In this document: positions 1-64,000 of the stretch, in pieces | Numbering within the stretch: the first letter of the stretch is position 1 | Layout of the letters: every line of letters starts with the position of its first letter | From: Pseudomonadota bacterium | Lineage (GTDB): Bacteria; Myxococcota; JACRCW01; JAFGSX01 | DNA: 64,000 nucleotides | Assembly (NCBI GenBank): GCA_043821645.1 | Contig: JBDRCO010000108.1 | Coordinates: forward strand, 33,161 to 97,160 | Reading direction: 5' to 3' | Notes under the pieces: generated by a model | Told to the model about the DNA's origin: nothing | Database searches by the model: none | What the model saw: the letters and a program-made list of their open reading frames with translations, nothing else | Translations under genes and position numbers: made by a program

Positions 1-175
<175 letters not shown>

Positions 176-180
176 TTGTT

Positions 181-203
181 GAGGGGCGGTCGGCCCGCCC
201 CTC
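181..203 (+). terminator. GC-rich hairpin (9-bp perfect stem GAGGGGCGG/CCGCCCCTC, 5-nt loop) immediately 3' of ssrA; no U-tract
   Basis: Perfect inverted repeat read directly from the sequence 6 nt after the tmRNA discriminator base. Confidence 0.45.
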
Positions 204-224
204 CCCCGCCGGAGTGAATCCGGC

Positions 225-470
225 GGGGCCCCCACCCTGGCAGCACTGGTGCTTGCTCGCAGCGTCGAGGTTGGGGCTTCGGCAGACCCCGCCCTGGCAG
301 CACTGGTGCTTGCTCGCAGCGTCGAGGTTGGGGCTTCGGCAGACCCCGCCCTGGCAGCACTGGTGCTTGCTCGCAGCGTCGAGGTTGGGGGCTTCGGCAG
401 ACCTCGCCCTGGCAGCACTGGTGCTTGCTCGCAGCGTCGAGGTTGGGGGCTTCGACAACCCCAGACCTAG
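225..470. repeat. Tandem minisatellite: about 4 copies of a 57-bp unit (CCCTGGCAGCACTGGTGCTTGCTCGCAGCGTCGAGGTTGGGGCTTCGGCAGACCCCG); the last two copies carry GGGGG and GACCTCG variants
   Basis: Direct reading. Contiguous head-to-tail copies with no spacers. The six-frame ORFs across it on both strands are repeat-generated artefacts. Confidence 0.9.
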
Positions 471-1495
471 CCCAGCTTGACCTCAACGACGTCGATGCGC
501 GACAGATCGTCGACGCCGAGGCCTCGCTTGGCGGCCAGGGCGATGTGGTCGGCAGGACGTCCGGCGGCAGCGACGGTGGTCAGCTTGTTCTTCAGCCGGG
601 TCTGGTCGATGAGGCGTGCACCCACGGCGTCGAGGGCGACGGGGTCGAAACCCAGCCACAGCATGCGCGGCGCGAAGAGCTGGTCCTCGCTGCCGGGCAC
701 GGGACCGCCATCAAAACAGCCCTCGATTCCGTCGACCACGTGCAGCACGAAGCGCTGGCGCACGTCGTCGCGGGCGCAGAAGTCGGCGATGAAGGGGCCG
801 ATGTCCTCGCGGCCGTGAAAGCGCCTGTTGTTGTCGCAGACGCCGTAGGCGATGTTCTTGAGGGTCAGGGTAACGCCGGCCAGACCGTGGTCCTTGAGGA
901 TGGCCAGGTTGACGTGCTTGTTGCACTCCGTCGTGAAGATGCTGCTCAGGCGCGAGGCCTCGGCCTTGGCATCGAAGCTGGGCACGTAGCGGGCGGTGGC
1001 GTCGAACAGCCCGCCGTCGCGGCCGCGTTCCTCGGTGGCCAGGCATCGCACCCCGGGCCCCTTGGGCTTGAGGTCGTAGTTGCAGCGCTTGAGGTGATCC
1101 TCAAAGCGATCCCAGATCACGATGTTGTCGGCCTTGACGCCGACAGCCTGCAGCTCGGCGGCAAAGGCATCCACCAGGGCATGGTGCGTGTACAGCATCT
1201 TCTTGCCGAGGCAGTTGATCTTGAGCCCCACCTTGTCGTCGGGCGAGAACAACTTCTTGAAGGGATCGGGGCTGCCGGTGAGCTTTTGCAGACCCTGGCG
1301 CAGCATGGCGCGCACGACCTTCGGATCGACCTTGCGCTTGGCGTCCACGGCCCTGCTGTCGTGCACCTGCACCACCGTGCTCCTCATGTCCACCGCCGCC
1401 GCCAGGGACGGGCTCGCGCCCAGCACCACGCCAGCACCGATGGCAACACAGGTTCCCTGCTCGACGAACTCGCGGCGCGTGATCTTCTGACTCAT
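467..1495 (-). CDS. DUF362-family protein with twin-arginine (Tat) signal peptide
   Basis: N-terminus 'MSQKITRREFVEQG...' fits the RRxFV Tat motif, followed by a hydrophobic stretch. Overall similarity to DUF362 is recalled, not searched. Confidence 0.5.
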   Translation of the reverse strand: MSQKITRREFVEQGTCVAIGAGVVLGASPSLAAAVDMRSTVVQVHDSRAVDAKRKVDPKVVRAMLRQGLQKLTGSPDPFKKLFSPDDKVGLKINCLGKKMLYTHHALVDAFAAELQAVGVKADNIVIWDRFEDHLKRCNYDLKPKGPGVRCLATEERGRDGGLFDATARYVPSFDAKAEASRLSSIFTTECNKHVNLAILKDHGLAGVTLTLKNIAYGVCDNNRRFHGREDIGPFIADFCARDDVRQRFVLHVVDGIEGCFDGGPVPGSEDQLFAPRMLWLGFDPVALDAVGARLIDQTRLKNKLTTVAAAGRPADHIALAAKRGLGVDDLSRIDVVEVKLG

Positions 1496-1545
1496 GTGTT
1501 CCTCGTCGTGGTTATCGTGGCCGGCCAGGAGCGTGGTGAATGTCC

Positions 1546-2298
1546 TCAGCGACCCTCGGGCCGCGGGGGGCCCCCACCACCCCAGCCGCGGCCACCGAAT
1601 CGCGGGCCTTGCTCCTCGCGCATCTTTTGATACCCGGTGTACTGGTCCTCGTCGAGGACCTCCTTGACCGCCTTGTCCGTGGTGGCGCGCAGGGCCTGCA
1701 TCTGCTCGCGCATGCCGCGAAAGCCAAGCTCGCCCCGACCCTGCTCGAACAGGCTGCGGATCTGCTCGCGCTCCTGGTCGAGGTGCGCATTGAGCTGGCT
1801 GGTCTGCTCCTCGCTCAGGTTGTGATCCTTGGCGAGCTGGGTCACCTGCTCGCGCGAGCGCTCGGCCCAGCGCTGCCGCCGCTCTTCGAAGTGCTCCTCA
1901 TGCAGGCGCCTCTGCTCCTCGGCCACCACGTCCTTGATGCGCTCGCGCACCTCGGGGTTGTCCGAATCCAGGGCATCGAGCAGCACGCTCTCGGGATCGA
2001 CGCCCTCGGCATTGTCACCTGTCGGCGCGTGCCTTGCGGTTTTGGGCAGGGCTCCCTGCCCCAGCTCGCGCCTGGCCATGCGCGTCTGTAACTGAGCCAT
2101 TCGCGATTCCAGCGCCTGCACGCGCTGCAAGCAGCTCCCCTCACCCGGGAGCACGGTGTCGCCCTCGTCGGACGCCGCCGGTGCGCCTCCCTGCACCTGC
2201 AGCTCGAGCTGGTGAATGCGCCGGGCTTGCAGCCCCACTGTGGCCAGGGCCGCGGTGGCAGCGAGCAGGGCACAGATGGCGAGGATGGTGTTTTTCAT
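1546..2298 (-). CDS. Secreted coiled-coil periplasmic protein, possibly a Spy/CpxP-like (LTxxQ-type) stress protein; Gly-rich C-terminus
   Basis: Signal peptide MKNTILAICALLAATAALA. Charged helical repeats containing an 'LSEEQ' motif. Sits on the same strand just downstream of the DUF362 gene. Confidence 0.35.
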   Translation of the reverse strand: MKNTILAICALLAATAALATVGLQARRIHQLELQVQGGAPAASDEGDTVLPGEGSCLQRVQALESRMAQLQTRMARRELGQGALPKTARHAPTGDNAEGVDPESVLLDALDSDNPEVRERIKDVVAEEQRRLHEEHFEERRQRWAERSREQVTQLAKDHNLSEEQTSQLNAHLDQEREQIRSLFEQGRGELGFRGMREQMQALRATTDKAVKEVLDEDQYTGYQKMREEQGPRFGGRGWGGGGPPRPEGR

Positions 2299-2452
2299 GT
2301 TTCACCTGGAGACCACCCCAGGGTGGCTCGTGGCATGACTTTGGCCCGCGACGACGAGGATCGCAAGCCAGGCGGGTCGCTGCGAGTTGCCCATGGCCCA
2401 GGCACGCCCCCCGAAGCGCGACAGAGAGCTCTGCCTGCGCTATCCTGGGTGT

Positions 2453-2860
2453 ATGAACCCCACACCCGATGCGAGCCCGCCCATGACGCCCGAGCGCTTC
2501 TTTGGCGTGGCCCTGCCCCAGATCGCCGCGCGCCAGGCCGGGGTGTTTCGCGCCCTGCGTGGCCGCATCGTCTTCGCCATCGCCGACCACGGCGCCTGGA
2601 CTGTGCAGCTGGGCAACAGCTCCCAGCCCGTGCGCGAAGGCGCGAGCGATGCGGTCGATCTGTCGCTGTTCCTGACCGCCGAGGCCTTTGACCGCCTCAT
2701 CCAGAACTCCCTCGACCTGGAACAGGCTATCGAGCGCAAGGCCGTGGGCTATGAGGGCGACCTGGGTTTGCTCGAAAAGCTGGGTTACTTGCTGGCCTCG
2801 GGCACCAACGCCGATGGCGTGCAGGTGGACCAGGTGTCGATCGGCATGAAGCGGGTCTAG
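2453..2860 (+). CDS. SCP2 sterol-binding domain protein (start uncertain; possibly at 2483, MTPERFF)
   Basis: A ~125-aa core with the SCP2-like pattern '...FRALRGRIVFAIADHGAWTVQLGN...DLSLFLTAEAFDRLIQNSLDLEQAI...'. Confidence 0.5.
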   Translation: MNPTPDASPPMTPERFFGVALPQIAARQAGVFRALRGRIVFAIADHGAWTVQLGNSSQPVREGASDAVDLSLFLTAEAFDRLIQNSLDLEQAIERKAVGYEGDLGLLEKLGYLLASGTNADGVQVDQVSIGMKRV

Positions 2861-2889
2861 AACGCGTCGCAGGGGCGCACGAGGACGAC

Positions 2890-3903
2890 GTGGAACTAAA
2901 AAGCGGAACAACCCTGGAGCAGGCTGCAGCGCGGGTCCGTCAGCACCTGACCCAGGCCGCGGGTACAGACGGATCGCTGAGCAGCGAGGAGCTTGCCGCC
3001 AAGCTTGATGAACTTGCGCCCAGCGAGCGCAGCGCGGTCGACGCCTTTTACAGCGGCGTCAAGAACAAGCTCGGCGCCACCGGCCAGATCTCTCTGGACG
3101 CCATCAACCAGGCCATCGACACCACCCAGGGCGAATTGCAGCAGCTTGCAGGTGGAGCCGACAAGCTCTCGCAGGCCGAGCTCGGGTCGCTGTCGCAGAC
3201 CGGCAACGCCATGGTGGGCCTGGCGCGCAAGCTGCGTGGGGAGCCTGGGGCCAAGCTCGACCCCATCCCACGCGACAAGCTGGCCGGGCTCGAGGGCGAG
3301 CCCCTGCGCGACGCCATCCGCCAGAACAGCGCCCGCCACGTCGAGCTGGGCTACACCGAGGCGCGCCAGGTCATGTTCGGTGCCGTCGACAACAAGCAGG
3401 GTCAGGTTTTTGACGTGTACGCGGGCCGCACTATCCAGACCCAGGGCATTCCCGAGGCGGGTGGACCGGGCGGCGTCAATACCGAGCACACGCGTCCCAA
3501 GTCCACAGGCGTCAAGGACACCGCTGCCGTGAGCGATCTGCACCACCTGTTCCCGACGGACACCGAGGCCAATGCCCGGCGCTCGAGCCTGCCCTTCGGC
3601 GAGGTGGAAACCGTCAAGTGGAGCAAGGGCGAGAGCAAGCTCGGTCTCGACAAGAACGGCCAGCTGGTGTTCGAGCCACCCGAGGCGCACAAGGGCAACG
3701 TGGCGCGCTCGCAGTTCTACGTGTCGACGGTGTACGGGCTGAAGGTCCCGGACGCCGAGGAGGCCGTGCTGCGGCAGTGGAACAAGCTGGATCCCGTGGA
3801 CAGCGCCGAGCGCCAGCGCAACGACGCCATCTCCGCCTACCAGGAGAATCGCAACGCCTTCGTCGACGATCCCGAGCTGGCGGATCGCATCAAGGATTTC
3901 TGA
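2890..3903 (+). CDS. Endonuclease I family (EndA/Vvn-like) non-specific nuclease with an additional ~190-aa N-terminal helical domain
   Basis: C-terminal half carries endonuclease-I-like motifs (HHLFP, NTEHTRP, FEPPEAHKGNVARSQFY, QENRNAF). No obvious N-terminal signal peptide. Confidence 0.6.
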   Translation: MELKSGTTLEQAAARVRQHLTQAAGTDGSLSSEELAAKLDELAPSERSAVDAFYSGVKNKLGATGQISLDAINQAIDTTQGELQQLAGGADKLSQAELGSLSQTGNAMVGLARKLRGEPGAKLDPIPRDKLAGLEGEPLRDAIRQNSARHVELGYTEARQVMFGAVDNKQGQVFDVYAGRTIQTQGIPEAGGPGGVNTEHTRPKSTGVKDTAAVSDLHHLFPTDTEANARRSSLPFGEVETVKWSKGESKLGLDKNGQLVFEPPEAHKGNVARSQFYVSTVYGLKVPDAEEAVLRQWNKLDPVDSAERQRNDAISAYQENRNAFVDDPELADRIKDF

Positions 3904-4054
3904 AGCGCACCTGACGATCGCCTTCCCGTCCCACCCCGCCGACGCGCCTGCCAGAGCACTCTTCCTCGCTATGTAGCTGACGGACCGCTTGGTTCGGGCC
4001 ACGGGCGGAACGGGAGCGCTTCTCGGAAGGCTGTGTGCGCAGGAGGTGAACACC

Positions 4055-5356
4055 ATGGAATGGCGAAACACGACACGACCCCCGGTGCAGACAGCATCAA
4101 CTTCTGTCCGTGAGCCCGTGCGACACGGCCCGCTGGCCGTCCTGGTCGGCGTGGGTCTGGTGCTGAGCCTGGTCGGTGGCGCCCTGGCCCTGGGCCAGAT
4201 TTCCTCGGCTCGTGCCGAAGAAAGGAAGGCCTTCACCGGGCCCACCGAGCTGGCCACCTTTGCCGGAGGCTGTTTCTGGTGCGTCGAGGCCGCCTTCGAC
4301 AAGCTCCCCGGGGTGATCTCGGCCACCAGTGGCTACGCCGGTGGTCCGGAAAAGAACCCGAGCTACGAGCAGGTGTCCGCCGGCAAGACCGGGCACCGCG
4401 AGAGTGTGCAGATCCGCTTCGACCCGGCCCAGATCAGCTATCGCGAGCTGCTCGAGGTGTTCTGGCGCCAGATCGACCCCACCGACGGCGAAGGCCAGTT
4501 CGCCGACCGGGGCAACCAGTACAAGGCAGCCATCTTTGTCCACGATGCCCGGCAGCGCCGCGTGGCCGAGGCCTCGCAGCAGGCCCTGGCGCGCAGCGGG
4601 CGCTTCAAGCAGCCCATCGTCACCCCGGTGCTCGACTTCACGAACTTCTACCCCGCCGAGGAGTATCACCAGGATTTCTGGAACAAGGACCCGCACCGCT
4701 ACAAGAGCTACCGCCGTGGCTCGGGTCGAGCCGGGTTCATCGAGAAGAACTGGGACGTGAACAAGGCCCCCATCCTGGCCGTGGACGAGCTGCCTGGAAG
4801 CGGAGGCGATCAGGTGCCGGCGAACCCGGGCGACCTGCATTCCCCGTCGACACCGCGCAGGGCCGCCGCAGCCCCGGACACCATGACGATGCGCCAGACA
4901 AAGGAGACCACGATGAAGCCGAGCCCGGACAAGATCAAAGAGAGCCTGGACCCCATGCAGTACCGCGTCACCCAGGAGAACGGTACCGAGCCGCCTTTCA
5001 ACAACGCCTACTGGAACAACCACCGCGAGGGCATCTACGTCGACGTGGTCAGCGGCGAGCCCCTGTTCTCGTCGACAGACAAGTTTGACAGCGGCACGGG
5101 CTGGCCCAGCTTCACCAAGCCCATCGATGACCAAAGCATTCAGTCCCGGGACGACAGGGCGCACTTCATGGTCCGCACCGAGGTGCGCAGCGCGCGCGGG
5201 GACAGCCACCTGGGGCATGTGTTTGACGACGGCCCTGCGCCGACAGGCCAGCGCTACTGCATCAACAGCGCGTCCCTGCGCTTTGTGCCGAAGGAAGATC
5301 TCGAGCGCGAGGGCTACGGGCAGTACGGCACGCTGTTCAGCACCCAGCGCAACTGA
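4055..5356 (+). CDS. msrAB: Bifunctional peptide-methionine sulfoxide reductase MsrA-MsrB fusion with an N-terminal membrane anchor
   Basis: MsrA active site 'GGCFWCVE'. The C-terminal half has MsrB motifs '[10 protein letters not shown]...RYCINSASL'. A TM helix ([20 protein letters not shown]) precedes MsrA. The start could also be 3989. Confidence 0.85.
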
Positions 5357-6649
5357 TCACTCGACGCGCGTGAACATGCCCTTGATCCGGAAGGCCGGGC
5401 TGGTGCCTTCGCTCCAGGCCACGAAGTAGAGGCTGCCGTCGACGTGCGTGGCTGCCAGTCCGTAGGGTGGCACAGGGCCCGCCGTGACCAGCGCGGCGGG
5501 GCCAGGTTGCAGGCTCGCGCCATCGTCGGAGAAAGGTGCCACGTACATCTCGTTGCGGAAGCCGCTGATGTTGCGGTACCAGAACACAGCACCACCGCCC
5601 GGCGAGGGCGCCACGCGCGCGCCGAAGTCCAGCCCGCCGCCCTGACCGAAGGTGGCGAAGGCGGCCCCGGACGCGAAGCTGTCACCGTCCATGACGACAA
5701 TGTTGGCATCGATGCCGTAGCTCAGATACGCACCCTCACCCGCGAAAGTAGTTTCCATCGCGCTGTACAGGTCGGCGCCCCAGGTCACCACCAGGCGCGG
5801 AGGACTCGGATCCGGAGTCGAACTGCTCGCGGGGATGCGTGTCTGCATGATCTGGTCGTCGCCGCCGACGGTGCTGCGGGTGTAGCTCAGATACAGGTCG
5901 CCATTGTGGGTCGCCGCCAGACCAGATGTCGTCTGGGACACCGCGTTCTCGACGAGGGCGTCGATGGCCTCTCCTTGCAGGTTGCCGTCGTCGTCGAGGC
6001 GCTGCACGAAGGCCTGAAAAGTGCCGGTCTCGTCGAGGCCACGCTGCGCCGCGATGGCCATACCGGTCCCGGGCAGCAGGACCAGCCGCGGTTCCATCAC
6101 GTTGCCGGTCACCGGGGAGCCCAGGCGTGTGGTCTCGAGGGTGCGGTCGCTGCTCATGCGCGCCGTGCCATCGACGTGGAAGGTGCGGAGGTAGACGTCC
6201 ATGTTGTCGACGCCGGTACCGTTGTCTGACATCCAGGCCAGAGCCAGGCGATCGCCGTCAATGGCGATCCCAGGATCCGTGTCATTGCCTGCGGTGGTGG
6301 TGTTGGCGCGAAAGGCGGGCACCAGGGGCGTGCCGTCGCAGTCCAGGCGCACCAGGTGCACGTCGAAGCCGCTGCCCAGGGTCTCGGGCAGGTTGTACAC
6401 CGCCCAGATCCCGCGGCCATCAAAGGCCACGTCCACGTGAATCTGGGTGTCAGGTCCGGCCGGGTCGATGTCGAAGGGCTGATCCAGGGTCATGGCGTGC
6501 AGGCAGCGCTCGAGGTCCGTCGGGACAGCCGCATCCGCATCTCCGGCGTCCATGGCACCCGCGTCGTCGTCGGGCAGGTGTTCGATCGGGCAAGCCGCGA
6601 GCAGGATAGCCAGGACCAGACCCACCAGAGCTGCGATGTGCTGACGCAT
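5357..6649 (-). CDS. Hypothetical secreted lipoprotein
   Basis: Lipobox 'LAILLAAC' after 'MRQHIAALVGLV'. No recognisable catalytic motif. The TTG start at 6703 given by the ORF track is less likely. Confidence 0.45.
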   Translation of the reverse strand: MRQHIAALVGLVLAILLAACPIEHLPDDDAGAMDAGDADAAVPTDLERCLHAMTLDQPFDIDPAGPDTQIHVDVAFDGRGIWAVYNLPETLGSGFDVHLVRLDCDGTPLVPAFRANTTTAGNDTDPGIAIDGDRLALAWMSDNGTGVDNMDVYLRTFHVDGTARMSSDRTLETTRLGSPVTGNVMEPRLVLLPGTGMAIAAQRGLDETGTFQAFVQRLDDDGNLQGEAIDALVENAVSQTTSGLAATHNGDLYLSYTRSTVGGDDQIMQTRIPASSSTPDPSPPRLVVTWGADLYSAMETTFAGEGAYLSYGIDANIVVMDGDSFASGAAFATFGQGGGLDFGARVAPSPGGGAVFWYRNISGFRNEMYVAPFSDDGASLQPGPAALVTAGPVPPYGLAATHVDGSLYFVAWSEGTSPAFRIKGMFTRVE

Positions 6650-6732
6650 GACGACCTCGCGCGATGTGACCCGCATCCTAGTCACTGGAGGCGGGGCTTC
6701 CAAGCCTTGCTGCGCCGGGCTAGCGTACTGGC

Positions 6733-7584
6733 ATGGTGATTCCGACGACGAAGAGCTCCGACGGGAATCGACCCGGGAAGGGCGGGTGCGCGCGGACGGC
6801 AGGGACCACGATCCTCGGCATGCTGCTGGTGTGCTGTGCGCCAGCCACGGCGCAGGACGCTAGCGAGGACGATGCGGGAGCGCGGGACGGGTCCATTGCC
6901 GTTCCCACGACCATCGCCCTGTACGACGGCCTGGGGGTCTGGCCCGACGGGTTCAGCGCGCTGCAGGGTGCGATCCGCTCGGCGGACCTGGAGCTGCGGG
7001 TGGTGACGGCCGCCGAAGTTCGCGACGGTGTCCTCGACGACGTGGCGGCGCTGGTGATGGGCGGAGGCTGGGCCTGGGACCAGTGGCAAGGCCTCGGTGA
7101 CGACGGGATCTCCGCCATCCGGCGCTTCGTACTCGCCGGCGGTGGCTACCTGGGCATCTGCGCCGGAGCCTACCTGGCCAGCGACGACGTGGTGTGGGAG
7201 GGCACGTGGGTGGCCTATCCCCTCAATCTTTTCAACGGTACGGCTGAGGGGCCCGTCCCCGGCCTGCCGGCCTGGCCGGATGCGGGCACGGCGCAGGTTG
7301 CGCGCGTCGACGGCGAGCACAGCTTGCAGGCGTCGGGGACGCTGGCCGTGTACTACCAGGGCGGCGGCGCCTTCGTGCCCCGGGATCCGACCGAAGTCGT
7401 TCCCTTGCTGCGCTATGCCGACAACAGCCTGGCAGCCCTGGCCCTTGACGCTGGCCACGGCCGGGTGGTGCTCACCGGCGTGCACCTGGAGATGGAACAA
7501 GCCGCGAGCGGTGCCGAGGCGCTGAGCGGTGCCGACAACCGGGCGCTGCTCGACGCCATCCTGCACTGGCTGCGCGCGCCGTGA
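6733..7584 (+). CDS. Class-I glutamine-amidotransferase-like (BPL_N-type) domain protein, secreted
   Basis: 'GGGYLGICAGAYLAS' nucleophile-elbow-like motif and the fold pattern typical of BPL_N/DJ-1-like domains. Hydrophobic signal-like segment near the N-terminus. Confidence 0.35.
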   Translation: MVIPTTKSSDGNRPGKGGCARTAGTTILGMLLVCCAPATAQDASEDDAGARDGSIAVPTTIALYDGLGVWPDGFSALQGAIRSADLELRVVTAAEVRDGVLDDVAALVMGGGWAWDQWQGLGDDGISAIRRFVLAGGGYLGICAGAYLASDDVVWEGTWVAYPLNLFNGTAEGPVPGLPAWPDAGTAQVARVDGEHSLQASGTLAVYYQGGGAFVPRDPTEVVPLLRYADNSLAALALDAGHGRVVLTGVHLEMEQAASGAEALSGADNRALLDAILHWLRAP

Positions 7585-8423
7585 AACCCTTCTTGCCTCC
7601 CGGGGCCCGCGAGATCCTCGTCGCCACGGTGCTGTTCACAGCGATGAACACCCTGGTCAAGTGGCTGCCGCGCATCCCTTCGCACGAGATCGTGTTCTTT
7701 CGCGCCCTGGTCACCATGTTCGCCGGCGCCCTCTTGCTGTGGCGGGCTGGCCTGTCGCCCCTGGGCACCAACCGCCCGTGGCTGCTGGCGCGCGGTGCCT
7801 TTGGCACGGTGGCGCTGGTGCTGTACTTCTGGACCGTGCAGGTCATGCCCCTGAGCTCGGCGGTGACCATACAGTATCTCAACCCGCTGTTCACGGTGCT
7901 GCTCGGCGGCCTGGTCCTCGGCGAGCGCGCCACGCGACGCCAGTGGCTGTTCTTTGCCGTCGCCTTTGCCGGCGTGCCCCTGGTCAAGGGCTTCGATCCG
8001 CGCGTCACGGGCCTCGAGCTGACCGCGGGTGTGGCCTCGGCCCTGTTCTCGGGACTCGCCTACACCGCGATCCGCAAGCTGCGCAGTACCGATCACCCGC
8101 TGGTCGTGGTCTTCTACTTCTCCCTCGTCACGGTGCCCACGGTGGGTGCCTACAGCGCCTGGCACTGGGTCTCCCCCACGGCCCTGGAGGTGATCCTGCT
8201 GGTCGCAGTCGGCCTCCTCACCACGGGCTTCCAGCTGTTGATCACGCGCGCCTACCAGCTTGGCACCGCAGCCAGCGTCAGCGTCTACAATTACCTGGGC
8301 ACGGTGTTCGCGGTGGCCGTGGGCTATGGCGTCTTTGACGAGCACGTCACCCTGACCGCCGTCGCGGGTTTCGTGCTCATCATCGGTGGCGTGGTGATGG
8401 CGACCCGAACCCGTTCACACTAG
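7581..8423 (+). CDS. DMT-superfamily (EamA-like) transporter, 10 TM helices
   Basis: Two EamA-like halves with hydrophobic TM periodicity. GTG start overlaps the upstream stop (GTGA). Confidence 0.7.
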   Translation: MKPFLPPGAREILVATVLFTAMNTLVKWLPRIPSHEIVFFRALVTMFAGALLLWRAGLSPLGTNRPWLLARGAFGTVALVLYFWTVQVMPLSSAVTIQYLNPLFTVLLGGLVLGERATRRQWLFFAVAFAGVPLVKGFDPRVTGLELTAGVASALFSGLAYTAIRKLRSTDHPLVVVFYFSLVTVPTVGAYSAWHWVSPTALEVILLVAVGLLTTGFQLLITRAYQLGTAASVSVYNYLGTVFAVAVGYGVFDEHVTLTAVAGFVLIIGGVVMATRTRSH

Positions 8424-8451
8424 GGAGCTGCACGCTCACCGGGAGTTGCAC

Positions 8452-8949
8452 ATGACCTTTGTCCAAGCATCCATGACGTCGTGCCCCCGTCGTCATTCAG
8501 GAACATGGCTGGTCGTGCTTTTTCTGGCCTGGGCAATGGAGGCGGACGTCCTTGCGCAGAGTGCCCCCGCGGTGACGGGTGCCGAACTGGTGGTGGTCGT
8601 CACCGGCGTGACCTCGCGCGAGGGCGTGCTGCTGGTGGCGCTCTACGATAGCAAGCAGGCCTGGCTCAAGCCGGCGAAGGCCGTGCAGGTGCAGCGCGTG
8701 CCGCCATCGGGAGCGCGTGCCGAGTTCCGCTTCGCGGGTCTGGCTCCCGGGACCTACGCCGTGGGCGTGGTCCACGACGAGAATCGCAACGACAAGCTGG
8801 ATTTCAGCTTCTTCCCCTGGCCCCACATCGAGGAAGCCGCGGGAATGTCCAACAATCCGACCTCGAGTGTCGGACCTCCGTCGTTCAGGGAATCCTCGTT
8901 TAGTCTGGGTTTGCAGGGCGCACGCCTCGAGATCGCGCTGCAGAAGTAG
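8452..8949 (+). CDS. DUF2141-like secreted protein
   Basis: Signal peptide followed by a '...GTYAVGVVHDENRNDKLDFSFFPWP...' core. GGGAG Shine-Dalgarno sequence 6 nt upstream of the ATG at 8452. Confidence 0.45.
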   Translation: MTFVQASMTSCPRRHSGTWLVVLFLAWAMEADVLAQSAPAVTGAELVVVVTGVTSREGVLLVALYDSKQAWLKPAKAVQVQRVPPSGARAEFRFAGLAPGTYAVGVVHDENRNDKLDFSFFPWPHIEEAAGMSNNPTSSVGPPSFRESSFSLGLQGARLEIALQK

Positions 8950-8960
8950 GCAGGAGTTCC

Positions 8961-10770
8961 CTACAGCTCTTCGCCCGGCTTGCCGGTGCCTTTGAGATCG
9001 ACCTTGCGCATGCGGATGCCGTGGGGTGTGACCTCGACCATCTCGTCGTCGCGGATCCACTCGAGGCTACGCTCCAGGGTCATCTCGCGCGGGGTGGCCA
9101 GGATCTGCTTCTCGTCGCGTCCCGCGGCGCGGATGTTGGTCAGCTTTTTCTCGCGGGCAGCGTGGACCCACAGGTCGTTCTCGCGGTTGTGCTCGCCAAT
9201 GACCATGCCTTGATAGAGCACCGCGCCCACACCGATGAACATCACACCGCGCGGTTGCAGGTGAAACAGGGCATAGGTCGTGCTGCTGCCGCCGCGATCG
9301 GCGACGATGGCCCCGGTGGGACGGTGGCCGATGGGCCCCTGCCAGGGCGTCCAGCCCTCGAACAGGTTGAACATGAGCGCGGTGCCGCGGGTATGGGTCA
9401 GGATATGGCCACGCAGACCCAGCATGCCGCGAGTGGGGGATGGTGTACTCGAGACGGATGCGGTCACCCTCGTAGCGCTGCTCTTCCATGCGCGCCCGGC
9501 GCGGACCCAGGAGCTCGCTCACCGCTCCCAGGTGCTCGGCCGGCACGTCGACGACGAGGCGCTCGAGAGGTTCCTCGAGACCCTGCGGGCCCTGGCGCGT
9601 GATCACCTGCGGCGTGCGCACACACAGCTCGTAGTCTTCGCGCCTCATGGATTCGATGAGCACGGCCAGCTGCAGCTCGCCACGGGCCAGCACCCGGAAA
9701 CGATCCGGTGTGTCGCCGTCCTCGACCCGGATGCTGACGTTGGCATAGGCCTCGCGCTTGAGACGATCGCGGAGGTGCCGGCTGGTCACGTAGCGGCCGC
9801 CGCTGCGCCCGGCCAGGGGGCCGTCGTTGACCTGGAACACCATGGCCACGGTGGGCTCGTCGATGACAACGGGGGGCAGATGGCGAGGTGCCTCGGGCGC
9901 GGACAGGGTATCCCCGACGTCGACCTCGGCGACGCCTGCAAGCGCCACGATGTCTCCCGCCGCGGCAGAGTCCAGGTCCAGCCTCTGCACGCCGCGATAG
10001 GTGTAGACCCCCACGATGCGCACCTGCTGATCGCGCCCCGGTCCACCCACGTGCACGGACTGGTTGGGCCGGATCTGGCCGGCCAGCACGCGGCCTATCA
10101 CCAGACGTCCGACGTAGTCGTCATAGCCGAGCCGGTTGACCTGCATGAGAAAGGGCTGGTCCCGGGTGTCGTCGGGTGGAGGCACGGTGTTCAGGACCGC
10201 GTCGACCAGAGGCCGCAGGTTGACCCCGGGCACCGCCAGATCCGTGGTCGCAGTTCCGGCGCGGGCATTGGTGTACAGGACGGGAAGGTCGAGTACCTCG
10301 TCCCCGGCGCCCAGGGCCAGGAACAGGTCATAGACCTCGTCGAGCACGGCCTCGGGACGCGCATCGCTGCGATCGATCTTGTTGATGACCACGATGGCCG
10401 GCAGTTTGCGTTCGAGTGCCTTGCGCAGCACGAAGCGGGTCTGCGGCAAGGGACCTTCGGCCGCGTCCACCAGCAGTAACACGCCATCGACCATGTGCAG
10501 GCTGCGCTCGACTTCACCGCCGAAGTCGGCGTGGCCTGGGGTGTCGACGAGCTGCAGGGTCACGTCGCCGAAGCGCACGCTGGTGGCCTTGGCCAGGATG
10601 GTGATGCCGCGCTCACGCTCCTGATCGCTTTGATCCATCAGGCACTCGGCGACCACCTGGTTGTCGCGGAACATACCGCCCTGACGGAACAGCGCGTCGA
10701 CCAGTGTGGTCTTGCCATGATCGACGTGAGCGATGATGGCGATGTTTCTCAGGTCGTGACGTATTGGCAT
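8961..10770 (-). pseudogene. typA: typA/bipA translational GTPase interrupted by a frameshift at a homopolymer (minus-strand C5; plus-strand G5 at ~9435-9439)
   Basis: N-terminal ORF (10770 down to the shift) reads 'MPIRHDLRNIAIIAHVDHGKTTLVDALF...RLEYTIPHSRHAG...' and then degenerates. The overlapping ORF 8961..9467 in another frame continues as canonical BipA: '...SPTRGMLGLRGHILTHTRGTALMFNLFEGW...'. Removing one C from CCCCC restores 'EYTIPTRGMLG'. Confidence 0.8.
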
Positions 10771-10869
10771 GCAGCCTTCCTGACAATTCGAAGCGCGCAC
10801 ATGTGAGGCATCGAGCGCGACCTGTCAATCGGCGATGCACGGCGCCTGCCCCTGCGCTATGGTCGGGGC

Positions 10870-11613
10870 ATGCGTGAGTTCTCCTTTGACTACGACCAAG
10901 TCCCGCCGGGTTACTACGACCGCATCGCGCGGCAGGGCACCGGCCTGCAGCGCGCCTGGCACGTGCACAAGTTCGAGTTTCTGATCGACACCCTGGGCCA
11001 CCACTTCGGTCAGGATCCGATGCATGTGCTCGACCTGGGCTGCGGGCCCGGCACCCTGCTCGGCATGCTCCGCGATCGGTTGACCATCACCGGAGTCGGA
11101 GTGGACATCGCCTCGGGGCAGCTCGAATACGCCCAGCGGACCTATGGCTCCGATGCGCTCCGATTCCTGGCCGCATCCTTCGAGGCCGAGGAGGTGCAGG
11201 ACGAGATGTCCCGCGCCGATGCCATCACCCTGGTCGAGGTGGTGGAACATCTGCCTCTGGATTATGTGTATCGCACCCTGAGTACGATTCACGCTCGCAT
11301 GAAGAAGGGGGCGATGCTCGTAATCACCACCCCCAACTACCTCAGCATCTGGCCGGTGCTCGAACGAGCCATCTCGGTCCTGGGCGAGCTCAACTACGAG
11401 GAGCAGCACATCCTGCACTTCAACCGCATCAAGCTGGTCAACCTGCTGGCGACAGTTGGCTTCGATGATATCCAGGTGCAGTCCTTCATGCAGTTCTCGC
11501 CCTTTGTCGCGGGTGTCCTCGGGTCGTCAGTGGGTCGCCTGGCCCGGAGAATCGAACAGCGAACCCTGCGTCATGCAGGTCCTCTGCTGTGCGCCCGGAC
11601 GGTCAAGATCTGA
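10870..11613 (+). CDS. Class I SAM-dependent methyltransferase
   Basis: Motif I 'VLDLGCGPGTL', post-I acidic 'VGVDIA', motif II region 'ITLVEVVEHL'. Confidence 0.7.
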   Translation: MREFSFDYDQVPPGYYDRIARQGTGLQRAWHVHKFEFLIDTLGHHFGQDPMHVLDLGCGPGTLLGMLRDRLTITGVGVDIASGQLEYAQRTYGSDALRFLAASFEAEEVQDEMSRADAITLVEVVEHLPLDYVYRTLSTIHARMKKGAMLVITTPNYLSIWPVLERAISVLGELNYEEQHILHFNRIKLVNLLATVGFDDIQVQSFMQFSPFVAGVLGSSVGRLARRIEQRTLRHAGPLLCARTVKI

Positions 11614-11660
11614 TTCCGCCGCTCGCCCGTGTTGAACCCGTCTCCATCCGGCCGCGCTGT

Positions 11661-12470
11661 TCAGGAGCGCGCCACCCATCGCCGGGCCTGAAGCTGGGCC
11701 GGGTCCATGCTCTTGCTGCGGCGTCGGCCCCGGCCAGGCGCCTGGGCTTCCTCGACGGTCTCGGGCAAGCGCAGCAAGGCGCCATAGCGCGCGTGCAGTT
11801 CGAGCATGTCTTGCAGGTATTCCGGGGACACGGTCTTGAGCTCATCAAACAGGCGGGCCACCAGCAGCGAGGGGTTGTAGGGCCCTGCAACCTCGGGCCG
11901 CCTGCGGGCTGCGCGGCGCAGCGAGGTGATGGTGCGAGTGCCGCGACTGGCGTGCTCGAGGAGCAGCACGCCTAGCACCTGGGCCAGGGTGCGCCCGCCT
12001 TCGGCCAGAGCGGTGGCCGTGGTCACGTCGACGGGTCCGAGGAGCAGATCGAGGCGCGCCTCCAGCGCCGCCGGGAGCCGCAGACCACGCTGGCGCAGGG
12101 CCCGGTTCAGAACCTGCAGGCGCGTCTGGAGTCCCCGCGCTCGCCGCGGCAAGGCCTGCCCGAGCTGACGGTGGAGCAAGCGAAGAGCTTGGGCATGCTC
12201 ACCGCGATGGGTGGCTTCCTGAACCTGCGTGTCTGCCTGCAGACCTCGACGGCTCAGCACCTCGAGGCTGCGCCTGAGCTCCGCGAAGAGGCCATCGCGG
12301 TGCTCCTCGAGCGTCTTCAGCCTGTCCTCGGCACGTGCCTCGAGACCGACCCCCGCAGCTCCAAGCTCACCGGCGCGCTCGAGCAGACCTTCGACGTAGC
12401 GAAGCTCCGGCAGGTCGTCCGCCGGGGTGGCACGCAGCGCGTCGAGGCGTTCCTGCAGCCCTTTCACGGC
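11661..12470 (-). CDS. Hypothetical protein (DUF2894-like), 4th gene of the MotAB-like operon; start approximate (GTG overlapping the upstream stop)
   Basis: Reading frame 'VTAVKGLQERLDALR...' begins inside the stop region of the OmpA-like gene. Arg/Leu-rich helical protein. The N-terminal 300 aa of the 564-aa six-frame ORF is an artefact. Confidence 0.4.
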   Translation of the reverse strand, partial: AVKGLQERLDALRATPADDLPELRYVEGLLERAGELGAAGVGLEARAEDRLKTLEEHRDGLFAELRRSLEVLSRRGLQADTQVQEATHRGEHAQALRLLHRQLGQALPRRARGLQTRLQVLNRALRQRGLRLPAALEARLDLLLGPVDVTTATALAEGGRTLAQVLGVLLLEHASRGTRTITSLRRAARRRPEVAGPYNPSLLVARLFDELKTVSPEYLQDMLELHARYGALLRLPETVEEAQAPGRGRRRSKSMDPAQLQARRWVARS

Positions 12471-13168
12471 TGTGACTCCACCTGCCGCAGCTCCGGCGTC
12501 ACAACCGCGGCCGTGGCGACATTCTTGGTGTGCACGCGCCGCGGCACTGGCGCGATCTCGACGCGGCGGTTGCGTGCACGGTTGTCGTCGCAGGAGTTGG
12601 GAACCGCAGGATGTTCCGGGCCAAAGGCCGCTGCGAACACCCGCTCCGACGGCAGGCCCATGTCGAGCAGGCTTCGCGCCACGGTGAGGGCACGCTCCGA
12701 CGACAGCTCCCAGTTGTCCCGATAGCGCCGCTGCATGCTCAGGTAGGGCAGATCGTCGGTGAAGCCGCTGACCATGATCAGCATCTCGGCATCGCCCTCG
12801 AGGTAGCGCGCCAGCGGGCCGGCCACTTCCTCGATCAAAGCTTCGGCGCCAGGCTGCAGGTCCGCCGAGTTGAGCTCGAACAGGAGTTGCCCGAGGATGC
12901 CGATGCGTCCCTCCTCGAGGGTGATGCGCCCCTCGGCCAGGGGGCGAGCCAGGGCCTGCTCCAGGGCCTCGCGACGCGCCTGTTCGGCGCCGCGAAGATC
13001 CTGCTCGCGACGCAGGGACTCGGCGAGATCGAGCTGGAACACCATCGCCCACACGAAGAGCAGCGCGAACAGGCCCAGCAATCCCGCCATGAGATCGCCG
13101 AAGAACACCCAGGCCAGGGGCGACTCCATCCGCGATGGGGAGGTCTGGGCGTCCGGAAGCAAGCTCAT
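12464..13168 (-). CDS. MotB/TolR-like stator subunit with C-terminal OmpA-family peptidoglycan-binding domain
   Basis: N-terminal TM helix preceded by a conserved Asp: 'WVFFGDLMAGLLGLFALLFVWAMVF' (compare MotB D32 and TolR D23). C-terminus shows the OmpA_C-like motif '...LIMVSGFTDDLPY...NWELSSERALTVARSLL...ARNRRVEI'. Confidence 0.8.
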   Translation of the reverse strand: MSLLPDAQTSPSRMESPLAWVFFGDLMAGLLGLFALLFVWAMVFQLDLAESLRREQDLRGAEQARREALEQALARPLAEGRITLEEGRIGILGQLLFELNSADLQPGAEALIEEVAGPLARYLEGDAEMLIMVSGFTDDLPYLSMQRRYRDNWELSSERALTVARSLLDMGLPSERVFAAAFGPEHPAVPNSCDDNRARNRRVEIAPVPRRVHTKNVATAAVVTPELRQVESQP

Positions 13169-15384
13169 GCGTGCTCCTCGCCGCGCAGGGTCTGCAGCTC
13201 CGCGAATAGCTCCTGCTGAAACTGCAGCGAATGGTCCACCGCGTCCCGGGTCTGGTCCAGGTACTCGGCCAGTTGATCCACGCTGGCGTGGCCCAGCTCG
13301 CGCAGGGTGCCATCGAGGCGTCCGAGCTGATCGAACCAGCGCTCGCTGCCCTCACGATAGCGGTCGACGGCCCGCACCAGCAGTTCGGCAGCCAGGGTCA
13401 ACTCGCCGCCACCGACTCCGAGCAGCAACACCACCTCGTTCAGCAAACTTGCGAGGCCATCGAGCTCGCGGCGTGGGCCCTCGATGGCGGTGCGCAGCGA
13501 CTCCGCCAGGCGCATGCCTTCGTCGGAGCGCGCCACGGCCAGCCGCTCCTCGAGGTCGACCATGGCCGCGTGCTGGCTCGCCACGGCCTGCCCTACCTGG
13601 GTGGCCAGCGCGGCCAGGCGCGCACCCTCGACCTCCCGTGCCGTCGTCAGCCGCTCCTCGAGTTCGACCAGTCCCTGCTGCTGGCTCGCCATGGCCTGCC
13701 CCACCTGGGCGGCGAGCGTGGCCAGGTGCTCGTCGGTGTGCTGGCGCGAACGTTCGAGCTGCTCGGCGCTGCGCGTGGCCAGGGTCGCCAGAGCCTCCGC
13801 CTGGCCCCGGGTCGCACTGTCGAGGGCACTGGCAGTCCGGGCGAAGCTCTGCTGCAGGTCCCCGGCGCGGCCCGACGCCTGAGCGTCCAGCTGCTCGAGG
13901 GTCGCGCACATGGCCTCGACCTGGTGCTGCAGCGCCGCAGCCTGGGCTTCGACGTGGTGTTGCAACGCCGCGGTCTGGGCCTCGCCCTGGGCACGCCACT
14001 GGGCCAGGGCCTCGGCCGTGCTCTCGAGCCCACCGCGCAGCGCCTCGGTCCGGACACGCTCCACCTCGTGCATCCATGCTTGCTGGAGTGCGCGCTGGTC
14101 CTCCAGCAGCTGGCCCGTGCGCTCCAGCTGCCCCTCGATGGCCAGCGCCGCATGCTCGCCCAGGGTCTGCCCCAGAGGAGCCAGCACCTCGCGCAGCGCG
14201 ATGGCCACGCGTTCGGTGCCCTCGACGATGCGCTGCTGGATCTCGGCCGACCCGTCGCGCCAGCTGCGACTCATGTCGTCGTGGAGCGCCGCGGTCGCGG
14301 CCTGGAGATCCTGGCCGAGCGTCTGCAAGGTCGTTGCACTCTGGGCGAGAAGGTCCAGCTGGCGTGCCGAGTCCGCGGCGAGCGTCGAGCTCAGCCCGGC
14401 CACGGCATCCTGCAGGGCCGTGCTGCTGTCTCGTGTCGAGACACGCTGCTCGTCGCGCAATGTCGTCGAGAGAGCGGCGATGGAGCTCACCAGGGCCTGA
14501 CCCTGGGTCTGCAACTGCGCGTTGAGCACCTCGCCAGCACCCGAGACAGCCGCTGCCTGGGCTTCGAGCTGGGCCTGGTGATTGTCCCGCAGGACCCGAT
14601 CGAGCTGGCTGAGCTGTGTGGCCTGGGTCTCGAGCTGCTGCTGCTGCGCCCGCGCCAGGTTGGTCTCGAGTGCCGCCATGCGCTCCACCGCCTGGTTCAG
14701 CGCCTCGGCGGCACGCGGCAGGGCCTCGCTGCCCTTCGCCATGGCCTCGATGGCGGCGAGCTGGCGTGCATCGGGACCCTGGCTGGCCAGGGGACCTGCG
14801 ACCCAGCGCTCGAGCTGGAGCTGCAAGAAGCGCTGGCGCCGCGCGCCGACCACGGCAGCCAGACCCAGGGCGGCAGAACCCGCCACGCCGGCCAGCGATG
14901 TGCCGAAGGCGCGGCTGAGCCCACCCAGGGGGCTCAGCAGGGCGGCGCGCATGGCGTCGATGTCACTGGTCGTGGCCAGGGCCGCGCGGGCTCCCCCCAA
15001 GGTCTGCACCAGACCGAGAAAGGTTCCGACCAGACCGAGCATGACCAGCAGACCCACCAGATAAGGAGCGAACACCGGTTGAGGCCAGGCCGCGGCGCGG
15101 CGGTGCAAGGTCGCCTCCAGCAAGCCCCGGACGGGTGCCGGTGCCGCGCCGGGACCCTCGCCGACACGGCTCTCGAAGGCGCGAAAGGCCAGGTCCAGAC
15201 CGTCGAGGGCGGCGGCGACGCGATCCAGCTCCAGCAAGCCCGCCAGCAGCCCCGCCCCCACCAGAAGCACCAGCACCAGGGCGGTGGTGTCCTCGCCGCG
15301 GTAACTCAACGCCACCGGCAGCACCAGTCCCAGACCCAGGGCCCCCACGAGCCACGTCATCAGGCGTGTCATGTGCGCTCTCAC
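13165..15384 (-). CDS. MotA/TolQ/ExbB-like ion-channel subunit (4 TM helices) fused to a ~550-aa repetitive coiled-coil tail (DUF802-like and ZorA-like architecture)
   Basis: N-terminal TMs include 'YLVGLLVMLGLVGTFLGLVQTLGG', matching the MotA/ExbB/TolQ 'GLxGTVxG' signature helix. The remainder is Ala/Gln/Leu-rich heptad coiled-coil with internal ~40-aa duplications. 4-bp overlaps with both neighbouring genes. Confidence 0.7.
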   Translation of the reverse strand: MRAHMTRLMTWLVGALGLGLVLPVALSYRGEDTTALVLVLLVGAGLLAGLLELDRVAAALDGLDLAFRAFESRVGEGPGAAPAPVRGLLEATLHRRAAAWPQPVFAPYLVGLLVMLGLVGTFLGLVQTLGGARAALATTSDIDAMRAALLSPLGGLSRAFGTSLAGVAGSAALGLAAVVGARRQRFLQLQLERWVAGPLASQGPDARQLAAIEAMAKGSEALPRAAEALNQAVERMAALETNLARAQQQQLETQATQLSQLDRVLRDNHQAQLEAQAAAVSGAGEVLNAQLQTQGQALVSSIAALSTTLRDEQRVSTRDSSTALQDAVAGLSSTLAADSARQLDLLAQSATTLQTLGQDLQAATAALHDDMSRSWRDGSAEIQQRIVEGTERVAIALREVLAPLGQTLGEHAALAIEGQLERTGQLLEDQRALQQAWMHEVERVRTEALRGGLESTAEALAQWRAQGEAQTAALQHHVEAQAAALQHQVEAMCATLEQLDAQASGRAGDLQQSFARTASALDSATRGQAEALATLATRSAEQLERSRQHTDEHLATLAAQVGQAMASQQQGLVELEERLTTAREVEGARLAALATQVGQAVASQHAAMVDLEERLAVARSDEGMRLAESLRTAIEGPRRELDGLASLLNEVVLLLGVGGGELTLAAELLVRAVDRYREGSERWFDQLGRLDGTLRELGHASVDQLAEYLDQTRDAVDHSLQFQQELFAELQTLRGEEHA
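13480..13760. repeat. Internal tandem duplication (~120-bp period) within the coiled-coil tail region of the MotA-like gene
   Basis: Protein blocks 'EHLATLAAQVGQAMASQQQGLVELEERLTTAREVEGARLAALATQVGQAVASQHAAMVDLEERLAVARSDEGMRLA' and matching near-identical DNA segments (ctcgaggtcgaccatggccgc... / ctcgagttcgaccagtccctgc...). Confidence 0.5.
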
Positions 15385-16265
15385 GCGTCGGCGAGGGCCA
15401 GCTCGCCGTCCGCTCCGTCGTGATTCATTTTTGTCGTCGGTTCTGCACTCGCTCGCAGCAGGGCGTCGATGCGCGAGCGCGCCAGGACGAGCATGGTCTG
15501 CGCCACCTGCTGCCCGAGCTCGAAGTGCACATGCACCCAGCCACCTGGCTCGAGGACCACGGCCAGGGCTTCGGGCGAGGACACCGGGCCGGAGCCCAGG
15601 GCCAGCTGCAGCCCACGTTCAAAGGCGGCATGGTAGGCCACCACCAGGCGCGCTTGCAGGCGCTCGAGGTCGCCGTGTGTCGCCGCCAGCAGAGCCGCAT
15701 CCAGCCTCTCCAGTCGCACCTGCCGCGGGCCCAGTGTGCGCAGGGCAGCGCCCAGGGGACGCCGCACGCGGGCCACCTCTCGCGGGATGAGCAGCAGGGC
15801 CTGTCGCAGGCGCAGGTCGAAGGGTGCAGCCATGCGATCCACCTGGCTGGTGTCCAGGGCACCGCGCGCCGTCAGTACACGATGCAGGCGGAACGGCGAC
15901 AGCATGCCACCCACACCCGCACCCTGGAGCTGGACCTGCAGCAGATTGGCCACACCCGCCAGCTCTTCCCGCGCCCTGGCGCGGATGCCCTCGAGGGTCG
16001 CGGGCCAGGGCCTCTCGTCCGTCTCCGACGTGGCGGCCGCTGCCTCCACACCCTCTGGCGACTGCGCTACGCCCGACCGCAGGGCAGCCTCGAGCGCGAT
16101 ACCACCGCGGAAATCGATGAGCGAGGTCAGGAAGACCGCGGGGTCCACGCCACGCTCCATCCCGAGAGCTTCGCGCTGGCCGGTGGACTGGCCAAGCAGG
16201 GCTCCCGCCAGGCGAAGGCGACGCACCACCGTGTCCAGGCTATCGACAAAGAGATCGAGCTGCAT
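15381..16265 (-). CDS. Hypothetical protein (DUF3348-like), first gene of the MotAB-like operon
   Basis: 294-aa Arg/Leu/Ala-rich protein with no TM segment and no catalytic motif. Its stop overlaps the start of the MotA-like gene. Confidence 0.4.
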   Translation of the reverse strand: MQLDLFVDSLDTVVRRLRLAGALLGQSTGQREALGMERGVDPAVFLTSLIDFRGGIALEAALRSGVAQSPEGVEAAAATSETDERPWPATLEGIRARAREELAGVANLLQVQLQGAGVGGMLSPFRLHRVLTARGALDTSQVDRMAAPFDLRLRQALLLIPREVARVRRPLGAALRTLGPRQVRLERLDAALLAATHGDLERLQARLVVAYHAAFERGLQLALGSGPVSSPEALAVVLEPGGWVHVHFELGQQVAQTMLVLARSRIDALLRASAEPTTKMNHDGADGELALADA

Positions 16266-16469
16266 GAGGGGTGCGTGCCTAGCGCCTCTTCACCGGCGTG
16301 GCAAGTCGCGAAGACGGTTCCGCGGCAGGGCGCTGATCCTGGCTTGACGGCGTGCACCCCACGTGACCATCCCTTGTGCATGACAAGCGACCGACAGCAC
16401 CCGACCACTCCCGCGCACACCACCGCCCAGGCAGCGGGCGGGAGCTGATGCGCGAGCGCGCCGACCCGG
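16266..16469. promoter_or_regulatory. ~200-bp divergent intergenic region between the MotAB-like operon (minus strand) and hgcAB (plus strand); presumed to hold both promoters
   Basis: This is the only sizeable non-coding gap in the region. No consensus promoter could be read confidently. Confidence 0.3.
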
Positions 16470-17543
16470 GTGGTCAGGCCACGGCTGGATCAAGCTTTTG
16501 TCGACGGTGTGGTCCCCACGGCCGTGGGCCTGGTGCCCCGCGTCACCTCGCTCCTGAGCAGTGCGGATCGATGGAATGCCACCAAGGTGCGCTGGCGCTT
16601 CGGCCGCGACGACTACCGCGTGGATCCCGGCCTGTATGCCCTCCACCATCCGGATGCCGACGCGCCTGTGCTGGTCACCGCCAACTACAAGCTCAGCTTC
16701 GACGCACTGCGTGAGCCGCTGGCCGAGCTCAACGCGTGGATCCTCGTGCTCGACACCCGTGGCATCAACGTCTGGTGCGCCGCCGGCAAGGGAAGCTTCT
16801 CCACCGACGAGGTGGTGCGCCAGGTCGAGGCGAGCCGCCTGGCCAGCCTGGTCTCGCACCGCACCCTGGTGCTGCCCCAGCTCGGCGCGCCCGGCGTGGC
16901 CGCCCACGAGGTCAAGTCCGGCTGCGGCTTCAAGGTGCGCTACGGCCCCATCCGCAGCGACGATGTGCCGGCCTTTCTGGCGGCGGGTTCGCGCGCAACG
17001 GCGCAGATGCGACGCAAGAGCTTTGACCTGCGCGAGCGGGTCACCCTGATCCCGGTCGAGCTGGTGGGCGCCTTGCCGGCGGCGGCGGGCGTGCTGATCG
17101 GCGCGGTGCTGCTGGCCGCCCTGGTCTGGCCTGGATCCCTGGCCACCGCGGCCCGGGATCACGGGCTGCCCCTGGCCCTGTCCACGCTGCTCGGATTGAT
17201 CGGCGGCGCGGTGCTGGTGCCGACGCTGCTGCCCTGGCTGCCCGGACGCGCCTTCGCCTTCAAGGGGCTGCTCGCGGGTCTGCCGCTGGTGCTGATCCTG
17301 GTGGCGCTGCTTCGCCCAGAGCACTGGTCGCTATCGACGGGGTTGGAGGCCATGGCCTGGGTGGCTTTGACCGCGGCCGTGGCCAGCTACCTGGGCATGA
17401 TGTTCACGGGTTCGAGCAGTTTCACTTCGCTCTCCGGCGTGCGGCGGGAAATGCGCCTGGCGGTGCCGCTCCAGCTGGCGGGGCTGGTCGTCGCCGTGGC
17501 GACCTGGGTGGGTGCTCGCGTCGTCGCGGGAGGTGGCACGTGA
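16470..17543 (+). CDS. hgcA: HgcA, corrinoid protein of mercury methylation (N-terminal corrinoid-binding domain plus C-terminal multi-TM domain)
   Basis: Diagnostic cap-helix motif 'GINVWCAAGKGSFST'. The conserved N-terminal 'PRV...DRW...YRVDPGLYAL' block resembles HgcA. C-terminal ~150 aa contains 4-5 TM helices. GTG start. Confidence 0.85.
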   Translation: MVRPRLDQAFVDGVVPTAVGLVPRVTSLLSSADRWNATKVRWRFGRDDYRVDPGLYALHHPDADAPVLVTANYKLSFDALREPLAELNAWILVLDTRGINVWCAAGKGSFSTDEVVRQVEASRLASLVSHRTLVLPQLGAPGVAAHEVKSGCGFKVRYGPIRSDDVPAFLAAGSRATAQMRRKSFDLRERVTLIPVELVGALPAAAGVLIGAVLLAALVWPGSLATAARDHGLPLALSTLLGLIGGAVLVPTLLPWLPGRAFAFKGLLAGLPLVLILVALLRPEHWSLSTGLEAMAWVALTAAVASYLGMMFTGSSSFTSLSGVRREMRLAVPLQLAGLVVAVATWVGARVVAGGGT

Positions 17544-27357: not shown

Positions 27358-28095
27358 ATGCCTCGCGTCGATGCCCTCTCCACCATCGTGGTGGCCGTGC
27401 TCTGTGCCAGCGCCTGTGGCCCCCCCTCAGAGCTTCCGGTCCTGGTTTTCGACACCCGCTCGGCCCTGTGCATCGACCAGCGTGGCGATGGCACCTGCGA
27501 CCGCGAGTTCACGGTGTCCGACCCCGTCCAGCCCCTGCGCAGCGACTATCAGGATCGGATCTCCTATGTCCTGGTGGGTGCGATCAGCCTGAACGACGGC
27601 AGCTTCATCGAGCTGCACACGCCCGGAGCCAGCCTGGAGTCCGCACGCGATGTCGGTGGCGGCACGGTGCTCACCTATTCCGTGAGCACCGATCTGACGA
27701 ACTGGCCGACGGCGGGAAAAAAGGTGCACATCGCGGAGGACAGCAGTACCCATGTCGGCGGCGACGGCCCCACCCACACGGCGTGGGTCAGCCTGAGCTA
27801 CCGCTACTCGCCGCAGGCCTTCCGCGTCGCCGATCTGCAGGCCGTTCAGCTCCAGGTCGTCAGCCGCGTGCAGGTGGACCTCCCCGACAACGCGCTCCAC
27901 AATGACGACAGGCCCGTCGTGTATGGCGGGCGCGTGGACTTCGACGTCGTGGATCTCATCGCGCTGAGCGCAGGCATGGGGCCCGACAACACCCTGCACC
28001 TGGACACCGATCCCCTGTTGCTGGAGCGCTGGCTCGACGGTAATGACCAGCCCGTCGATAACGTGCAACAGCTGGCGATCTCGGTCCTGCGCTAG
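27358..28095 (+). CDS. Hypothetical lipoprotein
   Basis: 'MPRVDALSTIVVAVLCASAC' signal with lipobox. No other motif recognised. Confidence 0.4.
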   Translation: MPRVDALSTIVVAVLCASACGPPSELPVLVFDTRSALCIDQRGDGTCDREFTVSDPVQPLRSDYQDRISYVLVGAISLNDGSFIELHTPGASLESARDVGGGTVLTYSVSTDLTNWPTAGKKVHIAEDSSTHVGGDGPTHTAWVSLSYRYSPQAFRVADLQAVQLQVVSRVQVDLPDNALHNDDRPVVYGGRVDFDVVDLIALSAGMGPDNTLHLDTDPLLLERWLDGNDQPVDNVQQLAISVLR

Positions 28096-28125
28096 GCAGG
28101 CGTACCGCCCAGGCCGGCGAGGCGC

Positions 28126-29721
28126 TCAGGGCGCGGCCGCGAACATCAAGCCGGATTGATAGCGCGTGCTCTTGTACAGGATGCGGGGCTTGCCCGCGCT
28201 GTCGAGGGCAATGGCGCAGTTCATGCCGACCTGGGCTGCGCTGTCGCCGTCGATGACCTCGTTGCTCCACACGCCGGAGACGCGGCGAGCCAGCTTGAGG
28301 TTGCCCAGCGAGGTCTCTGTGTAGGCGATGGAGACGTTGCCCGCGCCGTCGACCGCAATGTCGTTCCAGGCGTTGCCATCACCCACACTGTCGACCGTTG
28401 TCAGGGTCCAGCCACCGACGCCATCCGGTGTGGCATGGCGCAGCACCTGGGTGGTGCGCTGGAAGTACGACAGGTGCGGCGCGTCGCCCTGATCCAGTGC
28501 CAGGCTGACGAAACCCGGCTGCCCGCCGCTGTCCACCACATCGACATGCCAGCTGGTACCGCTGGGAGAGGCGAGATAGACACTGGCATAGCCGCGCACG
28601 AAGGCGATGCGCGGCGTATCGTCACTGGCCAGATCGAGCGAGGTCCAGATTCCGGAATACGGAGTGCTGTCGACGACCTCGATCTGCCAGGCTCCCAGAC
28701 CATCGCGCAGGGCGTACTTGAGCTGGTCACCAGGCTCGTCCCGGTAACTGACGTGAACGCGTCCCTGGCTGTCCACCTTCATCGACGCGTAGCCACCCAC
28801 CGAGGCCGTGGTCTCGATGCTCTCGAATGCCCAGCTCGAGCTGCCGTGGATGGCGTGGCGCAAGGCGCCGTGGGCGGGCGCCAGGTAGGTGGCATGGGGC
28901 GTGTTGTCGACCTGAAAGTCGAGATTGATGAGCTGCTCCACACCGAGCGACAATGTTCCCGCTGCTTCGACCACGGAGCTGCTCCAGGCGCCGCCAGCCC
29001 GTCGTCCCCAGGTGAGATCTCCGCTGCCGGTGACCCAGAGCGCTTGAACGGATCCCGCTCCATCAATGGCCAGGGTGACGTCGTCGGGATAGCCCATGGC
29101 CACGGTCTCGACGATCCAGCCCTGGGGCGAGGCACATTGCCAGCCGCTGTTGCAGGTCGAGGTGCCCGCGCAGGCGCCGCAGGAGGTCGAGCACACGGGG
29201 TCATTGCCACACACCCTGCCTGTGCAGTCGGCGTCCCGCGGGCACACAGGACCGCCAGCACCCCAGCAGGCGTTCATGGCCGTGCTGGTGCAGGCCGCCG
29301 CGGTGAAACAGGTGACCTCGGCCGAGGAGAACGCCCCGCCATCGCATTGCTGCACACAGGCGACCTCGGTGATCGAGTTGCCGTTGGTGTCGTTGAAGCT
29401 GAAGCCGCAGTCATACACATTGCGACAGAGATTTTCGCACGACGTGCCCTGGTTGGCGTCGCTCGTGGCCGCATCCGCGACAGCGCCGTCAACGACGCCG
29501 GCGTCTCCGCTCCCGGCGCAGCGGCAGGGGTCAAAGATTCCGTCGGGACGGCACAGCTGGGCCCCGCTGCGGCCATCGGTGCAGGTGCAGGCCTGGCTGG
29601 TTCCCTCGACACAGCCCTGGTCCGAAGGCACGGCCGGGCAGCCGAGGCCGCTCCACCCGGCGAGCAGCATGACGAGGGAGCCAGGGATACAGGACCCAGA
29701 GGAAGAGAGCGGCGTCGTCAT
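28126..29721 (-). CDS. Secreted Cys-rich protein with C-terminal beta-propeller-like repeats
   Basis: Signal peptide, then ~200 aa carrying more than 30 Cys in EGF-like spacing, then repeated '...W...D...G...' blades. A start at 29769 is also possible. Confidence 0.4.
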   Translation of the reverse strand: MTTPLSSSGSCIPGSLVMLLAGWSGLGCPAVPSDQGCVEGTSQACTCTDGRSGAQLCRPDGIFDPCRCAGSGDAGVVDGAVADAATSDANQGTSCENLCRNVYDCGFSFNDTNGNSITEVACVQQCDGGAFSSAEVTCFTAAACTSTAMNACWGAGGPVCPRDADCTGRVCGNDPVCSTSCGACAGTSTCNSGWQCASPQGWIVETVAMGYPDDVTLAIDGAGSVQALWVTGSGDLTWGRRAGGAWSSSVVEAAGTLSLGVEQLINLDFQVDNTPHATYLAPAHGALRHAIHGSSSWAFESIETTASVGGYASMKVDSQGRVHVSYRDEPGDQLKYALRDGLGAWQIEVVDSTPYSGIWTSLDLASDDTPRIAFVRGYASVYLASPSGTSWHVDVVDSGGQPGFVSLALDQGDAPHLSYFQRTTQVLRHATPDGVGGWTLTTVDSVGDGNAWNDIAVDGAGNVSIAYTETSLGNLKLARRVSGVWSNEVIDGDSAAQVGMNCAIALDSAGKPRILYKSTRYQSGLMFAAAP

Positions 29722-29961
29722 GAGGAGCCTCCTGAAGAAGGGCACATGCTCGGAGAGCAAGGCTAGCATATTCTCGACAGCACCAAGCACGGGCGAGGCG
29801 ACCACGTCGTCGGATTCGCCCCCTCGCGGGCCCGTCCCCTGCCTGCGCGACGACACGCCTGTGCTTCGCTGGCTCACCAAGTTCCCCTTGGAGTTGAGAA
29901 GCGAAACGCGGTACTGGATCCCCCGACTCGAGGGACGATCGCTGCGCATCCGGGGGCTGGT

Positions 29962-30816
29962 GTGACCGAGTTCTTGCATGCCCTGTTCGCCTTTCCGACG
30001 GCCATCTACTCGGGCCTGCTCGGCATTGCGGTCCTGTACTGGCTGATGGTGATCGTCGGCGCCGTGGACATCGACCTGTTCGGCTCCGGCGCCGAGGGTG
30101 CGCTGGAGGGTGTGACCGAGGGCGCCCTCGAGGGTGTCGCCGAAGGTGCCGCCGAGGGCGTGGCCGAAGGTGTCGCCGAGGGCGTGGCCGAAGGTGTCGC
30201 CGAGGGCGTGGCCGAAGGTGCCGCCGAGGGCGTGGCCGAAGGCGCTGCGGAGGGGGTGACCGAGGGCGCGGCCGAGGGTGCCGGTGAAGGTGCCACCGAA
30301 GGGGGTGGCGAGAGCGCCATGGCCGAGATCCTGGGCATGCTTGGCCTGAGGCGAGCACCGGTCACGGTTGTCTACAGTCTATTCTCGCTCACCGGCTGGG
30401 CGCTGTGCATGGCGGGCTCGCTGGTGCTCGAACCCTGGATCGGCGGCTGGATTCCGAACTGGCTGTATGGAACAGCGGTGCTTGCCCTGAGTGTGCCCGT
30501 GGCCCTGATCGCCACCTCGGTGGGGATACGACCGCTGGCCCCCATGTTCGTGCACGAGACCCAGCGCGGGCACTTCGCCCTGGTGGGCAAGAGCTGCATC
30601 ATCACCACCGGCCGGGTCGACTCGACCTTCGGACAGGCCAAGATAGAGGAGCGCGGCAACAACCTGCTCGTCCAGGTGCGCGCGCCGGCAGGAAACAGGC
30701 TGCACAAGAACGTGGAAGCACTGATCGTGGACTATGACCCGGAGCACGATGCATACCTGGTCGAGCCCATGCAGCAGCTGCTCGAGGAAGGGGCTCGCGG
30801 CCCCTCGACGACCTAG
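29962..30816 (+). CDS. NfeD-like membrane protein (N-terminal TMs, (A/V)EG(A/V) repeat linker, C-terminal OB-fold) that partners the downstream flotillin
   Basis: 2-3 TM helices and a C-terminal 'GKSCIITTGRVDSTFGQAKIEERGNNLLVQVRAP...' beta-barrel typical of short NfeD proteins. Gene order NfeD then SPFH is the canonical pairing. Confidence 0.55.
   Translation: MTEFLHALFAFPTAIYSGLLGIAVLYWLMVIVGAVDIDLFGSGAEGALEGVTEGALEGVAEGAAEGVAEGVAEGVAEGVAEGVAEGAAEGVAEGAAEGVTEGAAEGAGEGATEGGGESAMAEILGMLGLRRAPVTVVYSLFSLTGWALCMAGSLVLEPWIGGWIPNWLYGTAVLALSVPVALIATSVGIRPLAPMFVHETQRGHFALVGKSCIITTGRVDSTFGQAKIEERGNNLLVQVRAPAGNRLHKNVEALIVDYDPEHDAYLVEPMQQLLEEGARGPSTT
30090..30310 (+). repeat. In-frame 12-bp tandem repeat (~17 units of gccgagggcgtg/gccgaaggtgtc) encoding (A/V/T)EG(A/V) x17 inside the NfeD-like gene
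   Basis: Directly visible in both DNA and protein ('EGALEGVTEGALEGVAEGAAEGVAEGVAEGVAEGVAEGVAEGAAEG...'). Confidence 0.7.
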
Positions 30817-30878
30817 GCAACGGGCAGAATGCCCGAACGGAATGCTTTTGACCGCGTGACAGCGGAAAGGGGTCAGCG

Positions 30879-33122
30879 ATGAACCAGGGTTTGGTGATCC
30901 TCGTGCTCTCGATCATCGGCTTCGGCGTGCTCTTGCTGCTGGGGCTCGCGCTGCTCATCAAGGCCTTCTACCGCAAGGTGCTGCAGGGCCAGGCGCTCAT
31001 CAACAACAAGATGGGCAATCAGACCACGGTGTCCTTCACCGGCGGTCTGGTGCTCCCCATCATCCACCGATCCGAAGTGATGGACATCTCGATCAAGACC
31101 ATCGAGATCGACCGCAGAGGCGGTGAGGGCTTGATATGCCGCGATAACATCCGCGCCGACATCAAGGTGACCTTCTTCGTACGCGTGAACAAGACCGAGG
31201 AGGACGTGCTCAAGGTGGCGCAGTCCATCGGCTGCGTTCGTGCCAGCGCCCAGGAAACCATCGAAGAGCTGTTCAACGCCAAGTTCAGCGAGGCGCTCAA
31301 GACCGTGGGCTACTCGATGGACTTCGTGAACCTGTACGACAAGCGCGAGCAGTTCAAGGACGCCATCATTCAGGTCATCGGTACCGACCTCAACGGCTAC
31401 GTGCTCGAGGACGCGGCCATCGACTTTCTGGAGCAGACCCCGCTCGACCAGCTCGATTCCCAGAACATCCTGGACGCCAACGGCATCCGCAAGATCACCG
31501 AGCTGACGACCAAGCAGCGCATCCTGACCAACGATTTCCAGAACAGCGAGCGCAAGCAGATCACCAAGCAGGACGTCGAGGCCCAGGAGGCCATCCTGGC
31601 GCTGGAGCGGCAGCGCGAGACGGCCGTGGCCGCCCAGCATCGAGAGATCGCCACGGTGCAGGCGCGCGAGAAGGCCGAGACCGAGAAGGTGCAGGCCGAG
31701 GAACTGCTGCGTTCGCAGACCGCGCGCATCAAGTCCGAGGAGGACATCGCGATCCAGAACGAGAACCGCCTGCGTCAGGTCGAGGTTGCCAACAAGAACC
31801 GGCAGCGCGTCGTCGGAGTCGAGAACGAGCGCGTCGAGAAGGACCGCATGCTCGAGCAGATCACCCGCGAGCGCGAGTGCGAGCTGCAAACCATCGAAAA
31901 GAACAAGGCGGTGGAGAAGCAGAAGAAGGAGATCGCCGACATCGTGCGTGGCCGCGTCGCCGTCGAGAAGACCGTCGCCGAGGAGGAGGAGCGCATCAAG
32001 GACGTGCGCGTGCTTGCCGATGCCAACCGCCAGAAGGATGCCGTGATCATTCACGCCGAGGCCGAGGCCCAGGAGAGCCTGGTCAAGGACATCAAGAAAG
32101 CAGAGGCTGCCGCGATCGCTGCCTCACACCTGGCCAAGCAGAAGCTGATCATGGCCGACGCCGACCTCGAGGCCGCGGACCGCGAAGCCAAGGCGCAGAT
32201 CCGGCTCGCCGATGGCTTGCAGGCACAGACCGCCGCGCCGGGAATGGCCGAGGTCAAGGTCAAGGAGGCCGATGCCCAGGCCATCGAGAAGAAGGGCATG
32301 GTCGAGGCCCGCGTGCTCAAGGAGAAGATGCTGAGCGAAGCTGTCGGCACCGAGGCGCGGGGCCTGGCGGAATCCAAGGCCAAGCAGGCTCTGGCTGAGG
32401 CGCTGCAGCGCGAGGGCGAGGCCGAGGCAGAGGTCACTCGACAGAAGATGCTGGCGTCCGCCGAGGGCACCGAGAAACAAGGTCTGGCCGAGATGGCGGT
32501 GCGCGAGAAGGAGGCCGAGGTCATCGAGAAGACCGGCCAGGCCGAGGGAGTGCGCATCCGCGAGAAGGGTCAGGCCGAGGCCGAGGCCATCGGCCTGCGC
32601 ATGGGTGCCGAGGCCAAGGGTCTGCGCGAGAAGGCCGAGTCCATGAAGTCCCTCGACGGCAAGGGCAAGGAGCACGAGGAGTTCAGGCTGGCCCTCGACA
32701 AGGAGAAGACCGTGGACCTGCAGGCCATCTCGGTGCAGCGCGAGATCGCCGAGGCCCAGGCACGCATCCTCAGCGAGGCCTTCAAGAACGCGCGCTTTGA
32801 CATCGTGGGCGGCGACGGCGTGTTCTTTGACCGCTTCGTCAACGCCCTGAGCCTGGGCAAGGGGCTCGACGGCTTCTTCCACAAGAGCGACGCCGCGCGC
32901 AAGGTGCTCGGCGAATACCTGCAGGGTGACCGCAGCCTGCCCACCGACATCAAGGACGTGCTGCGCGAGCCTCGTCTGTCCACCGACGGGCTGCAGAAGC
33001 TGACCCTGTCAGCCCTGCTGACGCGCCTGATGACAGGTGGCGACGACGAAGCCCGGGCCAAGGTCTCGGCCTTGATCGAGCAAGCCAAGAAGCTCGGCAT
33101 CGACAAGCTGACCTCAGGCTGA
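30879..33122 (+). CDS. Flotillin-family SPFH-domain protein (YqiK/FloT-like) with an N-terminal TM anchor and a long EA-rich coiled-coil
   Basis: N-terminal TM 'LVILVLSIIGFGVLLLLGLALLI'. The SPFH core and extended 'EAEAQ...KAEAE' repeats are characteristic of bacterial flotillins. Confidence 0.85.
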   Translation: MNQGLVILVLSIIGFGVLLLLGLALLIKAFYRKVLQGQALINNKMGNQTTVSFTGGLVLPIIHRSEVMDISIKTIEIDRRGGEGLICRDNIRADIKVTFFVRVNKTEEDVLKVAQSIGCVRASAQETIEELFNAKFSEALKTVGYSMDFVNLYDKREQFKDAIIQVIGTDLNGYVLEDAAIDFLEQTPLDQLDSQNILDANGIRKITELTTKQRILTNDFQNSERKQITKQDVEAQEAILALERQRETAVAAQHREIATVQAREKAETEKVQAEELLRSQTARIKSEEDIAIQNENRLRQVEVANKNRQRVVGVENERVEKDRMLEQITRERECELQTIEKNKAVEKQKKEIADIVRGRVAVEKTVAEEEERIKDVRVLADANRQKDAVIIHAEAEAQESLVKDIKKAEAAAIAASHLAKQKLIMADADLEAADREAKAQIRLADGLQAQTAAPGMAEVKVKEADAQAIEKKGMVEARVLKEKMLSEAVGTEARGLAESKAKQALAEALQREGEAEAEVTRQKMLASAEGTEKQGLAEMAVREKEAEVIEKTGQAEGVRIREKGQAEAEAIGLRMGAEAKGLREKAESMKSLDGKGKEHEEFRLALDKEKTVDLQAISVQREIAEAQARILSEAFKNARFDIVGGDGVFFDRFVNALSLGKGLDGFFHKSDAARKVLGEYLQGDRSLPTDIKDVLREPRLSTDGLQKLTLSALLTRLMTGGDDEARAKVSALIEQAKKLGIDKLTSG

Positions 33123-33173
33123 GCCGCGCGGGGCCGCAGGAAGCCGCGGATCTACTGACGCGCGAGAGGTGAC

Positions 33174-36100
33174 GTGAGGCCAGCCATGTCCGACGAAAAA
33201 CTCACGCCAGGTCAGGGGGAGTCCCAGGCCGAGGCTGCCAGCGGCGCCGTGGTCGAGGGTGGTGCCTACGACATCATCCGAGCCCGCCTCGACACCCTGG
33301 GCGCCACCCTGGGTGAGAAGGCCGACGCACTCAACCGCAAGCGCATCGAGGTCTTCGGCGGTACCGAGATGGTCGTGCTCGGCCAGGAGCGTATTCGCAC
33401 CGAGAACAACTGCATCCCGCGCGACATCGTCCCGCTCGGCGATCGCATCCTGCTGGGCTACAACGTCTACCTCGGGCTCAAGCGCGAGACAGCAGTCGCC
33501 GACGTCTTCAGCGTGCGACGCTTCAAGGGCGGGGGCGAGGCCTTCTCCTTTGACGAGGTCCCGCCGGATCAGGAGCCCTTCCTGAGTGATTCACATTTTC
33601 TTAAGGATTTCAACGAACTCTACACCTACTACAAGGACACGCGGCTGACCCAGCTGCGCGTGATCAACCAGAAGCTGCTGGCGATTTTTCAAACCAGCGA
33701 GTCCATCAAGGACCTCAAGGTACTGCGCTGGGCCCTCGACACGGACGGCAGCGTCACCTACATCGACAACCGGGGTGATCACGACAACGTGTACCCGCCC
33801 TCGCACGACTTCGAGTGGGTGGCCACGACCCGCGAGAACTTCGTGCTGGGCACGCACCCCCACGTCAACATCCTGGATCAGGTCTTCGTCGAGACCGTCG
33901 GTGGAGACCTGACTGTCAAGGTCGAGGACAACACCGGCGACGGTCAGGGTATCTATCGCGAGACCGTGGACGACGCCGACCAGTCCCTCGATGATGGACA
34001 GATCCACTACGCGGCCCTGGGCACTCTCATCCTGCTCAAGGTGCTGCCCTACCGCGAGGACACCTGGCGCTATCTGGTCTTCAACACCCGCACCCAGGAT
34101 GTCCAGCGCATCGACGCCATCGGCGAAGCCTGCGTGCAGCTCCCCGAGGACCACGGCATCATCTTCCCCGGTGGCTACTACCTGCAAGACGGCGAGACCA
34201 AGCGCTTCGACGTGGCTCCCGAGGGTCTTGAGTTCAAGCGCGTGGTGCGCTCACCCAACGGCGAGGACGTGCTGTACGTGTTCTACCAGCGCGCCCAGGG
34301 ACGCCACGTGCTGTTCGCCTACAACCTGATCCGCAAGGAGGTGGCGCCACCCATCGTGTGCAACGGCGTCAGCGTGTTCGACGACGGCACCATGGTGGTG
34401 TTCCGGGCCGAGGCCGAACCCACCCGCGTCCACGCCATGTCCATCTGGCGAACGCCGTTCATGAGCGATGTGCACGCCGTGCGCGTGTCCGCCGAGAGCG
34501 CCCACGCGGGCAGCATGCTGGTCAAGATCGGCAACGCGGAGCTGGTGCGCGGCATCTCCGAGGTGGGCAGTCTGCGCCGGGCCATCTCCAACCAGTCCCC
34601 GACCCTGGTCCAGTACGAGGACCTGATCGCGGCGACACGGCGTCTGCTCGACAACTACCACTGGCTGAACCAGACCGAGGTGGGTGACCTCAAGAGCACG
34701 CTGGGAGAGGTTCTCAAGAACGCCGAGCTCATCATCGACGAGTTCGAAAAGGTCCTGACCATCCAGCGTGCCGCGGCCGAGGCCCTGCGCCAGGCCCAGG
34801 ACGCTCAGCGTGCCCTGCTCGACGAGATCCGACCCGATCTGTGGGAGACCGTCGACCACTTCGTCGACGCCATGGCGCGACTGCGCACCCAGCGCGGTCG
34901 TCTGATCACGCTGCGCGAGATGCGCTACATGAACCTCGAGCGGGTCGCCGAGCTCGAGACCCAGGTCGCAGATCAGTTTGCCCACCTGTCCGATCAAGCC
35001 GTGACCTTCTTGCTGCGCGATGACGCGCTCAAGCCCTATCGCCTGAAGCACGACCAGGTGATGCGAGACATCGAGGCCATGGCACAGGCACACCAGGCTG
35101 CACCCATCACCGAGGCCCTGGACGGTATGGCCACCGGTCTCGATCTTCTGAGCGAAGTGGTGGGCGGGCTCAAGATCGACGATCCCAACCAGCGCACCCG
35201 GATCCTCGAAGAGGTCTCGGAAATCTTCGCGCTGGTCAACCGCGCACGTGCCGTGCTGACGGGTCGCCGCAAGGAACTTCTCTCGGTCGAGGGCGTTGCC
35301 GAGTTCGGCGCCCAGTTCAAGCTCTTCAACCAGAGCGTGCAGAGCGCCCTCGCCGTGGCCGATACGCCGGAAAAATGCGACGAGCTGCTGAGTCGACTGC
35401 TGGTGCAGCTCGAAGATCTCGAGGGGCGTTTCGGCGAATTCGACCAGTTCCTGGCCGATCTCACCCAGAAGCGCGACGAGGTCTACGAGGCCCTCAATGG
35501 CCGCAAGCAGACCCTGCTCGACGAGCGCCAGCGCCGCGCCCAGGCCCTGCTCTCGGCCGCCGATCGCATCCTGCAGGGCGTGGCCCGGCGCGCCCAGAGC
35601 TTCAAGCTCCTCGACGAGCTGAACGCCTACTACGCCGCAGATGCCATGGTGCTCAAGGTGAGGGACATCGCCGACCAGCTGTCCGCCCTGGGTGACACGG
35701 TCAAGGCCGATGAGCTGGTGTCGAGACTCAAGTCATCGCGCGATTCGGCGGCACGCCAGCTGCGCGACAAGACCGAGCTGTTTGCCGAGGGTGACAACCT
35801 GATCCGGATGGGCAAGCACCACTTCACGGTCAACACCCAGCCCCTGGACCTGACCCTGCTGCCACGCGAGGGCCACCTCGAGCTTCACCTCACGGGTACC
35901 GACTACCACGAGCGCGTCGACGACGAGGCCCTGGATGCGCTGCGCACGTACTGGGATCAGACCCTGGTCAGTGAGACGCCCGAGGTCTATCGCGCCGAGC
36001 ACCTGGCCGCGAGCCTGCTGTTCGATGCCGACCAGGGTCGCGAGAGTCTGAGCGTGCTCGGATTGCGGGAAGCCAGCACGCGCGAGGGCGGTCTCCTCGA

Positions 36101-39017
36101 CGAGGTCCGGCGCTACGCCCAGAGCCGCTATGACGAGGGCTATGATCGTGGCGTGCACGACCAGGATGCGGTCCTGATCCTGGAAAAATTGCTGAGCATG
36201 TACCAGACCGCAGGCCTGCTGCGCTTTGCACCGCGGCCTCGCGCTCTGGCCTGCCTGTACTGGGCCCACCTCGACGACCGTCAGCGGCGCGACCTGGTTG
36301 CCCGCAAGGCCCGCTCGCTCGGGCGGCTGCGCGAGGCCTTCACATCCAGTCCCGCCCACGAACAGTTCGCCAGCGCGCTCAGCGACGACATCGGCAAGCT
36401 CCTCGACTGGAACAGCCTGCCCCGCCCCGACGCCGACCTGCGTCTGGCCGGGCAGTACCTGGCTCAAGAACTGGCCAGCGACTCCCCGCGCTTCACCACC
36501 AGCGCCGAGGCCATGCGCCTGCGCGACCTCTTCGTGCAGCACCTCGAGAACCATGGTTTGCGTGCCGGCTTCGACGAGGATCTGCGGCAGCTCCAGGACG
36601 ACCTGCTCAACCGCTTCGACCTCACCCAGGCCTGGCTGGCCGCCTTCGTCGAGACCAGCGAGAGTGCGGATGTGCGCAGCATGGCGCCGGTGCTCGACGA
36701 GACCGTGGGTATCGTGCTCACCGAAGGCCGGCTCGACCGGGACCTGTCCGGCGCCCTGTCCAGCGTCGAGATCCAGGGGCTCCTTGGCCAGCATCCACGC
36801 GTCCAGAACCGCGCCATGATCCTGCGTCTGGACGAGTTCCTGAGCCGCCTCAGCGTGCACCTGCATCAGCGCGTTCCGGGCTTTCATCGCTTTCGTGAGC
36901 AGCGCACACGGGTCCTCGAGCAGGCCCGAAACAACCTGCGCCTCGACGAGTTCAGGCCACGGGTGCTGACCAGCTTCGTGCGCAATCGCCTCATCAACGA
37001 GGTCTACCTGCCCCTGACCGGCGACAACCTGGCCAAGCAGATCGGTGCCGCGGGGGACAAGAAGCGCACCGACCTGATGGGCCTGTTGCTGCTGGTGTCA
37101 CCGCCTGGCTACGGCAAGACCACGCTGATGGAGTACGTGGCCAACCGCCTGGGCCTGATCTTCATGAAGGTCAATGGACCCTCCCTGGGTGGTGAAGTCC
37201 TGAGCTTTGACCCCGAGGAAGCACCCAACGCCACCGCCCGCCAAGAAGTCGACAAGATCAACCTGGCCTTCGAGATGGGCAACAATGTGATGCTCTATCT
37301 CGACGACATCCAGCACACCAATCCGGAGCTGTTGCAGAAGTTCATCTCGCTGTGCGACGCCAGCCGCCGCGTCGAAGGTGTGTGGAAGGGCCGTACCCGA
37401 ACCTACGACCTGCGCGGCAAGAAGTTCTGTGTTGTCATGGCCGGCAATCCCTACACCGAGAGCGGTGCCAAGTTCCAGATCCCGGACATGCTGGCCAACC
37501 GCGCCGACGTCTACAACCTGGGCGACATCCTGGGCGGCAAGGAAGACGCCTTTGCCCTGAGCTACATCGAGAACGCGCTCACCTCGAACCCGGCGCTGCA
37601 ACCCCTGGCCACCCGCGACATGCAGGATCTGTACAAGCTGGTGCGCATGGCCCAGGGTGAGCCGGTGCCCACGTCGGAGCTGAGTCACAGTTACTCGGCC
37701 GTGGAGCTGGAAGAGATCCTGGCGGTCCTGCGCAAGCTGTTCGAGATCCAGAAGATCGTGCTCATGGTCAACCAGGCGTACATTGCGAGCGCCGCCACCG
37801 ACGAGAAGTTCAGGGTCGAGCCCAATTTCAAGCTCCAGGGTTCGTACCGCAACATGAACAAGATGGCCGAGAAGGTCGTCGCCGTGCTCGACGACAGCGA
37901 GCTGCAGCGGCTCATCAGCGACCACTACCAGAGCGAGGCCCAGACCCTGACCACCGGCGCCGAGCACAACCTGCTCAAGCTGGGCGCCCTGCGCGGCACG
38001 CTCAACGACGTGCAGCGTGCGCGCTGGGACGAGATCTGCAAGACCTACCGTCGCAACCAGATGGCTGGCGGAGACGCCCAGGATCCCGTGCAGCGGGTGA
38101 CCTCGACCCTGACCGGCATTGGGGGCCAGCTTGAAAACTTGCAGGAGGCCCTGGTCGAAGCCGCGCGGGGTGGCCAGAGCGCCGCCGACGCGCGCGCCAT
38201 GGATCAGCTGAAACACCTCGAGGAACCCCTGCAGCAGCTGGGTCGGGCCATGGCGCAGGTCAGCGTCGAGCAGGGGAAACAAGGCCGAGCCCAGGTCGAG
38301 GCCTTGCAGAGCGAGCTGGCGGCGCTCCGCCAGTCCATCGTCGAGGCCAGTGCCCAGGCGGCGTCGCAGACCAAGGCCCAGCAAAAGGAGCACAGCAAGC
38401 ACCTGCGCGAGGCGGTGGGCTCCCTCGGCCAGTCCCTGCGCGAGGCGGCAGGCGAATTCAGTACCCGCGATCAGGCGAGCCAGGGCAGCCAGCTGGCGCA
38501 GCTGCTCGATGAGCTGGGCCAGCTTCGCCAGACCCTTGTGTGGGCTGCACAGAATGCGGACCACCGCGCACGCACGCGGGAAGCGCAGCAGATCAAGGAC
38601 GTGCTGGGCACCCTCGATGGATTGCGAGATGCCATGACCGCGTCGGCGCAGGCCTCCCTGCGCGTTCAGGGAACCCTGGCCAGCAGCGGTCAGGCCCAGG
38701 CACAGGCCCTGCTGCAAGGTCTGCAGCAGCTCTCCCAGGTGCAGGCCGTACCCGGAACGATGGCCGGGGCCGTGCCTGCTCCCGTCGACGGTGTGGACCC
38801 CCTGCTCCAGGTCCTGCACCACCAGTCCGCCCTGCTCGAGGGGACACTGGTCCCCATGGTCAAGGCTCTGGCCGCCGGGCTGCGCATGGATCGCAGCACC
38901 ACCGGTAAGCTCGACGAGGCCCTGGCCGTGCTCAAGGACCTCGAGGAGAAGGCAGCCAAGGGTGGACTGCGAGGTGGGCTCTACTACGGCCCACTCGGTA
39001 CCCGAATACGAAGATGA
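33174..39017 (+). CDS. Giant (1947 aa) AAA+ ATPase (AAA_5/MoxR-McrB-like core) with an N-terminal beta-rich domain and long coiled-coil regions; flotillin-associated
   Basis: Walker A 'LLLVSPPGYGKTTLMEY', Walker B 'VMLYLDDIQH', sensor-1 'CVVMAGNPYTESG' (the ATxNP pattern of the AAA_5 family). Gln/Ala-rich coiled-coil at the C-terminus. Same strand, 52 bp after the flotillin gene. Confidence 0.7.
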   Translation: MRPAMSDEKLTPGQGESQAEAASGAVVEGGAYDIIRARLDTLGATLGEKADALNRKRIEVFGGTEMVVLGQERIRTENNCIPRDIVPLGDRILLGYNVYLGLKRETAVADVFSVRRFKGGGEAFSFDEVPPDQEPFLSDSHFLKDFNELYTYYKDTRLTQLRVINQKLLAIFQTSESIKDLKVLRWALDTDGSVTYIDNRGDHDNVYPPSHDFEWVATTRENFVLGTHPHVNILDQVFVETVGGDLTVKVEDNTGDGQGIYRETVDDADQSLDDGQIHYAALGTLILLKVLPYREDTWRYLVFNTRTQDVQRIDAIGEACVQLPEDHGIIFPGGYYLQDGETKRFDVAPEGLEFKRVVRSPNGEDVLYVFYQRAQGRHVLFAYNLIRKEVAPPIVCNGVSVFDDGTMVVFRAEAEPTRVHAMSIWRTPFMSDVHAVRVSAESAHAGSMLVKIGNAELVRGISEVGSLRRAISNQSPTLVQYEDLIAATRRLLDNYHWLNQTEVGDLKSTLGEVLKNAELIIDEFEKVLTIQRAAAEALRQAQDAQRALLDEIRPDLWETVDHFVDAMARLRTQRGRLITLREMRYMNLERVAELETQVADQFAHLSDQAVTFLLRDDALKPYRLKHDQVMRDIEAMAQAHQAAPITEALDGMATGLDLLSEVVGGLKIDDPNQRTRILEEVSEIFALVNRARAVLTGRRKELLSVEGVAEFGAQFKLFNQSVQSALAVADTPEKCDELLSRLLVQLEDLEGRFGEFDQFLADLTQKRDEVYEALNGRKQTLLDERQRRAQALLSAADRILQGVARRAQSFKLLDELNAYYAADAMVLKVRDIADQLSALGDTVKADELVSRLKSSRDSAARQLRDKTELFAEGDNLIRMGKHHFTVNTQPLDLTLLPREGHLELHLTGTDYHERVDDEALDALRTYWDQTLVSETPEVYRAEHLAASLLFDADQGRESLSVLGLREASTREGGLLDEVRRYAQSRYDEGYDRGVHDQDAVLILEKLLSMYQTAGLLRFAPRPRALACLYWAHLDDRQRRDLVARKARSLGRLREAFTSSPAHEQFASALSDDIGKLLDWNSLPRPDADLRLAGQYLAQELASDSPRFTTSAEAMRLRDLFVQHLENHGLRAGFDEDLRQLQDDLLNRFDLTQAWLAAFVETSESADVRSMAPVLDETVGIVLTEGRLDRDLSGALSSVEIQGLLGQHPRVQNRAMILRLDEFLSRLSVHLHQRVPGFHRFREQRTRVLEQARNNLRLDEFRPRVLTSFVRNRLINEVYLPLTGDNLAKQIGAAGDKKRTDLMGLLLLVSPPGYGKTTLMEYVANRLGLIFMKVNGPSLGGEVLSFDPEEAPNATARQEVDKINLAFEMGNNVMLYLDDIQHTNPELLQKFISLCDASRRVEGVWKGRTRTYDLRGKKFCVVMAGNPYTESGAKFQIPDMLANRADVYNLGDILGGKEDAFALSYIENALTSNPALQPLATRDMQDLYKLVRMAQGEPVPTSELSHSYSAVELEEILAVLRKLFEIQKIVLMVNQAYIASAATDEKFRVEPNFKLQGSYRNMNKMAEKVVAVLDDSELQRLISDHYQSEAQTLTTGAEHNLLKLGALRGTLNDVQRARWDEICKTYRRNQMAGGDAQDPVQRVTSTLTGIGGQLENLQEALVEAARGGQSAADARAMDQLKHLEEPLQQLGRAMAQVSVEQGKQGRAQVEALQSELAALRQSIVEASAQAASQTKAQQKEHSKHLREAVGSLGQSLREAAGEFSTRDQASQGSQLAQLLDELGQLRQTLVWAAQNADHRARTREAQQIKDVLGTLDGLRDAMTASAQASLRVQGTLASSGQAQAQALLQGLQQLSQVQAVPGTMAGAVPAPVDGVDPLLQVLHHQSALLEGTLVPMVKALAAGLRMDRSTTGKLDEALAVLKDLEEKAAKGGLRGGLYYGPLGTRIRR

Positions 39018-39051
39018 CCTCGTCCGCAGCGACAGCAGCGGCCTTGCACTC

Positions 39052-40695
39052 TCAGCGACGAGGCTCCGGCTCCTGAGTTCTCGCACATCGGAGCTCGCAC
39101 GCAGAACAGGTCGCGAGATCGCAGGGCGGCGTGATCGTGCCCTGAAGGGCGCGCCGGCGTTCCCGCAGGAGGAAGGCGCGTCCCACGCCATGATCCACCT
39201 GCTGCCAGGGCAGGATGCTGTCCTCGGCAAAGCCGCCGAGCGTCTGCGCGGTGACTTCGGGATGCTCCAGCAAGATCTCGAGCAGATCGCGTCCACTGCT
39301 GACCGCCTGAACAAGCAGCGGACCGAGCCGTCTATCGCCCCGGGACAGGATCGCCTGCTCCCGGGCCTGGTTGGCACTGTCGATCCGCAACTCCAGGTTG
39401 TCGACCCTGTCGAGTCGCTTGCGGAGCAGGCGTGCGCGCCGGCGCAAGATCCTGTCGTCGATGAAGGGCTCCCACTGGAAGGGTGTGGCCGGCTTGGGCA
39501 CGAAGGGGGTTACGCTCAGGGTCAGGCGCCCGACCCGGCCATGCTGCCTGGCTCCTTCAAGCAAGTGCTGGCGACAGGCCAGGGCCAGGTCCGCGATGGC
39601 CTCGACATCGCTGTCTTGTTCACCCGGGAGCCCCAGCAGGAAATACAGGCGGATGCTCTCGATGCCAGCGGCGGCCAGCCTGTCGACGGCGAGCAACAGC
39701 GCCGCATCGTCGATCTGCTTGTTGATGCTGTATCGAAGTCGCTCACTGCCTGCCTCGGGCGCCAGGGTCGCCGTCTTCTTGCCGCTCCAGGCGAGAGCCC
39801 GTGCCAGCTCCTCGTCGACGGCAGTGGCACGCAGGGCGCTCGGCGTCAGGGTGGCACCCGCTTGGTGGATGCGCGCTGCCAGCTCGCGCAGCGACGAATG
39901 GTCACCGAGATCGGCGCCGACCAGACCGACCCGCGGGCGCAAGGCCAGTGCTTGCTGCACATCCTCCCACAGGGGTTCGAGCGCGCGCTCGCGATAGGGA
40001 CGCTGAACAAAACCCGCGGCACAGAAACGACAACCCCACAGGCAACCTCGCGTGGCCTCGACCACGGCGCAGCCGGCAAAGATCTCCTCGTCACTGACCA
40101 GCGGCCCCGGCCCCGATTCCAGCGTCTTGATCCAGCGCCGCGGCACGAGGGCGGGCACCCGCGCTCCCCACAGATCCTGGATGCTCTCGACGCTGCCGTC
40201 CTCGCCGAACTCGAATCCATAGCGCGCGGGCAGGTAGACCCCGGCAATCTCCGACGCGGCCTCGAGCAAGGCTGTCCTGTCGGCCCCGGACCGTAGCAGC
40301 GGAAACAGCTGCTGCGCGAGTTCCGGAAGCAGTCCCTCGGCATCGCCGATGGCGAGGAGATCCGCGATCTCCGCCAGGGGCTCGGGGTTGAGGGTCGGTG
40401 CCATGCCGCCGACGAGCACAAGAGGGCCGAGCGTGCGCCGGCGTGCCAGGGGCTCGACCTCACCATCGACCAGGAGCTTCACCAGGTTCTGATAATCACC
40501 CTCGAAAGGCACGCTGGCCACGACCAGGTCCTGCTGCCTCAACAAGCGGCCGGGAGTTCGCTCCCGGGTCAGGAAGTGCTCGGTGACCAGACAGTCCGAT
40601 TCCGCCTCGAGCAGACTCCGCACCAGCGCAAAACCCAGATTGGTATGGCCCACCGCGGGGCGGTTGGCATAGCACAGGGCGATGCGCAGTGACAT
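39052..40695 (-). CDS. B12-binding-like domain / radical SAM protein
   Basis: CX3CX2C radical-SAM motif 'ATRGCLWGCRFCAAG'. The N-terminal ~130 aa resemble the B12-binding/Rossmann-like domain of class B-like rSAM enzymes. Confidence 0.65.
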   Translation of the reverse strand: MSLRIALCYANRPAVGHTNLGFALVRSLLEAESDCLVTEHFLTRERTPGRLLRQQDLVVASVPFEGDYQNLVKLLVDGEVEPLARRRTLGPLVLVGGMAPTLNPEPLAEIADLLAIGDAEGLLPELAQQLFPLLRSGADRTALLEAASEIAGVYLPARYGFEFGEDGSVESIQDLWGARVPALVPRRWIKTLESGPGPLVSDEEIFAGCAVVEATRGCLWGCRFCAAGFVQRPYRERALEPLWEDVQQALALRPRVGLVGADLGDHSSLRELAARIHQAGATLTPSALRATAVDEELARALAWSGKKTATLAPEAGSERLRYSINKQIDDAALLLAVDRLAAAGIESIRLYFLLGLPGEQDSDVEAIADLALACRQHLLEGARQHGRVGRLTLSVTPFVPKPATPFQWEPFIDDRILRRRARLLRKRLDRVDNLELRIDSANQAREQAILSRGDRRLGPLLVQAVSSGRDLLEILLEHPEVTAQTLGGFAEDSILPWQQVDHGVGRAFLLRERRRALQGTITPPCDLATCSACELRCARTQEPEPRR

Positions 40696-40710
40696 TGACG
40701 AGGTCCTGCG

Positions 40711-41547
40711 TCAGGCGCCGGGCTCGCCGTAGAATTCGGCGGCCAGCGGTCGGGTGACAGCCAGGAGCTCGTCGACGAAGGCGGCGGGACAGGCCAGGAT
40801 GCCTCGGGGATGGGTCAGGGTTTCGACGTAGTCCAGGGGCTTTCCGAACAGGTCCACCATGACGCCCCCTGCGGCAGCCAGTACCGCGGCCGGGCCGCAG
40901 GTATCCCACAGCTTCACCTTGCCCGTGGCTGCCAGGTACAGATCGCTCTCCCCCGTCGACACGCTGGCGATCTTGAGGCCCACGCTGCCGCGCGGCACCT
41001 GTTGCACAGCAGGCAGGTTCTGGCAGATGCGGTCGACCTTGCTGCTGGGGTGGGAGCGGCTCACCGCGACGTGCCAGGCCCCGCGGGTATGCGCGGTGGC
41101 GACGGCGAGATCCAGCACCTCATGGCCACGCCAGATCCGCGCGCCAAGCTCCACTGCGCCGAGGAGGAGCAGTTCCTGCGCCGGCGCAAACACGGCACCC
41201 ACCGTGGGCACACCGTCAACGCACAGGCCGACCATGACCGCGAACTCCGGCACACCGGTGACGTACTCCTGGGTACCGTCGATGGGGTCTATCATCCACA
41301 CCCGCGAGGCGGTGTGCCAGGCGCCATCGTCGGTGCTCTCCTCGGTGAGCAGGGCGTCACCGGGAAAAGCGGCATGCAGTCTGTCGCGCAGCAGGGCATC
41401 GCAGGCCCGGTCATACTGCGAGACCGGACCTTCACCGCGAGGCTTGTGCTCGATCTCGAGCACGCTCCCGAAACCTTGCAGGGCCAGGGCGCCAGCCTCC
41501 CGAACCGCCGCCTGCACCACCTCCAGTTCACGTGTCCACGACGTCAT
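40711..41547 (-). CDS. Inositol-monophosphatase family phosphatase (CysQ / 3'(2'),5'-bisphosphate nucleotidase-like)
   Basis: IMPase motifs 'WMIDPIDGT', 'EE...D' metal ligands and a 'WD(T)' region. Confidence 0.7.
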   Translation of the reverse strand: MTSWTRELEVVQAAVREAGALALQGFGSVLEIEHKPRGEGPVSQYDRACDALLRDRLHAAFPGDALLTEESTDDGAWHTASRVWMIDPIDGTQEYVTGVPEFAVMVGLCVDGVPTVGAVFAPAQELLLLGAVELGARIWRGHEVLDLAVATAHTRGAWHVAVSRSHPSSKVDRICQNLPAVQQVPRGSVGLKIASVSTGESDLYLAATGKVKLWDTCGPAAVLAAAGGVMVDLFGKPLDYVETLTHPRGILACPAAFVDELLAVTRPLAAEFYGEPGA

Positions 41548-41616
41548 CGAGAGTGCCTGCTCCGGACAGCGTCGGGAGTCCTTGTCGCAGTGGCATGAGG
41601 TAGACGCATCTGTGGG

Positions 41617-42246
41617 TCACGCCTCGAGAAAACTGGACACCTGGTCCAGGAACTTCTCTCGACCCTCGCCAGCACGAATATCCACGTCGGTGACGTCAAA
41701 GTTGAGCACATCGAGCTTGTACTTGTTGCGGCAGACCTTAGGGAAGGTCGAGTAGTAGGCATTGAGACCAGCCAGGAACTCGCCATCGATGCCCTGCTCC
41801 TCGACACGGCCGCGCACGTGAATGCGTTCGAGCAACACCTTGCAGTCAGGCACGCCCAGGAAGATCACCTTGTCCGGCTGCTTGAGGTCGCGGTTCAAGC
41901 GATTGAAATAGTCGAAGTACAGGTCGAGTTCCTTGTCGTTCATGTTGCCCAGGCCGTGCAGGTACTTGGCAAAGACCTCGGGGTCCTCGATCAGGGTACG
42001 GTCCTGGATGCAGCTCTTGGGCACGGTGGCGATCAGCTCGTGGTGCTGGGTGCGCTTGATCAGGAACTCGAGCTGTAAGGTGAAGGACCAGCGCTGCATG
42101 TCCGCGTAGTAGTCCTTGAGAAAGCGGTTATCGACCACGGGTTCGTCAAACAGCTCGAAGCCAAACTTCTGGCTCACCATCTTGGCGGCCGTGGTCTTGC
42201 CGCAGCCGATGTTTCCAGCCATGGCCACAAAGAGCTTCTTCTTCAT
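41617..42246 (-). CDS. Deoxynucleoside kinase (dAK/dGK/dCK family)
   Basis: P-loop 'VAMAGNIGCGKTT'. Conserved dNK 'ERS/DR' block 'QDRTLIEDPEVFA' and a LID region 'RIHVRGRVEEQ'. Local GC is visibly lower than the neighbouring genes. Confidence 0.7.
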   Translation of the reverse strand: MKKKLFVAMAGNIGCGKTTAAKMVSQKFGFELFDEPVVDNRFLKDYYADMQRWSFTLQLEFLIKRTQHHELIATVPKSCIQDRTLIEDPEVFAKYLHGLGNMNDKELDLYFDYFNRLNRDLKQPDKVIFLGVPDCKVLLERIHVRGRVEEQGIDGEFLAGLNAYYSTFPKVCRNKYKLDVLNFDVTDVDIRAGEGREKFLDQVSSFLEA

Positions 42247-42326
42247 GTCTTTTCTCTCCCGCGCGCGGGCTTTGACGCGTGCGTGCTTGTACGGTACCTC
42301 AGGCTCGATCACAAGCGGAGGACGTC

Positions 42327-43385
42327 GTGAAAGCAGCCGCCATCACCAGCCATGGAGGCCTGGACCGCCTGACCATCGTCGACCTTCCCGAGCCCGTCCC
42401 TGGTCCCGGTCAGGTGCGCCTGCGGGTGCACGCCGCAGCTCTCAACCACCTGGATCTGTGGGTGCGGCGCGGCCTGCCCGGGCTGACGCTCCCCATGCCC
42501 CACGTCATCGCATCGGATGTGGCCGCCGTGGTGGAGAGCTGGGGCGAGGGTGTGAACAGTTTCAAGACCGGTCAGGCGGTCGTGGTGTCCCCAGGTTTTG
42601 GCTGCGGAGGCTGTGCGGCATGTCTTGGTGGCGACGAGAGCCTGTGCCGCAGCTACCACATCTACGGCGAGAGCGTGCCAGGCCTGATGGCGGCGCAGGT
42701 GGTGGTGCCTGCCCTGCATGTACTGCCCATGCCCGGTGGCCTGACCTTTGGCGAGGCTGCGGCCTTACCCCTGACCTTCATGACGGCTTGGCGCATGGTG
42801 ATGAACCGAGGAGGCCTGCGGCCCGCGGACACCGTGCTGGTCCTGGCCGCCGCCTCCGGGGTGGGCACCGCGGCGCTGCAGATCGCCAGGGTCGCCGGCG
42901 CGCGCGTGATCGCGGGTGCGTCCAGCGAACCCAAGCGTGCCCTGGCGCGGTCCCTGGGTGCCGACGAGGTCGTTGACACCTCGACGACGGACTGGCGCAA
43001 GCAGGTCAAGGCCGTCACCGGCCGTCGGGGCGTGGACCTCGTGGTCGAGCACGTGGGAGGCAGGACCTTCGAGGCTGCGATGGCCTGCCTGGCCCCAGGC
43101 GGACGCCTGGTGACCTGCGGCGCCACCACCGGGGCCGAGGCCCAGCTCAACCTGCGCCACGTGTTCTTCAAGCAGCTCTCCGTCGTGGGGAGCACCATGG
43201 GCACACGCGCGGACCTGACCCGCGCCCTGGACCTGGTGGGTCAGGGCCGACTCCGACCCGTCGTGCACGGAGTGTTCCCTCTCGCGCAGATCCAGCAGGC
43301 GCAGCAGGTTCTGGAGGACAGACAGGCCCTGGGCAAGGTCGTCCTCGACGTCAGCGGCCAGGCCAGCGAGCGGCCATCGTCGTGA
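42327..43385 (+). CDS. Medium-chain (zinc-type) dehydrogenase/quinone oxidoreductase family protein
   Basis: GroES-like N-domain, 'GFGCGGCAACLGG' structural-zinc Cys cluster, Rossmann 'VLAAASGVGTAA'. GTG start assumed. Confidence 0.75.
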   Translation: MKAAAITSHGGLDRLTIVDLPEPVPGPGQVRLRVHAAALNHLDLWVRRGLPGLTLPMPHVIASDVAAVVESWGEGVNSFKTGQAVVVSPGFGCGGCAACLGGDESLCRSYHIYGESVPGLMAAQVVVPALHVLPMPGGLTFGEAAALPLTFMTAWRMVMNRGGLRPADTVLVLAAASGVGTAALQIARVAGARVIAGASSEPKRALARSLGADEVVDTSTTDWRKQVKAVTGRRGVDLVVEHVGGRTFEAAMACLAPGGRLVTCGATTGAEAQLNLRHVFFKQLSVVGSTMGTRADLTRALDLVGQGRLRPVVHGVFPLAQIQQAQQVLEDRQALGKVVLDVSGQASERPSS

Positions 43386-44140
43386 GCTCCTCCAACTCCG
43401 TGCAGCCCGGCCAGGTGCGCGCCGTGTTCCTGGACGCGGCCAACACCCTGCTCAGGGCTACCCCGCCCGTGTCCCAGCGCTATGCCGCCACTGCAGCCGC
43501 CTTCGGCGTCACCGTGGATGCCCGTTCCATCACGGCAGCCTTCCGCGCGCTGTGGCCAACCCAGCGCGAGAAACGTAGCCGCTTGCTGCATCAGGCCAGC
43601 GAGGAGGCGACCTTTGGCTTCTGGTTCGATGTGATCACCCAGATCTTCGCGCCCTGGCACGAGCAGTTCACGGACTTCGAGGCCTTCGCCCGGAAGCTCT
43701 ACCTGGATTTCGCAGACCCATCGGCCTGGGCGCTGTTCGATGATGTCCGGCCCTGCATCGACGCTCTGCGCGACCGCGGTCTCACGCTGGCCCTGGTGTC
43801 CAACTGGGACATGCACCTGCGGCCCATCCTCCAGGGTCTGGACCTCGCACGCTGCTTCGACCACCTGAGCATTTCGGCCGAACTCGGCGTCGAGAAGCCC
43901 AACCCCGCGATCTTCAACGACGCGCTGCAGGCGCTGGCCCTCGAGCCCGGACAGGTCCTGCACATCGGTGACACCTACAGCGAGGACATCGTGGGGGCGC
44001 GGGCGGCGGGCTTGTGGGCTGTCCATCTGAAGCGAAGCAGCTCCTCCTTGGGTGGGCCGGTGCCGCAGTTCACCGATGGTGTGGCCACCCTGTGTTCCCT
44101 GGCACAGGTCGAGGTTCTCCTAGACCGTCGACAGAACTGA
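43382..44140 (+). CDS. HAD-superfamily hydrolase (subfamily IA-like)
   Basis: Motif I 'VFLDAANTL' (DxxxT variant), motif III/IV region 'LHIGDTYSEDIVGARAAG'. Confidence 0.6.
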   Translation: MSSSNSVQPGQVRAVFLDAANTLLRATPPVSQRYAATAAAFGVTVDARSITAAFRALWPTQREKRSRLLHQASEEATFGFWFDVITQIFAPWHEQFTDFEAFARKLYLDFADPSAWALFDDVRPCIDALRDRGLTLALVSNWDMHLRPILQGLDLARCFDHLSISAELGVEKPNPAIFNDALQALALEPGQVLHIGDTYSEDIVGARAAGLWAVHLKRSSSSLGGPVPQFTDGVATLCSLAQVEVLLDRRQN

Positions 44141-44279
44141 CACACCGCCTCAATGATGGGGTGAGAGCGAGATCGCTTCTGTCCCCCGCGATGACCTGAG
44201 TGATGCCGCCGCACAACACTGGTCTCCCGGGGGCCCTTTACGAACCCTGCTCTCGCTGCCTACACTGCTCGCCACACCA

Positions 44280-45350
44280 TTGCTCGGGACTGATAGCATG
44301 TATTCTCGTGTTGCCCCCCTTGTCGGCCTGACTCTTCTCCTTGGCTGCGGCCAGCCCGCCTACGAGATCCCGGACGGATCTGGTGGACGCAGCGACGCCG
44401 CTCCACGCGATCTGAACAGCGGCAGTGACGCCGAGAACCTCGATGCGGGGCCCCTCGCGGACTCGGCCGGCACCCCGGACGCTGCGCCCGGCCAGGACAG
44501 CGTGCCGGCGGGTTGTGACGACGACCGGGACACTTTCCTCGACACCAGTTGTGGAGGCCTGGACTGCGACGACGACGACCCCGCCGTGCACCCAGGCGCT
44601 GACGAGCTGTGCTCCTTTGTCGACGAGAACTGCATCAATGGAAACAACGAGGGTCTGGACTGCACCTTCGTCGCGGCGGGTGGGACGAACGGCGCCACCC
44701 TGTACAAGATCGATCCCTTCGCGGGTACCGCCAGCCACTGGGTCGACGTCACCCTGGCCAATCCCAACCGCGGCATCCTGGACATCGACATCGATATCAA
44801 CAACCGCTTGCTGGCGGTCACCGGTGAGGGCCTGTACACGGTCAGCAGCGCAGGGCAGATGACGCTGCTCACCCAGGTTGCCACGCCGGAGCGCACCAAT
44901 GGCATGGCCATCGATAGCAGCAACACGATCTTCCTCACCAACAGTCCCACCACCAGCGGTGTGCAGGCGACAGCCCAGACTGTCGATTCGCTGACCGGTC
45001 AACTCACCCTGCTGGGCAACCTCTCACCTTACGTGTCGTCTGGTGATTGCGTGACGCTCAAGGATGACAGCCTGCTCATGACGGCCCCCGACCCCGACGT
45101 GGCCTACAACCCGCAAGATCCCGAAGCACGCAAGGATCTGCTGGTCTACGTGGACTCGCGCAGCGCCGCCACGCGGTTGCTCGGAACCACCGGCTTTGCC
45201 AAGGTCTACGGTCTCAGCGCCAGCTTCGGCTTCCTCTTCGGCGTCACCGACTTTGGCAAGGTGCTGCAGGTCAATGCTGAGACCGGTCAGGGCACGCTGC
45301 TGTTCGAGGTCCAGGGCGAGCGCTTCTGGGGTGCGGCCAACGGCGATTGA
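44280..45350 (+). CDS. Lipoprotein with an N-terminal MopE-like 'putative metal-binding' Cys/Asp motif
   Basis: Lipobox 'LTLLLGCG'. The 'CDDDRDTF..SCGGLDCDDDDPAVHPGADELCSFVDENC' motif is typical of Myxococcota secreted proteins. Confidence 0.45.
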   Translation: MLGTDSMYSRVAPLVGLTLLLGCGQPAYEIPDGSGGRSDAAPRDLNSGSDAENLDAGPLADSAGTPDAAPGQDSVPAGCDDDRDTFLDTSCGGLDCDDDDPAVHPGADELCSFVDENCINGNNEGLDCTFVAAGGTNGATLYKIDPFAGTASHWVDVTLANPNRGILDIDIDINNRLLAVTGEGLYTVSSAGQMTLLTQVATPERTNGMAIDSSNTIFLTNSPTTSGVQATAQTVDSLTGQLTLLGNLSPYVSSGDCVTLKDDSLLMTAPDPDVAYNPQDPEARKDLLVYVDSRSAATRLLGTTGFAKVYGLSASFGFLFGVTDFGKVLQVNAETGQGTLLFEVQGERFWGAANGD

Positions 45351-45382
45351 GCAGTGCCCTGGGTCTGGGGCAGGTCTGGCCT

Positions 45383-47038
45383 CTAGAGCGCTCTGCGGTG
45401 TGAACGGCGGCGCAACACCCACAAGGCAAGCACGCCGAGGATGGCCTCCAGAACTGGACCCCGCCCGGCCAGCCCACAGCCACAACCCGGGCTCACTGTC
45501 TCGAAGGGTTCTGCCGCATCCTGGGGTGTCCAGGCTGCAGCATCCGCCACAACCTGCACCACATCGGTCGAAGTTCGCTCGAGACCGATTCCCGCGTCGA
45601 GGGGTGCACTGGCATCGAACTGCGCCGCAGCGTCGGGCGTCGTGGCGCTGCCATCCACAGCCAGCACAGCGTCGCCCGGATCGGCTATGTCGGCGGCGGT
45701 CGCTGCATCGGAGCGGATCGCGCTGTCGGGGATGCCGGCGTCCGCGCCCCCGCCGCAGCTCGCCGAACCTGGCTTGACGATGGTGAGTGTGTCGAGGAGT
45801 TCCACGTTGGAATCGGCACAGCCGAAGTTCTGGCACCGTGTGGCCCAGGTCTCCATGGTGAGGGTTCCGTCCGCGATCTGGAAGTTCACGAAGTGATGAC
45901 GACCCGAGCATCCTGCACGGGTCCCGCCGACGTCGCCGAAGCACACACTGAAGCTGCCGATCTCCATCGTGTAAGCACCGGCGCCACCCGTGGTGATGTG
46001 GACGGTGCCATCCGGGTTGGGTTCACCACGGGTGAGATCCGTGCCCTGCACCGCCGCGGCAAAGCGCTCGTAGTAGTGATTGTGGCCCGTGAGCACGAAG
46101 TCCACGTGGTGGGCATCCAGCAAGGGCAACAGGACCTCGTTGGCGCCAGCCTCGTTGGGAGGATGGCTGAGGCCACCGCCACCTCCCGTGAAAGCTGGCG
46201 CATGAAAACTGACGATCTTCCAGGTCGCATCACTGTTCTGAGTCAACACCTGATCGAGCCACTCGGCCTGCTGCGCGAAGGCGCGCGAATCGGTGGTACT
46301 GCCACCCCTGAAGCTGTGTGTCGACAGCACGGCGAACACCGCATTGCGGTAGCGCACGACGTAGAAGTCCTCGGTGCTCGAGCTGGTGTTGCGCGGCAGG
46401 TAGAAGATCTTGTTGAAGTTGGCGCCGTCTCCCTCGACGCTGTCCGTGTCGTGGTTGCCGATGACGGGGAAAATGGGGATCTCCTTGCCGACCAGTTCCG
46501 TGCTGTCCAGGTAGTCGACCCACTGCGCTTCATCCTCACCATCCATCACCAGATCCCCCGTGTTGATGATCAGGGCAGGCCCGGTATCTGCGGCCTCGAC
46601 CAGGATCTCCGGAAAATTGGAGCTCACCCCCGGATGTCCACCGGTGCCGAACTGGGTGCGGTCGTCTCCCATGGCGACGAAGCTCCACGCTGCGCAGGGG
46701 TCGCTACCGGAGGTGGCAAAGGTGGCATCATCGCTCCACTCACTGCCGTCGCCGACGCTGTAGTGATAGGTCGTCCCGGCACTGAGACCGGTCAAGGTGA
46801 CGCCGTGAATATACCCGATGTCCTGGGCAAGGCTCGGTGCCGACCCGGTCTGCTCGAGACCATAACTTGCACTGGTGCCATAGCGAACCACAGAGTCCAC
46901 GAGGTCCGGCGTGGTCCAGGCGATGCCCATGGACGTGCGCGGATCGTCGACCACCGAGACGCGGAGTTGACTCGGAGCCGCCAGGACCCGGGTGGTGAGG
47001 AGCAGCGCGAGGGCAATCCAGAACAGGCGTGGGTGCAC
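45383..47038 (-). CDS. Secreted metallophosphoesterase (purple-acid-phosphatase-like) with a C-terminal MYXO-CTERM-like sorting tail
   Basis: Calcineurin-like motifs 'GDDRT', 'INTGDLV', 'GNHD', 'LTGHNHYYERF'. Signal peptide after a GTG start (VHPRLFWIALALLLTTRVLA). C-terminus '...PGCGCGLAGRGPVLEAILGVLALWVLRRRS' is a Cys pair, a hydrophobic helix and basic residues. Confidence 0.65.
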   Translation of the reverse strand: MHPRLFWIALALLLTTRVLAAPSQLRVSVVDDPRTSMGIAWTTPDLVDSVVRYGTSASYGLEQTGSAPSLAQDIGYIHGVTLTGLSAGTTYHYSVGDGSEWSDDATFATSGSDPCAAWSFVAMGDDRTQFGTGGHPGVSSNFPEILVEAADTGPALIINTGDLVMDGEDEAQWVDYLDSTELVGKEIPIFPVIGNHDTDSVEGDGANFNKIFYLPRNTSSSTEDFYVVRYRNAVFAVLSTHSFRGGSTTDSRAFAQQAEWLDQVLTQNSDATWKIVSFHAPAFTGGGGGLSHPPNEAGANEVLLPLLDAHHVDFVLTGHNHYYERFAAAVQGTDLTRGEPNPDGTVHITTGGAGAYTMEIGSFSVCFGDVGGTRAGCSGRHHFVNFQIADGTLTMETWATRCQNFGCADSNVELLDTLTIVKPGSASCGGGADAGIPDSAIRSDAATAADIADPGDAVLAVDGSATTPDAAAQFDASAPLDAGIGLERTSTDVVQVVADAAAWTPQDAAEPFETVSPGCGCGLAGRGPVLEAILGVLALWVLRRRSHRRAL

Positions 47039-47145
47039 GATGGACTCCTTGGCTGTCGCCCATTGTAGCGATCGGCCCGAGATCCGGCCAGGACCGCACG
47101 TGCCCGGACAGGGAGGAACAGCACCGGCGCGGGTCGGGGGCAGGC

Positions 47146-48234
47146 TCACAGGCCGGACAGCTCGATGAGCTTGCCGTCCAGCAGGCGCTCGATGATGGCC
47201 AGGAACTCGACCTCGGAGATCGGGCTGACCTGCATGATCTGGTTGAGGCTCCGCTCGCCGTCCACGCGAGACAGCACGTAGCGCTCCTTGGCAGTGAACT
47301 CGCTGCGCGTGGTCACGCTGCGATCGACCTTGAGGCGCGGAATCTGGCCACGGTCGAGAGTGCGGCGGTCGACCTGTGTCGCCACATGCTGCGCGGTGAT
47401 GCCCACCGTCTCGATGGCCTCGACGTCGTGGCTATCGTGCTCAAGCATGGCCTGGGCGCTGCTGAATGCCGCGCTGTAGTCTTCCCTGGCCATGGCGTCC
47501 TGCATGGCCTGACGCATGGCACCACCCTCCGAATCGTTTGGCGGGAACACCGCGATGTGACCCCGCTGGTGCAGGTCGTAGAGGCGTGCATACACGTGAA
47601 ACTCGAGCGCCCGAAGCTCGAGCAACAAGTCGCCGATGGTCTTGCCCTGCTCGAGGAGCTGCAGCACGTAGTTCTCGGCACTGGTCACCGTTGCGGGACG
47701 TGACTGTACCTCGAAGCGCATGTCGCCCGAGGGGAACACCGCCCGCATCTCATCCCAGATACGACGCCGCGACTGTGCCTCGCTGTGCACCTCGGCCAGG
47801 CTGACGGGGATGACGAGGTCGAGCTCACGCCGACCCAGCTCCTCGAGATCGAAGCGCAGCTCGCCCATCTTCCATTCCATGGTGTCGAGCAGGGACTCGC
47901 GCACCTTGAAGCTGAGCGCGCGCGACAAGTGTTCCTCGGTGAGCTGGCCGACCATGATGAGGATTCGCCCGAGGGGGATCTGGGTCTCCTTCTGCGTGGC
48001 GAAGGCCTTCTCGAGCTGTTCCTCGGTGATGTAGCCGAAGTTGATGAGGTGCTGTCCGAGGTACTCGCGGGTATCACTCGACGCGCCCTGCAGCACCAGC
48101 CCGGCCCGCACCACGAAGGACCGCTCGACGTTGCCGCGGCAAAAGACAAGGGTTCCATTGCGATTGCGATTTGCCAGCCAGGCGGCCAGATCCTCGACGG
48201 GCATCACCTCGATCGAACCGCCAATGCTTGGCAT
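47146..48234 (-). CDS. DUF4388 (PATAN-like receiver) domain protein
   Basis: N-terminus 'GSIEVMPVEDLAAWLANRNRNGTLVF' matches the DUF4388 signature recalled from myxobacterial proteins. Remainder unassigned. Confidence 0.4.
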   Translation of the reverse strand: MPSIGGSIEVMPVEDLAAWLANRNRNGTLVFCRGNVERSFVVRAGLVLQGASSDTREYLGQHLINFGYITEEQLEKAFATQKETQIPLGRILIMVGQLTEEHLSRALSFKVRESLLDTMEWKMGELRFDLEELGRRELDLVIPVSLAEVHSEAQSRRRIWDEMRAVFPSGDMRFEVQSRPATVTSAENYVLQLLEQGKTIGDLLLELRALEFHVYARLYDLHQRGHIAVFPPNDSEGGAMRQAMQDAMAREDYSAAFSSAQAMLEHDSHDVEAIETVGITAQHVATQVDRRTLDRGQIPRLKVDRSVTTRSEFTAKERYVLSRVDGERSLNQIMQVSPISEVEFLAIIERLLDGKLIELSGL

Positions 48235-48524
48235 CGCTCCTCCGCGCAGGTTGTCCGGGGGCAGCCCCGATCTCGCCTTGCTCAGCGAGGGCAGCCTGTG
48301 TGGCTGGCCTGCCTCGCGATCGCCAGGGTATCTATCGCGCCGGCTCCACCCACCCGACTGCGGCAGAGAACTCCGCGGGCGATTGCACGGCAGCGCTCCG
48401 AGGGCTGGCCCGAGCCTTGATATCTCCCCTGGTCCTGCCTCATGACAGGGCCGTTACTTGATCGGTGTCCTTGCGTTGGTACATTAACGCCCGCGCCCTT
48501 GCCACGCCAACAACAGGCTCCGCC

Positions 48525-49133
48525 ATGAATTCCATGCCCGCCTCCGTTGCCACCTCCGCCACTCCGTCCAGCAAGGCGGCCCACCCGGTCGTCAAGGTCA
48601 GCTTCGTCGTGATGGCGCTGCTGCTGCTGGCGGGCCTGGTCGCCCTCAAGGTGCGCGAGTATGTGCGCTACCTTGAATTCAGCACCCAGGCTGTCATGGA
48701 CCCCCTGCCCCTGGACAGGATGGCGCCAGGGTTCTCGCTCCCGCCCGGCCCCAGCGGTGCCCCCATCCAGCTCGAGGCGCTGCGCGATCAGTACGTGCTG
48801 GTGCACTTCTGGGCCACCTGGTGCCCGCCTTGCCGCGAGGAGCTGCGCACGCTTGAATACCTGGCGCGAGGGCGGAAAGACACTCTACGTGTTCTTGCCA
48901 TCACCGTCGATGACGATTGGAGCGAGGTCCAGCGCTTCTTTGGCAACCAGAGTCCAACCTTTGCGCTGGCCTGGGACAGGCAGAGAGAGACTGCCGAGGC
49001 TTACGGCACCCAGAAGTTTCCCGAGACCTACCTCGTGGATCCTCAGGGCAAGCTGGTGGCCAAGTTCATGGGCGCCCGCGACTGGAACAGCAAGGCCGCC
49101 TATCGTTACCTCGACGAGATGATCCAGCGCTGA
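48525..49133 (+). CDS. TlpA-family thiol:disulfide oxidoreductase (redoxin), membrane-anchored
   Basis: TM anchor, then 'VLVHFWATWCPPCREELRTL' (WCxxC thioredoxin fold). Confidence 0.7.
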   Translation: MNSMPASVATSATPSSKAAHPVVKVSFVVMALLLLAGLVALKVREYVRYLEFSTQAVMDPLPLDRMAPGFSLPPGPSGAPIQLEALRDQYVLVHFWATWCPPCREELRTLEYLARGRKDTLRVLAITVDDDWSEVQRFFGNQSPTFALAWDRQRETAEAYGTQKFPETYLVDPQGKLVAKFMGARDWNSKAAYRYLDEMIQR

Positions 49134-49190
49134 GCCTGGCATCCCGGCGCAACCGCTGGTCATCGCGACCACGACTCGAATTCGGGTCCG

Positions 49191-49403
49191 TCAAACGCCC
49201 AGAAAACTGTTCAGCTCGGCGACGATGCGTGCGCCATCGAGCTGCTTTTCGGCAATGAGCTCGCCCAGGCTACACCAGGCGGGCTCACCACACTTGATGC
49301 AGACGACACCCCGCTCGAGCAAGAAACCACTGGCGCGTGGAAAGCGCGCCACGATGTCCTCGACCGATTCTTCCAGGGTGATTGGCACGGCAGCATCGCT
49401 CAT
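49191..49403 (-). CDS. DUF1858-like small redox-associated protein
   Basis: ~70-aa 'MSDAAVPITLEESVEDIVARFPRASGFLLERGVVCIKCGEPAWCSLGELIAEKQL...' with a CxxC...C motif pattern. Confidence 0.4.
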   Translation of the reverse strand: MSDAAVPITLEESVEDIVARFPRASGFLLERGVVCIKCGEPAWCSLGELIAEKQLDGARIVAELNSFLGV

Positions 49404-49458
49404 GTCGAACCTCGCTCCGGGGCATGGGCTGAACCCAGCGCCCACTCGGTCGCCATCC

Positions 49459-50586
49459 TCAGCTACAGGTCTCAGCGGACCCCGCAGCGGTGTCCCCGCA
49501 GCCATCCCGCTGATCCACTCCCTCGACGTCGACCGGGTCCACACCTGCGCAGGTGGCGGCTTGCAGGCTGGCAGCCAGGCCTCGCAGCTCATCGAGACCA
49601 CGCTCTCCGACAAGGCGAGCGCGCTCCTGTCCAAGGTCGTCGATCAACAGCACGGTGGGGACGGCACGGACGCCAAGGGCGGCCTTGAGCCAGCGATTGT
49701 CGTCCCGCGACACATCGATGCGGTGCACCTCGACGTGGTGGGCGGTGCAGTCCGCCTGCAAGGTATCCACGGCCTTCTGCATGCGCTGGCAGACCGGACA
49801 GCCCTCCTCGACGAGTTCGAGCAGGCGGGGCTGCGACAGGGGCGCTCCTGGCAAGGGAGCGATGCGGAGCCCATCCTCGGTGGTGGCCAGCTGCGTGGCC
49901 GCTGGCGCCGCGAGCAGGGCGCGAACCGGCCCGACGCCCAGGAACAGGGCCAGGGCCAGCATGGCGACCCCCGTCACCCGCTGCAGGGTCTCCAGGCGAC
50001 GCATGGCCTTGCGCAGAAGCGGCACGGCGCGGTCGGCAAACACAGCCACCACGATGAGCGGCGCGGCGAGACCCGCACTGTAGGCTGCAAGCAGGCCAGC
50101 TCCCTGCAAGGCACTCGATTGCAGAGCGGCCACGCTGAGCACAGAAGCCAGGACGGGGCCTGCGCAGGGCGTCCACCCAAATGCGAACACCACACCGAAA
50201 CCGAAGCCGCCGAGAGGCCCCTGGATGCGGCGGGGGCCGTCGAGGCGCAGATCCCTATCCAGCCAGGGAAGAGGCAGCACACCAAGGAATTTGAGCCCAA
50301 ACAGGGCGATGAGAGTCGCGCCAACCAGCATCAGGAGATCGCGATGCTGACCGAGCACCTGCCCCAGGCTCGACGCTCCCAGCCCGAAGATCGTGAACAC
50401 CAGCGTGAAGCCCAGGCTGAAGGCGAGCGTCCTGACGACGAGCTGTCCTCGCGCGCGTCCTGTCGCAGCTGCGGGCAGCGCACCGCCCAGCAACATCGTC
50501 AGGTAAACCGGCACCAGGGGCAGCACGCAGGGCGTGGCCAGGGTGGCGGTACCGGCTCCGAAGGCGGCAAGAAGAGACAGCGGCAT
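49459..50586 (-). CDS. CcdA/DsbD-family transmembrane thiol-reductant transporter fused to a C-terminal thioredoxin-like domain
   Basis: Two conserved Cys in TM regions ('ATPCVLPLVP' and 'GWTPCAGPVL'), 6+ TM helices, and C-terminal 'CPVCQRM' thioredoxin motif. Confidence 0.7.
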   Translation of the reverse strand: MPLSLLAAFGAGTATLATPCVLPLVPVYLTMLLGGALPAAATGRARGQLVVRTLAFSLGFTLVFTIFGLGASSLGQVLGQHRDLLMLVGATLIALFGLKFLGVLPLPWLDRDLRLDGPRRIQGPLGGFGFGVVFAFGWTPCAGPVLASVLSVAALQSSALQGAGLLAAYSAGLAAPLIVVAVFADRAVPLLRKAMRRLETLQRVTGVAMLALALFLGVGPVRALLAAPAATQLATTEDGLRIAPLPGAPLSQPRLLELVEEGCPVCQRMQKAVDTLQADCTAHHVEVHRIDVSRDDNRWLKAALGVRAVPTVLLIDDLGQERARLVGERGLDELRGLAASLQAATCAGVDPVDVEGVDQRDGCGDTAAGSAETCS

Positions 50587-50593
50587 GGGGTCC

Positions 50594-50980
50594 TCAGGTG
50601 GCGCTGGCGACAGGTTCCGTGAGCAGCTCGTGGTCCAGGAACTCGCGGTGGTACAGGCTGCCGCGGAACCCGACGATGCGCTCGACTTCTTGACCCTGGT
50701 CAAAGTACAGCACGGTGGGCGTCCCACGCACGCCCAGGCGCGCGAGGGTATGGGGCGCGCGGGCGCCATGGAGCTCGACCACCTTGAGCCGGCCCTGATA
50801 GTCCCGTGCGATGTCCATCACGATGGGCTCCAGCTGCTTGCAGGGGGCGCAGCCATCACTCCACACGTCGACCATCACCGGAAGGTCGGATCGCAGCACC
50901 TCGCGGTCGAAATTGCTGTCGTCGATGGCCACCGGCTGCACACGCGTCCGGGGCTTGAGAAGTTGCTTCAGCCAGTTCAT
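50594..50980 (-). CDS. Thioredoxin
   Basis: 'VWSDGCAPCKQLEP', a CxxC thioredoxin fold of 128 aa. Confidence 0.75.
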   Translation of the reverse strand: MNWLKQLLKPRTRVQPVAIDDSNFDREVLRSDLPVMVDVWSDGCAPCKQLEPIVMDIARDYQGRLKVVELHGARAPHTLARLGVRGTPTVLYFDQGQEVERIVGFRGSLYHREFLDHELLTEPVASAT

Positions 50981-51224
50981 GTGTGCTCCTTGTCCCTTAT
51001 CGGAGCCAGGGCCTGCTGTTTGGATTCATGGGCACGCCAGCCTGGGCCAAGGCCGCCCTCCCGGGTGGACAACACGGCACGAACAGAGGCGCTGTTCCTG
51101 GATCTGTGCACGGGAAAGCCACCTCTGCCCGGTGCCGCGGAGCACCCTGCAGCAGCTGCGGGCCTCGCAGGTCCTCGATCACAAGGGTGTGCATGCCTTG
51201 CACAACGCATCCCGGGCATCGAAG

Positions 51225-52151
51225 ATGCGTGCCGCAACGGAGCCAGCAGTGCCAGAACGCCCGAACACCCTTCGCTTCACCGTCGAGCCCGGCGAGACGG
51301 AGCTCCGCCTGGACCAGCTCCTGGCCGCGCGCAACCCGGACCTGTCACGGCGCAAGGCGCGGGTGCTGATCGACATCGGCGGCGTGTTCGTGGACAAGCA
51401 GCGGGTCAAGGTGGCGAGCCGCACACTGCGGGCCGGGCAACACGTCGAGGCCGTGCTGGGCCAGGCGCTCGAGCGCGCGACCAAGAAAGTGGGGCAAGAA
51501 GCACGACGTGACGACGAGAAAAACCTACCGCGCTATCACGTCGTGTTCGCGGATCGCGACATCGTCGTCGTGGACAAGCCAGCGGGCCTGCTCACCGCCC
51601 CCACCCCCGAGAGCGACCGCAACAACCTCGCTGTGCTGCTGGCCCGGCGCTACCACGTCGAGCGCGTGCACGTGGTGCACCGCCTGGACCTGATGACCAG
51701 TGGACTGCTGGTCTTTGCTCGCACCGCCCGCGCCAATCGCGTCCTCGGCGAGCGCTTTCGCGTACACGACCTCACCCGCGAGTACCTGGCGGTGCTACAT
51801 GGCCGCCTGGCCAAGGAGACTGTCACGGTGGACGCGCCCGTCGGTGGCAAGTCCGCGCGCACCCACTTCACGATCGAGACGCGGCTTGGGGATCGGGCGA
51901 CCGTGGTGCGGGCCCGCCTCGAGACAGGGCGCACCCATCAGATCCGCCTGCATGTCCGCACGCTGGGCCTGCACGTCCTGGGTGATCCTCAGTACGGAAG
52001 GCGAACTCGCCAGGACCCCCCGCGCATGGCCCTGCACGCGACCCGGCTGGGCTTCCCGCACCCGCGCAGCGATGAGCCCATGCAGTTCGAGAGCCCCTGG
52101 CCCGAGGACCTCGCCACCTGGCTTGACGGCCTGCGGGCGAATTCTGTGTGA
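51225..52151 (+). CDS. RluA-family 23S rRNA/tRNA pseudouridine synthase
   Basis: S4-like N-domain, catalytic 'HRLDLMTSGLLVFAR' (HRLD..TSG), 'THQIRLH'. Confidence 0.8.
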   Translation: MRAATEPAVPERPNTLRFTVEPGETELRLDQLLAARNPDLSRRKARVLIDIGGVFVDKQRVKVASRTLRAGQHVEAVLGQALERATKKVGQEARRDDEKNLPRYHVVFADRDIVVVDKPAGLLTAPTPESDRNNLAVLLARRYHVERVHVVHRLDLMTSGLLVFARTARANRVLGERFRVHDLTREYLAVLHGRLAKETVTVDAPVGGKSARTHFTIETRLGDRATVVRARLETGRTHQIRLHVRTLGLHVLGDPQYGRRTRQDPPRMALHATRLGFPHPRSDEPMQFESPWPEDLATWLDGLRANSV

Positions 52152-52216
52152 ACGCAGGACCGCGGGCTCCGGCCCGTCAAACATCGTCGACAACACGCTG
52201 CGTCTGCGGGGGTGGC

Positions 52217-54271
<2,055 letters not shown>

Positions 54272-54506
54272 GAGCACTCCAGCAGCGAGGACACTCACGG
54301 TCAGCAGCCTTACCGCGCCACGCCCCGCTGTGGTCAAGAACAACACCGCACCGACGTAGGGTCCACGGCGCGCTGCGGCAAGGTGAAAAGATCCGAGGCT
54401 GACTGCTTCGAGGTGGTTGGCTTGCGCCGTGGCGTCGTGGATAATGCCCGCTGGCGGTCGCGCCTTCCGTGATCTCGGACCGAGACGGCCACCACCGGAG
54501 GTACTC

Positions 54507-56015
54507 ATGGCCCGCTGGGCGGGAGAGATGGAGTTCGAGTTCGTCGACGGCGGCGAGGAGGAGGGCGGCGCCTTCGTCGCCACCAGCAAGGTCGTGCAGT
54601 TCCTGCGCAACCACCTGGCCCGGGGTGAGGTCGAGCAGGCCGCCCGGCTGTACGAGGAAACCGGCGCCAGCGTCACCGCAGACCTCCTGGCCGAGGCCAA
54701 GTCCGCGTCGTCGACCACCCAGAAGAACCTGGCTGAGATGTTCACCCTGGCCCGCGACTTCGCAAGTGCGGCCAAGGTGTTCGAGCAGGCCAAGGATTTC
54801 ACACAGGCTGCCAGAGCCTACGAGCAGGCCAGTGACTACGCCTCCGCAGCCCGGTGCTTCCAGAAAGTTGGTGAAGACGGACGTGCGGCTGCCGCGCTGG
54901 AACGCGCGGGTCAGCTCGACGCCGCCTTGGAGCTCTATCGCAAGGCGGGGCCGTCGGACGCCCTGGCCGAGTGCCTGGCCCGGCAGCGCCGCTACATGGA
55001 GGCCGCCAGGGTCTACGAGCACACCAGCAACACGCGCGCCGAAGTCGAGATGCTGCGCATGGTGCCCATCGATGACCCGAACCGCGTGCCGGCCGTGGAG
55101 CGTCTGGCCGAACTGCTCGAGCGCTTTGGCCGCATGGACCAGGCCGTGCAGCTCATCGTCGACACCGTGCGCCAGTGTGAGGCTGCCCGGGCCTACGCAC
55201 CGCTCTACGACAGGTTGGCGCGCTTGCTCGAGGGGCTCGGCCGCTTCGATCAAGCGCAGATGGTGCGCGCTCGCATCCAGGACCAGCTCGGCGGCACCGT
55301 CATGGGTGAGCGCAAGGCACTCCCCGTGCAGGGCGTGGACACCGGACACGACCCCTTGACTCCAGGTCCTGCGGTCCTCCCCAACGCGATGCGGGAGGCG
55401 CCACCCCCCATTGCAGGTATCCCCGTGACGACGGTGCTGGGCAGTGCGCCGCCGGTGCAGGCCATGAACGCCATGCCCGCGCCGGTACAGGTGATCCTGC
55501 CCCCGGCCCCGACCACGAGCAGCGACCCCTTCAGCTCGCTCATCGATCCCTTCGAGAGTCGTGGCGCCGGTGCCGCGCCCGCTGTCGACGCCTATGCCCA
55601 GCTCAAGGCCATCCCCATCTTCGGTGAGCTGGCCATGCAGGACATGAAGGACCTCTACCGCGCCTCGCAGGAGGTCATGTACGCGTCGGGCGAACCCATC
55701 ATCGAGCAGGGGGTGCGTGGCAACGGCCTGACCGTGATCCTGGCGGGCGAGGTGCAGGTTCAGCGGGTCGACGACGGCGTTGCCAAGGCCCTGGCGACGC
55801 TTGGCGCAGGTGCCTACATCGGCGAGATGTCCCTGGTAGACGACGCCCCGACCTCGGCCCGGGTCGTGGCGAACGCACCGGTGCGAGGTCTGTACATCGC
55901 TCGGGAACGGTTTGACCAGTACCTGTACAGCCACGAGACTGCGGCACTGCGCATCTTTCGACTGTTCACCAAGACCCTGGCCGATCGCCTGCGCCAGTCC
56001 AACGTGCGACGCTAG
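54507..56015 (+). CDS. TPR-like repeat protein with C-terminal cyclic-nucleotide-binding (CAP_ED) domain
   Basis: N-terminal Ala-rich helical repeats. C-terminal '...FGELAMQDMKDLYRASQEVMYASGEPIIEQGVRGNGLTVILAGEV...GEMSLVDDAPTSARVVA' cNMP-binding beta-barrel pattern (G-E...A phosphate-binding cassette). Confidence 0.55.
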   Translation: MARWAGEMEFEFVDGGEEEGGAFVATSKVVQFLRNHLARGEVEQAARLYEETGASVTADLLAEAKSASSTTQKNLAEMFTLARDFASAAKVFEQAKDFTQAARAYEQASDYASAARCFQKVGEDGRAAAALERAGQLDAALELYRKAGPSDALAECLARQRRYMEAARVYEHTSNTRAEVEMLRMVPIDDPNRVPAVERLAELLERFGRMDQAVQLIVDTVRQCEAARAYAPLYDRLARLLEGLGRFDQAQMVRARIQDQLGGTVMGERKALPVQGVDTGHDPLTPGPAVLPNAMREAPPPIAGIPVTTVLGSAPPVQAMNAMPAPVQVILPPAPTTSSDPFSSLIDPFESRGAGAAPAVDAYAQLKAIPIFGELAMQDMKDLYRASQEVMYASGEPIIEQGVRGNGLTVILAGEVQVQRVDDGVAKALATLGAGAYIGEMSLVDDAPTSARVVANAPVRGLYIARERFDQYLYSHETAALRIFRLFTKTLADRLRQSNVRR

Positions 56016-56071
56016 CCACCTCGCCGCGGCAGGAGGAGGTCCGGACCCTCGACGTCGCGCGCGACCGGAGT

Positions 56072-58132
56072 TTGCGAATGAGCCAAGCACCACCGCGTGT
56101 CCCGGCACCCCTCATCCCGCCTTCCGACGGCACGCCGCCTCCGGTGACCGGGACCATCCAGACCCAGACCACGCTGCTCGACGGCATTGCCCTGTTCCAG
56201 CCTCTGCCAGCCCAGCTCAAACAACAGTTGCAGGCCCAGCTTACCCGCCGCTCGCTCAAGTCCGGCGAGGTGCTGTTCAACGCCGGTGACGTCGGCGATG
56301 CCATGTACCTGATCCACTCGGGCATGGTGTCGGTGTACCTCAGCGACCGCAACCTGGGTCTCACCTATGAGCTGGCCAAGCTCGGTGCCGGACAGGCCTT
56401 TGGCGAGATGGCCCTGGTCACGGGTGAGCCGCGCTCGGCCAGCGTGCGCGCCATCGACGATGCCAACCTGCTGCAGCTGTCGCGAGACGTGTTCTTCAAG
56501 CTGGTCAATGCGGCACCGCAGGTTGCCCTGACCATCGCCCAGGTGCTAGCCAAGCGTCTGGATCAGCACAACAAGGCGCAAGGCATCGAGTTCGGCGCGC
56601 TGCGCGACATCAAGTTCGATCCCGCGGCCCTCGAGCTGATCCCGGCCCCCCTGATCAAGCGCCACCGGATGGTGCCCGTCGCCGTCGCCGGGGGCATCGT
56701 CACAGTCGCCACGCCGGACCCCGGCAATCGGCTGGGCGTCGATGACCTGCGCCGACTCCTGCGGGGCATGGAGATCAAGCTGCTCGCGGTGAGCGCCGCG
56801 GACTTCGACGCCTTCGTGACCAAGCATGTGGCCACCGCGGCGGAGCGTCCCGTGGCGGCGGTCTCGCGTGGCGACTTCACCCAGCTGGCGCGCCAGATCG
56901 TTTATCAGGGCAGCCCGGGGAGCGAACGCGATGACAGCGCCCGGCTCAAGCAGGTGGCGTCAGGGCAAGACGTTGTGGACCTGCTGTCCGCCATTCTGGC
57001 CGAGGGCATCGAGCGCGGCGCCTCGGACATCCATCTCGAGCCCGACCGCAATCGACTGGTCGTGCGCTACCGCATCGATGGTCGGCTCAGCTTCCGGGAC
57101 GGCACCATCCCGTCCAGCGTGCATCTGCCCCTGATGTCCCGGCTCAAGATCCTGGCCTCCCTCGACATTGCCGAAAAGCGCCTGCCGCAGGACGGCCGGA
57201 TCTCGCTCGACATGGGACCCAAGAGTTACGACCTGCGCATGGCCACGGTGAACACCAAGTACGGAGAGAAGGCCACGCTGCGAATTCTCGACAGCTCGCA
57301 GCTCGAGCAGAACCTGGCCAGCCTGGTGCTCGCCGACAAGGTGAGCCAGGTCGTGCGCAAGCTGTTCTACCGCCCCAATGGCCTGGTGCTGGTCACCGGT
57401 CCGACCGGCAGCGGCAAGACCACCACCCTGTACGCGGCCCTCAAGGAGCGGCACAACCCCGAGCTCTCGATCTGTACCATCGAGGATCCCATCGAGTATG
57501 ACGTGCCGGGCATCACCCAGGTGCAGGTCAACGACGGCATCAACCTGGGCTTCGCCGAGGTCATGCGCACCTTCCTGCGCCAGGACCCCGACGTCATCCT
57601 GGTCGGAGAGACCCGCGACGCCACCACGGCCAAGCTCGCCTGCAACGCGGCGCTCACCGGGCACCTCGTGCTGTCGTCGTTCCACACCAACGATGCCATC
57701 AGCGCCCTGATGCGTCTGCGTGAGATGGAGATCGAGCCCTTTGTCCTCGCCGGCGCCTTGCTCGGGGTGATCAACCAGCGTCTGGTGCGCCGCATCTGTC
57801 CGAACTGCCGGGTCGAGTCGAGCTACTCCGAGGTCATCAAGCAGAACCTGGCCCGCGCCGGCGTCGCCCTCGAGACCTCGGCCAAGTTGTACAAGGGTGC
57901 TGGTTGCCAGGCCTGCAATGGCGAGGGCTACAAGGGCCGCATCGGAGTGTTCGAGCTGCTCGTCGTCAGCGCCAACGTGCGCGAGGCCATCGCCCAGGAG
58001 GGCAGCACCGCCGCCATCCAGCTCGCAGCCCAGGACGGGAGCTTCGTGTCCCTGGCGCGCTACTCGACGTTCCTGCTGCAAGAGGGGCTGACGGTGCCCA
58101 GCGAGGTGCTACGCATCTTGCCCAAGGAGTGA
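56072..58132 (+). CDS. GspE/PilB-type secretion ATPase with an N-terminal cyclic-nucleotide-binding domain (cNMP-T2SSE_N-ATPase fusion)
   Basis: CAP_ED ('FGEMALVTGEPRSASVRA'), T2SSE_N ('RMVPVAVAGGIVTVATPDP'), Walker A 'LVLVTGPTGSGKTTTLYA', Asp box, Walker B 'DPDVILVGETRD', His box 'LTGHLVLSSFHTNDA', tetra-Cys 'CPNC...CQAC'. Confidence 0.8.
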   Translation: MRMSQAPPRVPAPLIPPSDGTPPPVTGTIQTQTTLLDGIALFQPLPAQLKQQLQAQLTRRSLKSGEVLFNAGDVGDAMYLIHSGMVSVYLSDRNLGLTYELAKLGAGQAFGEMALVTGEPRSASVRAIDDANLLQLSRDVFFKLVNAAPQVALTIAQVLAKRLDQHNKAQGIEFGALRDIKFDPAALELIPAPLIKRHRMVPVAVAGGIVTVATPDPGNRLGVDDLRRLLRGMEIKLLAVSAADFDAFVTKHVATAAERPVAAVSRGDFTQLARQIVYQGSPGSERDDSARLKQVASGQDVVDLLSAILAEGIERGASDIHLEPDRNRLVVRYRIDGRLSFRDGTIPSSVHLPLMSRLKILASLDIAEKRLPQDGRISLDMGPKSYDLRMATVNTKYGEKATLRILDSSQLEQNLASLVLADKVSQVVRKLFYRPNGLVLVTGPTGSGKTTTLYAALKERHNPELSICTIEDPIEYDVPGITQVQVNDGINLGFAEVMRTFLRQDPDVILVGETRDATTAKLACNAALTGHLVLSSFHTNDAISALMRLREMEIEPFVLAGALLGVINQRLVRRICPNCRVESSYSEVIKQNLARAGVALETSAKLYKGAGCQACNGEGYKGRIGVFELLVVSANVREAIAQEGSTAAIQLAAQDGSFVSLARYSTFLLQEGLTVPSEVLRILPKE

Positions 58133-58139
58133 GCCCTGG

Positions 58140-60290
58140 ATGAAGGATGCTGCCGTACGGCCGGGGGGTAACCATCGGCAGGTTGCCGAGTTTGTCGTCG
58201 TCACGATCTGCCTTCTGATCCTTGCGACCCTCATCTTCGGCCAGCTTCTCCACCCAGGCCAGGCACCCTACTCGCCTCATTCAGATTTCCTTCACCAGCA
58301 CCTTTCCATCAAGGATTCGCTCTACCGTGCCGTGCAGGCAGGACACGGGCCTCCGCTCTGGCGCAGCGACCAATTCTCCGGGGTCACCGCCTGGGCCAAC
58401 CCGCAGGCGCAATACACCTATCCATTTCACCTGTTGTTCTGGTTCCTGCCTCCCATCAACGCCGTGGGCCCGACCCTGTGGCTGCATTTTGTACTGGCGG
58501 GCCTGGCCATGTACGTGCTCGCTCTCAGCCTGCAGCGAGGTCGCGCTGGCCGTGTGTTCATGGCCCTTGCAGGCCTGGTCAACTACCGGTTCATCCTCGC
58601 CGCAGGCGCGGGCTGGCTCCCGGTGCTGTCGACGATGACGATGGTTCCCTTTGTTCTTGCCTCCCTGATCTGGAACCTGCGTGTGGCCACGTGGCGCTCG
58701 ACGCTCGTGCTGACCCTGGCTACCAGCCTGGCGCTGGTCACCGGTGGAATGCAGCTGTGCTACTACGCTGCCCTGTTCTCCGTCGTCATCGTGGGAGTGG
58801 AGCTTGCTGCGCGGAGACGTGGTGCGCATTCTGAGGGTGTCCGTTCCATCCTGCTCCAGCTTGCCGTCGCCAGCGCGCTGTCGATCGGACTCAGTGCGCA
58901 CGTCTGGCTTCCCATCGCCGGCGAAGCGCCCCTGCTCTCGCGTGGAGAACTGAGCTACAGCTACTTTCTCTCTGGTGTTGCACTCCGGCCGACGGACTGG
59001 TCGAGCCTGCTCTCTCCATTCCTGCTCACCGGCGAGCTGGAGACCGGAGCTGGTTCGCCCTGGGAGCGCTGCGCCTACTTCGGCCTCGTCCCGTTCTTGC
59101 TGGCTGCGCTCGGTGCGATCCGGGCGCCGAAACAGCGCGCGGTTCTGGTCCTGCTGTGCCTCACCCTCCTGTCCCTCCTGCTCACCCTCGACAGCCCGCT
59201 GCTGCGGGGCCTGTTCGAGCTGGCGCCGGGATTCCGGCTGTTCCGGGGGCCGGGGCGATTTCTTCTCTTCACGGGTATCTTCGGCATCGCACTCGCCGGC
59301 TTCGGCGCGGACGAACTCCTGCGCTGGCTTCAGCGCCGGTCGAGGCTCCTGACCACTTCTGTGGTGGCCTGCCTGGCTCTGCTCATGCTCGCCGAGGGAG
59401 CGGTGGCCTCACGTGAGCTCATCACCATGCGTCCCTGCGAGGAGGTCCTTCCCGACCCCGCCTACCGACGCTACCTGGAGCAGGACCCAGATCTGTTTCG
59501 CGTCGCGACGATTCTTCGCGACACCATCAACTACGGCTGGGCTTCACCGTTCGGATTGCAGCTGATTCACGGCGGAGACGCCATCAACTATTCGTACTAC
59601 AAACGCTACTTCAATCGGATACAGCAGGCCCACACACCGCCGGAGGCCAGGCAACCCTGGAACGACCTGCACGGCATCAGTAATGGCAGTTTGCTCGACG
59701 CCCTCGGCGTGCGCTACCTGGTGACCCCGTTCGAGATTCCGTCGCCACCGCCCAACCTTGAGCTGGCGGCGACATTTCACGAGCAAGCTGTGTTTCGCTA
59801 TTTCACGGGTCTGGAGCAGGCCACGCTGTGGATCTACCGCAACCTGGGAGCCCTGCCTCGTGCATACCTGGTCGAGCAGGTGATCCATGCGGATACCGAG
59901 GACGAGGCCCTCGAGCACATCACCGGTTTTCAGCCCGACATCCTGGCCGTTGTCGAGGGACATGCCGCGCCTGGCACTTCGACGGCCCAGCAAGGTGACC
60001 GGGCCGAGATCGTCTCCTGGGAGCCAGGGCAACTCGAGGTCGCCGTCCGCACGCACCTGCGCCGTTTTCTCGTGGTGAGCGAGATCTGGCACCCGGGCTG
60101 GACGGCCGAGCTCGACGGGCGGGACATCGCCCTCGCAAAGACCGACGTCGCCCTGCTCGGGGCCTGGATGCCGGAGGGCGAGCACAGCTTTCGGCTGACA
60201 TTTCGACCGCGATACTGGCACGCTGCATGGGTCGTGAATGGGCTGGCTGGTGTACTCTTCTTGCTCACTCTGTGGCGGACAAGGCGATGA
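58140..60290 (+). CDS. YfhO-family polytopic membrane protein (probable lipid-linked glycosyl transferase or polymerase)
   Basis: 716 aa with more than 12 TM helices in the N-terminal two-thirds and a C-terminal periplasmic beta domain. This architecture is typical of YfhO, and it is paired with a GT2 gene. Confidence 0.55.
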   Translation: MKDAAVRPGGNHRQVAEFVVVTICLLILATLIFGQLLHPGQAPYSPHSDFLHQHLSIKDSLYRAVQAGHGPPLWRSDQFSGVTAWANPQAQYTYPFHLLFWFLPPINAVGPTLWLHFVLAGLAMYVLALSLQRGRAGRVFMALAGLVNYRFILAAGAGWLPVLSTMTMVPFVLASLIWNLRVATWRSTLVLTLATSLALVTGGMQLCYYAALFSVVIVGVELAARRRGAHSEGVRSILLQLAVASALSIGLSAHVWLPIAGEAPLLSRGELSYSYFLSGVALRPTDWSSLLSPFLLTGELETGAGSPWERCAYFGLVPFLLAALGAIRAPKQRAVLVLLCLTLLSLLLTLDSPLLRGLFELAPGFRLFRGPGRFLLFTGIFGIALAGFGADELLRWLQRRSRLLTTSVVACLALLMLAEGAVASRELITMRPCEEVLPDPAYRRYLEQDPDLFRVATILRDTINYGWASPFGLQLIHGGDAINYSYYKRYFNRIQQAHTPPEARQPWNDLHGISNGSLLDALGVRYLVTPFEIPSPPPNLELAATFHEQAVFRYFTGLEQATLWIYRNLGALPRAYLVEQVIHADTEDEALEHITGFQPDILAVVEGHAAPGTSTAQQGDRAEIVSWEPGQLEVAVRTHLRRFLVVSEIWHPGWTAELDGRDIALAKTDVALLGAWMPEGEHSFRLTFRPRYWHAAWVVNGLAGVLFLLTLWRTRR

Positions 60291-61381
60291 ACGGGCAACT
60301 CAGCGTCGGTGAGTTAGAGGGAAGCAGCACGGGGAAACCCCTGCTCTCGGTCATCGTGCCTTTTTTCAACGAAGAGGCGCTCGCCGAGCCCATGATCGAT
60401 GCCCTGGTGGAGGTGCTGTCACCTCAAGCCTATCGTTTTGAAATCGTGTGCATCGATGATGGTTCGGAGGACGGCACCGGTGCCGTGATCGATCGTCGGG
60501 CGAGCGCTCATTCCGCACTGGTCCCGGTGCACCTGTCGCGGCGCTTTGGAAAGGAGGCTGCCCTGCTGGCCGGCTTGCAGATCGCGCAGGGGGACGCCGT
60601 CGTTCTCCTGGACGGCGACCTGCAACACCCGCCGTCCCTCATCCCTTCGCTGGTCGAAGCGTGGATGGGAGGCGTCGATGTGGTACATGCCGTGAAGCGC
60701 CGGCATGGGCGGGAGTCCCTGGTGTACCGCCAGGGAGCGACGATCTTCTACAAGCTACTCGGGCGCGCCGTCGGACGGTCCCTGAGCCACACCTCGGACT
60801 ACAAGCTCCTGGACCGCCAGGTTGTCGAGGCACTGCTGGTCTGCGGGGAGCGGTCGCGCTTCTTGCGAGGGCTGGTGGCCTGGGTGGGATTCACCACGGC
60901 CGAGGTTCTCTTCGATGTCGATCCCCGCCGCTCCGGCCATAGCAAATGGTCACTCCTGCAACTCGCAAAGTACGCCTTCAATGCGCTGCTGAGCTTCACC
61001 TCGTTACCCCTGCGCCTCATCGCCTGGATGGGTTTCGCCACCATCGTCGTTGGGATGCTGTTGGCCGTGCAGACTCTCTACAATTATTTCGCCGGCATCG
61101 CGGTGGGTGGATTCACGACTGTCATCCTGCTCCAGATTCTTCTCTGCGGGCTGATCCTGGCGAGCCTCGGGGTCATGAGCTTCTACCAGGCGCAGATGTA
61201 CGAGGAGATCAAAGCGCGGCCGGTCTACATTGTTCGGCGGCAGACCCGGTCGCACGCGCTTGGGGCCACGACCCCAGACAAACGAACCCTTGTTGACACG
61301 ACAGCAGACCTGGCATCGGACAGACCCGACATGGCCGGGGGCAAGGGTCCCCACACACCAGCAGGTGGCGACAACGCGTGA
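60287..61381 (+). CDS. Family-2 glycosyltransferase (polyprenyl-phosphate sugar transferase, GtrB/ArnC/DPM1-like) with C-terminal TM helices
   Basis: 'LSVIVPFFNEE', 'CIDDGSEDGT', 'DGDLQHPP' (DxD). Two C-terminal TM helices. ATGA overlap with the YfhO stop. Confidence 0.8.
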   Translation: MNGQLSVGELEGSSTGKPLLSVIVPFFNEEALAEPMIDALVEVLSPQAYRFEIVCIDDGSEDGTGAVIDRRASAHSALVPVHLSRRFGKEAALLAGLQIAQGDAVVLLDGDLQHPPSLIPSLVEAWMGGVDVVHAVKRRHGRESLVYRQGATIFYKLLGRAVGRSLSHTSDYKLLDRQVVEALLVCGERSRFLRGLVAWVGFTTAEVLFDVDPRRSGHSKWSLLQLAKYAFNALLSFTSLPLRLIAWMGFATIVVGMLLAVQTLYNYFAGIAVGGFTTVILLQILLCGLILASLGVMSFYQAQMYEEIKARPVYIVRRQTRSHALGATTPDKRTLVDTTADLASDRPDMAGGKGPHTPAGGDNA

Positions 61382-61434
61382 CAGGCGCCGCCTGCCTCGA
61401 CTCACCACCACCGCGCCCCCCCCCCAAAAAAAAA

Positions 61435-61457
61435 GGAGCTGCCCATCAGGCAGCTCC
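61435..61457. terminator. Bidirectional hairpin (GGAGCTGCC-CATCA-GGCAGCTCC) between convergent genes, preceded by a C10-A9 homopolymer tract (61416-61434)
   Basis: Perfect 9-bp stem read directly. The A-run supplies a U-tract for the minus-strand transcript. Confidence 0.45.
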
Positions 61458-61482
61458 CTCGGTCAGGTCGAGTGAATCGTGA

Positions 61483-62544
61483 TCAGCTGGTGGGCTGCGC
61501 CGGGTCCGCGAAGGCGAAGGGGCAGGCGCTGGCCTCACCGACCGGGTTGAGGTCGCCGTTGGCGTCGACGCCGGGCAGGATCATGCCCTGCAGGATCTCG
61601 GGGGTGGTGGTCTCGTGGCGGGAAATGAAGCTCGAGTCCCAGCACTGGGTGGCCGTGACCGTGGTCAGGCCGGCGCAGCTCGCGTCCTGGCAGGCCGCCA
61701 GGTCGCCGGGGATCTCACCGTCGGCGACGATGACGTCGGCGCGGCCCGCACCCTCGGAGGTCCACTGCGCGCGGATGGTCAGGCTCTCCTCGAGCGGCTT
61801 CTCGGCAGCCTCGGCGCCCTCGTGGATGTTGCCCACGGCGCTGAACAGGAAGTCGCCGGCGCCATCGGGGCCCTCGGCGTAGTGGTACTTGCCCATCTGC
61901 CCCTTGTCCTCGCAACCCGAGCGATCCAGCTGCGAGAAGTCGATGTCCACGATCTTCATCTCGTCGGCACTGTCGTTGGCGAAGGTCACCACGGCCACAC
62001 CGGTGTCACAGATGCTGGTATCCATGGGGTCGATGCGCTTGTGCTCGTCGCGGTCGACGGTGATGGTGCCATGGCCGAGCTCGGGACCCGAGTGGAAGTA
62101 GTTGAGCGCGTAGATCTCGCCGAAGTCGGCCTCGTCGGTGCTGTTCTTGTCGCGCGCCAGCAGCTTGAACAGATACTCGTTCTCCGCCACGCGCTCGGCG
62201 GTGGCCTTGTACTGCAGCCGCTCCAGACCCTTGGGATCCGAGGGGCCCCACACGGCATGGTCCTCGTCAGGGCTCTCGGTGGCCGGGCTCTCGACGATGG
62301 CGCGGGTCAGGGCCAGCAGCCCCACCACCATGACGTTGATGCCGCGGGTCACACCGTAGGTGACCTCGTACAGACCGGCGCGCTGGCTCTCGTCACCGAC
62401 CAGGGACTGGCCGCTCGAGTCACCGCCCTTGAGGTTGATCTTGACCTGCTTGTCGCCCGGGAACGCGTCCTTGAACGCGAACCGACCACAGGCCGTCAGC
62501 GCCAGGCTCCCCACCGCCAGCAGCGCCACCAATGTCGACTTCAT
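61483..62544 (-). CDS. Hypothetical lipoprotein
   Basis: 'MKSTLVALLAVGSLALTAC' signal and lipobox. No other motif recognised. Confidence 0.45.
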   Translation of the reverse strand: MKSTLVALLAVGSLALTACGRFAFKDAFPGDKQVKINLKGGDSSGQSLVGDESQRAGLYEVTYGVTRGINVMVVGLLALTRAIVESPATESPDEDHAVWGPSDPKGLERLQYKATAERVAENEYLFKLLARDKNSTDEADFGEIYALNYFHSGPELGHGTITVDRDEHKRIDPMDTSICDTGVAVVTFANDSADEMKIVDIDFSQLDRSGCEDKGQMGKYHYAEGPDGAGDFLFSAVGNIHEGAEAAEKPLEESLTIRAQWTSEGAGRADVIVADGEIPGDLAACQDASCAGLTTVTATQCWDSSFISRHETTTPEILQGMILPGVDANGDLNPVGEASACPFAFADPAQPTS

Positions 62545-62793
62545 TCTCGGCTGGAACATCTGATCCTCCTTGCGGGTGTTGTCGCGAAGCCCCGATGCCC
62601 TCATCGTCCTCGCGTCCCGGTTGACGGGAAGATGGACCCACTCCCCGGGCTCGAGCGAAAAACTAATTTGCAGATCCGCGGCAGGAAAATATCAAACAAT
62701 CATGGGCTCTTACAAACAGCTCCCGACATACCGTGCGCCCGGTCACAAAAAATCCACATGACCGGTGGGGCGAAATGGCTATCGTGACAGGCC

Positions 62794-63840
62794 GTGACCA
62801 CCATCGTCATCGACGCCATGGGCGGGGATCACGGCCCCGAGCCCGCGATCCAGGCCGCTGCCACCCTGTCCCTGCTGGAGAACAGCCCCGGGCTGTGCGT
62901 GGTCGGGGACAGAGATCAGCTGGCTCCCTTGCTGGCGCGCCATGCCCACGACCCCTCCCGCTTGCGCCTGCAGCACGCCGCCCAGACCGTGCTCATGGAG
63001 GACGTCCCCTCCGAGGCCCTCCAGCACAAGCCAGATGCCTCGATCGCGATCGCGGCGCGGGTGGTGGCCGAGGGCGGTGGCGATGCCCTGGTCTCCGCGG
63101 GTAACACGGGTGCCGTACTTCTGGCCGCCTCGCGTCACCTGGGCCGCCTCGACGGCGTTCGCCGCGCCGCCCTGGCCGCGGTCTACCCCACCGAAACCCG
63201 CCGCGGGGAAAAGCAGGATCCCTTCTCGCTGCTGCTCGATGTGGGTGCCACGCTGGACGCCACCGCCGACGAGCTTGTCACCTTCGCGGTCATGGGTAGT
63301 GCCTACGCATCGCTCATCTCCAGCAACCCACGGCCCCGGGTTGCCCTGCTGTCCAACGGCTCGGAGGCCCACAAGGGCACCCAGGCCATCGTCGAGGCAC
63401 ACCGCCGCCTGCGCCAGCACCCGGGGATACACTTCATCGGCAACGTCGAGGGAGTGGACATTCCACGCGGGACCGCCGACGTGGTGGTGACCGGCGGCTT
63501 CGTGGGCAATGTCGTGCTCAAGATGCTCGAGGGCGTGAGCGAAACCGTGGTGGGGCTGGCGCGCTTCGCCTACCGCCGACGACTGTCGTGGAAGGTCGCG
63601 CTGTGGATGCTGTCGTCGGGAATCCGCGAACTCAAGAGTTTCACCGACTGGCAACAGTACGGTGGAGCTCCGATCCTGGGTCTGGATCGCCTGTGCATCA
63701 AGGCGCACGGCCGCTCGAGCCCGCGCGCGCTCCAGAACGCCATCAAGCTCGCAGCCAAGGCCACTCGCAACGACCTGGTCCAGGCCATCCGTCGCGGCCT
63801 TGGCGAGGTCCCCCCAGGCCCCAGCCTGCCTGAAGCCTGA
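62794..63840 (+). CDS. plsX: Phosphate acyltransferase PlsX
   Basis: 'TIVIDAMGGDHGP' N-terminal hallmark and overall PlsX length of 348 aa. Confidence 0.9.
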   Translation: MTTIVIDAMGGDHGPEPAIQAAATLSLLENSPGLCVVGDRDQLAPLLARHAHDPSRLRLQHAAQTVLMEDVPSEALQHKPDASIAIAARVVAEGGGDALVSAGNTGAVLLAASRHLGRLDGVRRAALAAVYPTETRRGEKQDPFSLLLDVGATLDATADELVTFAVMGSAYASLISSNPRPRVALLSNGSEAHKGTQAIVEAHRRLRQHPGIHFIGNVEGVDIPRGTADVVVTGGFVGNVVLKMLEGVSETVVGLARFAYRRRLSWKVALWMLSSGIRELKSFTDWQQYGGAPILGLDRLCIKAHGRSSPRALQNAIKLAAKATRNDLVQAIRRGLGEVPPGPSLPEA

Positions 63841-64000
63841 GCCTCGTGGAGGCTGAGCCCACAATTTGCTAACCTGGTGGGTGTCCAGGTTTGCGGAGGT
63901 GTCGTGTGCAGTACCGTGGTGGGACGATTGCGCTCGTCGTTGCAATCCATCTGCTGGGATGTGGAGAGGACAGGCGCCCCCCGCTCCCTCCGTCCGTGAA

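What the first reader, a model, noticed from the sequence alone, without database searches (positions are those of the whole stretch)
11661..16265. Four-gene operon built around a MotA-like channel with a ~550-aa coiled-coil tail and a MotB/OmpA partner: ZorAB-like architecture without Zorya effectors
The 739-aa protein has a MotA/ExbB/TolQ-type 4-TM N-terminus, including the GLxGTxxG signature helix, and then a very long repetitive coiled-coil. The next gene is a MotB-like protein with the conserved pre-TM Asp and an OmpA peptidoglycan anchor. This length and domain architecture match ZorA (~730 aa) and ZorB (~240 aa) of Zorya anti-phage systems, but no ZorC/D/E homologue (SNF2 helicase, HNH nuclease) is present. 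Instead the pair is flanked by two small helical proteins of unknown function. The arrangement recalls the uncharacterised DUF3348-DUF802-OmpA-DUF2894 neighbourhood seen in Burkholderia and Xanthomonas. All four genes overlap by 4 bp, which indicates translational coupling. No function has been assigned to this class of ion-driven stator with a tail; candidates are envelope signalling or defence.
Basis: partly seen in the sequence, partly recalled or inferred. Interest (0 to 1): 0.85.

Follow-up and report, generated by a model that had tools for sequence, protein, structure and literature searches.

The report
Divergent type III Zorya defence operon
The four genes are a distant relative of the already described "Zorya type III" anti-phage system, a membrane proton motor with a very long internal tail and two small helper proteins, so this is a new member of a known kind whose way of stopping phages is still unknown.

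Summary
Four co-directional minus-strand genes lie at 11661..16265.

- **g1 (294 aa):** an all-helical protein.
- **g2 (735/739 aa):** four N-terminal hydrophobic segments, the GLVGTFLG motif and a 554-residue amphipathic-helix tail.
- **g3 (234 aa):** a MotB-like protein with an invariant Asp25 and an OmpA domain.
- **g4 (268 aa):** a DUF2894 protein.

The interpretation needs correcting. This class is not unassigned. It is Zorya type III (DUF3348-ZorA-ZorB-DUF2894), named in 2021, and one member was shown to protect E. coli from phages.

PADLOC models hit g2 (ZorA3, 6e-62), g3 (ZorB3, 2e-81) and g4 (ZorF3, 2e-9). g1 escapes the curated DUF3348 and ZorG3 models. A profile of its homologues nevertheless matches canonical upstream genes (hhalign 97.6%, E 3.6e-12), and 14 of its 28 homologues hit DUF3348.

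The four-gene order recurs in about 60-76 of 77 related loci. The nearest relatives are Myxococcota MAGs. No ZorC, ZorD or ZorE is present, and no enzymatic fold was found in g1.

The likely mechanism is a peptidoglycan-anchored ZorA5B2 proton motor that signals through its tail to the two helical partners. That is inferred, not shown. Verdict: a divergent new member of a known kind, of modest interest. Bona fide hgcAB mercury-methylation genes lie next door.

The parts
15381..16265 (-). g1: 294-aa all-alpha protein, a remote DUF3348 relative (named ZorG3 in PADLOC-DB and ZorF in the text of Payne 2021). It is the first gene of the operon.
13165..15384 (-). g2: ZorA (type III), 739 aa from GTG 15384 or 735 aa from ATG 15372.
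   Evidence: PADLOC ZorA3 PDLC00648 scores 6e-62 over residues 5-734. The ZorA1 and ZorA2 models hit residues 103-176. NCBIfam ZorA_1 and ZorA_2 are weak and below cutoff on 110-176. Homologues include DUF802 proteins. NCBI calls the 735-aa form.
14842..15366 (-). g2 membrane head, residues 7-181. It has four predicted hydrophobic segments and the GLVGTFLG motif (117-124). Invariant residues are T121, S163 and S170.
   Evidence: Hydropathy is and the invariant columns. The head-only profile hits solved ZorA 8vvn_C at 6.2e-7, aligning GllGTflGl with GVIGTFMGL and FGtSvAGV with FLTSVWGV.
13168..14829 (-). g2 cytoplasmic tail, residues 186-739 (554 aa). It is an A/L/Q/E/R-rich amphipathic helix and net acidic.
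   Evidence: Composition, few prolines and a 3.6-3.65-residue hydrophobic periodicity, with 0 of 300 shuffles reaching it. The full-length profile hits the tails of ZorA 8vvn_C and 8qyd_A among generic helical proteins.
13516..13731 (-). A 36-residue tandem duplication inside the tail (residues 552-587 and 588-623).
   Evidence: Ungapped BLOSUM62 score of 100 between the two 36-mers.
12464..13168 (-). g3: ZorB (type III), 234 aa. It has one TM segment and an OmpA-like peptidoglycan-binding domain.
   Evidence: PADLOC ZorB3 scores 2.1e-81. NCBIfam PRK09040 scores 271 bits against a cutoff of 194. Pfam OmpA scores 4.7e-16 on residues 96-201. The PDB search hits MotB/PomB domains and 8vvn_B.
13094..13096 (-). 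Codon of ZorB Asp25 (GAT), the putative proton-carrying aspartate.
   Evidence: Read from the sequence. It is invariant in 77 of 77 aligned relatives. It corresponds by position to EcZorB Asp26, which is essential for defence (PMC11946911).
12566..12883 (-). OmpA-like domain of g3 (residues 96-201), with D151-N152-x2-L155-x3-R159 and NRRVEI at 200.
   Evidence: The N/L/R spacing is the same as the PG-binding residues Asn152, Leu155 and Arg159 of EcZorB.
11661..12467 (-). g4: 268-aa DUF2894 protein (named ZorF3 in PADLOC-DB and ZorG in the text of Payne 2021). It is net basic with an R/K-rich C-terminus and is the last gene of the operon.
   Evidence: Pfam DUF2894 scores 28.7 bits against a cutoff of 25. 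PADLOC ZorF3 scores 2.4e-9. NCBI names it a DUF2894 domain-containing protein. An iterated HMM hits the downstream ORF in 59 of 67 loci. The conserved motif is AGPxNxxxLxxRxLxxMxxxSPxYL. The AF2 model is all-alpha but low confidence, with pLDDT 68 and pTM 0.44.
16266..16469 (.). A 204-bp divergent intergenic region between g1 and hgcA. It is the presumed promoter region of the operon.
   Evidence: Position only. No sigma-70-type match or terminator was found in 11400..16600, so this assignment is an inference.

Best explanation
The locus is a divergent type III Zorya system with the gene order DUF3348-like, ZorA, ZorB, DUF2894.

By homology with the solved type I and II complexes, five ZorA subunits should surround two ZorB subunits in the inner membrane. 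ZorB would be fixed to peptidoglycan by its OmpA-like domain and would carry the proton-binding Asp25. Proton flow would turn the ZorA ring around ZorB. The roughly 550-residue ZorA C-terminus would form a helical bundle reaching about 80 nm into the cytoplasm, if it is one continuous helix as in E. coli ZorA.

When a phage disturbs the envelope, the motor would be released. The signal would pass down the tail to the two soluble all-helical proteins, which replace ZorC/ZorD (type I) or ZorE (type II).

Shown here:
- the family assignments of all four proteins;
- conservation of Asp25, the PG-binding motif and the polar TM residues;
- the conserved, self-contained four-gene cassette.

Shown elsewhere, for one family member only: protection of E. 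coli against phages.

Inferred: the 5:2 stoichiometry, proton dependence, tail length, the trigger, and everything about what the two helical proteins do. No nuclease or other catalytic fold is detectable in them. I therefore expect them to act as adaptors or regulators, for example recruiting a host factor or altering motor or channel activity, rather than as enzymes.
For: - PADLOC ZorA3 6e-62 (full length), ZorB3 2.1e-81 and ZorF3 2.4e-9.
- NCBIfam PRK09040 and Pfam OmpA and DUF2894 score above their curated cutoffs.
- The head-only profile hits the solved ZorA chain 8vvn_C at 6.2e-7, and the g3 N-terminus hits its partner 8vvn_B.
- g1 links to DUF3348 through 14 of 28 homologues and hhalign at 97.6%, E 3.6e-12.
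- In 77 loci, an upstream ORF is present in 76, ZorB in 76 and a downstream ORF in 67. Family HMMs hit 62 of 76 upstream and 59 of 67 downstream ORFs.
- Flanking genes are shared only within genera, so no fifth conserved partner exists.
- Asp25 is invariant in 77 of 77 relatives, and N152/L155/R159 are spaced as in EcZorB.
- The tail has helical periodicity.
- Literature: type III is defined as DUF3348 + ZorAB + DUF2894, and the S. nitritireducens system is active against phages in E. coli (PMC8565338). The canonical order is zorGABF (PMC11946911).
Against: - g1 is not recognised by the curated DUF3348 or ZorG3 models, or by an HMM of 61 canonical upstream ORFs. PADLOC's full type III rule would probably not fire.
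- g2 has no Pfam DUF802 or MotA_ExbB hit. It is at most 35% identical over full length to anything known.
- The locus sits among housekeeping and metabolic genes (hgcAB, typA, a methyltransferase), not in a defence island.
- No relative was found on plasmids or phages.
- No effector activity can be read from g1 or g4.
- Defence has been shown for only one distant family member, over-expressed in a heterologous host.
- Predicted topology (four hydrophobic segments) differs from the three TM helices of E. coli ZorA. Mechanistic transfer from type I is therefore not guaranteed.
Confidence: 0.75

Rival explanations
1. The cassette is a housekeeping envelope device rather than an immune system. On this view it is a peptidoglycan-anchored proton motor that senses or transduces envelope stress, or energises an envelope process, in the manner of Tol-Pal or ExbBD. 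The phage protection seen for a relative would be a side effect of over-expression.
For: - The neighbours are metabolic or housekeeping genes, not defence genes.
- There are no plasmid or phage copies at tblastn sensitivity.
- Flanks are stable within genera, which fits vertical inheritance.
- No nuclease or other effector fold was found in g1.
- The family is very common in some orders: 458 relatives in one scan and 6,401 systems in Payne 2021.
Against: - A type III system reduced plaquing and prevented culture collapse in E. coli (PMC8565338).
- ZorF3 and ZorG3 transcripts rise on phage exposure in S. maltophilia (bioRxiv 10.64898/2026.01.02.697320).
- Neighbourhoods differ between families, as expected of a self-contained mobile cassette.
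- ZorA and ZorB are homologous to proven defence motors.
Confidence: 0.15
2. It is a canonical stator or energiser (flagellar MotAB/PomAB, gliding-motility AglRQS, TolQR or ExbBD) that merely resembles Zorya.
For: - The g3 OmpA domain is closest in the PDB to MotB/PomB domains.
- The nearest relatives are in Myxococcota, which use MotAB-like gliding motors (the gliding motors are own knowledge).
Against: - No Pfam MotA_ExbB hit to g2.
- All NCBIfam MotB, MotD and MotS scores are far below cutoffs, whereas PRK09040 and ZorB3 are far above.
- A 554-residue tail is absent from those stators.
- No flagellar, Tol, TonB or gliding genes are adjacent.
- The conserved DUF3348 and DUF2894 partners are specific to Zorya III.
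Confidence: 0.03
3. It is a decaying, non-functional remnant of a Zorya III cassette in a MAG. That would explain why g1 and g2 escape the curated models.
For: - g1 and g2 are highly divergent.
- The same contig carries an apparent frameshift in typA, so assembly or pseudogene problems do occur.
Against: - All four ORFs are intact and tightly coupled.
- GC3 is 0.80-0.86, like the neighbouring genes.
- Functionally critical residues are retained.
- The same divergent type recurs in several Myxococcota MAGs with intact synteny.
- g1 folds confidently in silico.
Confidence: 0.05

Closest known systems
Zorya type III (PADLOC; tested example from Stenotrophomonas nitritireducens DSM 12575; common in Burkholderia, Xanthomonas, Stenotrophomonas and Ralstonia)
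   Same: - The same four-gene order on one strand: DUF3348, ZorA, ZorB, DUF2894.
- ZorA3, ZorB3 and ZorF3 models hit strongly.
- The ZorA tail is long.
- There is no ZorC, ZorD or ZorE.
   Different: - It is very divergent. The ZorA head is 35-41% identical to betaproteobacterial and Marinobacter copies and 44-48% identical to Myxococcota MAG copies.
- ZorA has no Pfam DUF802 hit.
- The DUF3348 partner is recognisable only by profile-profile comparison.
- The host is an uncultured MAG that carries hgcAB.
- Activity is untested.
Zorya type I (E. coli ZorABCD; PDB 8QYD; Shewanella ZorAB 8VVN)
   Same: - ZorA head TM motifs: GxxGTFxG and FxTSxxGV.
- A ZorB aspartate in the TM helix.
- PG-binding Asn/Leu/Arg at the same positions, 152/155/159.
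- A tail of about 500-550 residues.
   Different: - There is no ZorC (DNA binding) or ZorD (helicase-nuclease).
- Four predicted hydrophobic segments are found, rather than three TM helices.
- ZorB here has a single Cys, so the two disulfides of EcZorB cannot form.
- Sequence similarity is detectable only with profiles.
Zorya type II (ZorABE)
   Same: The ZorAB core. ZorA2 and ZorB2 models give weak hits.
   Different: There is no ZorE HNH nuclease. The accessory genes flank ZorAB instead of following it.
Flagellar stators MotAB/PomAB
   Same: - An ion-driven 5:2 motor family.
- An OmpA-like PG anchor, which is the closest solved domain to that of g3.
- A possibly MotA-like four-segment topology.
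   Different: - The 554-residue tail.
- No flagellar context.
- Curated MotB models score below cutoff.
- No MotA_ExbB Pfam hit.

Membership tests
Zorya type III | ZorA of the type III subfamily: a MotA-like membrane head plus a long C-terminal tail | tested here: met
   PADLOC ZorA3 PDLC00648 scores 6e-62 over residues 5-734 of the protein and 1-682 of 692 in the profile. The head-only profile hits solved ZorA 8vvn_C at 6.2e-7. The tail is 554 aa with helical periodicity. Caveat: Pfam DUF802 gives no hit.
Zorya type III | ZorB with a TM aspartate and an OmpA-like peptidoglycan-binding domain, encoded directly after ZorA | tested here: met
   PADLOC ZorB3 scores 2.1e-81. NCBIfam PRK09040 scores 271 bits against a cutoff of 194. 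Pfam OmpA scores 4.7e-16. D25 is invariant in 77 of 77 relatives. The genes overlap as ATGA.
Zorya type III | DUF2894 protein encoded directly after ZorB | tested here: met
   Pfam PF11445 scores 28.7 bits against a cutoff of 25. PADLOC ZorF3 scores 2.4e-9. The genes overlap as GTGA.
Zorya type III | DUF3348 protein encoded directly before ZorA | tested here: inconclusive
   The curated models fail: Pfam PF11828 and PADLOC ZorG3 give no hit at E<=10, and an HMM of 61 canonical upstream ORFs does not hit g1. Indirect evidence is strong. Of g1's 28 homologues, 14 hit DUF3348 and ZorG3. hhalign of the g1 family against the canonical upstream ORFs gives 97.6%, E 3.6e-12. Position and size are the same. 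I treat g1 as a remote member, but by profile-profile evidence only.
Zorya type III | Canonical gene order on one strand (zorGABF) | tested here: met
   The order is given in PMC11946911. It recurs in the related loci.
Zorya type III | Confers resistance to phage infection | not testable with these tools
   This has been shown only for the S. nitritireducens system in E. coli (PMC8565338).
Zorya type I / type II | ZorC plus ZorD (SNF2/DEAD helicase-nuclease), or ZorE (HNH), next to ZorAB | tested here: not met
   The neighbours are HgcA, HgcB, a LysM protein, a methyltransferase, TypA, DUF2141 and EamA. No Zor model hits the ten largest other proteins of the window.
ZorA5B2 / MotA5B2 5:2 rotary motors | 5:2 stoichiometry and proton-driven rotation | not testable with these tools
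   No multimer prediction is offered. The assignment is inferred from homology to 8vvn and 8qyd.
Flagellar MotAB / TolQR / ExbBD | Match to the MotA_ExbB family and curated MotB, TolR or ExbD models, in a flagellar, Tol or TonB gene context | tested here: not met
   Pfam MotA_ExbB gives no hit at E<=10. NCBIfam MotB, MotD and MotS score 45-91 bits against cutoffs of 250-300. No such genes are adjacent.

The most novel reading that the evidence does not exclude
The Myxococcota-type branch to which this locus belongs might be a functionally distinct ZorAB-derived motor. Its features are a DUF3348 partner invisible to current models, a ZorA without a DUF802 match, a possible four-segment MotA-like topology, and no defence-island context. 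It might report envelope damage to non-enzymatic helical adaptors for a purpose other than, or broader than, phage DNA destruction. If so, Zorya type III as a whole would work without any nuclease, for example by controlled proton leak or abortive infection, or by recruiting host factors.
Probability: 0.12. Interest if true: 0.6.

Novelty: new member of a known kind. Interest (0 to 1): 0.3.

Why it matters
The practical value is mainly for annotation. This shows a clade of Zorya type III cassettes, chiefly in Myxococcota MAGs, whose first gene is missed by the Pfam and PADLOC models. Rule-based defence finders will probably under-call these systems as incomplete. The alignments made here (A1 and A4) could seed better models.

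Biologically, type III is the Zorya subtype with no described mechanism. Neither accessory protein shows a catalytic fold, so any member adds comparative data on which residues and features are indispensable. Those retained here are Asp25, the PG-binding motif, the long tail, the LRxLGPxAARLERLDAAL motif in the DUF3348-like protein and the AGPxN...SPxYL motif in DUF2894.

None of this changes what is already known about the system class.

Tried and rejected
- The search for related loci with the single g2 protein found no confirmed relative. It worked only with the head alignment.
- The word-index search found only g1 itself and only two homologues of g4.
- The look-up of encoding contigs has no record for P0002 or P0093, so the source contig's own gene calls could not be read.
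- phmmer of full-length g2 against the PDB gave nothing meaningful. The full-length profile was swamped by apolipoprotein and coiled-coil hits. I therefore made a head-only profile.
The three-sequence run gave pLDDT 68 and pTM 0.44, so I did not run a fold search on it.
- The afdb50 library was unavailable, so g1 could not be matched structurally to annotated DUF3348 models.
- tblastn of g2 and its head against plasmids and phages found no match. TM and low-complexity masking may reduce sensitivity.
- The promoter and terminator scan found nothing.
- I looked for a conserved fifth gene or a Rosetta-stone fusion. Flanks are conserved only within genera. The enlarged flanking proteins in Polyangiales loci (446 and 643 aa) have no Pfam hits on record.
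- I rejected a flagellar, Tol or Exb stator and a standard type I or II Zorya; see the membership tests.
Full report
**1. What is in the sequence**

- g1 is 15381..16265 (294 aa).
- g2 is 13165..15384 (739 aa from GTG).
- g3 is 12464..13168 (234 aa).
- g4 is 11661..12467 (268 aa, GTG start).

The g2/g3 junction is ATGA and the g3/g4 junction is GTGA, so both are genuine 4-bp overlaps. The g1/g2 junction is a GTGA overlap only if the GTG start is used. NCBI's call (735 aa) and the alignment of homologues, which all begin at the residue aligned with Met5, favour the ATG at 15372. That start leaves an 8-nt gap. All four ORFs have the codon-position GC pattern of the neighbouring genes, with GC3 of 0.80-0.86.

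**2. The motor pair**

*g2 (ZorA).* g2 has four hydrophobic segments: 7-28, 30-57, 101-132 and 161-181. GLVGTFLG lies at 117-124. Family-invariant residues include G117, G120, T121, G124, F160, G161, S163 and S170.

From residue 186 the protein is A/L/Q/E/R-rich, almost lysine-free and net acidic. It has only three prolines after residue 223. Its hydrophobic periodicity is 3.6-3.65 residues along the whole 554-residue tail, and 0 of 300 shuffles reach that signal. This periodicity is closer to a hendecad pattern than to a heptad pattern. There is one clear 36-residue tandem duplication, at 552-587 and 588-623.

Pfam gives no hit to g2 even at E<=10, neither MotA_ExbB nor DUF802. PADLOC's ZorA3 model matches end to end at 6e-62. 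The ZorA1 and ZorA2 models, and NCBIfam ZorA_1 and ZorA_2, touch residues 103-176.

A profile built from the head domains of 16 homologues hits the solved ZorA chain 8vvn_C at 6.2e-7. It aligns GllGTflGl with GVIGTFMGL and FGtSvAGV with FLTSVWGV.

*g3 (ZorB).* g3 matches ZorB3 at 2.1e-81. It matches NCBIfam PRK09040 at 271 bits (cutoff 194) and Pfam OmpA at 4.7e-16. Its N-terminus hits 8vvn_B, the partner chain of 8vvn_C.
- Asp25 is invariant in 77 of 77 relatives.
- The motif D151-N152-x2-L155-x3-R159 reproduces, at the same residue numbers, the Asn152, Leu155 and Arg159 peptidoglycan-binding residues that are essential in E. coli ZorB.
- g3 has a single cysteine, so the two disulfides of EcZorB are not conserved.

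**3. The two flanking proteins**

*g4.* g4 is a DUF2894 protein. Pfam scores it at 28.7 bits against a cutoff of 25, and PADLOC ZorF3 at 2.4e-9. NCBI gives it the same name.

*g1.* g1 is the difficult one. Pfam, NCBIfam and PADLOC give no hit, and the word-index search found only g1 itself.

An exhaustive HMMER search found 52 relatives, of which about 28 are of similar size and match along their full length. Aligned, they share LRxLGPxAARLERLDAAL and a few invariant residues. Fourteen of the 28 hit Pfam DUF3348 and PADLOC ZorG3.

Profile-profile comparison of this family against 61 upstream ORFs from canonical (non-Myxococcota) loci gives 97.6% probability, E 3.6e-12, over 217 columns. An HMM of those canonical ORFs alone does not reach g1. 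So g1 is a remote DUF3348 relative that lies outside the reach of the curated models.

g4 could be modelled only with three sequences (pLDDT 68, pTM 0.44). The model is helical but not trustworthy.

**4. Conservation elsewhere**

A scan of one genome per species with the head alignment found 458 relatives, of which 80 were kept. The nearest are Polyangiaceae, Myxococcales and 'Deltaproteobacteria' MAGs, at 44-48% identity in the head. Burkholderiales, Rhodocyclales and Marinobacter copies are at 35-41%.

Among 77 loci with a ZorA hit:
- 76 have an upstream ORF of about 190-300 aa abutting ZorA;
- 76 have ZorB;
- 67 have a further ORF abutting ZorB;
- the g1-family HMM hits 62 of the 76 upstream ORFs;
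- an iterated g4 HMM hits 59 of the 67 downstream ORFs.

The misses are probably wrong frame choices among overlapping high-GC ORFs. Annotated examples show the same layout, including a locus with DUF3348 and DUF2894 called by Pfam and divergent ones with no Pfam call.

Genes beyond the four are shared only within genera such as Limnohabitans and Marinobacter. The cassette is therefore self-contained, and no fifth partner exists. No relative was found on plasmids or phages by tblastn.

**5. What is already known**

Payne et al. 2021 defined Zorya type III as ZorAB flanked by a DUF3348 and a DUF2894 protein and counted 6,401 instances. They showed that the Stenotrophomonas nitritireducens system reduces plaquing and prevents culture collapse at low MOI in E. 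coli (PMC8565338).

Hu et al. give the canonical order as zorGABF and note that long tails occur in all subtypes. For type I they show:
- a ZorA5B2 proton-driven motor;
- an essential ZorB Asp26;
- essential PG-binding residues;
- a pentameric tail of about 70 nm whose full length is required;
- recruitment of ZorC and ZorD to degrade phage DNA (PMC11946911).

Mariano et al. list type III as frequent in Burkholderia, Xanthomonas, Stenotrophomonas and Ralstonia (PMC11890865).

I found no mechanistic study of type III in the library. There are only transcript changes on phage exposure.

The names ZorF and ZorG are used inconsistently between the 2021 text and PADLOC-DB, so I use the domain names here.

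**6. Mechanism**

The most likely reading is a peptidoglycan-anchored, proton-driven ZorA5B2 complex. Its long acidic tail would relay an envelope-perturbation signal to the two helical proteins.

The family assignments and residue conservation are shown here. Defence is shown only for a distant relative. Stoichiometry, energisation, tail length (about 80 nm if it is one continuous helix), the trigger and the output are all inferred.

Neither accessory protein shows an enzyme fold, and g4 is net basic with an R/K-rich C-terminus. I therefore expect adaptor or regulator roles rather than catalysis.

The four predicted hydrophobic segments suggest a MotA-like topology rather than the three TM helices of EcZorA. 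This rests on hydropathy alone.

**7. Rivals**

- *A housekeeping envelope role.* The non-defence neighbourhood and the lack of an effector fold favour it. The published phage protection and the variable context between families count against it.
- *A flagellar, gliding, Tol or Exb stator.* The curated models and the gene context exclude this.
- *A decaying remnant.* This is unlikely given intact, coupled ORFs, retained key residues and recurrence of the same divergent type in other MAGs.

**8. Verdict**

This is a divergent new member of a known kind. Its main value is in showing a clade that current models under-detect. The unknown effector mechanism of type III remains the interesting open question, but this locus does not by itself make it more tractable.

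**9. In passing**

The genes divergently transcribed from the operon are bona fide hgcA and hgcB. NCBIfam scores are 421 bits against a cutoff of 275, and 114 bits against a cutoff of 99. The source MAG is therefore a candidate mercury methylator.

Noticed in passing
window 16470..17543 (+) and 17540..17860 (+): This is an hgcA/hgcB mercury-methylation gene pair with a 4-bp overlap, divergently transcribed from the Zorya operon across a 204-bp gap. HgcA scores 421 bits on NCBIfam NF040863 (cutoff 275) and carries the NVWCAAGKG cap-helix motif. HgcB scores 114 bits on NF040864 (cutoff 99) and has C-terminal cysteines. The MAG is therefore a candidate mercury methylator. The adjacency to Zorya is not conserved in relatives.
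   Followed up: partly
window 8961..10800 (-): typA/bipA appears frameshifted. The 577-aa ORF 9067..10800 starts as a normal translational GTPase but ends in arginine/proline-rich nonsense. The true C-terminus continues in another frame in ORF 8961..9467. This is either an assembly error in the MAG or a pseudogene.
   Followed up: no
window 54417..56015 (+) and 56072..58132 (+): Two adjacent proteins of 532 and 686 aa each match positions 29-147 of PADLOC 'TIR effector' and PycTIR models (E from 1e-15 to 4e-10). The match covers only the N-terminal part of those profiles, so it may be a cyclic-nucleotide-binding-type domain rather than a TIR effector. The pair lies about 40 kb from the operon.
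   Followed up: no
window 18024..20570 (+); L001/L002 11174..12487: An 848-aa LysM-domain protein lies two genes from the operon. In the Polyangiales relatives a LysM + Peptidase_M23 protein follows the cassette directly. This is possibly coincidence, or possibly a loose link between these cassettes and peptidoglycan-binding proteins.
   Followed up: no
L001 4664..6004 and 9161..11092; L009 1824..3542: In some Polyangiales and Polyangiaceae loci the proteins flanking ZorAB are much larger than here: 446 and 643 aa in L001, and an ORF of up to 572 aa in L009. They still match the g1 and g4 family HMMs. The extra regions have no Pfam hit on record. They could carry the missing effector function.
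   Followed up: no
window 13426..13485 (g2 residues 651-670): A hydrophobic stretch (LLNEVVLLLGVGGGELTLAAELLV, Kyte-Doolittle mean 1.76) sits near the tip of the otherwise amphipathic ZorA tail. It lies next to nearly invariant family positions E661, V673 and L687. It is a possible docking site for the soluble partners.
   Followed up: no
literature and PADLOC-DB: The names ZorF and ZorG are swapped between sources. The text of Payne 2021 has ZorF = DUF3348 and ZorG = DUF2894. The PADLOC-DB models have ZorF3 = DUF2894 and ZorG3 = DUF3348. Hu et al. write both zorFABG and zorGABF.
   Followed up: yes

Follow-up and report, generated by a model that had tools for sequence, protein, structure and literature searches.

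Ravi et al. 2024 (mSystems, PMC11237479) have reported, from in silico work, operons in which a flotillin gene is accompanied by a gene for a large AAA+ ATPase; these encode a band-7/flotillin protein, an AAA+ protein with a coiled coil and a beta-propeller, and a YqiJ/YuaF protein, frequently accompanied by CesT/Tir-PspA and a PLD gene. The 'related abbreviated operons' of the same study consist of flotillin, YqiJ/YuaF and sometimes the AAA+ ATPase (PMC11237479). This account is comparative genomics only and takes the mechanism no further than 'chaperone-like / membrane dynamics'. A relative studied in the laboratory is the bacABCDEF operon of P. aeruginosa (PA3732-PA3727 / PA14_16140-16200; found in both PAO1 and PA14), which is co-transcribed, as judged by RT-PCR, and co-regulated: when bacA is mutated, all six Bac proteins increase in concert, by 6-13 fold (PMC10948618). 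Deletion of paFlo3 in P. aeruginosa lowers biofilm formation by only about 20% and causes no stress phenotype (PMC13086221). BacE is confirmed here as a DUF3686 ATPase, and BacF as a PLDc_2 protein.

A two-gene core, encoding a small multi-TM NfeD-like protein and then a TM-anchored flotillin, is known from the SPFH2-NfeD2 pairs YqiJ-YqiK of E. coli and YuaF-FloT of B. subtilis (Hinderhofer et al. 2009, PMC2636767). The locus analysed here has the same core, with homology confirmed by profile comparison, but these pairs have no ATPase gene: yqiK of E. coli is followed by sibD/ibsD, and SO1377 of S. oneidensis by a terminator.

Gene organization of the locus

The window, which denotes the whole 64,000-nucleotide stretch of DNA analysed, encodes a YqiJ-type membrane protein, a flotillin and a giant AAA+ ATPase, all on the plus strand. 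The earlier note had placed a 1,947-aa AAA+ protein downstream of the flotillin on the same strand, and the open reading frames lie exactly where it put them. The features of the locus are as follows (positions are those of the window).

29722..29961, no strand: intergenic region and presumed operon promoter, read from the sequence
29962..30816, plus strand: ORF1, 284 aa, YqiJ/YuaF-type (NfeD2-like) membrane protein, orthologue of BacC
30091..30309, plus strand: 24-nt tandem repeat inside ORF1, 9.1 copies (Tandem Repeats Finder)
30879..33122, plus strand: ORF2, 747 aa, YqiK-type flotillin, orthologue of BacD/PaFlo3
33174..39017, plus strand: ORF3, 1,947 aa from a GTG start, cytoplasmic DUF3686-family AAA+ ATPase, orthologue of BacE
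33372..34451, plus strand: beta-propeller of ORF3, residues ~67-426
34467..36953, plus strand: conserved helical region of ORF3, residues ~432-1260
35022-35276, plus strand: DUF7902 within the helical region of ORF3, residues 617-701
36954..38093, plus strand: AAA+ module of ORF3, residues ~1261-1640 (Pfam AAA, AAA_5, RuvB_N)
38094..39014, plus strand: C-terminal tail of ORF3, Ala/Leu/Gln-rich and helical, residues ~1641-1947

The trio is orthologous to BacC-BacD-BacE, part of bacABCDEF, with 25% identity (E 3e-16) between ORF1 and BacC (213 aa), 49% between ORF2 and BacD/PaFlo3 (688 aa), and 50% over 1,704 aa between ORF3 and BacE. Both loci have the one-strand order YqiJ-like protein, flotillin and DUF3686 AAA+ ATPase, and a Walker B DD and an RTENNC motif are common to BacE and ORF3. 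They differ in that P. aeruginosa has BacA (YjfI/DUF2170) and BacB (PspA) upstream and BacF (PLDc_2) downstream, while the window ATPase is ~200 aa longer than BacE, owing to its Gln/Ala-rich tail. The domain architectures of all three window proteins are also like those of the operon of Ravi et al. 2024, of which the window matches the abbreviated form, the dyad of CesT/Tir-like YjfI and PspA being absent within the 64 kb. Family HMMs detected no PspA, YjfI, PLD or rhomboid gene in the window. A reading of the partnership as undescribed is not supported, since it was already on record, both in Ravi et al. 2024 and as orthologues in a co-transcribed operon. Trios of this kind were known, and the window adds a member to a known family of operons.

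The three co-oriented genes form a single operon, an abbreviated three-gene form of a widespread module, with gaps of 62 nt between ORF1 and ORF2 and 51 nt between ORF2 and ORF3. The start of ORF3 is probably the ATG at 33186, as homologues begin MSDE..., which would give a protein of 1,943 aa and a 63-nt gap to ORF2. The presumed promoter region separates the trio from a divergent gene for a putative lipoprotein on the minus strand, whose likely start is near 29721 (MTTPL..., then a lipobox-like LGC). Promoter and terminator scans near the operon gave nothing useful: the promoter scan found no sigma-70-like site in 29400-39400, and a consensus search found no sigma-54 site upstream of ORF1, whereas a sigma-54 promoter has been proposed in P. 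aeruginosa. A same-strand ORF at 29096-29965, overlapping the start of ORF1 by 4 nt, was rejected as a probable shadow of a 617-aa minus-strand ORF, as it shares the latter's third-position GC phase, matches nothing in Pfam and is not conserved at other loci. The window flanks are ordinary chromosomal genes, including those for a radical SAM protein, inositol monophosphatase, deoxynucleoside kinase and PPIase.

The YqiJ-type protein and the flotillin

ORF1 is predicted to begin with a TM helix, followed by an acidic repeat linker, more hydrophobic helices and a small C-terminal beta (OB-like) domain. Its hydrophobic segments are residues 7-42 and 167-192, the latter being the only part after the linker to reach the hydropathy threshold. 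The protein has the features of the NfeD-like YqiJ/YuaF (DUF1449) type, namely a multi-TM part, a predicted small beta domain and a position directly 5' of an SPFH gene. Its match to Pfam YqiJ_N (E 1.5e-3) is under the cut-off, and a profile of 20 homologues matches E. coli YqiJ with an hhalign probability of 93.6% (E 2e-7). The tandem repeat codes for the linker, which is (A/V)EG-rich, variable in length and missing from most homologues in the alignment.

ORF2 comprises an N-terminal TM segment (a hydrophobic membrane anchor at residues 1-35), an SPFH domain, a long coiled coil rich in Glu and Ala, and a C-terminal region that is specific to the clade and bears the conserved motif IVGGDGxFFD. 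The sequence itself has no Pfam match, Band_7 included, and no match among PDB sequences, whether searched as a single sequence or as a profile; it matches NCBIfam FloT with E 3e-6. A profile of 24 sequences matches E. coli YqiK with an hhalign probability of 99.9% (E 1.3e-32) over 409 columns, which span the SPFH and coiled-coil regions, and Band_7 is matched by 4 of the 24 homologues (best E 5e-11), so that the flotillin identity is right though barely detectable. Judged from these profiles, ORF2 is a divergent YqiK-type flotillin, ~200 aa longer than YqiK, with a C-terminal region that did not align to it. The pairing of an NfeD-type protein with a flotillin, as the earlier note had it, is borne out by the profile matches of ORF1 and ORF2 to YqiJ and YqiK.

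Conservation of the trio across genomes

The neighbourhood of the ATPase was compared at 80 genome loci spanning Myxococcota, Gamma-, Beta- and Zetaproteobacteria, Actinomycetota and Planctomycetota. At 80/80 a flotillin gene precedes the ATPase gene in the same orientation, directly adjoining it in 77 (median gap 77 nt), with 4-nt start/stop overlaps at the actinomycete loci, and a homologue of ORF1 precedes the flotillin in about 73. In the reverse direction, 61 of 68 metagenome loci seeded with the flotillin have the ATPase downstream. An adjacent ATPase is missing at the other seven, all close flotillin homologues, where the adjoining genes (for a molybdopterin oxidoreductase, a Ser/Thr kinase and a sigma-54 activator) are unrelated and no alternative flotillin partner emerges. 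The conservation of flotillin plus giant ATPase that the earlier note proposed to check is therefore present in both samples, and an arrangement that recurs to this extent is far beyond chance.

Among the window genes, only the trio is conserved across loci. Elsewhere, the YjfI+PspA dyad immediately precedes the module in the same orientation, at 19/80 loci from genomes and about 22/80 from metagenomes; downstream, 17 loci have an HKD phospholipase-D-type gene and 9/160 a rhomboid gene. Apart from YqiJ, flotillin, YjfI, PspA, PLD, rhomboid and a 114-aa protein, no recurrent family was found in the flanks. To the account of Ravi et al. 2024 the present comparison adds the rhomboid neighbour and a measure of how strong the linkage is (80/80 loci), and the PspA, YjfI and PLD associations were recovered independently of it. 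On plasmid pQBR103 the trio is joined to a full yjfIJKLMC-like PspA cluster, and the module also occurs on plasmids of Deinococcus, Streptomyces and Hymenobacter.

Such a distribution raises the reading of a mobile anti-phage or abortive infection system, in which the flotillin scaffold would sense membrane perturbation and the ATPase, with the PLD-type effector where present, would trigger defence. The module is patchy across phyla and yet ~50% identical in its ATPase, which fits horizontal transfer, it is carried by megaplasmids such as pQBR103 and by the other plasmids named above, its flanks differ between loci, and the HKD/PLD fold of the gene found downstream at 17 loci is also used by nucleases. 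However, none of the three proteins matches PADLOC-DB 2.0 (E up to 0.01), no relative of the ORF3 family was found in 2.9 million viral contigs, and the literature search found no defence paper linking flotillin and AAA+ parts. The chromosomal flanks of the window, a sequence conservation unusually high for a defence gene, the 3,222 member sequences of the P. aeruginosa orthologue cluster and the occurrence of the operon in both P. aeruginosa strains likewise speak against it, and the P. aeruginosa phenotypes are biofilm and rhamnolipid production, not phage resistance. A defence role is thus very unlikely.

Domain architecture of the giant ATPase

ORF3 belongs to the DUF3686 family, with DUF3686, DUF7902 and AAA in the family order. 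Pfam DUF3686 (PF12458) is matched with E 3.4e-202 at residues 46-496 (profile positions 2-448 of 448), DUF7902 with E 7e-27, and Pfam AAA with E 4e-8, AAA/AAA_5 covering residues 1305-1429; all of the 120 homologues listed are annotated with the identical three-domain set. This family is very large, exceeding 5,700 clusters when grouped at 90% identity and occupying at least 569 loci in species-representative genomes, and it includes a protein of the pathogen P. aeruginosa. No hydrophobic segment was found in ORF3, in contrast to the TM segments of ORF1 and ORF2.

A long N-terminal helix (residues ~31-61) precedes the beta-propeller, and the helical region combines helical bundles and long coiled-coil-like helices with a small beta domain at residues ~876-935. 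The tail (A 16%, L 14.5%, Q 13%) forms long helices in the predicted model, has few conserved alignment columns and is far shorter in actinomycete homologues, the homologues as a whole being about 1,590 to 2,130 aa long. In a comparison of the ORF3 profile with the PDB, the tail matches apolipoprotein A-I weakly (E 1.5e-4), a match that is perhaps merely compositional. The propeller and the AAA+ core are the best-conserved parts in the alignments, and the AAA+ core holds the most invariant stretch of the family. The earlier note had set the core between a beta-rich N-domain and Gln/Ala coiled-coils; the N-domain proves to be the beta-propeller, but the Gln/Ala helices make up the C-terminal tail only, the part between propeller and core being conserved helical bundles and coiled coils.

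The AAA+ core

The Walker A motif (GxxxxGK[ST]) is S1309-PPGYGKTT-1317 (nt 37098-37124), of which P1311-GYGKTT-1317 is invariant across the family. The Walker B motif M1373-LYLDD-1378 (D1377, D1378; nt 37290-37307) is the variant DD which the earlier note had read, invariant or nearly so throughout the family alignments; the canonical hhhhDE with its catalytic glutamate is absent from ORF3. Walker B DD also occurs in DnaA, and the invariant DD could mark ORF3 as a slow ATPase that works as a switch, not as a fast translocase. A putative sensor-1 asparagine (N1425) and a putative arginine finger (R1443) are invariant and stand at the expected positions, both assigned from sequence pattern only, since confidence in the model is low around beta1 and beta5. 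In this model, which is weak at the P-loop and beta5 (pLDDT <50), helices that may form a helical lid follow the core, and a pre-sensor-1 beta-hairpin is predicted, its strands lying at model residues 219-232. Inspection of ORF3 by eye revealed no aromatic pore-loop motif of the canonical kind, so that threading-type unfolding is not evident for this protein.

As to a MoxR/AAA_5-like core, the AAA_5 score is 27 bits against a cut-off of 22, the hairpin just described is predicted, and the best Foldseek matches are NorQ and CbbQ (MoxR family) with RuvB interleaved, all weak (E 2e-3 to 4e-2); matches of the ORF3 sequence to PDB sequences are at P-loop level only, as are those of its profile apart from the tail match to apolipoprotein A-I. 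The family MoxR (NorQ, CbbQ, RavA) resembles ORF3 through NorQ and CbbQ, among its best though weak structural matches (E about 2e-3). MoxR proteins are ~250-500 aa long and work with a VWA-domain partner, whereas ORF3 is ~1,900 aa long, carries Walker B DD and has no VWA gene conserved nearby, the one VWA gene near the M. fulvus locus being on the opposite strand and not conserved. Nor is ORF3 an SMC-, MukB- or RecN-type protein, the alternative which the earlier note had named as fatal to its reading: it has a single internal P-loop, an AAA+ fold and a beta-propeller N-terminus, with no SMC or RecN family match in Pfam or NCBIfam and no split ABC-type head.

NCBI names the family 'DNA repair ATPase', while some homologues are labelled 'MoxR-like ATPase' by JGI. 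The label 'ATPase involved in DNA repair / DNA repair ATPase', together with the weak RuvB_N and RuvB P-loop matches, would suggest a genuine DNA-repair ATPase merely adjoining membrane genes. However, the RuvB matches span only ~50 residues at the P-loop, the searches of ORF3 revealed no DNA-binding, nuclease or SMC/ABC-type head domain, and the gene accompanies flotillin/YqiJ at 80/80 loci, recurrently also PspA, but never repair genes. This reading is extremely improbable, and the database name is misleading, an annotation artefact without support. The literature search found no paper mentioning DUF3686 or PF12458, and nothing specific pairing flotillin with 'DNA repair ATPase' or MoxR. As a link to DNA repair, the S. 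oneidensis pair SO1376/SO1377, a mutant of which has a mutator phenotype, was considered and rejected, since the pair lacks an ATPase gene and is closed by a terminator.

Proposed role

The full form of the module, YjfI(CesT/Tir-like)-PspA-YqiJ-flotillin-AAA+-(PLD or rhomboid), as found in bacABCDEF, is probably an envelope-stress module. The orthology, gene order, domain make-up and membrane versus cytoplasmic placement of the parts established above are best explained by an envelope-stress operon whose cytoplasmic AAA+ ATPase would remodel flotillin and/or PspA-type assemblies, a mechanism that we infer with about even confidence. Against it speak the mild phenotype of the paFlo3 deletion, the lack of PspA, YjfI, PLD and rhomboid genes in the window, the seven flotillin loci without an adjacent ATPase, the weakness of the AAA+ model and of its fold matches, and the absence of a visible pore-loop motif. 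The TM-anchored flotillin, aided by its YqiJ-type partner, would build, at the cytoplasmic side of the inner membrane, an SPFH cage or microdomain on which the soluble giant ATPase may dock via its highly conserved beta-propeller and helical arm. The ATPase probably oligomerises via the AAA+ module, and ATP use would drive the remodelling or recycling of membrane-bound assemblies, whether of the flotillin cage or of polymers of the PspA type (ESCRT-III-like) brought to the same site. The earlier suggestion for this locus, a motor that remodels flotillin assemblies, is plausible; given the recurrent PspA linkage, PspA/ESCRT-III polymers are an equally good candidate substrate. The near-obligate coupling to flotillin and the frequent coupling to PspA make this family the best current candidate for the energy-consuming part of bacterial flotillin/ESCRT-III-like membrane maintenance.

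FtsH, which is coupled to HflK/C, is a membrane-anchored classical-clade AAA protease within a periplasm-facing cage. The present locus would resemble HflK/C-FtsH in coupling an SPFH-family scaffold to an AAA+ ATPase at the inner membrane, but its ATPase is soluble, without a protease domain and of another AAA+ lineage, and the body of its flotillin is predicted to be cytoplasmic. The comparison bears on a role in membrane protein quality control, in which the flotillin/YqiJ cage would sequester damaged or unfolded membrane-associated clients, and the AAA+ ATPase would extract, unfold or disaggregate these clients and not the scaffold. This reading shares the linkage data with the remodelling of assemblies, finds a precedent in the SPFH cage and AAA+ machine of HflK/C-FtsH and another in S. 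aureus FloA-NfeD stabilising unfolded proteins (both cited in PMC13086221), and would suit the rhomboid intramembrane protease recurring downstream at 9 loci. However, the operon has no protease domain or conserved protease partner, rhomboid being confined to 9/160 loci, the ATPase shows no canonical pore-loop motif by eye, and the chaperone action of FloA is reported as ATP-independent (via PMC13086221). The present data do not separate clients from scaffold as substrate, and quality control is considered unlikely.

Remodelling of flotillin and/or PspA-type assemblies invites comparison with Vps4 and ESCRT-III, as the AAA+ gene is coupled in many genomes to PspA, a member of the ESCRT-III superfamily, and to membrane remodelling. 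According to a 2025 review, a Vps4-like ATPase 'appears absent in bacteria' (PMC7619361). ORF3 has no MIT domain and no Vps4 match in Pfam or NCBIfam, but a propeller, helical bundles and a MoxR/RuvB-like core instead, and its matches to classical-clade AAA proteins (Cdc48, Rix7) are confined to the P-loop region; any analogy with Vps4 would be functional, not one of homology. It is conceivable, though rather improbable, that the DUF3686/BacE-type AAA+ ATPase is the missing functional counterpart of Vps4 in bacteria, an ATP-driven machine docked by its propeller and helical arm on a flotillin cage, disassembling or recycling PspA-type polymers and/or flotillin cages in membrane repair, and independently evolved from a MoxR/RuvB-like core. 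The minimal form with three genes, of which the window is a divergent, Myxococcota-like example, helps to separate the core (YqiJ-flotillin-AAA+) from the accessory parts (YjfI, PspA, PLD and rhomboid).

Gene organization of the trio

The genes ORF1, ORF2 and ORF3, which encode a YqiJ/YuaF-type NfeD-like protein, a YqiK-type flotillin and a giant AAA+ ATPase of the DUF3686 family, are shown to constitute one operon, in which the AAA+ product is soluble and the other two are membrane proteins; the three are orthologous to BacC, BacD and BacE of Pseudomonas aeruginosa. The trio represents a divergent minimal form, and a new member, of a module already defined computationally, of which the P. aeruginosa orthologue has been handled experimentally; it adds no new kind of system. 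The ATPase family is large, conserved and misnamed.

Features of the trio and its surroundings (window positions)
28126–29979, minus strand, Cys-rich 617-aa ORF, divergent, 5' of the trio
29962–30816, plus strand, ORF1, 284 aa
30091–30309, plus strand, 24-nt tandem repeat inside ORF1 (9.1 copies, 79% matches)
30879–33122, plus strand, ORF2, 747 aa
33174–39017, plus strand, ORF3, 1,947 aa
30873–32054, 33591–34187, 34251–35093, 35733–36887 and 37098–39377, minus strand, antisense shadow ORFs of up to 759 aa in the flotillin and ATPase genes

The gaps inside the trio are 62 nt (ORF1–ORF2) and 51 nt (ORF2–ORF3), and the true start of ORF3 is probably the ATG at 33186, as its homologues open with MSDE. 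The 617-aa ORF, which has no Pfam match, shows a lipoprotein-like N-terminus (...LLAGWSGLGC) followed by a repetitive beta-like C-terminal sequence; its start (MTTPL, then the lipobox-like LGC) is likely near 29721, which would place about 240 nt of intergenic DNA before the trio. A plus-strand 289-aa ORF (29096–29965), overlapping the start of ORF1 by 4 nt, appears to be an antisense shadow of this ORF and was rejected. The recurrence of the trio's own shadow ORFs at many related loci is due solely to the conservation and high G+C of the sense genes (window G+C ~66%); such ORFs might be annotated as genes in error. A radical-SAM gene, an inositol-monophosphatase-family gene and a deoxynucleoside kinase gene lie 3' of the trio on the minus strand, and none of the flanking genes in the window is conserved with the trio at related loci.

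ORF1 and ORF2

ORF1 matches Pfam YqiJ_N with an E-value of only 1.5e-3; its profile (20 homologues) aligns with E. coli YqiJ at an hhalign probability of 93.6% (E 2e-7). An N-terminal TM helix is followed by further hydrophobic helices, and the C-terminal segment is conserved; an acidic (A/V)EG-repeat linker, encoded by the tandem repeat, joins the first TM helix to the remainder. This expansion looks lineage-specific, since the linker is much shorter or absent in most aligned homologues, and is possibly length-variable. ORF2 has no match in Pfam or in PDB sequence searches. Its profile (24 sequences) matches E. coli YqiK (probability 99.9%, E 1.3e-32) in an alignment that takes in the TM segment, the SPFH domain and the coiled coil, and 4 of the 24 homologues match Band_7. 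Compared with YqiK it is about 200 aa longer, with a C-terminal region (conserved motif IVGGDGxFFD) which does not align. The earlier note was thus right in calling the pair NfeD-like plus flotillin, and in the scheme of Hinderhofer et al. 2009 it belongs to the YqiJ/YqiK (SPFH2/NfeD2) type.

Conservation of the trio

Scanning one genome per species with a degenerate pattern yielded at least 569 ATPase relatives, the best 80 of which were analysed; these come from Myxococcota, Gamma-, Beta- and Zetaproteobacteria, Actinomycetota, Planctomycetota and one bin labelled Clostridia. All of these best 80 loci have a flotillin gene upstream of the ATPase gene and in its orientation; the two adjoin directly in 77 (median gap 77 nt), and a YqiJ-like gene is present in approximately 73. 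In actinomycete loci the flotillin and ATPase genes overlap by 4 nt, suggesting translational coupling. In the reverse direction, a metagenome scan seeded with the flotillin found the ATPase in 61/68 loci with enough downstream DNA, and the YqiJ-like gene in 61/67. The seven loci without a giant ATPase in the available downstream DNA (L088, L098, L109, L122, L137, L139 and L153) have a close homologue of the long flotillin in which the C-terminal region is retained; in the two examined, L098 and L122, the neighbours are unrelated (molybdopterin oxidoreductase, Ser/Thr kinase and sigma-54 activator). The only window ORFs recurring across loci are the trio and its antisense shadows. The trio is a strongly conserved unit, and the linkage of ATPase to flotillin pair noticed in the earlier note is real and very strong.

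No family member was found in viral contigs, and 13 'plasmid' records of PLSDB carry the family, some being true megaplasmids (e.g. pQBR103) and some chromosome-sized. That the trio is a mobile defence system is improbable, as it has no PADLOC match, an ordinary genomic context and high conservation.

The giant ATPase

ORF3 belongs to Pfam DUF3686, 'ATPase involved in DNA repair' (E 3e-202), contains DUF7902 and an AAA/AAA_5 domain, and has no hydrophobic segment. AlphaFold2 models built from 61-sequence alignments (pLDDT 83 for residues 5–1204 and 73 for residues 1181–1947) predict the following architecture.

Predicted regions of ORF3 (AlphaFold2 models)
First element, N-terminal helix
Residues ~67–426, beta-propeller
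Residues ~432–1260, long helices and helical bundles with a small beta domain
Residues ~1261–1640, AAA+ core, pre-sensor-1 beta-hairpin and helical lid
Residues ~1641–1947 (window 38094–39014), tail of long, poorly conserved Ala/Leu/Gln-rich helices

The nearest structures to the AAA+ core, which is poorly modelled near the P-loop strand, are the MoxR-family NorQ and CbbQ and RuvB, all weakly (E 2e-3 to 4e-2); nothing in ORF3 resembles the head of SMC, MukB or RecN, the known types against which the earlier note had set its proposal. The motifs PPGYGKTT (Walker A, 1310–1317) and LYLDD (Walker B, 1374–1378), together with N1425 and R1443, are family-invariant. The DD Walker B resembles that of DnaA (LLIDDIQF), and may imply a slow, switch-like cycle. 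The tail, which is much shorter in actinomycete homologues, gives a weak family-profile match to apolipoprotein A-I (E 1.5e-4) that could reflect amphipathic helices that bind lipid, or no more than a similar composition.

Relation to the bac operon

No paper mentioning DUF3686 or PF12458 was found in the literature. The flotillin–ATPase partnership, which the earlier note took to be undescribed, is already present in Ravi et al. 2024 (mSystems, PMC11237479), where exactly this operon is described with a 3TM YqiJ/YuaF protein and sometimes a PLD (HKD) hydrolase, and 'related abbreviated operons' without PspA are also noted; moreover, the orthologous P. aeruginosa module has been handled experimentally. 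The 'biofilm-associated cluster' of P. aeruginosa has been extended to six co-transcribed genes, bacABCDEF (PA14_16140–16200), with a proposed sigma-54 promoter; all six Bac proteins rise 6–13 fold when bacA is mutated, mutation of PA3731 (bacB) impairs biofilm, rhamnolipid production, swarming and virulence, roles confirmed by bacA-mutant experiments, and BacE and BacF are given only as hypothetical proteins (PMC10948618). Deletion of paFlo3 (bacD) alone lowers biofilm by only ~20% (PMC13086221). According to a 2025 review, bacteria appear to lack a Vps4-like ATPase (PMC7619361).

P0131, the P. aeruginosa cluster labelled 'DNA repair ATPase' (1,746 aa; 3,222 member sequences), has the gene order DUF2170 – PspA_IM30 – 213 aa – 688 aa – DUF3686 – PLDc_2 – YaeQ – RecJ – LasB around it, which is the bac locus; at a related Pseudomonas locus, the flotillin gene contains an exact match to the published PA14_16180/90 forward primer. 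The window proteins share 50% identity with BacE (over 1,704 aa), 49% with BacD and 25% with BacC (E 3e-16).

Wider neighbourhood

Flanking ORFs of 160 loci were clustered and then searched with family HMMs, showing that the trio is recurrently coupled to PspA, PLD and rhomboid genes. A YjfI–PspA dyad directly precedes the trio, in the same orientation, in 19/80 genome loci (all from Gamma- and Betaproteobacteria) and ~22/80 metagenome loci, and an HKD phospholipase-D-type gene or a rhomboid gene lies downstream in 17 and 9 of the 160 loci, respectively. The rhomboid-family intramembrane protease gene, not listed in the operon passage of Ravi et al. 2024, directly follows the ATPase gene in most of a gammaproteobacterial set (L019, L025, L029, L032, L034, L035, L037 and L045; e.g. 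L025, 15205–15771); in L034 it is upstream on the opposite strand. Plasmid pQBR103 of P. fluorescens SBW25 (NC_009444.1, 84437–97641; L165/L166) carries the trio and a complete yjfIJKLMC-like cluster on one strand, in the order YjfI – PspA/IM30 – rhomboid – DUF2491 – DUF350 – DUF1190 – glutathionylspermidine-synthase-like, directly followed by the trio, so that here the rhomboid gene comes after PspA and not after the ATPase. It unites two PspA contexts that Ravi et al. treat as separate groups. In 19 loci, mostly metagenomic (the genome loci include L027, L033 and L055), a gene upstream of the trio and in its orientation encodes a conserved protein of ~114 aa with no assigned family; in the example checked, L121 (1904–2248; MTLERKPARWQG...), this gene directly follows the PspA gene. 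Family HMMs found no YjfI, PspA, PLD-type, rhomboid or 114-aa neighbour gene in the 64-kb window.

The recurrent neighbours at the 160 loci are all membrane-related and include no DNA-repair gene, which makes a true DNA-repair role for ORF3, for which the database label is the sole basis, highly improbable.

Proposed function

The flotillin/YqiJ pair is the obligate partner of the ATPase and PspA is accessory or distantly encoded, as Myxococcota and actinomycete loci show the trio alone. The flotillin and the YqiJ-type protein would build an SPFH scaffold at the cytoplasmic side of the membrane. The ATPase may dock there via its conserved propeller and helical arm and spend ATP on remodelling or recycling assemblies bound to the membrane, whether the flotillin cage or polymers of PspA type; this would serve the response to envelope stress. 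It is unlikely, though less so than a defence role, that the ATPase instead works like FtsH–HflKC, on client proteins that the scaffold retains. The earlier note's interpretation is partly supported, its remodelling motor for flotillin assemblies being a reasonable hypothesis.

Elsewhere in the window, an 848-aa ORF (18024–20570, plus strand), with no family assignment beyond one N-terminal LysM domain, has a long body that is Pro/Ala-rich and then Gly/Ser/Asp-rich, and coincides with a region (18001–20000) in which the AT skew is unusually high (0.30).

Follow-up and report, generated by a model that had tools for sequence, protein, structure and literature searches.

A conserved gene pair encoding a PilB/GspE-type ATPase with a fused cyclic nucleotide-binding domain and a TPR-like partner protein

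Anatomy of the two-gene locus

The window analyzed here is a 64-kb stretch of a 98-kb contig, and all positions are those of the window. It carries two adjacent genes on the forward strand: one encodes a TPR-like protein that ends in a cyclic nucleotide-binding (CNB)-fold domain, referred to here as the partner, and the other a PilB/GspE-type ATPase that begins with a CNB domain. The coordinates and domain calls given to both genes in the initial annotation held when checked with Pfam. The features are as follows.

54417 to 54445, forward strand: sigma-70-like promoter match TTGGCT-17-GATAAT upstream of the partner gene (weak evidence)
54507 to 56015, forward strand: partner gene, 502 aa (Pfam; identical NCBI protein P0121 annotated at the same start)
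54579 to 55289, forward strand: partner TPR-like solenoid, residues 25 to 261, 17 helices (AF2; TPR_7, TPR_14 and TPR_12 matches)
55290 to 55586, forward strand: partner Pro-rich linker, predicted disordered, residues 262 to 360 (pLDDT 45 to 55, no secondary structure)
55587 to 56006, forward strand: partner CNB-fold domain, residues 361 to 500 (Pfam cNMP_binding; Foldseek)
55818 to 55871, forward strand: partner variant cassette IGEMSLVDDAPTSARVVA (alignment of orthologues)
56078 to 58132, forward strand: CNB-fused PilB/GspE-type ATPase gene, 684 aa plus stop
56174 to 56578, forward strand: ATPase CNB domain, residues 33 to 167 (Pfam; AF2 secondary structure)
56399 to 56452, forward strand: ATPase canonical phosphate-binding cassette FGEMALVTGEPRSASVRA (motif position in the sequence)
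56585 to 56842, forward strand: ATPase N1E/MshEN_C-like subdomain, residues 170 to 255 (MshEN match)
56930 to 57307, forward strand: ATPase N2E domain, residues 285 to 410 (AF2 model; Foldseek against the PilF/PilB core)
57314 to 58129, forward strand: C-terminal ATPase domain, residues 413 to 684
57398 to 57424, forward strand: Walker A GPTGSGKTT, residues 441 to 449
57482 to 57499, forward strand: Asp box EDPIEY, residues 469 to 474
57593 to 57619, forward strand: Walker B VILVGETRD, residues 506 to 514
57656 to 57694, forward strand: His box TGHLVLSSFHTND, residues 527 to 539
57797 to 57808, forward strand: first half of the tetra-Cys motif, CPNC, residues 574 to 577
57905 to 57916, forward strand: second half of the tetra-Cys motif, CQAC, residues 610 to 613

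The promoter match sits in the divergent intergenic region between a DUF255 gene (reverse strand) and the partner gene, and the pattern found 1 site where 0.6 would be expected in shuffled sequence.

In the AF2 model of the partner (pLDDT 83.9), the solenoid runs from helix H25-38 through H247-261, with pLDDT values of about 93 to 98 over residues 31 to 260. TPR_7 (37.9 bits; cut-off, 27.9) and TPR_14 (25.2 bits; cut-off, 23.5) passed their Pfam cut-offs, and the other TPR-class matches (TPR_12, TPR_8 and TPR_2) fell under theirs. The C-terminal domain matched cNMP_binding at 56.9 bits (cut-off, 27.5; residues 391 to 473), and its best Foldseek matches were the CNB domains of CAP, PKG, and GlxR, at an rmsd of about 2 Å. 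These results confirm the earlier description of the upstream gene product as a TPR-like protein with a C-terminal cNMP-binding domain.

The cassette of the partner reads G-E-M-S-L...P-T-S-A-R, in which Ser replaces the canonical Ala and Thr replaces the phosphate-binding Arg. About eight of nine aligned partner orthologues have PT-SAR, the forms AT-SAR and LT-AAR also occur, and Thr is present in all nine. Among 89 homologues, S442, T449, and S450 are at least 90% conserved and A451 is invariant. Because Thr occupies the phosphate-binding Arg position family-wide, the partner is unlikely to bind cNMPs in the canonical manner. The locus had been described as two adjacent cyclic nucleotide-binding proteins; this stands at the level of domains, but the phosphate-binding Arg of the partner is absent in at least 90% of the 89 members. 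The RBC-A cassette of the trypanosomatid PKA regulatory subunit TbPKAR (GELELMYQTPTVA; PMC10959531) likewise has Thr at this Arg position, although its ribose-contacting Glu is Ser in the partner and the kingdom and context differ.

Class of the motor and its sensor domain

The ATG at 56078 is the start of the identical 684-aa NCBI protein P0001 and has GGAG 8 nt upstream; the longest ORF uses an alternative TTG start at 56072 and encodes 686 aa, with the gene end at 58132. Pfam searches were run on the 686-aa ORF, so that the residue numbers given with Pfam scores are 2 above those of the 684-aa protein used elsewhere. Under these conditions, cNMP_binding scored 75.9 bits (cut-off, 27.5; residues 59 to 146), MshEN/T2SSE_N scored 50.8 bits (residues 171 to 256), and T2SSE (PF00437) scored 374.8 bits (cut-off, 24.9; residues 299 to 681), covering profile positions 6 to 370 of 370. 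The N-terminal domain thus scores far above the cNMP_binding threshold. Key residues of the catalytic motifs are invariant among 118 homologues, as are C574, C577, C610, and C613, and the zinc-binding tetra-Cys motif is that of extension-type rather than PilT-type motors. The anticipated arrangement, a CNB domain directly before T2SSE_N and the ATPase core with catalytic boxes and tetra-Cys motif intact, is therefore what the gene encodes. In the AF2 model (pLDDT 89.7), the N2E and C-terminal (CTE) core superimposed on Thermus PilF and Geobacter PilB (5OIU and 5TSH) with a target-normalized TM-score of 0.93 and an rmsd of 2.0 Å. On sequence and model together, we class the 684-aa protein as a traffic ATPase of the extension type (PilB/GspE class), predicted to be hexameric.

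A curated identity as either PilB or GspE was rejected. The ATPase scored 454.9 bits with the PilB equivalog TIGR02538 (cut-off, 675.65) and 473.3 bits with the GspE equivalog TIGR02533 (cut-off, 630.25), the latter being its top NCBIfam match. PDB sequence scores were 355 bits for PilB and 339 bits for GspE. Since the two classes score about equally, sequence alone does not separate T4P from T2SS. The protein might be a GspE paralogue under cNMP control, driving a T2SS encoded elsewhere instead of a pilus, which we consider unlikely. Its TIGR02533 score is just ahead of that for PilB, and the tetra-Cys motif is common to GspE and PilB. The N1E domain of GspE binds GspL. A Foldseek alignment of about 497 columns with the GspE-GspL complex 4PHT would include this domain. 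However, the score lies under the GspE cut-off, and the PDB sequence scores slightly favor PilB. GspE/EpsE (1P9R, 4KSR, and 4PHT) shares the core fold, Zn motif, and N1E domain with the ATPase but has no extra CNB domain, and no gsp genes lie near the ATPase. PilB (Geobacter metallireducens 5TSG/6OLJ, Myxococcus xanthus, and Thermus PilF) shares the N1E-like, N2E, and CTE domains, the four boxes, and the tetra-Cys motif, with about 44% identity over the core; in contrast to PilB, the ATPase is encoded outside any pil gene cluster.

The best sequence match aligned ATPase residues 167 to 681 to residues 79 to 584 of Geobacter PilB, so that the CNB domain of about 135 aa stands in place of the first ~78 residues of PilB, which form MshEN_N with its c-di-GMP site. 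In PilB and MshE, c-di-GMP acts via the N-terminal domain (PMC11656802, PMC5013675), and the c-di-GMP site of the MshEN domain consists of two 24-residue motifs (PMC5013675). Vibrio cholerae MshE also places a second-messenger receptor directly before the MshEN_C/N1E domain of a PilB/GspE-class motor, but that receptor is built from two 24-residue helical motifs, whereas the ATPase has a predicted cyclic-mononucleotide beta-barrel. The c-di-GMP motif model NF053729 (NCBIfam, 53 residues) gave no match in the ATPase at an E value of ≤0.001, and in the same search it matched a neighboring DUF4388 protein (47146 to 48234) at 56.9 bits (cut-off, 38). These comparisons indicate that the usual c-di-GMP-binding four-helix unit (MshEN_N) is swapped for a canonical CNB domain in the ATPase. 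The DUF4388 protein had been meant as a positive control for a regex form of the c-di-GMP motif, which misses it.

The CNB domain of the ATPase is modeled as a beta-barrel followed by a long C-helix (residues 147 to 167) that is continuous into the N1E-like domain. It matched PKG, PKA-R, CRP, and Bdellovibrio Bd1971 at E values of about 1e-14 to 2e-23. Bd1971 (PDB 6HQ2 to 6HQ7; CNB match, E about 1e-15) likewise joins an N-terminal CNB domain to an output enzyme, although its output is an EAL c-di-GMP phosphodiesterase and not a traffic ATPase. The cassette reads G-E-M-A-L...P-R-S-A and fits G-E-[LM]-A-L...R-[STA]-A. Across 118 family members, down to 39% identity and spanning Myxococcota-like, Syntrophus, and Terriglobales MAGs, G109, E110, and R119 do not vary and conservation of A121 is at least 90%. 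This conservation lends support to cNMP gating of the motor; both binding and gating are what we infer from it. The domain might instead have ceased to sense cAMP or cGMP and serve in dimerization, as a scaffold, or for another small molecule, on a constitutively active PilB paralogue. CNB folds that bind other ligands or none do exist, as in trypanosome PKA (PMC10959531, PMC6440977), and the adjacent partner has just such a divergent cassette. The canonical and conserved cassette of the ATPase is nevertheless the pattern expected under selection for cyclic-phosphate binding, and we regard loss of sensing as very unlikely.

Family spread, gene pairing, and surroundings

The CNB-ATPase fusion is common to more than 115 protein clusters, from Myxococcota/"Deltaproteobacteria," Acidobacteriota, and Syntrophus, and every member seen is from a MAG or metagenome. 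In 12 of the 20 loci found through the ATPase, the partner adjoins it, either upstream (the window, L001, L008, L011 to L016, and L091) or downstream (L004 and L090). The pair, which recurs among uncultured Myxococcota-like bacteria, was also observed at L089, a locus found through the partner, and a manual comparison of the ATPase and partner match lists gave 29 identical "longest contig" values. No other neighbor is conserved across the related loci, whose surroundings are otherwise unrelated. The ATPase and the partner are a conserved two-gene module and not a chance adjacency. Eight of the 20 loci, the Acidobacteriota and Syntrophus loci among them, are without the partner, so the motor does not strictly require it. 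We found no paper describing the pair in the literature.

The initial annotation had reported no secretion or pilus machinery nearby, and Pfam and prepilin scans of the 64-kb window bear this out. Among its roughly 47 ORFs, none matched T2SSF, Secretin, PilM/N/O/P, or N_methyl, and six-frame scans with two patterns found no prepilin (class III signal) N termini. Pilin, platform, secretin, and prepilin peptidase genes are absent from the 56 kb upstream and from the 5.9 kb downstream to which the window reaches beyond the ATPase. The ATPase of the window is co-located neither with pilC/pilT/pilin genes nor with pilMNOPQ. In 16 related loci, viewed up to 10 kb on either side where contigs allow, no T2SS or T4P locus surrounds the ATPase except at L004, and gsp-type families were detected neither in the window nor in the related loci. 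At L004, the genes directly downstream of the pair, in the same orientation, are three for N_methyl prepilin-like proteins, one for a PilX_N-like protein, and one for a 1,127-aa PilY1-like protein. Three Pfam matches there are below their gathering cut-offs (N_methyl, 20.0 versus 21.2 bits; PilX_N, 21.3 versus 25.5; PilY1, 26.3 versus 28.1), and the stricter prepilin pattern gave two matches. The proposal that the ATPase is an orphan thus describes a family-wide trait, but L004 ties the module to T4P minor pilins and PilY1. This sole machinery-linked locus also speaks against a GspE role, since PilX_N- and PilY1-like genes are T4aP specific rather than GspH-K, and no gsp gene occurs in any locus examined.

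At L091, genes for a class III cyclase (HAMP-Guanylate_cyc), a bactofilin, the partner, and the ATPase follow one another on one strand with gaps of 17 to 86 nt. A cyclase in the same gene string argues against loss of cNMP sensing by the motor. The cyclase link and the pilin link are each seen at a single locus.

In the window, a YfhO-like GT-C gene begins 7 nt past the ATPase stop codon, in the same orientation and with no convincing terminator in between, and a GT2 gene follows. This arrangement, and the occurrence of the family among unrelated housekeeping genes with no machinery genes alongside, would suit a motor recruited outside filament assembly, either for envelope glycosylation or polysaccharide handling together with the YfhO-like and GT2 proteins or as a free-standing regulatory NTPase with its TPR partner. 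However, BLAST found no homologue of YfhO or GT2 in 17 related loci, and their GC3 (0.77 and 0.76) is lower than that of the ATPase-partner pair (0.85 and 0.88), which suggests a local and recent adjacency. Moreover, the ATPase family strictly retains what is typical of filament-assembly motors, namely, the N1E docking domain, the Zn motif, and every catalytic box. We therefore think that a role outside filament assembly is improbable.

Proposed working of the pair

We somewhat favor the view that the pair is a conserved signaling-motor module, made up of a cNMP-gated extension-type motor and its partner. The motor would drive a type IV pilus-like machine, most probably of the IVa type, whose genes lie elsewhere in the genome. 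In this proposal, cAMP or cGMP would bind the invariant G-E...R-S-A cassette of the ATPase and move the C-helix of the CNB domain, which leads into the N1E-like domain. The shift of the helix may alter docking on an inner-membrane platform of the PilM/PilC or GspL/GspF type, or ATP cycling. A second messenger would thereby switch filament assembly post-translationally, as c-di-GMP does via MshEN in MshE and PilB.

The partner, with its TPR-like solenoid, disordered tether of roughly 100 aa, and Arg-less CNB domain, is most likely an adaptor or co-regulator that would bind the motor or determine where the motor sits in the cell. The CNB domain of the partner may then be a pseudo-receptor or may sense something that is not a cNMP. 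SgmX and the PilZ/FimX-type cofactors of PilB are separate nonenzymatic proteins that control the timing and site of extension motor activity (PMC7519303, PMC7668184, PMC8389850, PMC11656802), and SgmX, a TPR protein of M. xanthus, stimulates the formation of T4P (PMC7519303, PMC7668184). The partner is a helical-repeat protein whose gene is coupled to that of the motor. It is much shorter than the TPR-rich SgmX and has the C-terminal Arg-less CNB domain; an interaction with the motor is presumed.

An extension of this proposal, which we offer as speculative and rather unlikely, would have the pair switch filament assembly in response to two inputs, in a manner not previously described. The CNB domain of the motor would read cAMP or cGMP, and the Arg-less CNB domain of the partner would either bind a noncyclic ligand or act as a decoy that pairs with the CNB domain of the motor. 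The noncyclic ligand might be a nucleoside, which the PKA regulatory subunits of trypanosomes bind in place of cAMP (PMC10959531, PMC6440977). If this is true, control of pilus extension would be post-translational and would depend on two coincident signals together with partner-directed localization, and in some lineages a dedicated cyclase and a bactofilin scaffold, like those encoded at L091, would be wired to the switch.

Domain composition of the ATPase and its upstream partner

Two adjacent genes on the plus strand stood out by codon-position GC in a window of ~67% G+C, with GC3 values of 0.85 and 0.88.

54507-56015, plus strand: partner, a helical-repeat (TPR-like) protein with a C-terminal cyclic-nucleotide-binding (CNB) domain, 502 aa
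56078-58132, plus strand: ATPase, 684 aa, identical to an NCBI protein (P0001); likely start ATG at 56078, with GGAG 8 nt 5'

The longest ATPase ORF starts at a TTG at 56072; Pfam scores were computed on this 686-aa version, and their residue numbers equal the 684-aa numbering plus 2. Matches were obtained to cNMP_binding (75.9 bits, residues 59-146), MshEN/T2SSE_N (50.8 bits, residues 171-256) and T2SSE (374.8 bits, residues 299-681), bearing out the initial annotation, which had placed a cNMP domain N-terminal of T2SSE_N and the ATPase core. Walker A, the Asp box, Walker B, the His box and the CPNC...CQAC tetra-cysteine motif were all located in the sequence, and their key residues are invariant across 118 homologues, in agreement with the earlier claim that the catalytic boxes and zinc motif are intact. 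The partner, described earlier as a TPR-like protein ending in a cNMP-binding domain, likewise had both elements: TPR_7 and TPR_14 exceeded their Pfam cut-offs (other TPR-class matches were subthreshold), and cNMP_binding scored 56.9 bits at residues 391-473 (cut-off, 27.5). The Pfam scores of both proteins are far above chance level.

Class of the motor and position of its putative sensor

Among solved structures, the best sequence matches of the ATPase were Geobacter PilB (355 bits), Thermus PilF (349 bits), Myxococcus xanthus PilB (347 bits) and Vibrio GspE (339 bits). Residues 167-681 aligned to residues 79-584 of Geobacter PilB, and the CNB domain therefore occupies the place of the first ~78 residues of PilB. 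The corresponding N-terminal region of MshE is the four-helix MshEN_N unit, which binds c-di-GMP (PMC5013675, PMC11656802). In the ATPase, residues ~30-165 matched the CNB domains of PKG, PKA-R, CRP and the Bdellovibrio EAL enzyme Bd1971, with E values of about 1e-14 to 2e-23. The alignment of 118 sequences served to build an AlphaFold model (pLDDT, 89.7), which predicted a CNB barrel and a long C-helix (33-167) continuing directly into an N1E-like domain (170-255), followed in the model by a flexible linker, N2E (285-410) and the C-terminal ATPase domain (413-684). The model core superimposed on PilF and PilB with a TM-score of 0.93 (normalized to the target) at 2.0 Å.

The ATPase could also be read as a type II secretion motor, which we consider unlikely. 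The NCBIfam GspE equivalog model scored 473 bits, below its cut-off of 630, and the PilB (455 versus 676) and TfpB (415 versus 850) models also fell below theirs. The ATPase is an extension-type PilB/GspE-class motor and the orthologue of no curated subfamily. Judged from its sequence, it carries a putative cNMP sensor at the position of its relatives' c-di-GMP sensor.

The MshE-related c-di-GMP motif model (NCBIfam NF053729) found no match in the ATPase. The same search returned 56.9 bits (cut-off, 38) for a DUF4388 protein 8 kb upstream, so the model works on this genome. A relaxed MshEN motif regular expression (PMC5013675) matched neither the ATPase nor the DUF4388 protein meant as its positive control; its negative on the ATPase is given no weight, and the NCBIfam model was relied on. 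The latter protein (47146-48234, minus strand; 362 aa) combines a PATAN-like DUF4388 domain with the MshE-type 53-residue c-di-GMP motif at residues 59-109. By this motif, a c-di-GMP receptor of the type missing from the ATPase is encoded 8 kb upstream, in a separate protein.

The fused architecture is shared by a family. Precomputed domains placed cNMP_binding, MshEN and T2SSE together in 118 of the best 120 protein clusters, down to 39% identity; the two exceptions were a fragment and a T2SSE-T2SSF fusion. The fusion, a 1,047-aa homologue (P0073), has T2SSE and T2SSF, the platform protein, in one chain and no CNB domain, making it a motor-platform fusion. All named sources of the family are metagenome-assembled genomes (MAGs) or metagenomes (Deltaproteobacteria, Myxococcota, Syntrophus sp. 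and Terriglobales). Proteins with this architecture are already in public databases, where they carry generic labels (for instance, "ATPase, T2SS/T4P/T4SS family" or "type IV pilus assembly protein PilB"). A search of the representative library with the N-terminal 235 aa returned mostly multi-CNB proteins at the top of the list, and only ~25 single-stretch matches of 640 to 760 aa resembled family members. Related loci were also scanned with the pattern G[QNE][AT][FVI]GEMAL, derived from seven N-terminal sequences; this pattern fits CNB domains generally, and family members made up 13 of the 80 loci (L008-L020). At one of these, L018, from an Acidobacteria MAG, a frameshift or an assembly error has broken the homologue into separate ORFs of 275 aa and 389 aa (9992-11988).

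The phosphate-binding cassette of the ATPase reads FGEMAL...PRSA. G109, E110 and R119 do not vary in the alignment of 118 sequences, and conservation of A121 is 90% or higher. In CRP and PKA, cassette residues of this kind hold the cyclic phosphate. The role of the cassette Arg in this contact has been described (PMC10959531). Because exactly the phosphate-holding residues are invariant, the CNB domain of the motor probably still binds a cyclic nucleotide, and cassette invariance is the strongest in-silico argument available. The opposite reading, a motor CNB domain that is no longer cNMP-sensing, would have to accommodate this invariance, and we regard it as very unlikely.

Pairing of the two genes and their surroundings

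Twenty loci were reached through the ATPase (the window locus, WIN, and L001, L004, L005, L007-L009, L011-L020 and L090-L092). A full-length partner homologue lies beside the ATPase in 12 of them.

Position of the partner relative to the ATPase in the 20 loci
Immediately upstream: WIN, L001, L011-L016, L091
Upstream, one ORF between: L008
Immediately downstream: L004, L090
No partner (8 of 20): L005, L007, L009, L017, L018, L019, L020, L092 (L018 and L019, Acidobacteriota; L092, Syntrophus)

The pair is also present in L089, a locus reached through the partner. On manual comparison, 29 "longest contig" values were identical in the ATPase and partner match lists, which indicates that many further contigs are shared by the two. 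An all-against-all comparison of flanking ORFs revealed no further shared gene. When 75 neighbors from eight loci were searched against Pfam, no family occurred more than twice, and T2SSF and secretin were absent from the 25 families listed. Since no other neighbor is conserved, including the glycosyltransferase-like genes downstream in the window, the conserved unit is the two genes, partner and ATPase.

The initial annotation had reported no secretion or pilus machinery nearby, and this holds within the 64-kb window: no T2SSF, Secretin, PilM/N/O/P or N_methyl match was found when the ~47 ORFs that span it were searched against Pfam, and two six-frame scans detected no prepilin-type N terminus in the window. 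The stricter pattern of these scans made two matches in the related locus L004. The window takes in 5.9 kb downstream of the ATPase, on a source contig of 98 kb.

Downstream of the ATPase lie two plus-strand genes, a minus-strand gene without annotation and plsX, in that order.

58140-60290, plus strand: YfhO-like GT-C membrane protein (Pfam, 55.8 bits), starting 7 nt past the ATPase stop
60227-61381, plus strand: polyprenyl-phosphate GT2 of the PgfS/ArnC type (233 bits, subthreshold)

These two look like an extracytoplasmic glycosylation pair and may be cotranscribed. Their GC3 is lower (0.77 and 0.76, versus 0.85 to 0.88 for the partner and ATPase), and a search of 17 related loci turned up no homologue of either; they are therefore probably a local insertion, and we ruled them out as a conserved system component. 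Readings that take the ATPase out of filament assembly, among them one that ties it to these nearby glycosyltransferases, are in our judgment improbable.

Upstream and divergent is a DUF255 thioredoxin-domain gene, and beyond it lie RluD-like, DsbD-like and thioredoxin genes. The 861-aa DUF255 ORF (52217-54802) overlaps the opposite-strand partner gene; it is overextended at its 5' end, since the Pfam domain begins only at residue 200. The "DUF255" matches in related loci do not reflect true conservation; they were rejected as shadow ORFs lying antisense to the partner gene. Thiol-redox genes are concentrated in 48465-54802, 23414-24271 and 3989-5356 (AhpC/TSA-like, DsbD-like plus thioredoxin domain, thioredoxin, DUF255 thioredoxin-domain protein, thioredoxin-TPR and an MsrA-MsrB fusion). 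Other features of the window are as follows.

1-178, plus strand: tmRNA gene (Rfam RF00023, 88.7 bits), of which the window edge leaves the 3' part
12464-16265, minus strand: OmpA-family protein, then proteins of 739 aa and 294 aa, neither matched by Pfam; NCBIfam gives the larger one a very weak ZorA/MotA-like match (E, 7e-4), and these may be a stator-like or Zorya-like pair
29962-30816: short ORF with a weak FliH-like match, upstream of the next cluster
30879-39017, plus strand: protein of 747 aa that weakly matches flotillin, then one of 1,947 aa that carries DUF3686 (672 bits), DUF7902 and an AAA domain
45383-47149, minus strand: apparently secreted 588-aa protein with metallophosphatase-like motifs seen by eye (...GNHD..., ...GHNHYYER...)

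The last of these proteins ends in GCGC, a hydrophobic helix and RRRS, a MYXO-CTERM-like sorting tag with no NCBIfam match. Such a tag would fit a Myxococcota origin of this MAG, which NCBI labels "Pseudomonadota."

The partner's altered CNB domain and the process served

An AF2 model of the partner (pLDDT, 83.9) comprises a 17-helix solenoid (25-261), a disordered Pro-rich tether of ~100 residues and a CNB domain (361-500) whose structure agrees with the CNB domains of CAP and PKG to about 2 Å. Both proteins had been described as cyclic-nucleotide binding; a CNB domain is indeed present in each, but the partner's cassette (G-E-M-S-L...P-T-S-A-R) has Thr for the phosphate-binding Arg, and for the partner the description could not be upheld in that respect. 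This Thr was found in 9/9 aligned partner orthologues. Across 89 partner homologues, which include cultured Stigmatella, Hyalangium and a Myxococcaceae isolate, T449, S442 and S450 are each at least 90% conserved and A451 is invariant. Because the Arg-to-Thr substitution is itself conserved, the sequences argue for altered function of the partner CNB domain, not decay. Trypanosome PKA-R has Thr at the same position (RBC-A GELELMYQTPTVA) and binds purine nucleosides, not cAMP (PMC10959531, PMC6440977); it is the one well-studied precedent, an analogy and no pointer to the partner's ligand. In the cultured Stigmatella sp. ncwal1 (L088, 10001-12494), two tandem 412-aa partner paralogues occur with no traffic ATPase nearby, and the partner family thus appears able to work without the motor.

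Two related loci gave clues to the process served, each seen at that one locus. In L004, whose ATPase is 43% identical, six same-strand genes follow the pair (13698-20837, plus strand).

Plus strand: three genes with prepilin-type N termini, RRAGFTLYEL, RQAGYTMVEV and ESGYSLVEL (N_methyl, 21.8, 27.3 and 20.0 bits)
Plus strand: PilX_N-like gene (21.3 bits)
Plus strand: PilY1-like gene, 1,127 aa (26.3 bits)
Plus strand: sixth gene, 196 aa, no Pfam match

This arrangement is that of the FimU-PilVWX-PilY1 priming operons in type IVa pilus systems. In L091 (1518-6834, plus strand; ATPase 45% identical), a HAMP plus class III nucleotidyl cyclase gene, a bactofilin gene, the partner and the ATPase follow one another with intergenic gaps of 17 to 86 nt. 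This string plausibly joins a cNMP source and a cytoskeletal scaffold in one putative operon, possibly a complete signal-to-motor operon.

Alongside the observed domain anatomy, motif conservation and gene coupling, we propose the following mechanism. Binding of cNMP to the motor CNB domain would shift the C-helix, which is continuous with the N1E-like domain, and this shift would control either docking on a PilM/PilC- or GspL/GspF-type platform or the ATPase cycle of the hexamer. The machine so driven would be a type IVa pilus (T4aP)-like system encoded elsewhere. The partner may act as an adaptor or coregulator, purely by analogy with SgmX, a TPR protein that stimulates type IV pilus formation in M. 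xanthus (PMC7519303, PMC7668184), and with PilZ-FimX (PMC8389850). Like PilB/MshE-class motors, the ATPase would be gated by a second messenger, but by a different one and with a dedicated partner. Taken whole, a cNMP-gated motor with an adaptor partner serving a T4aP-like machine elsewhere is the reading we favor, at slightly better than even chances.

In a 2024 review of PilB regulation (PMC11656802), cAMP figures solely at the level of transcription, acting via Vfr; the second messenger said there to govern the motors of type IV pili and type II secretion is c-di-GMP, which binds the N-terminal domain and works via MshEN or PilZ/FimX cofactors. The full-text literature searched, which excludes most subscription journals, yielded no description of a PilB or GspE fused to a CNB domain. 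The family-wide Arg-to-Thr cassette makes the partner a candidate bacterial CNB domain retuned away from cyclic nucleotides. If the proposal is true, the ATPase would be a natural domain swap at the site of action of c-di-GMP and thus a clean system for studying N-terminal control of PilB-class hexamers. If the motor does sense cNMP through a canonical domain of its own, filament assembly would be gated by cAMP or cGMP directly and posttranslationally; this idea can be tested in vitro on recombinant domains and would add a new regulatory mode.
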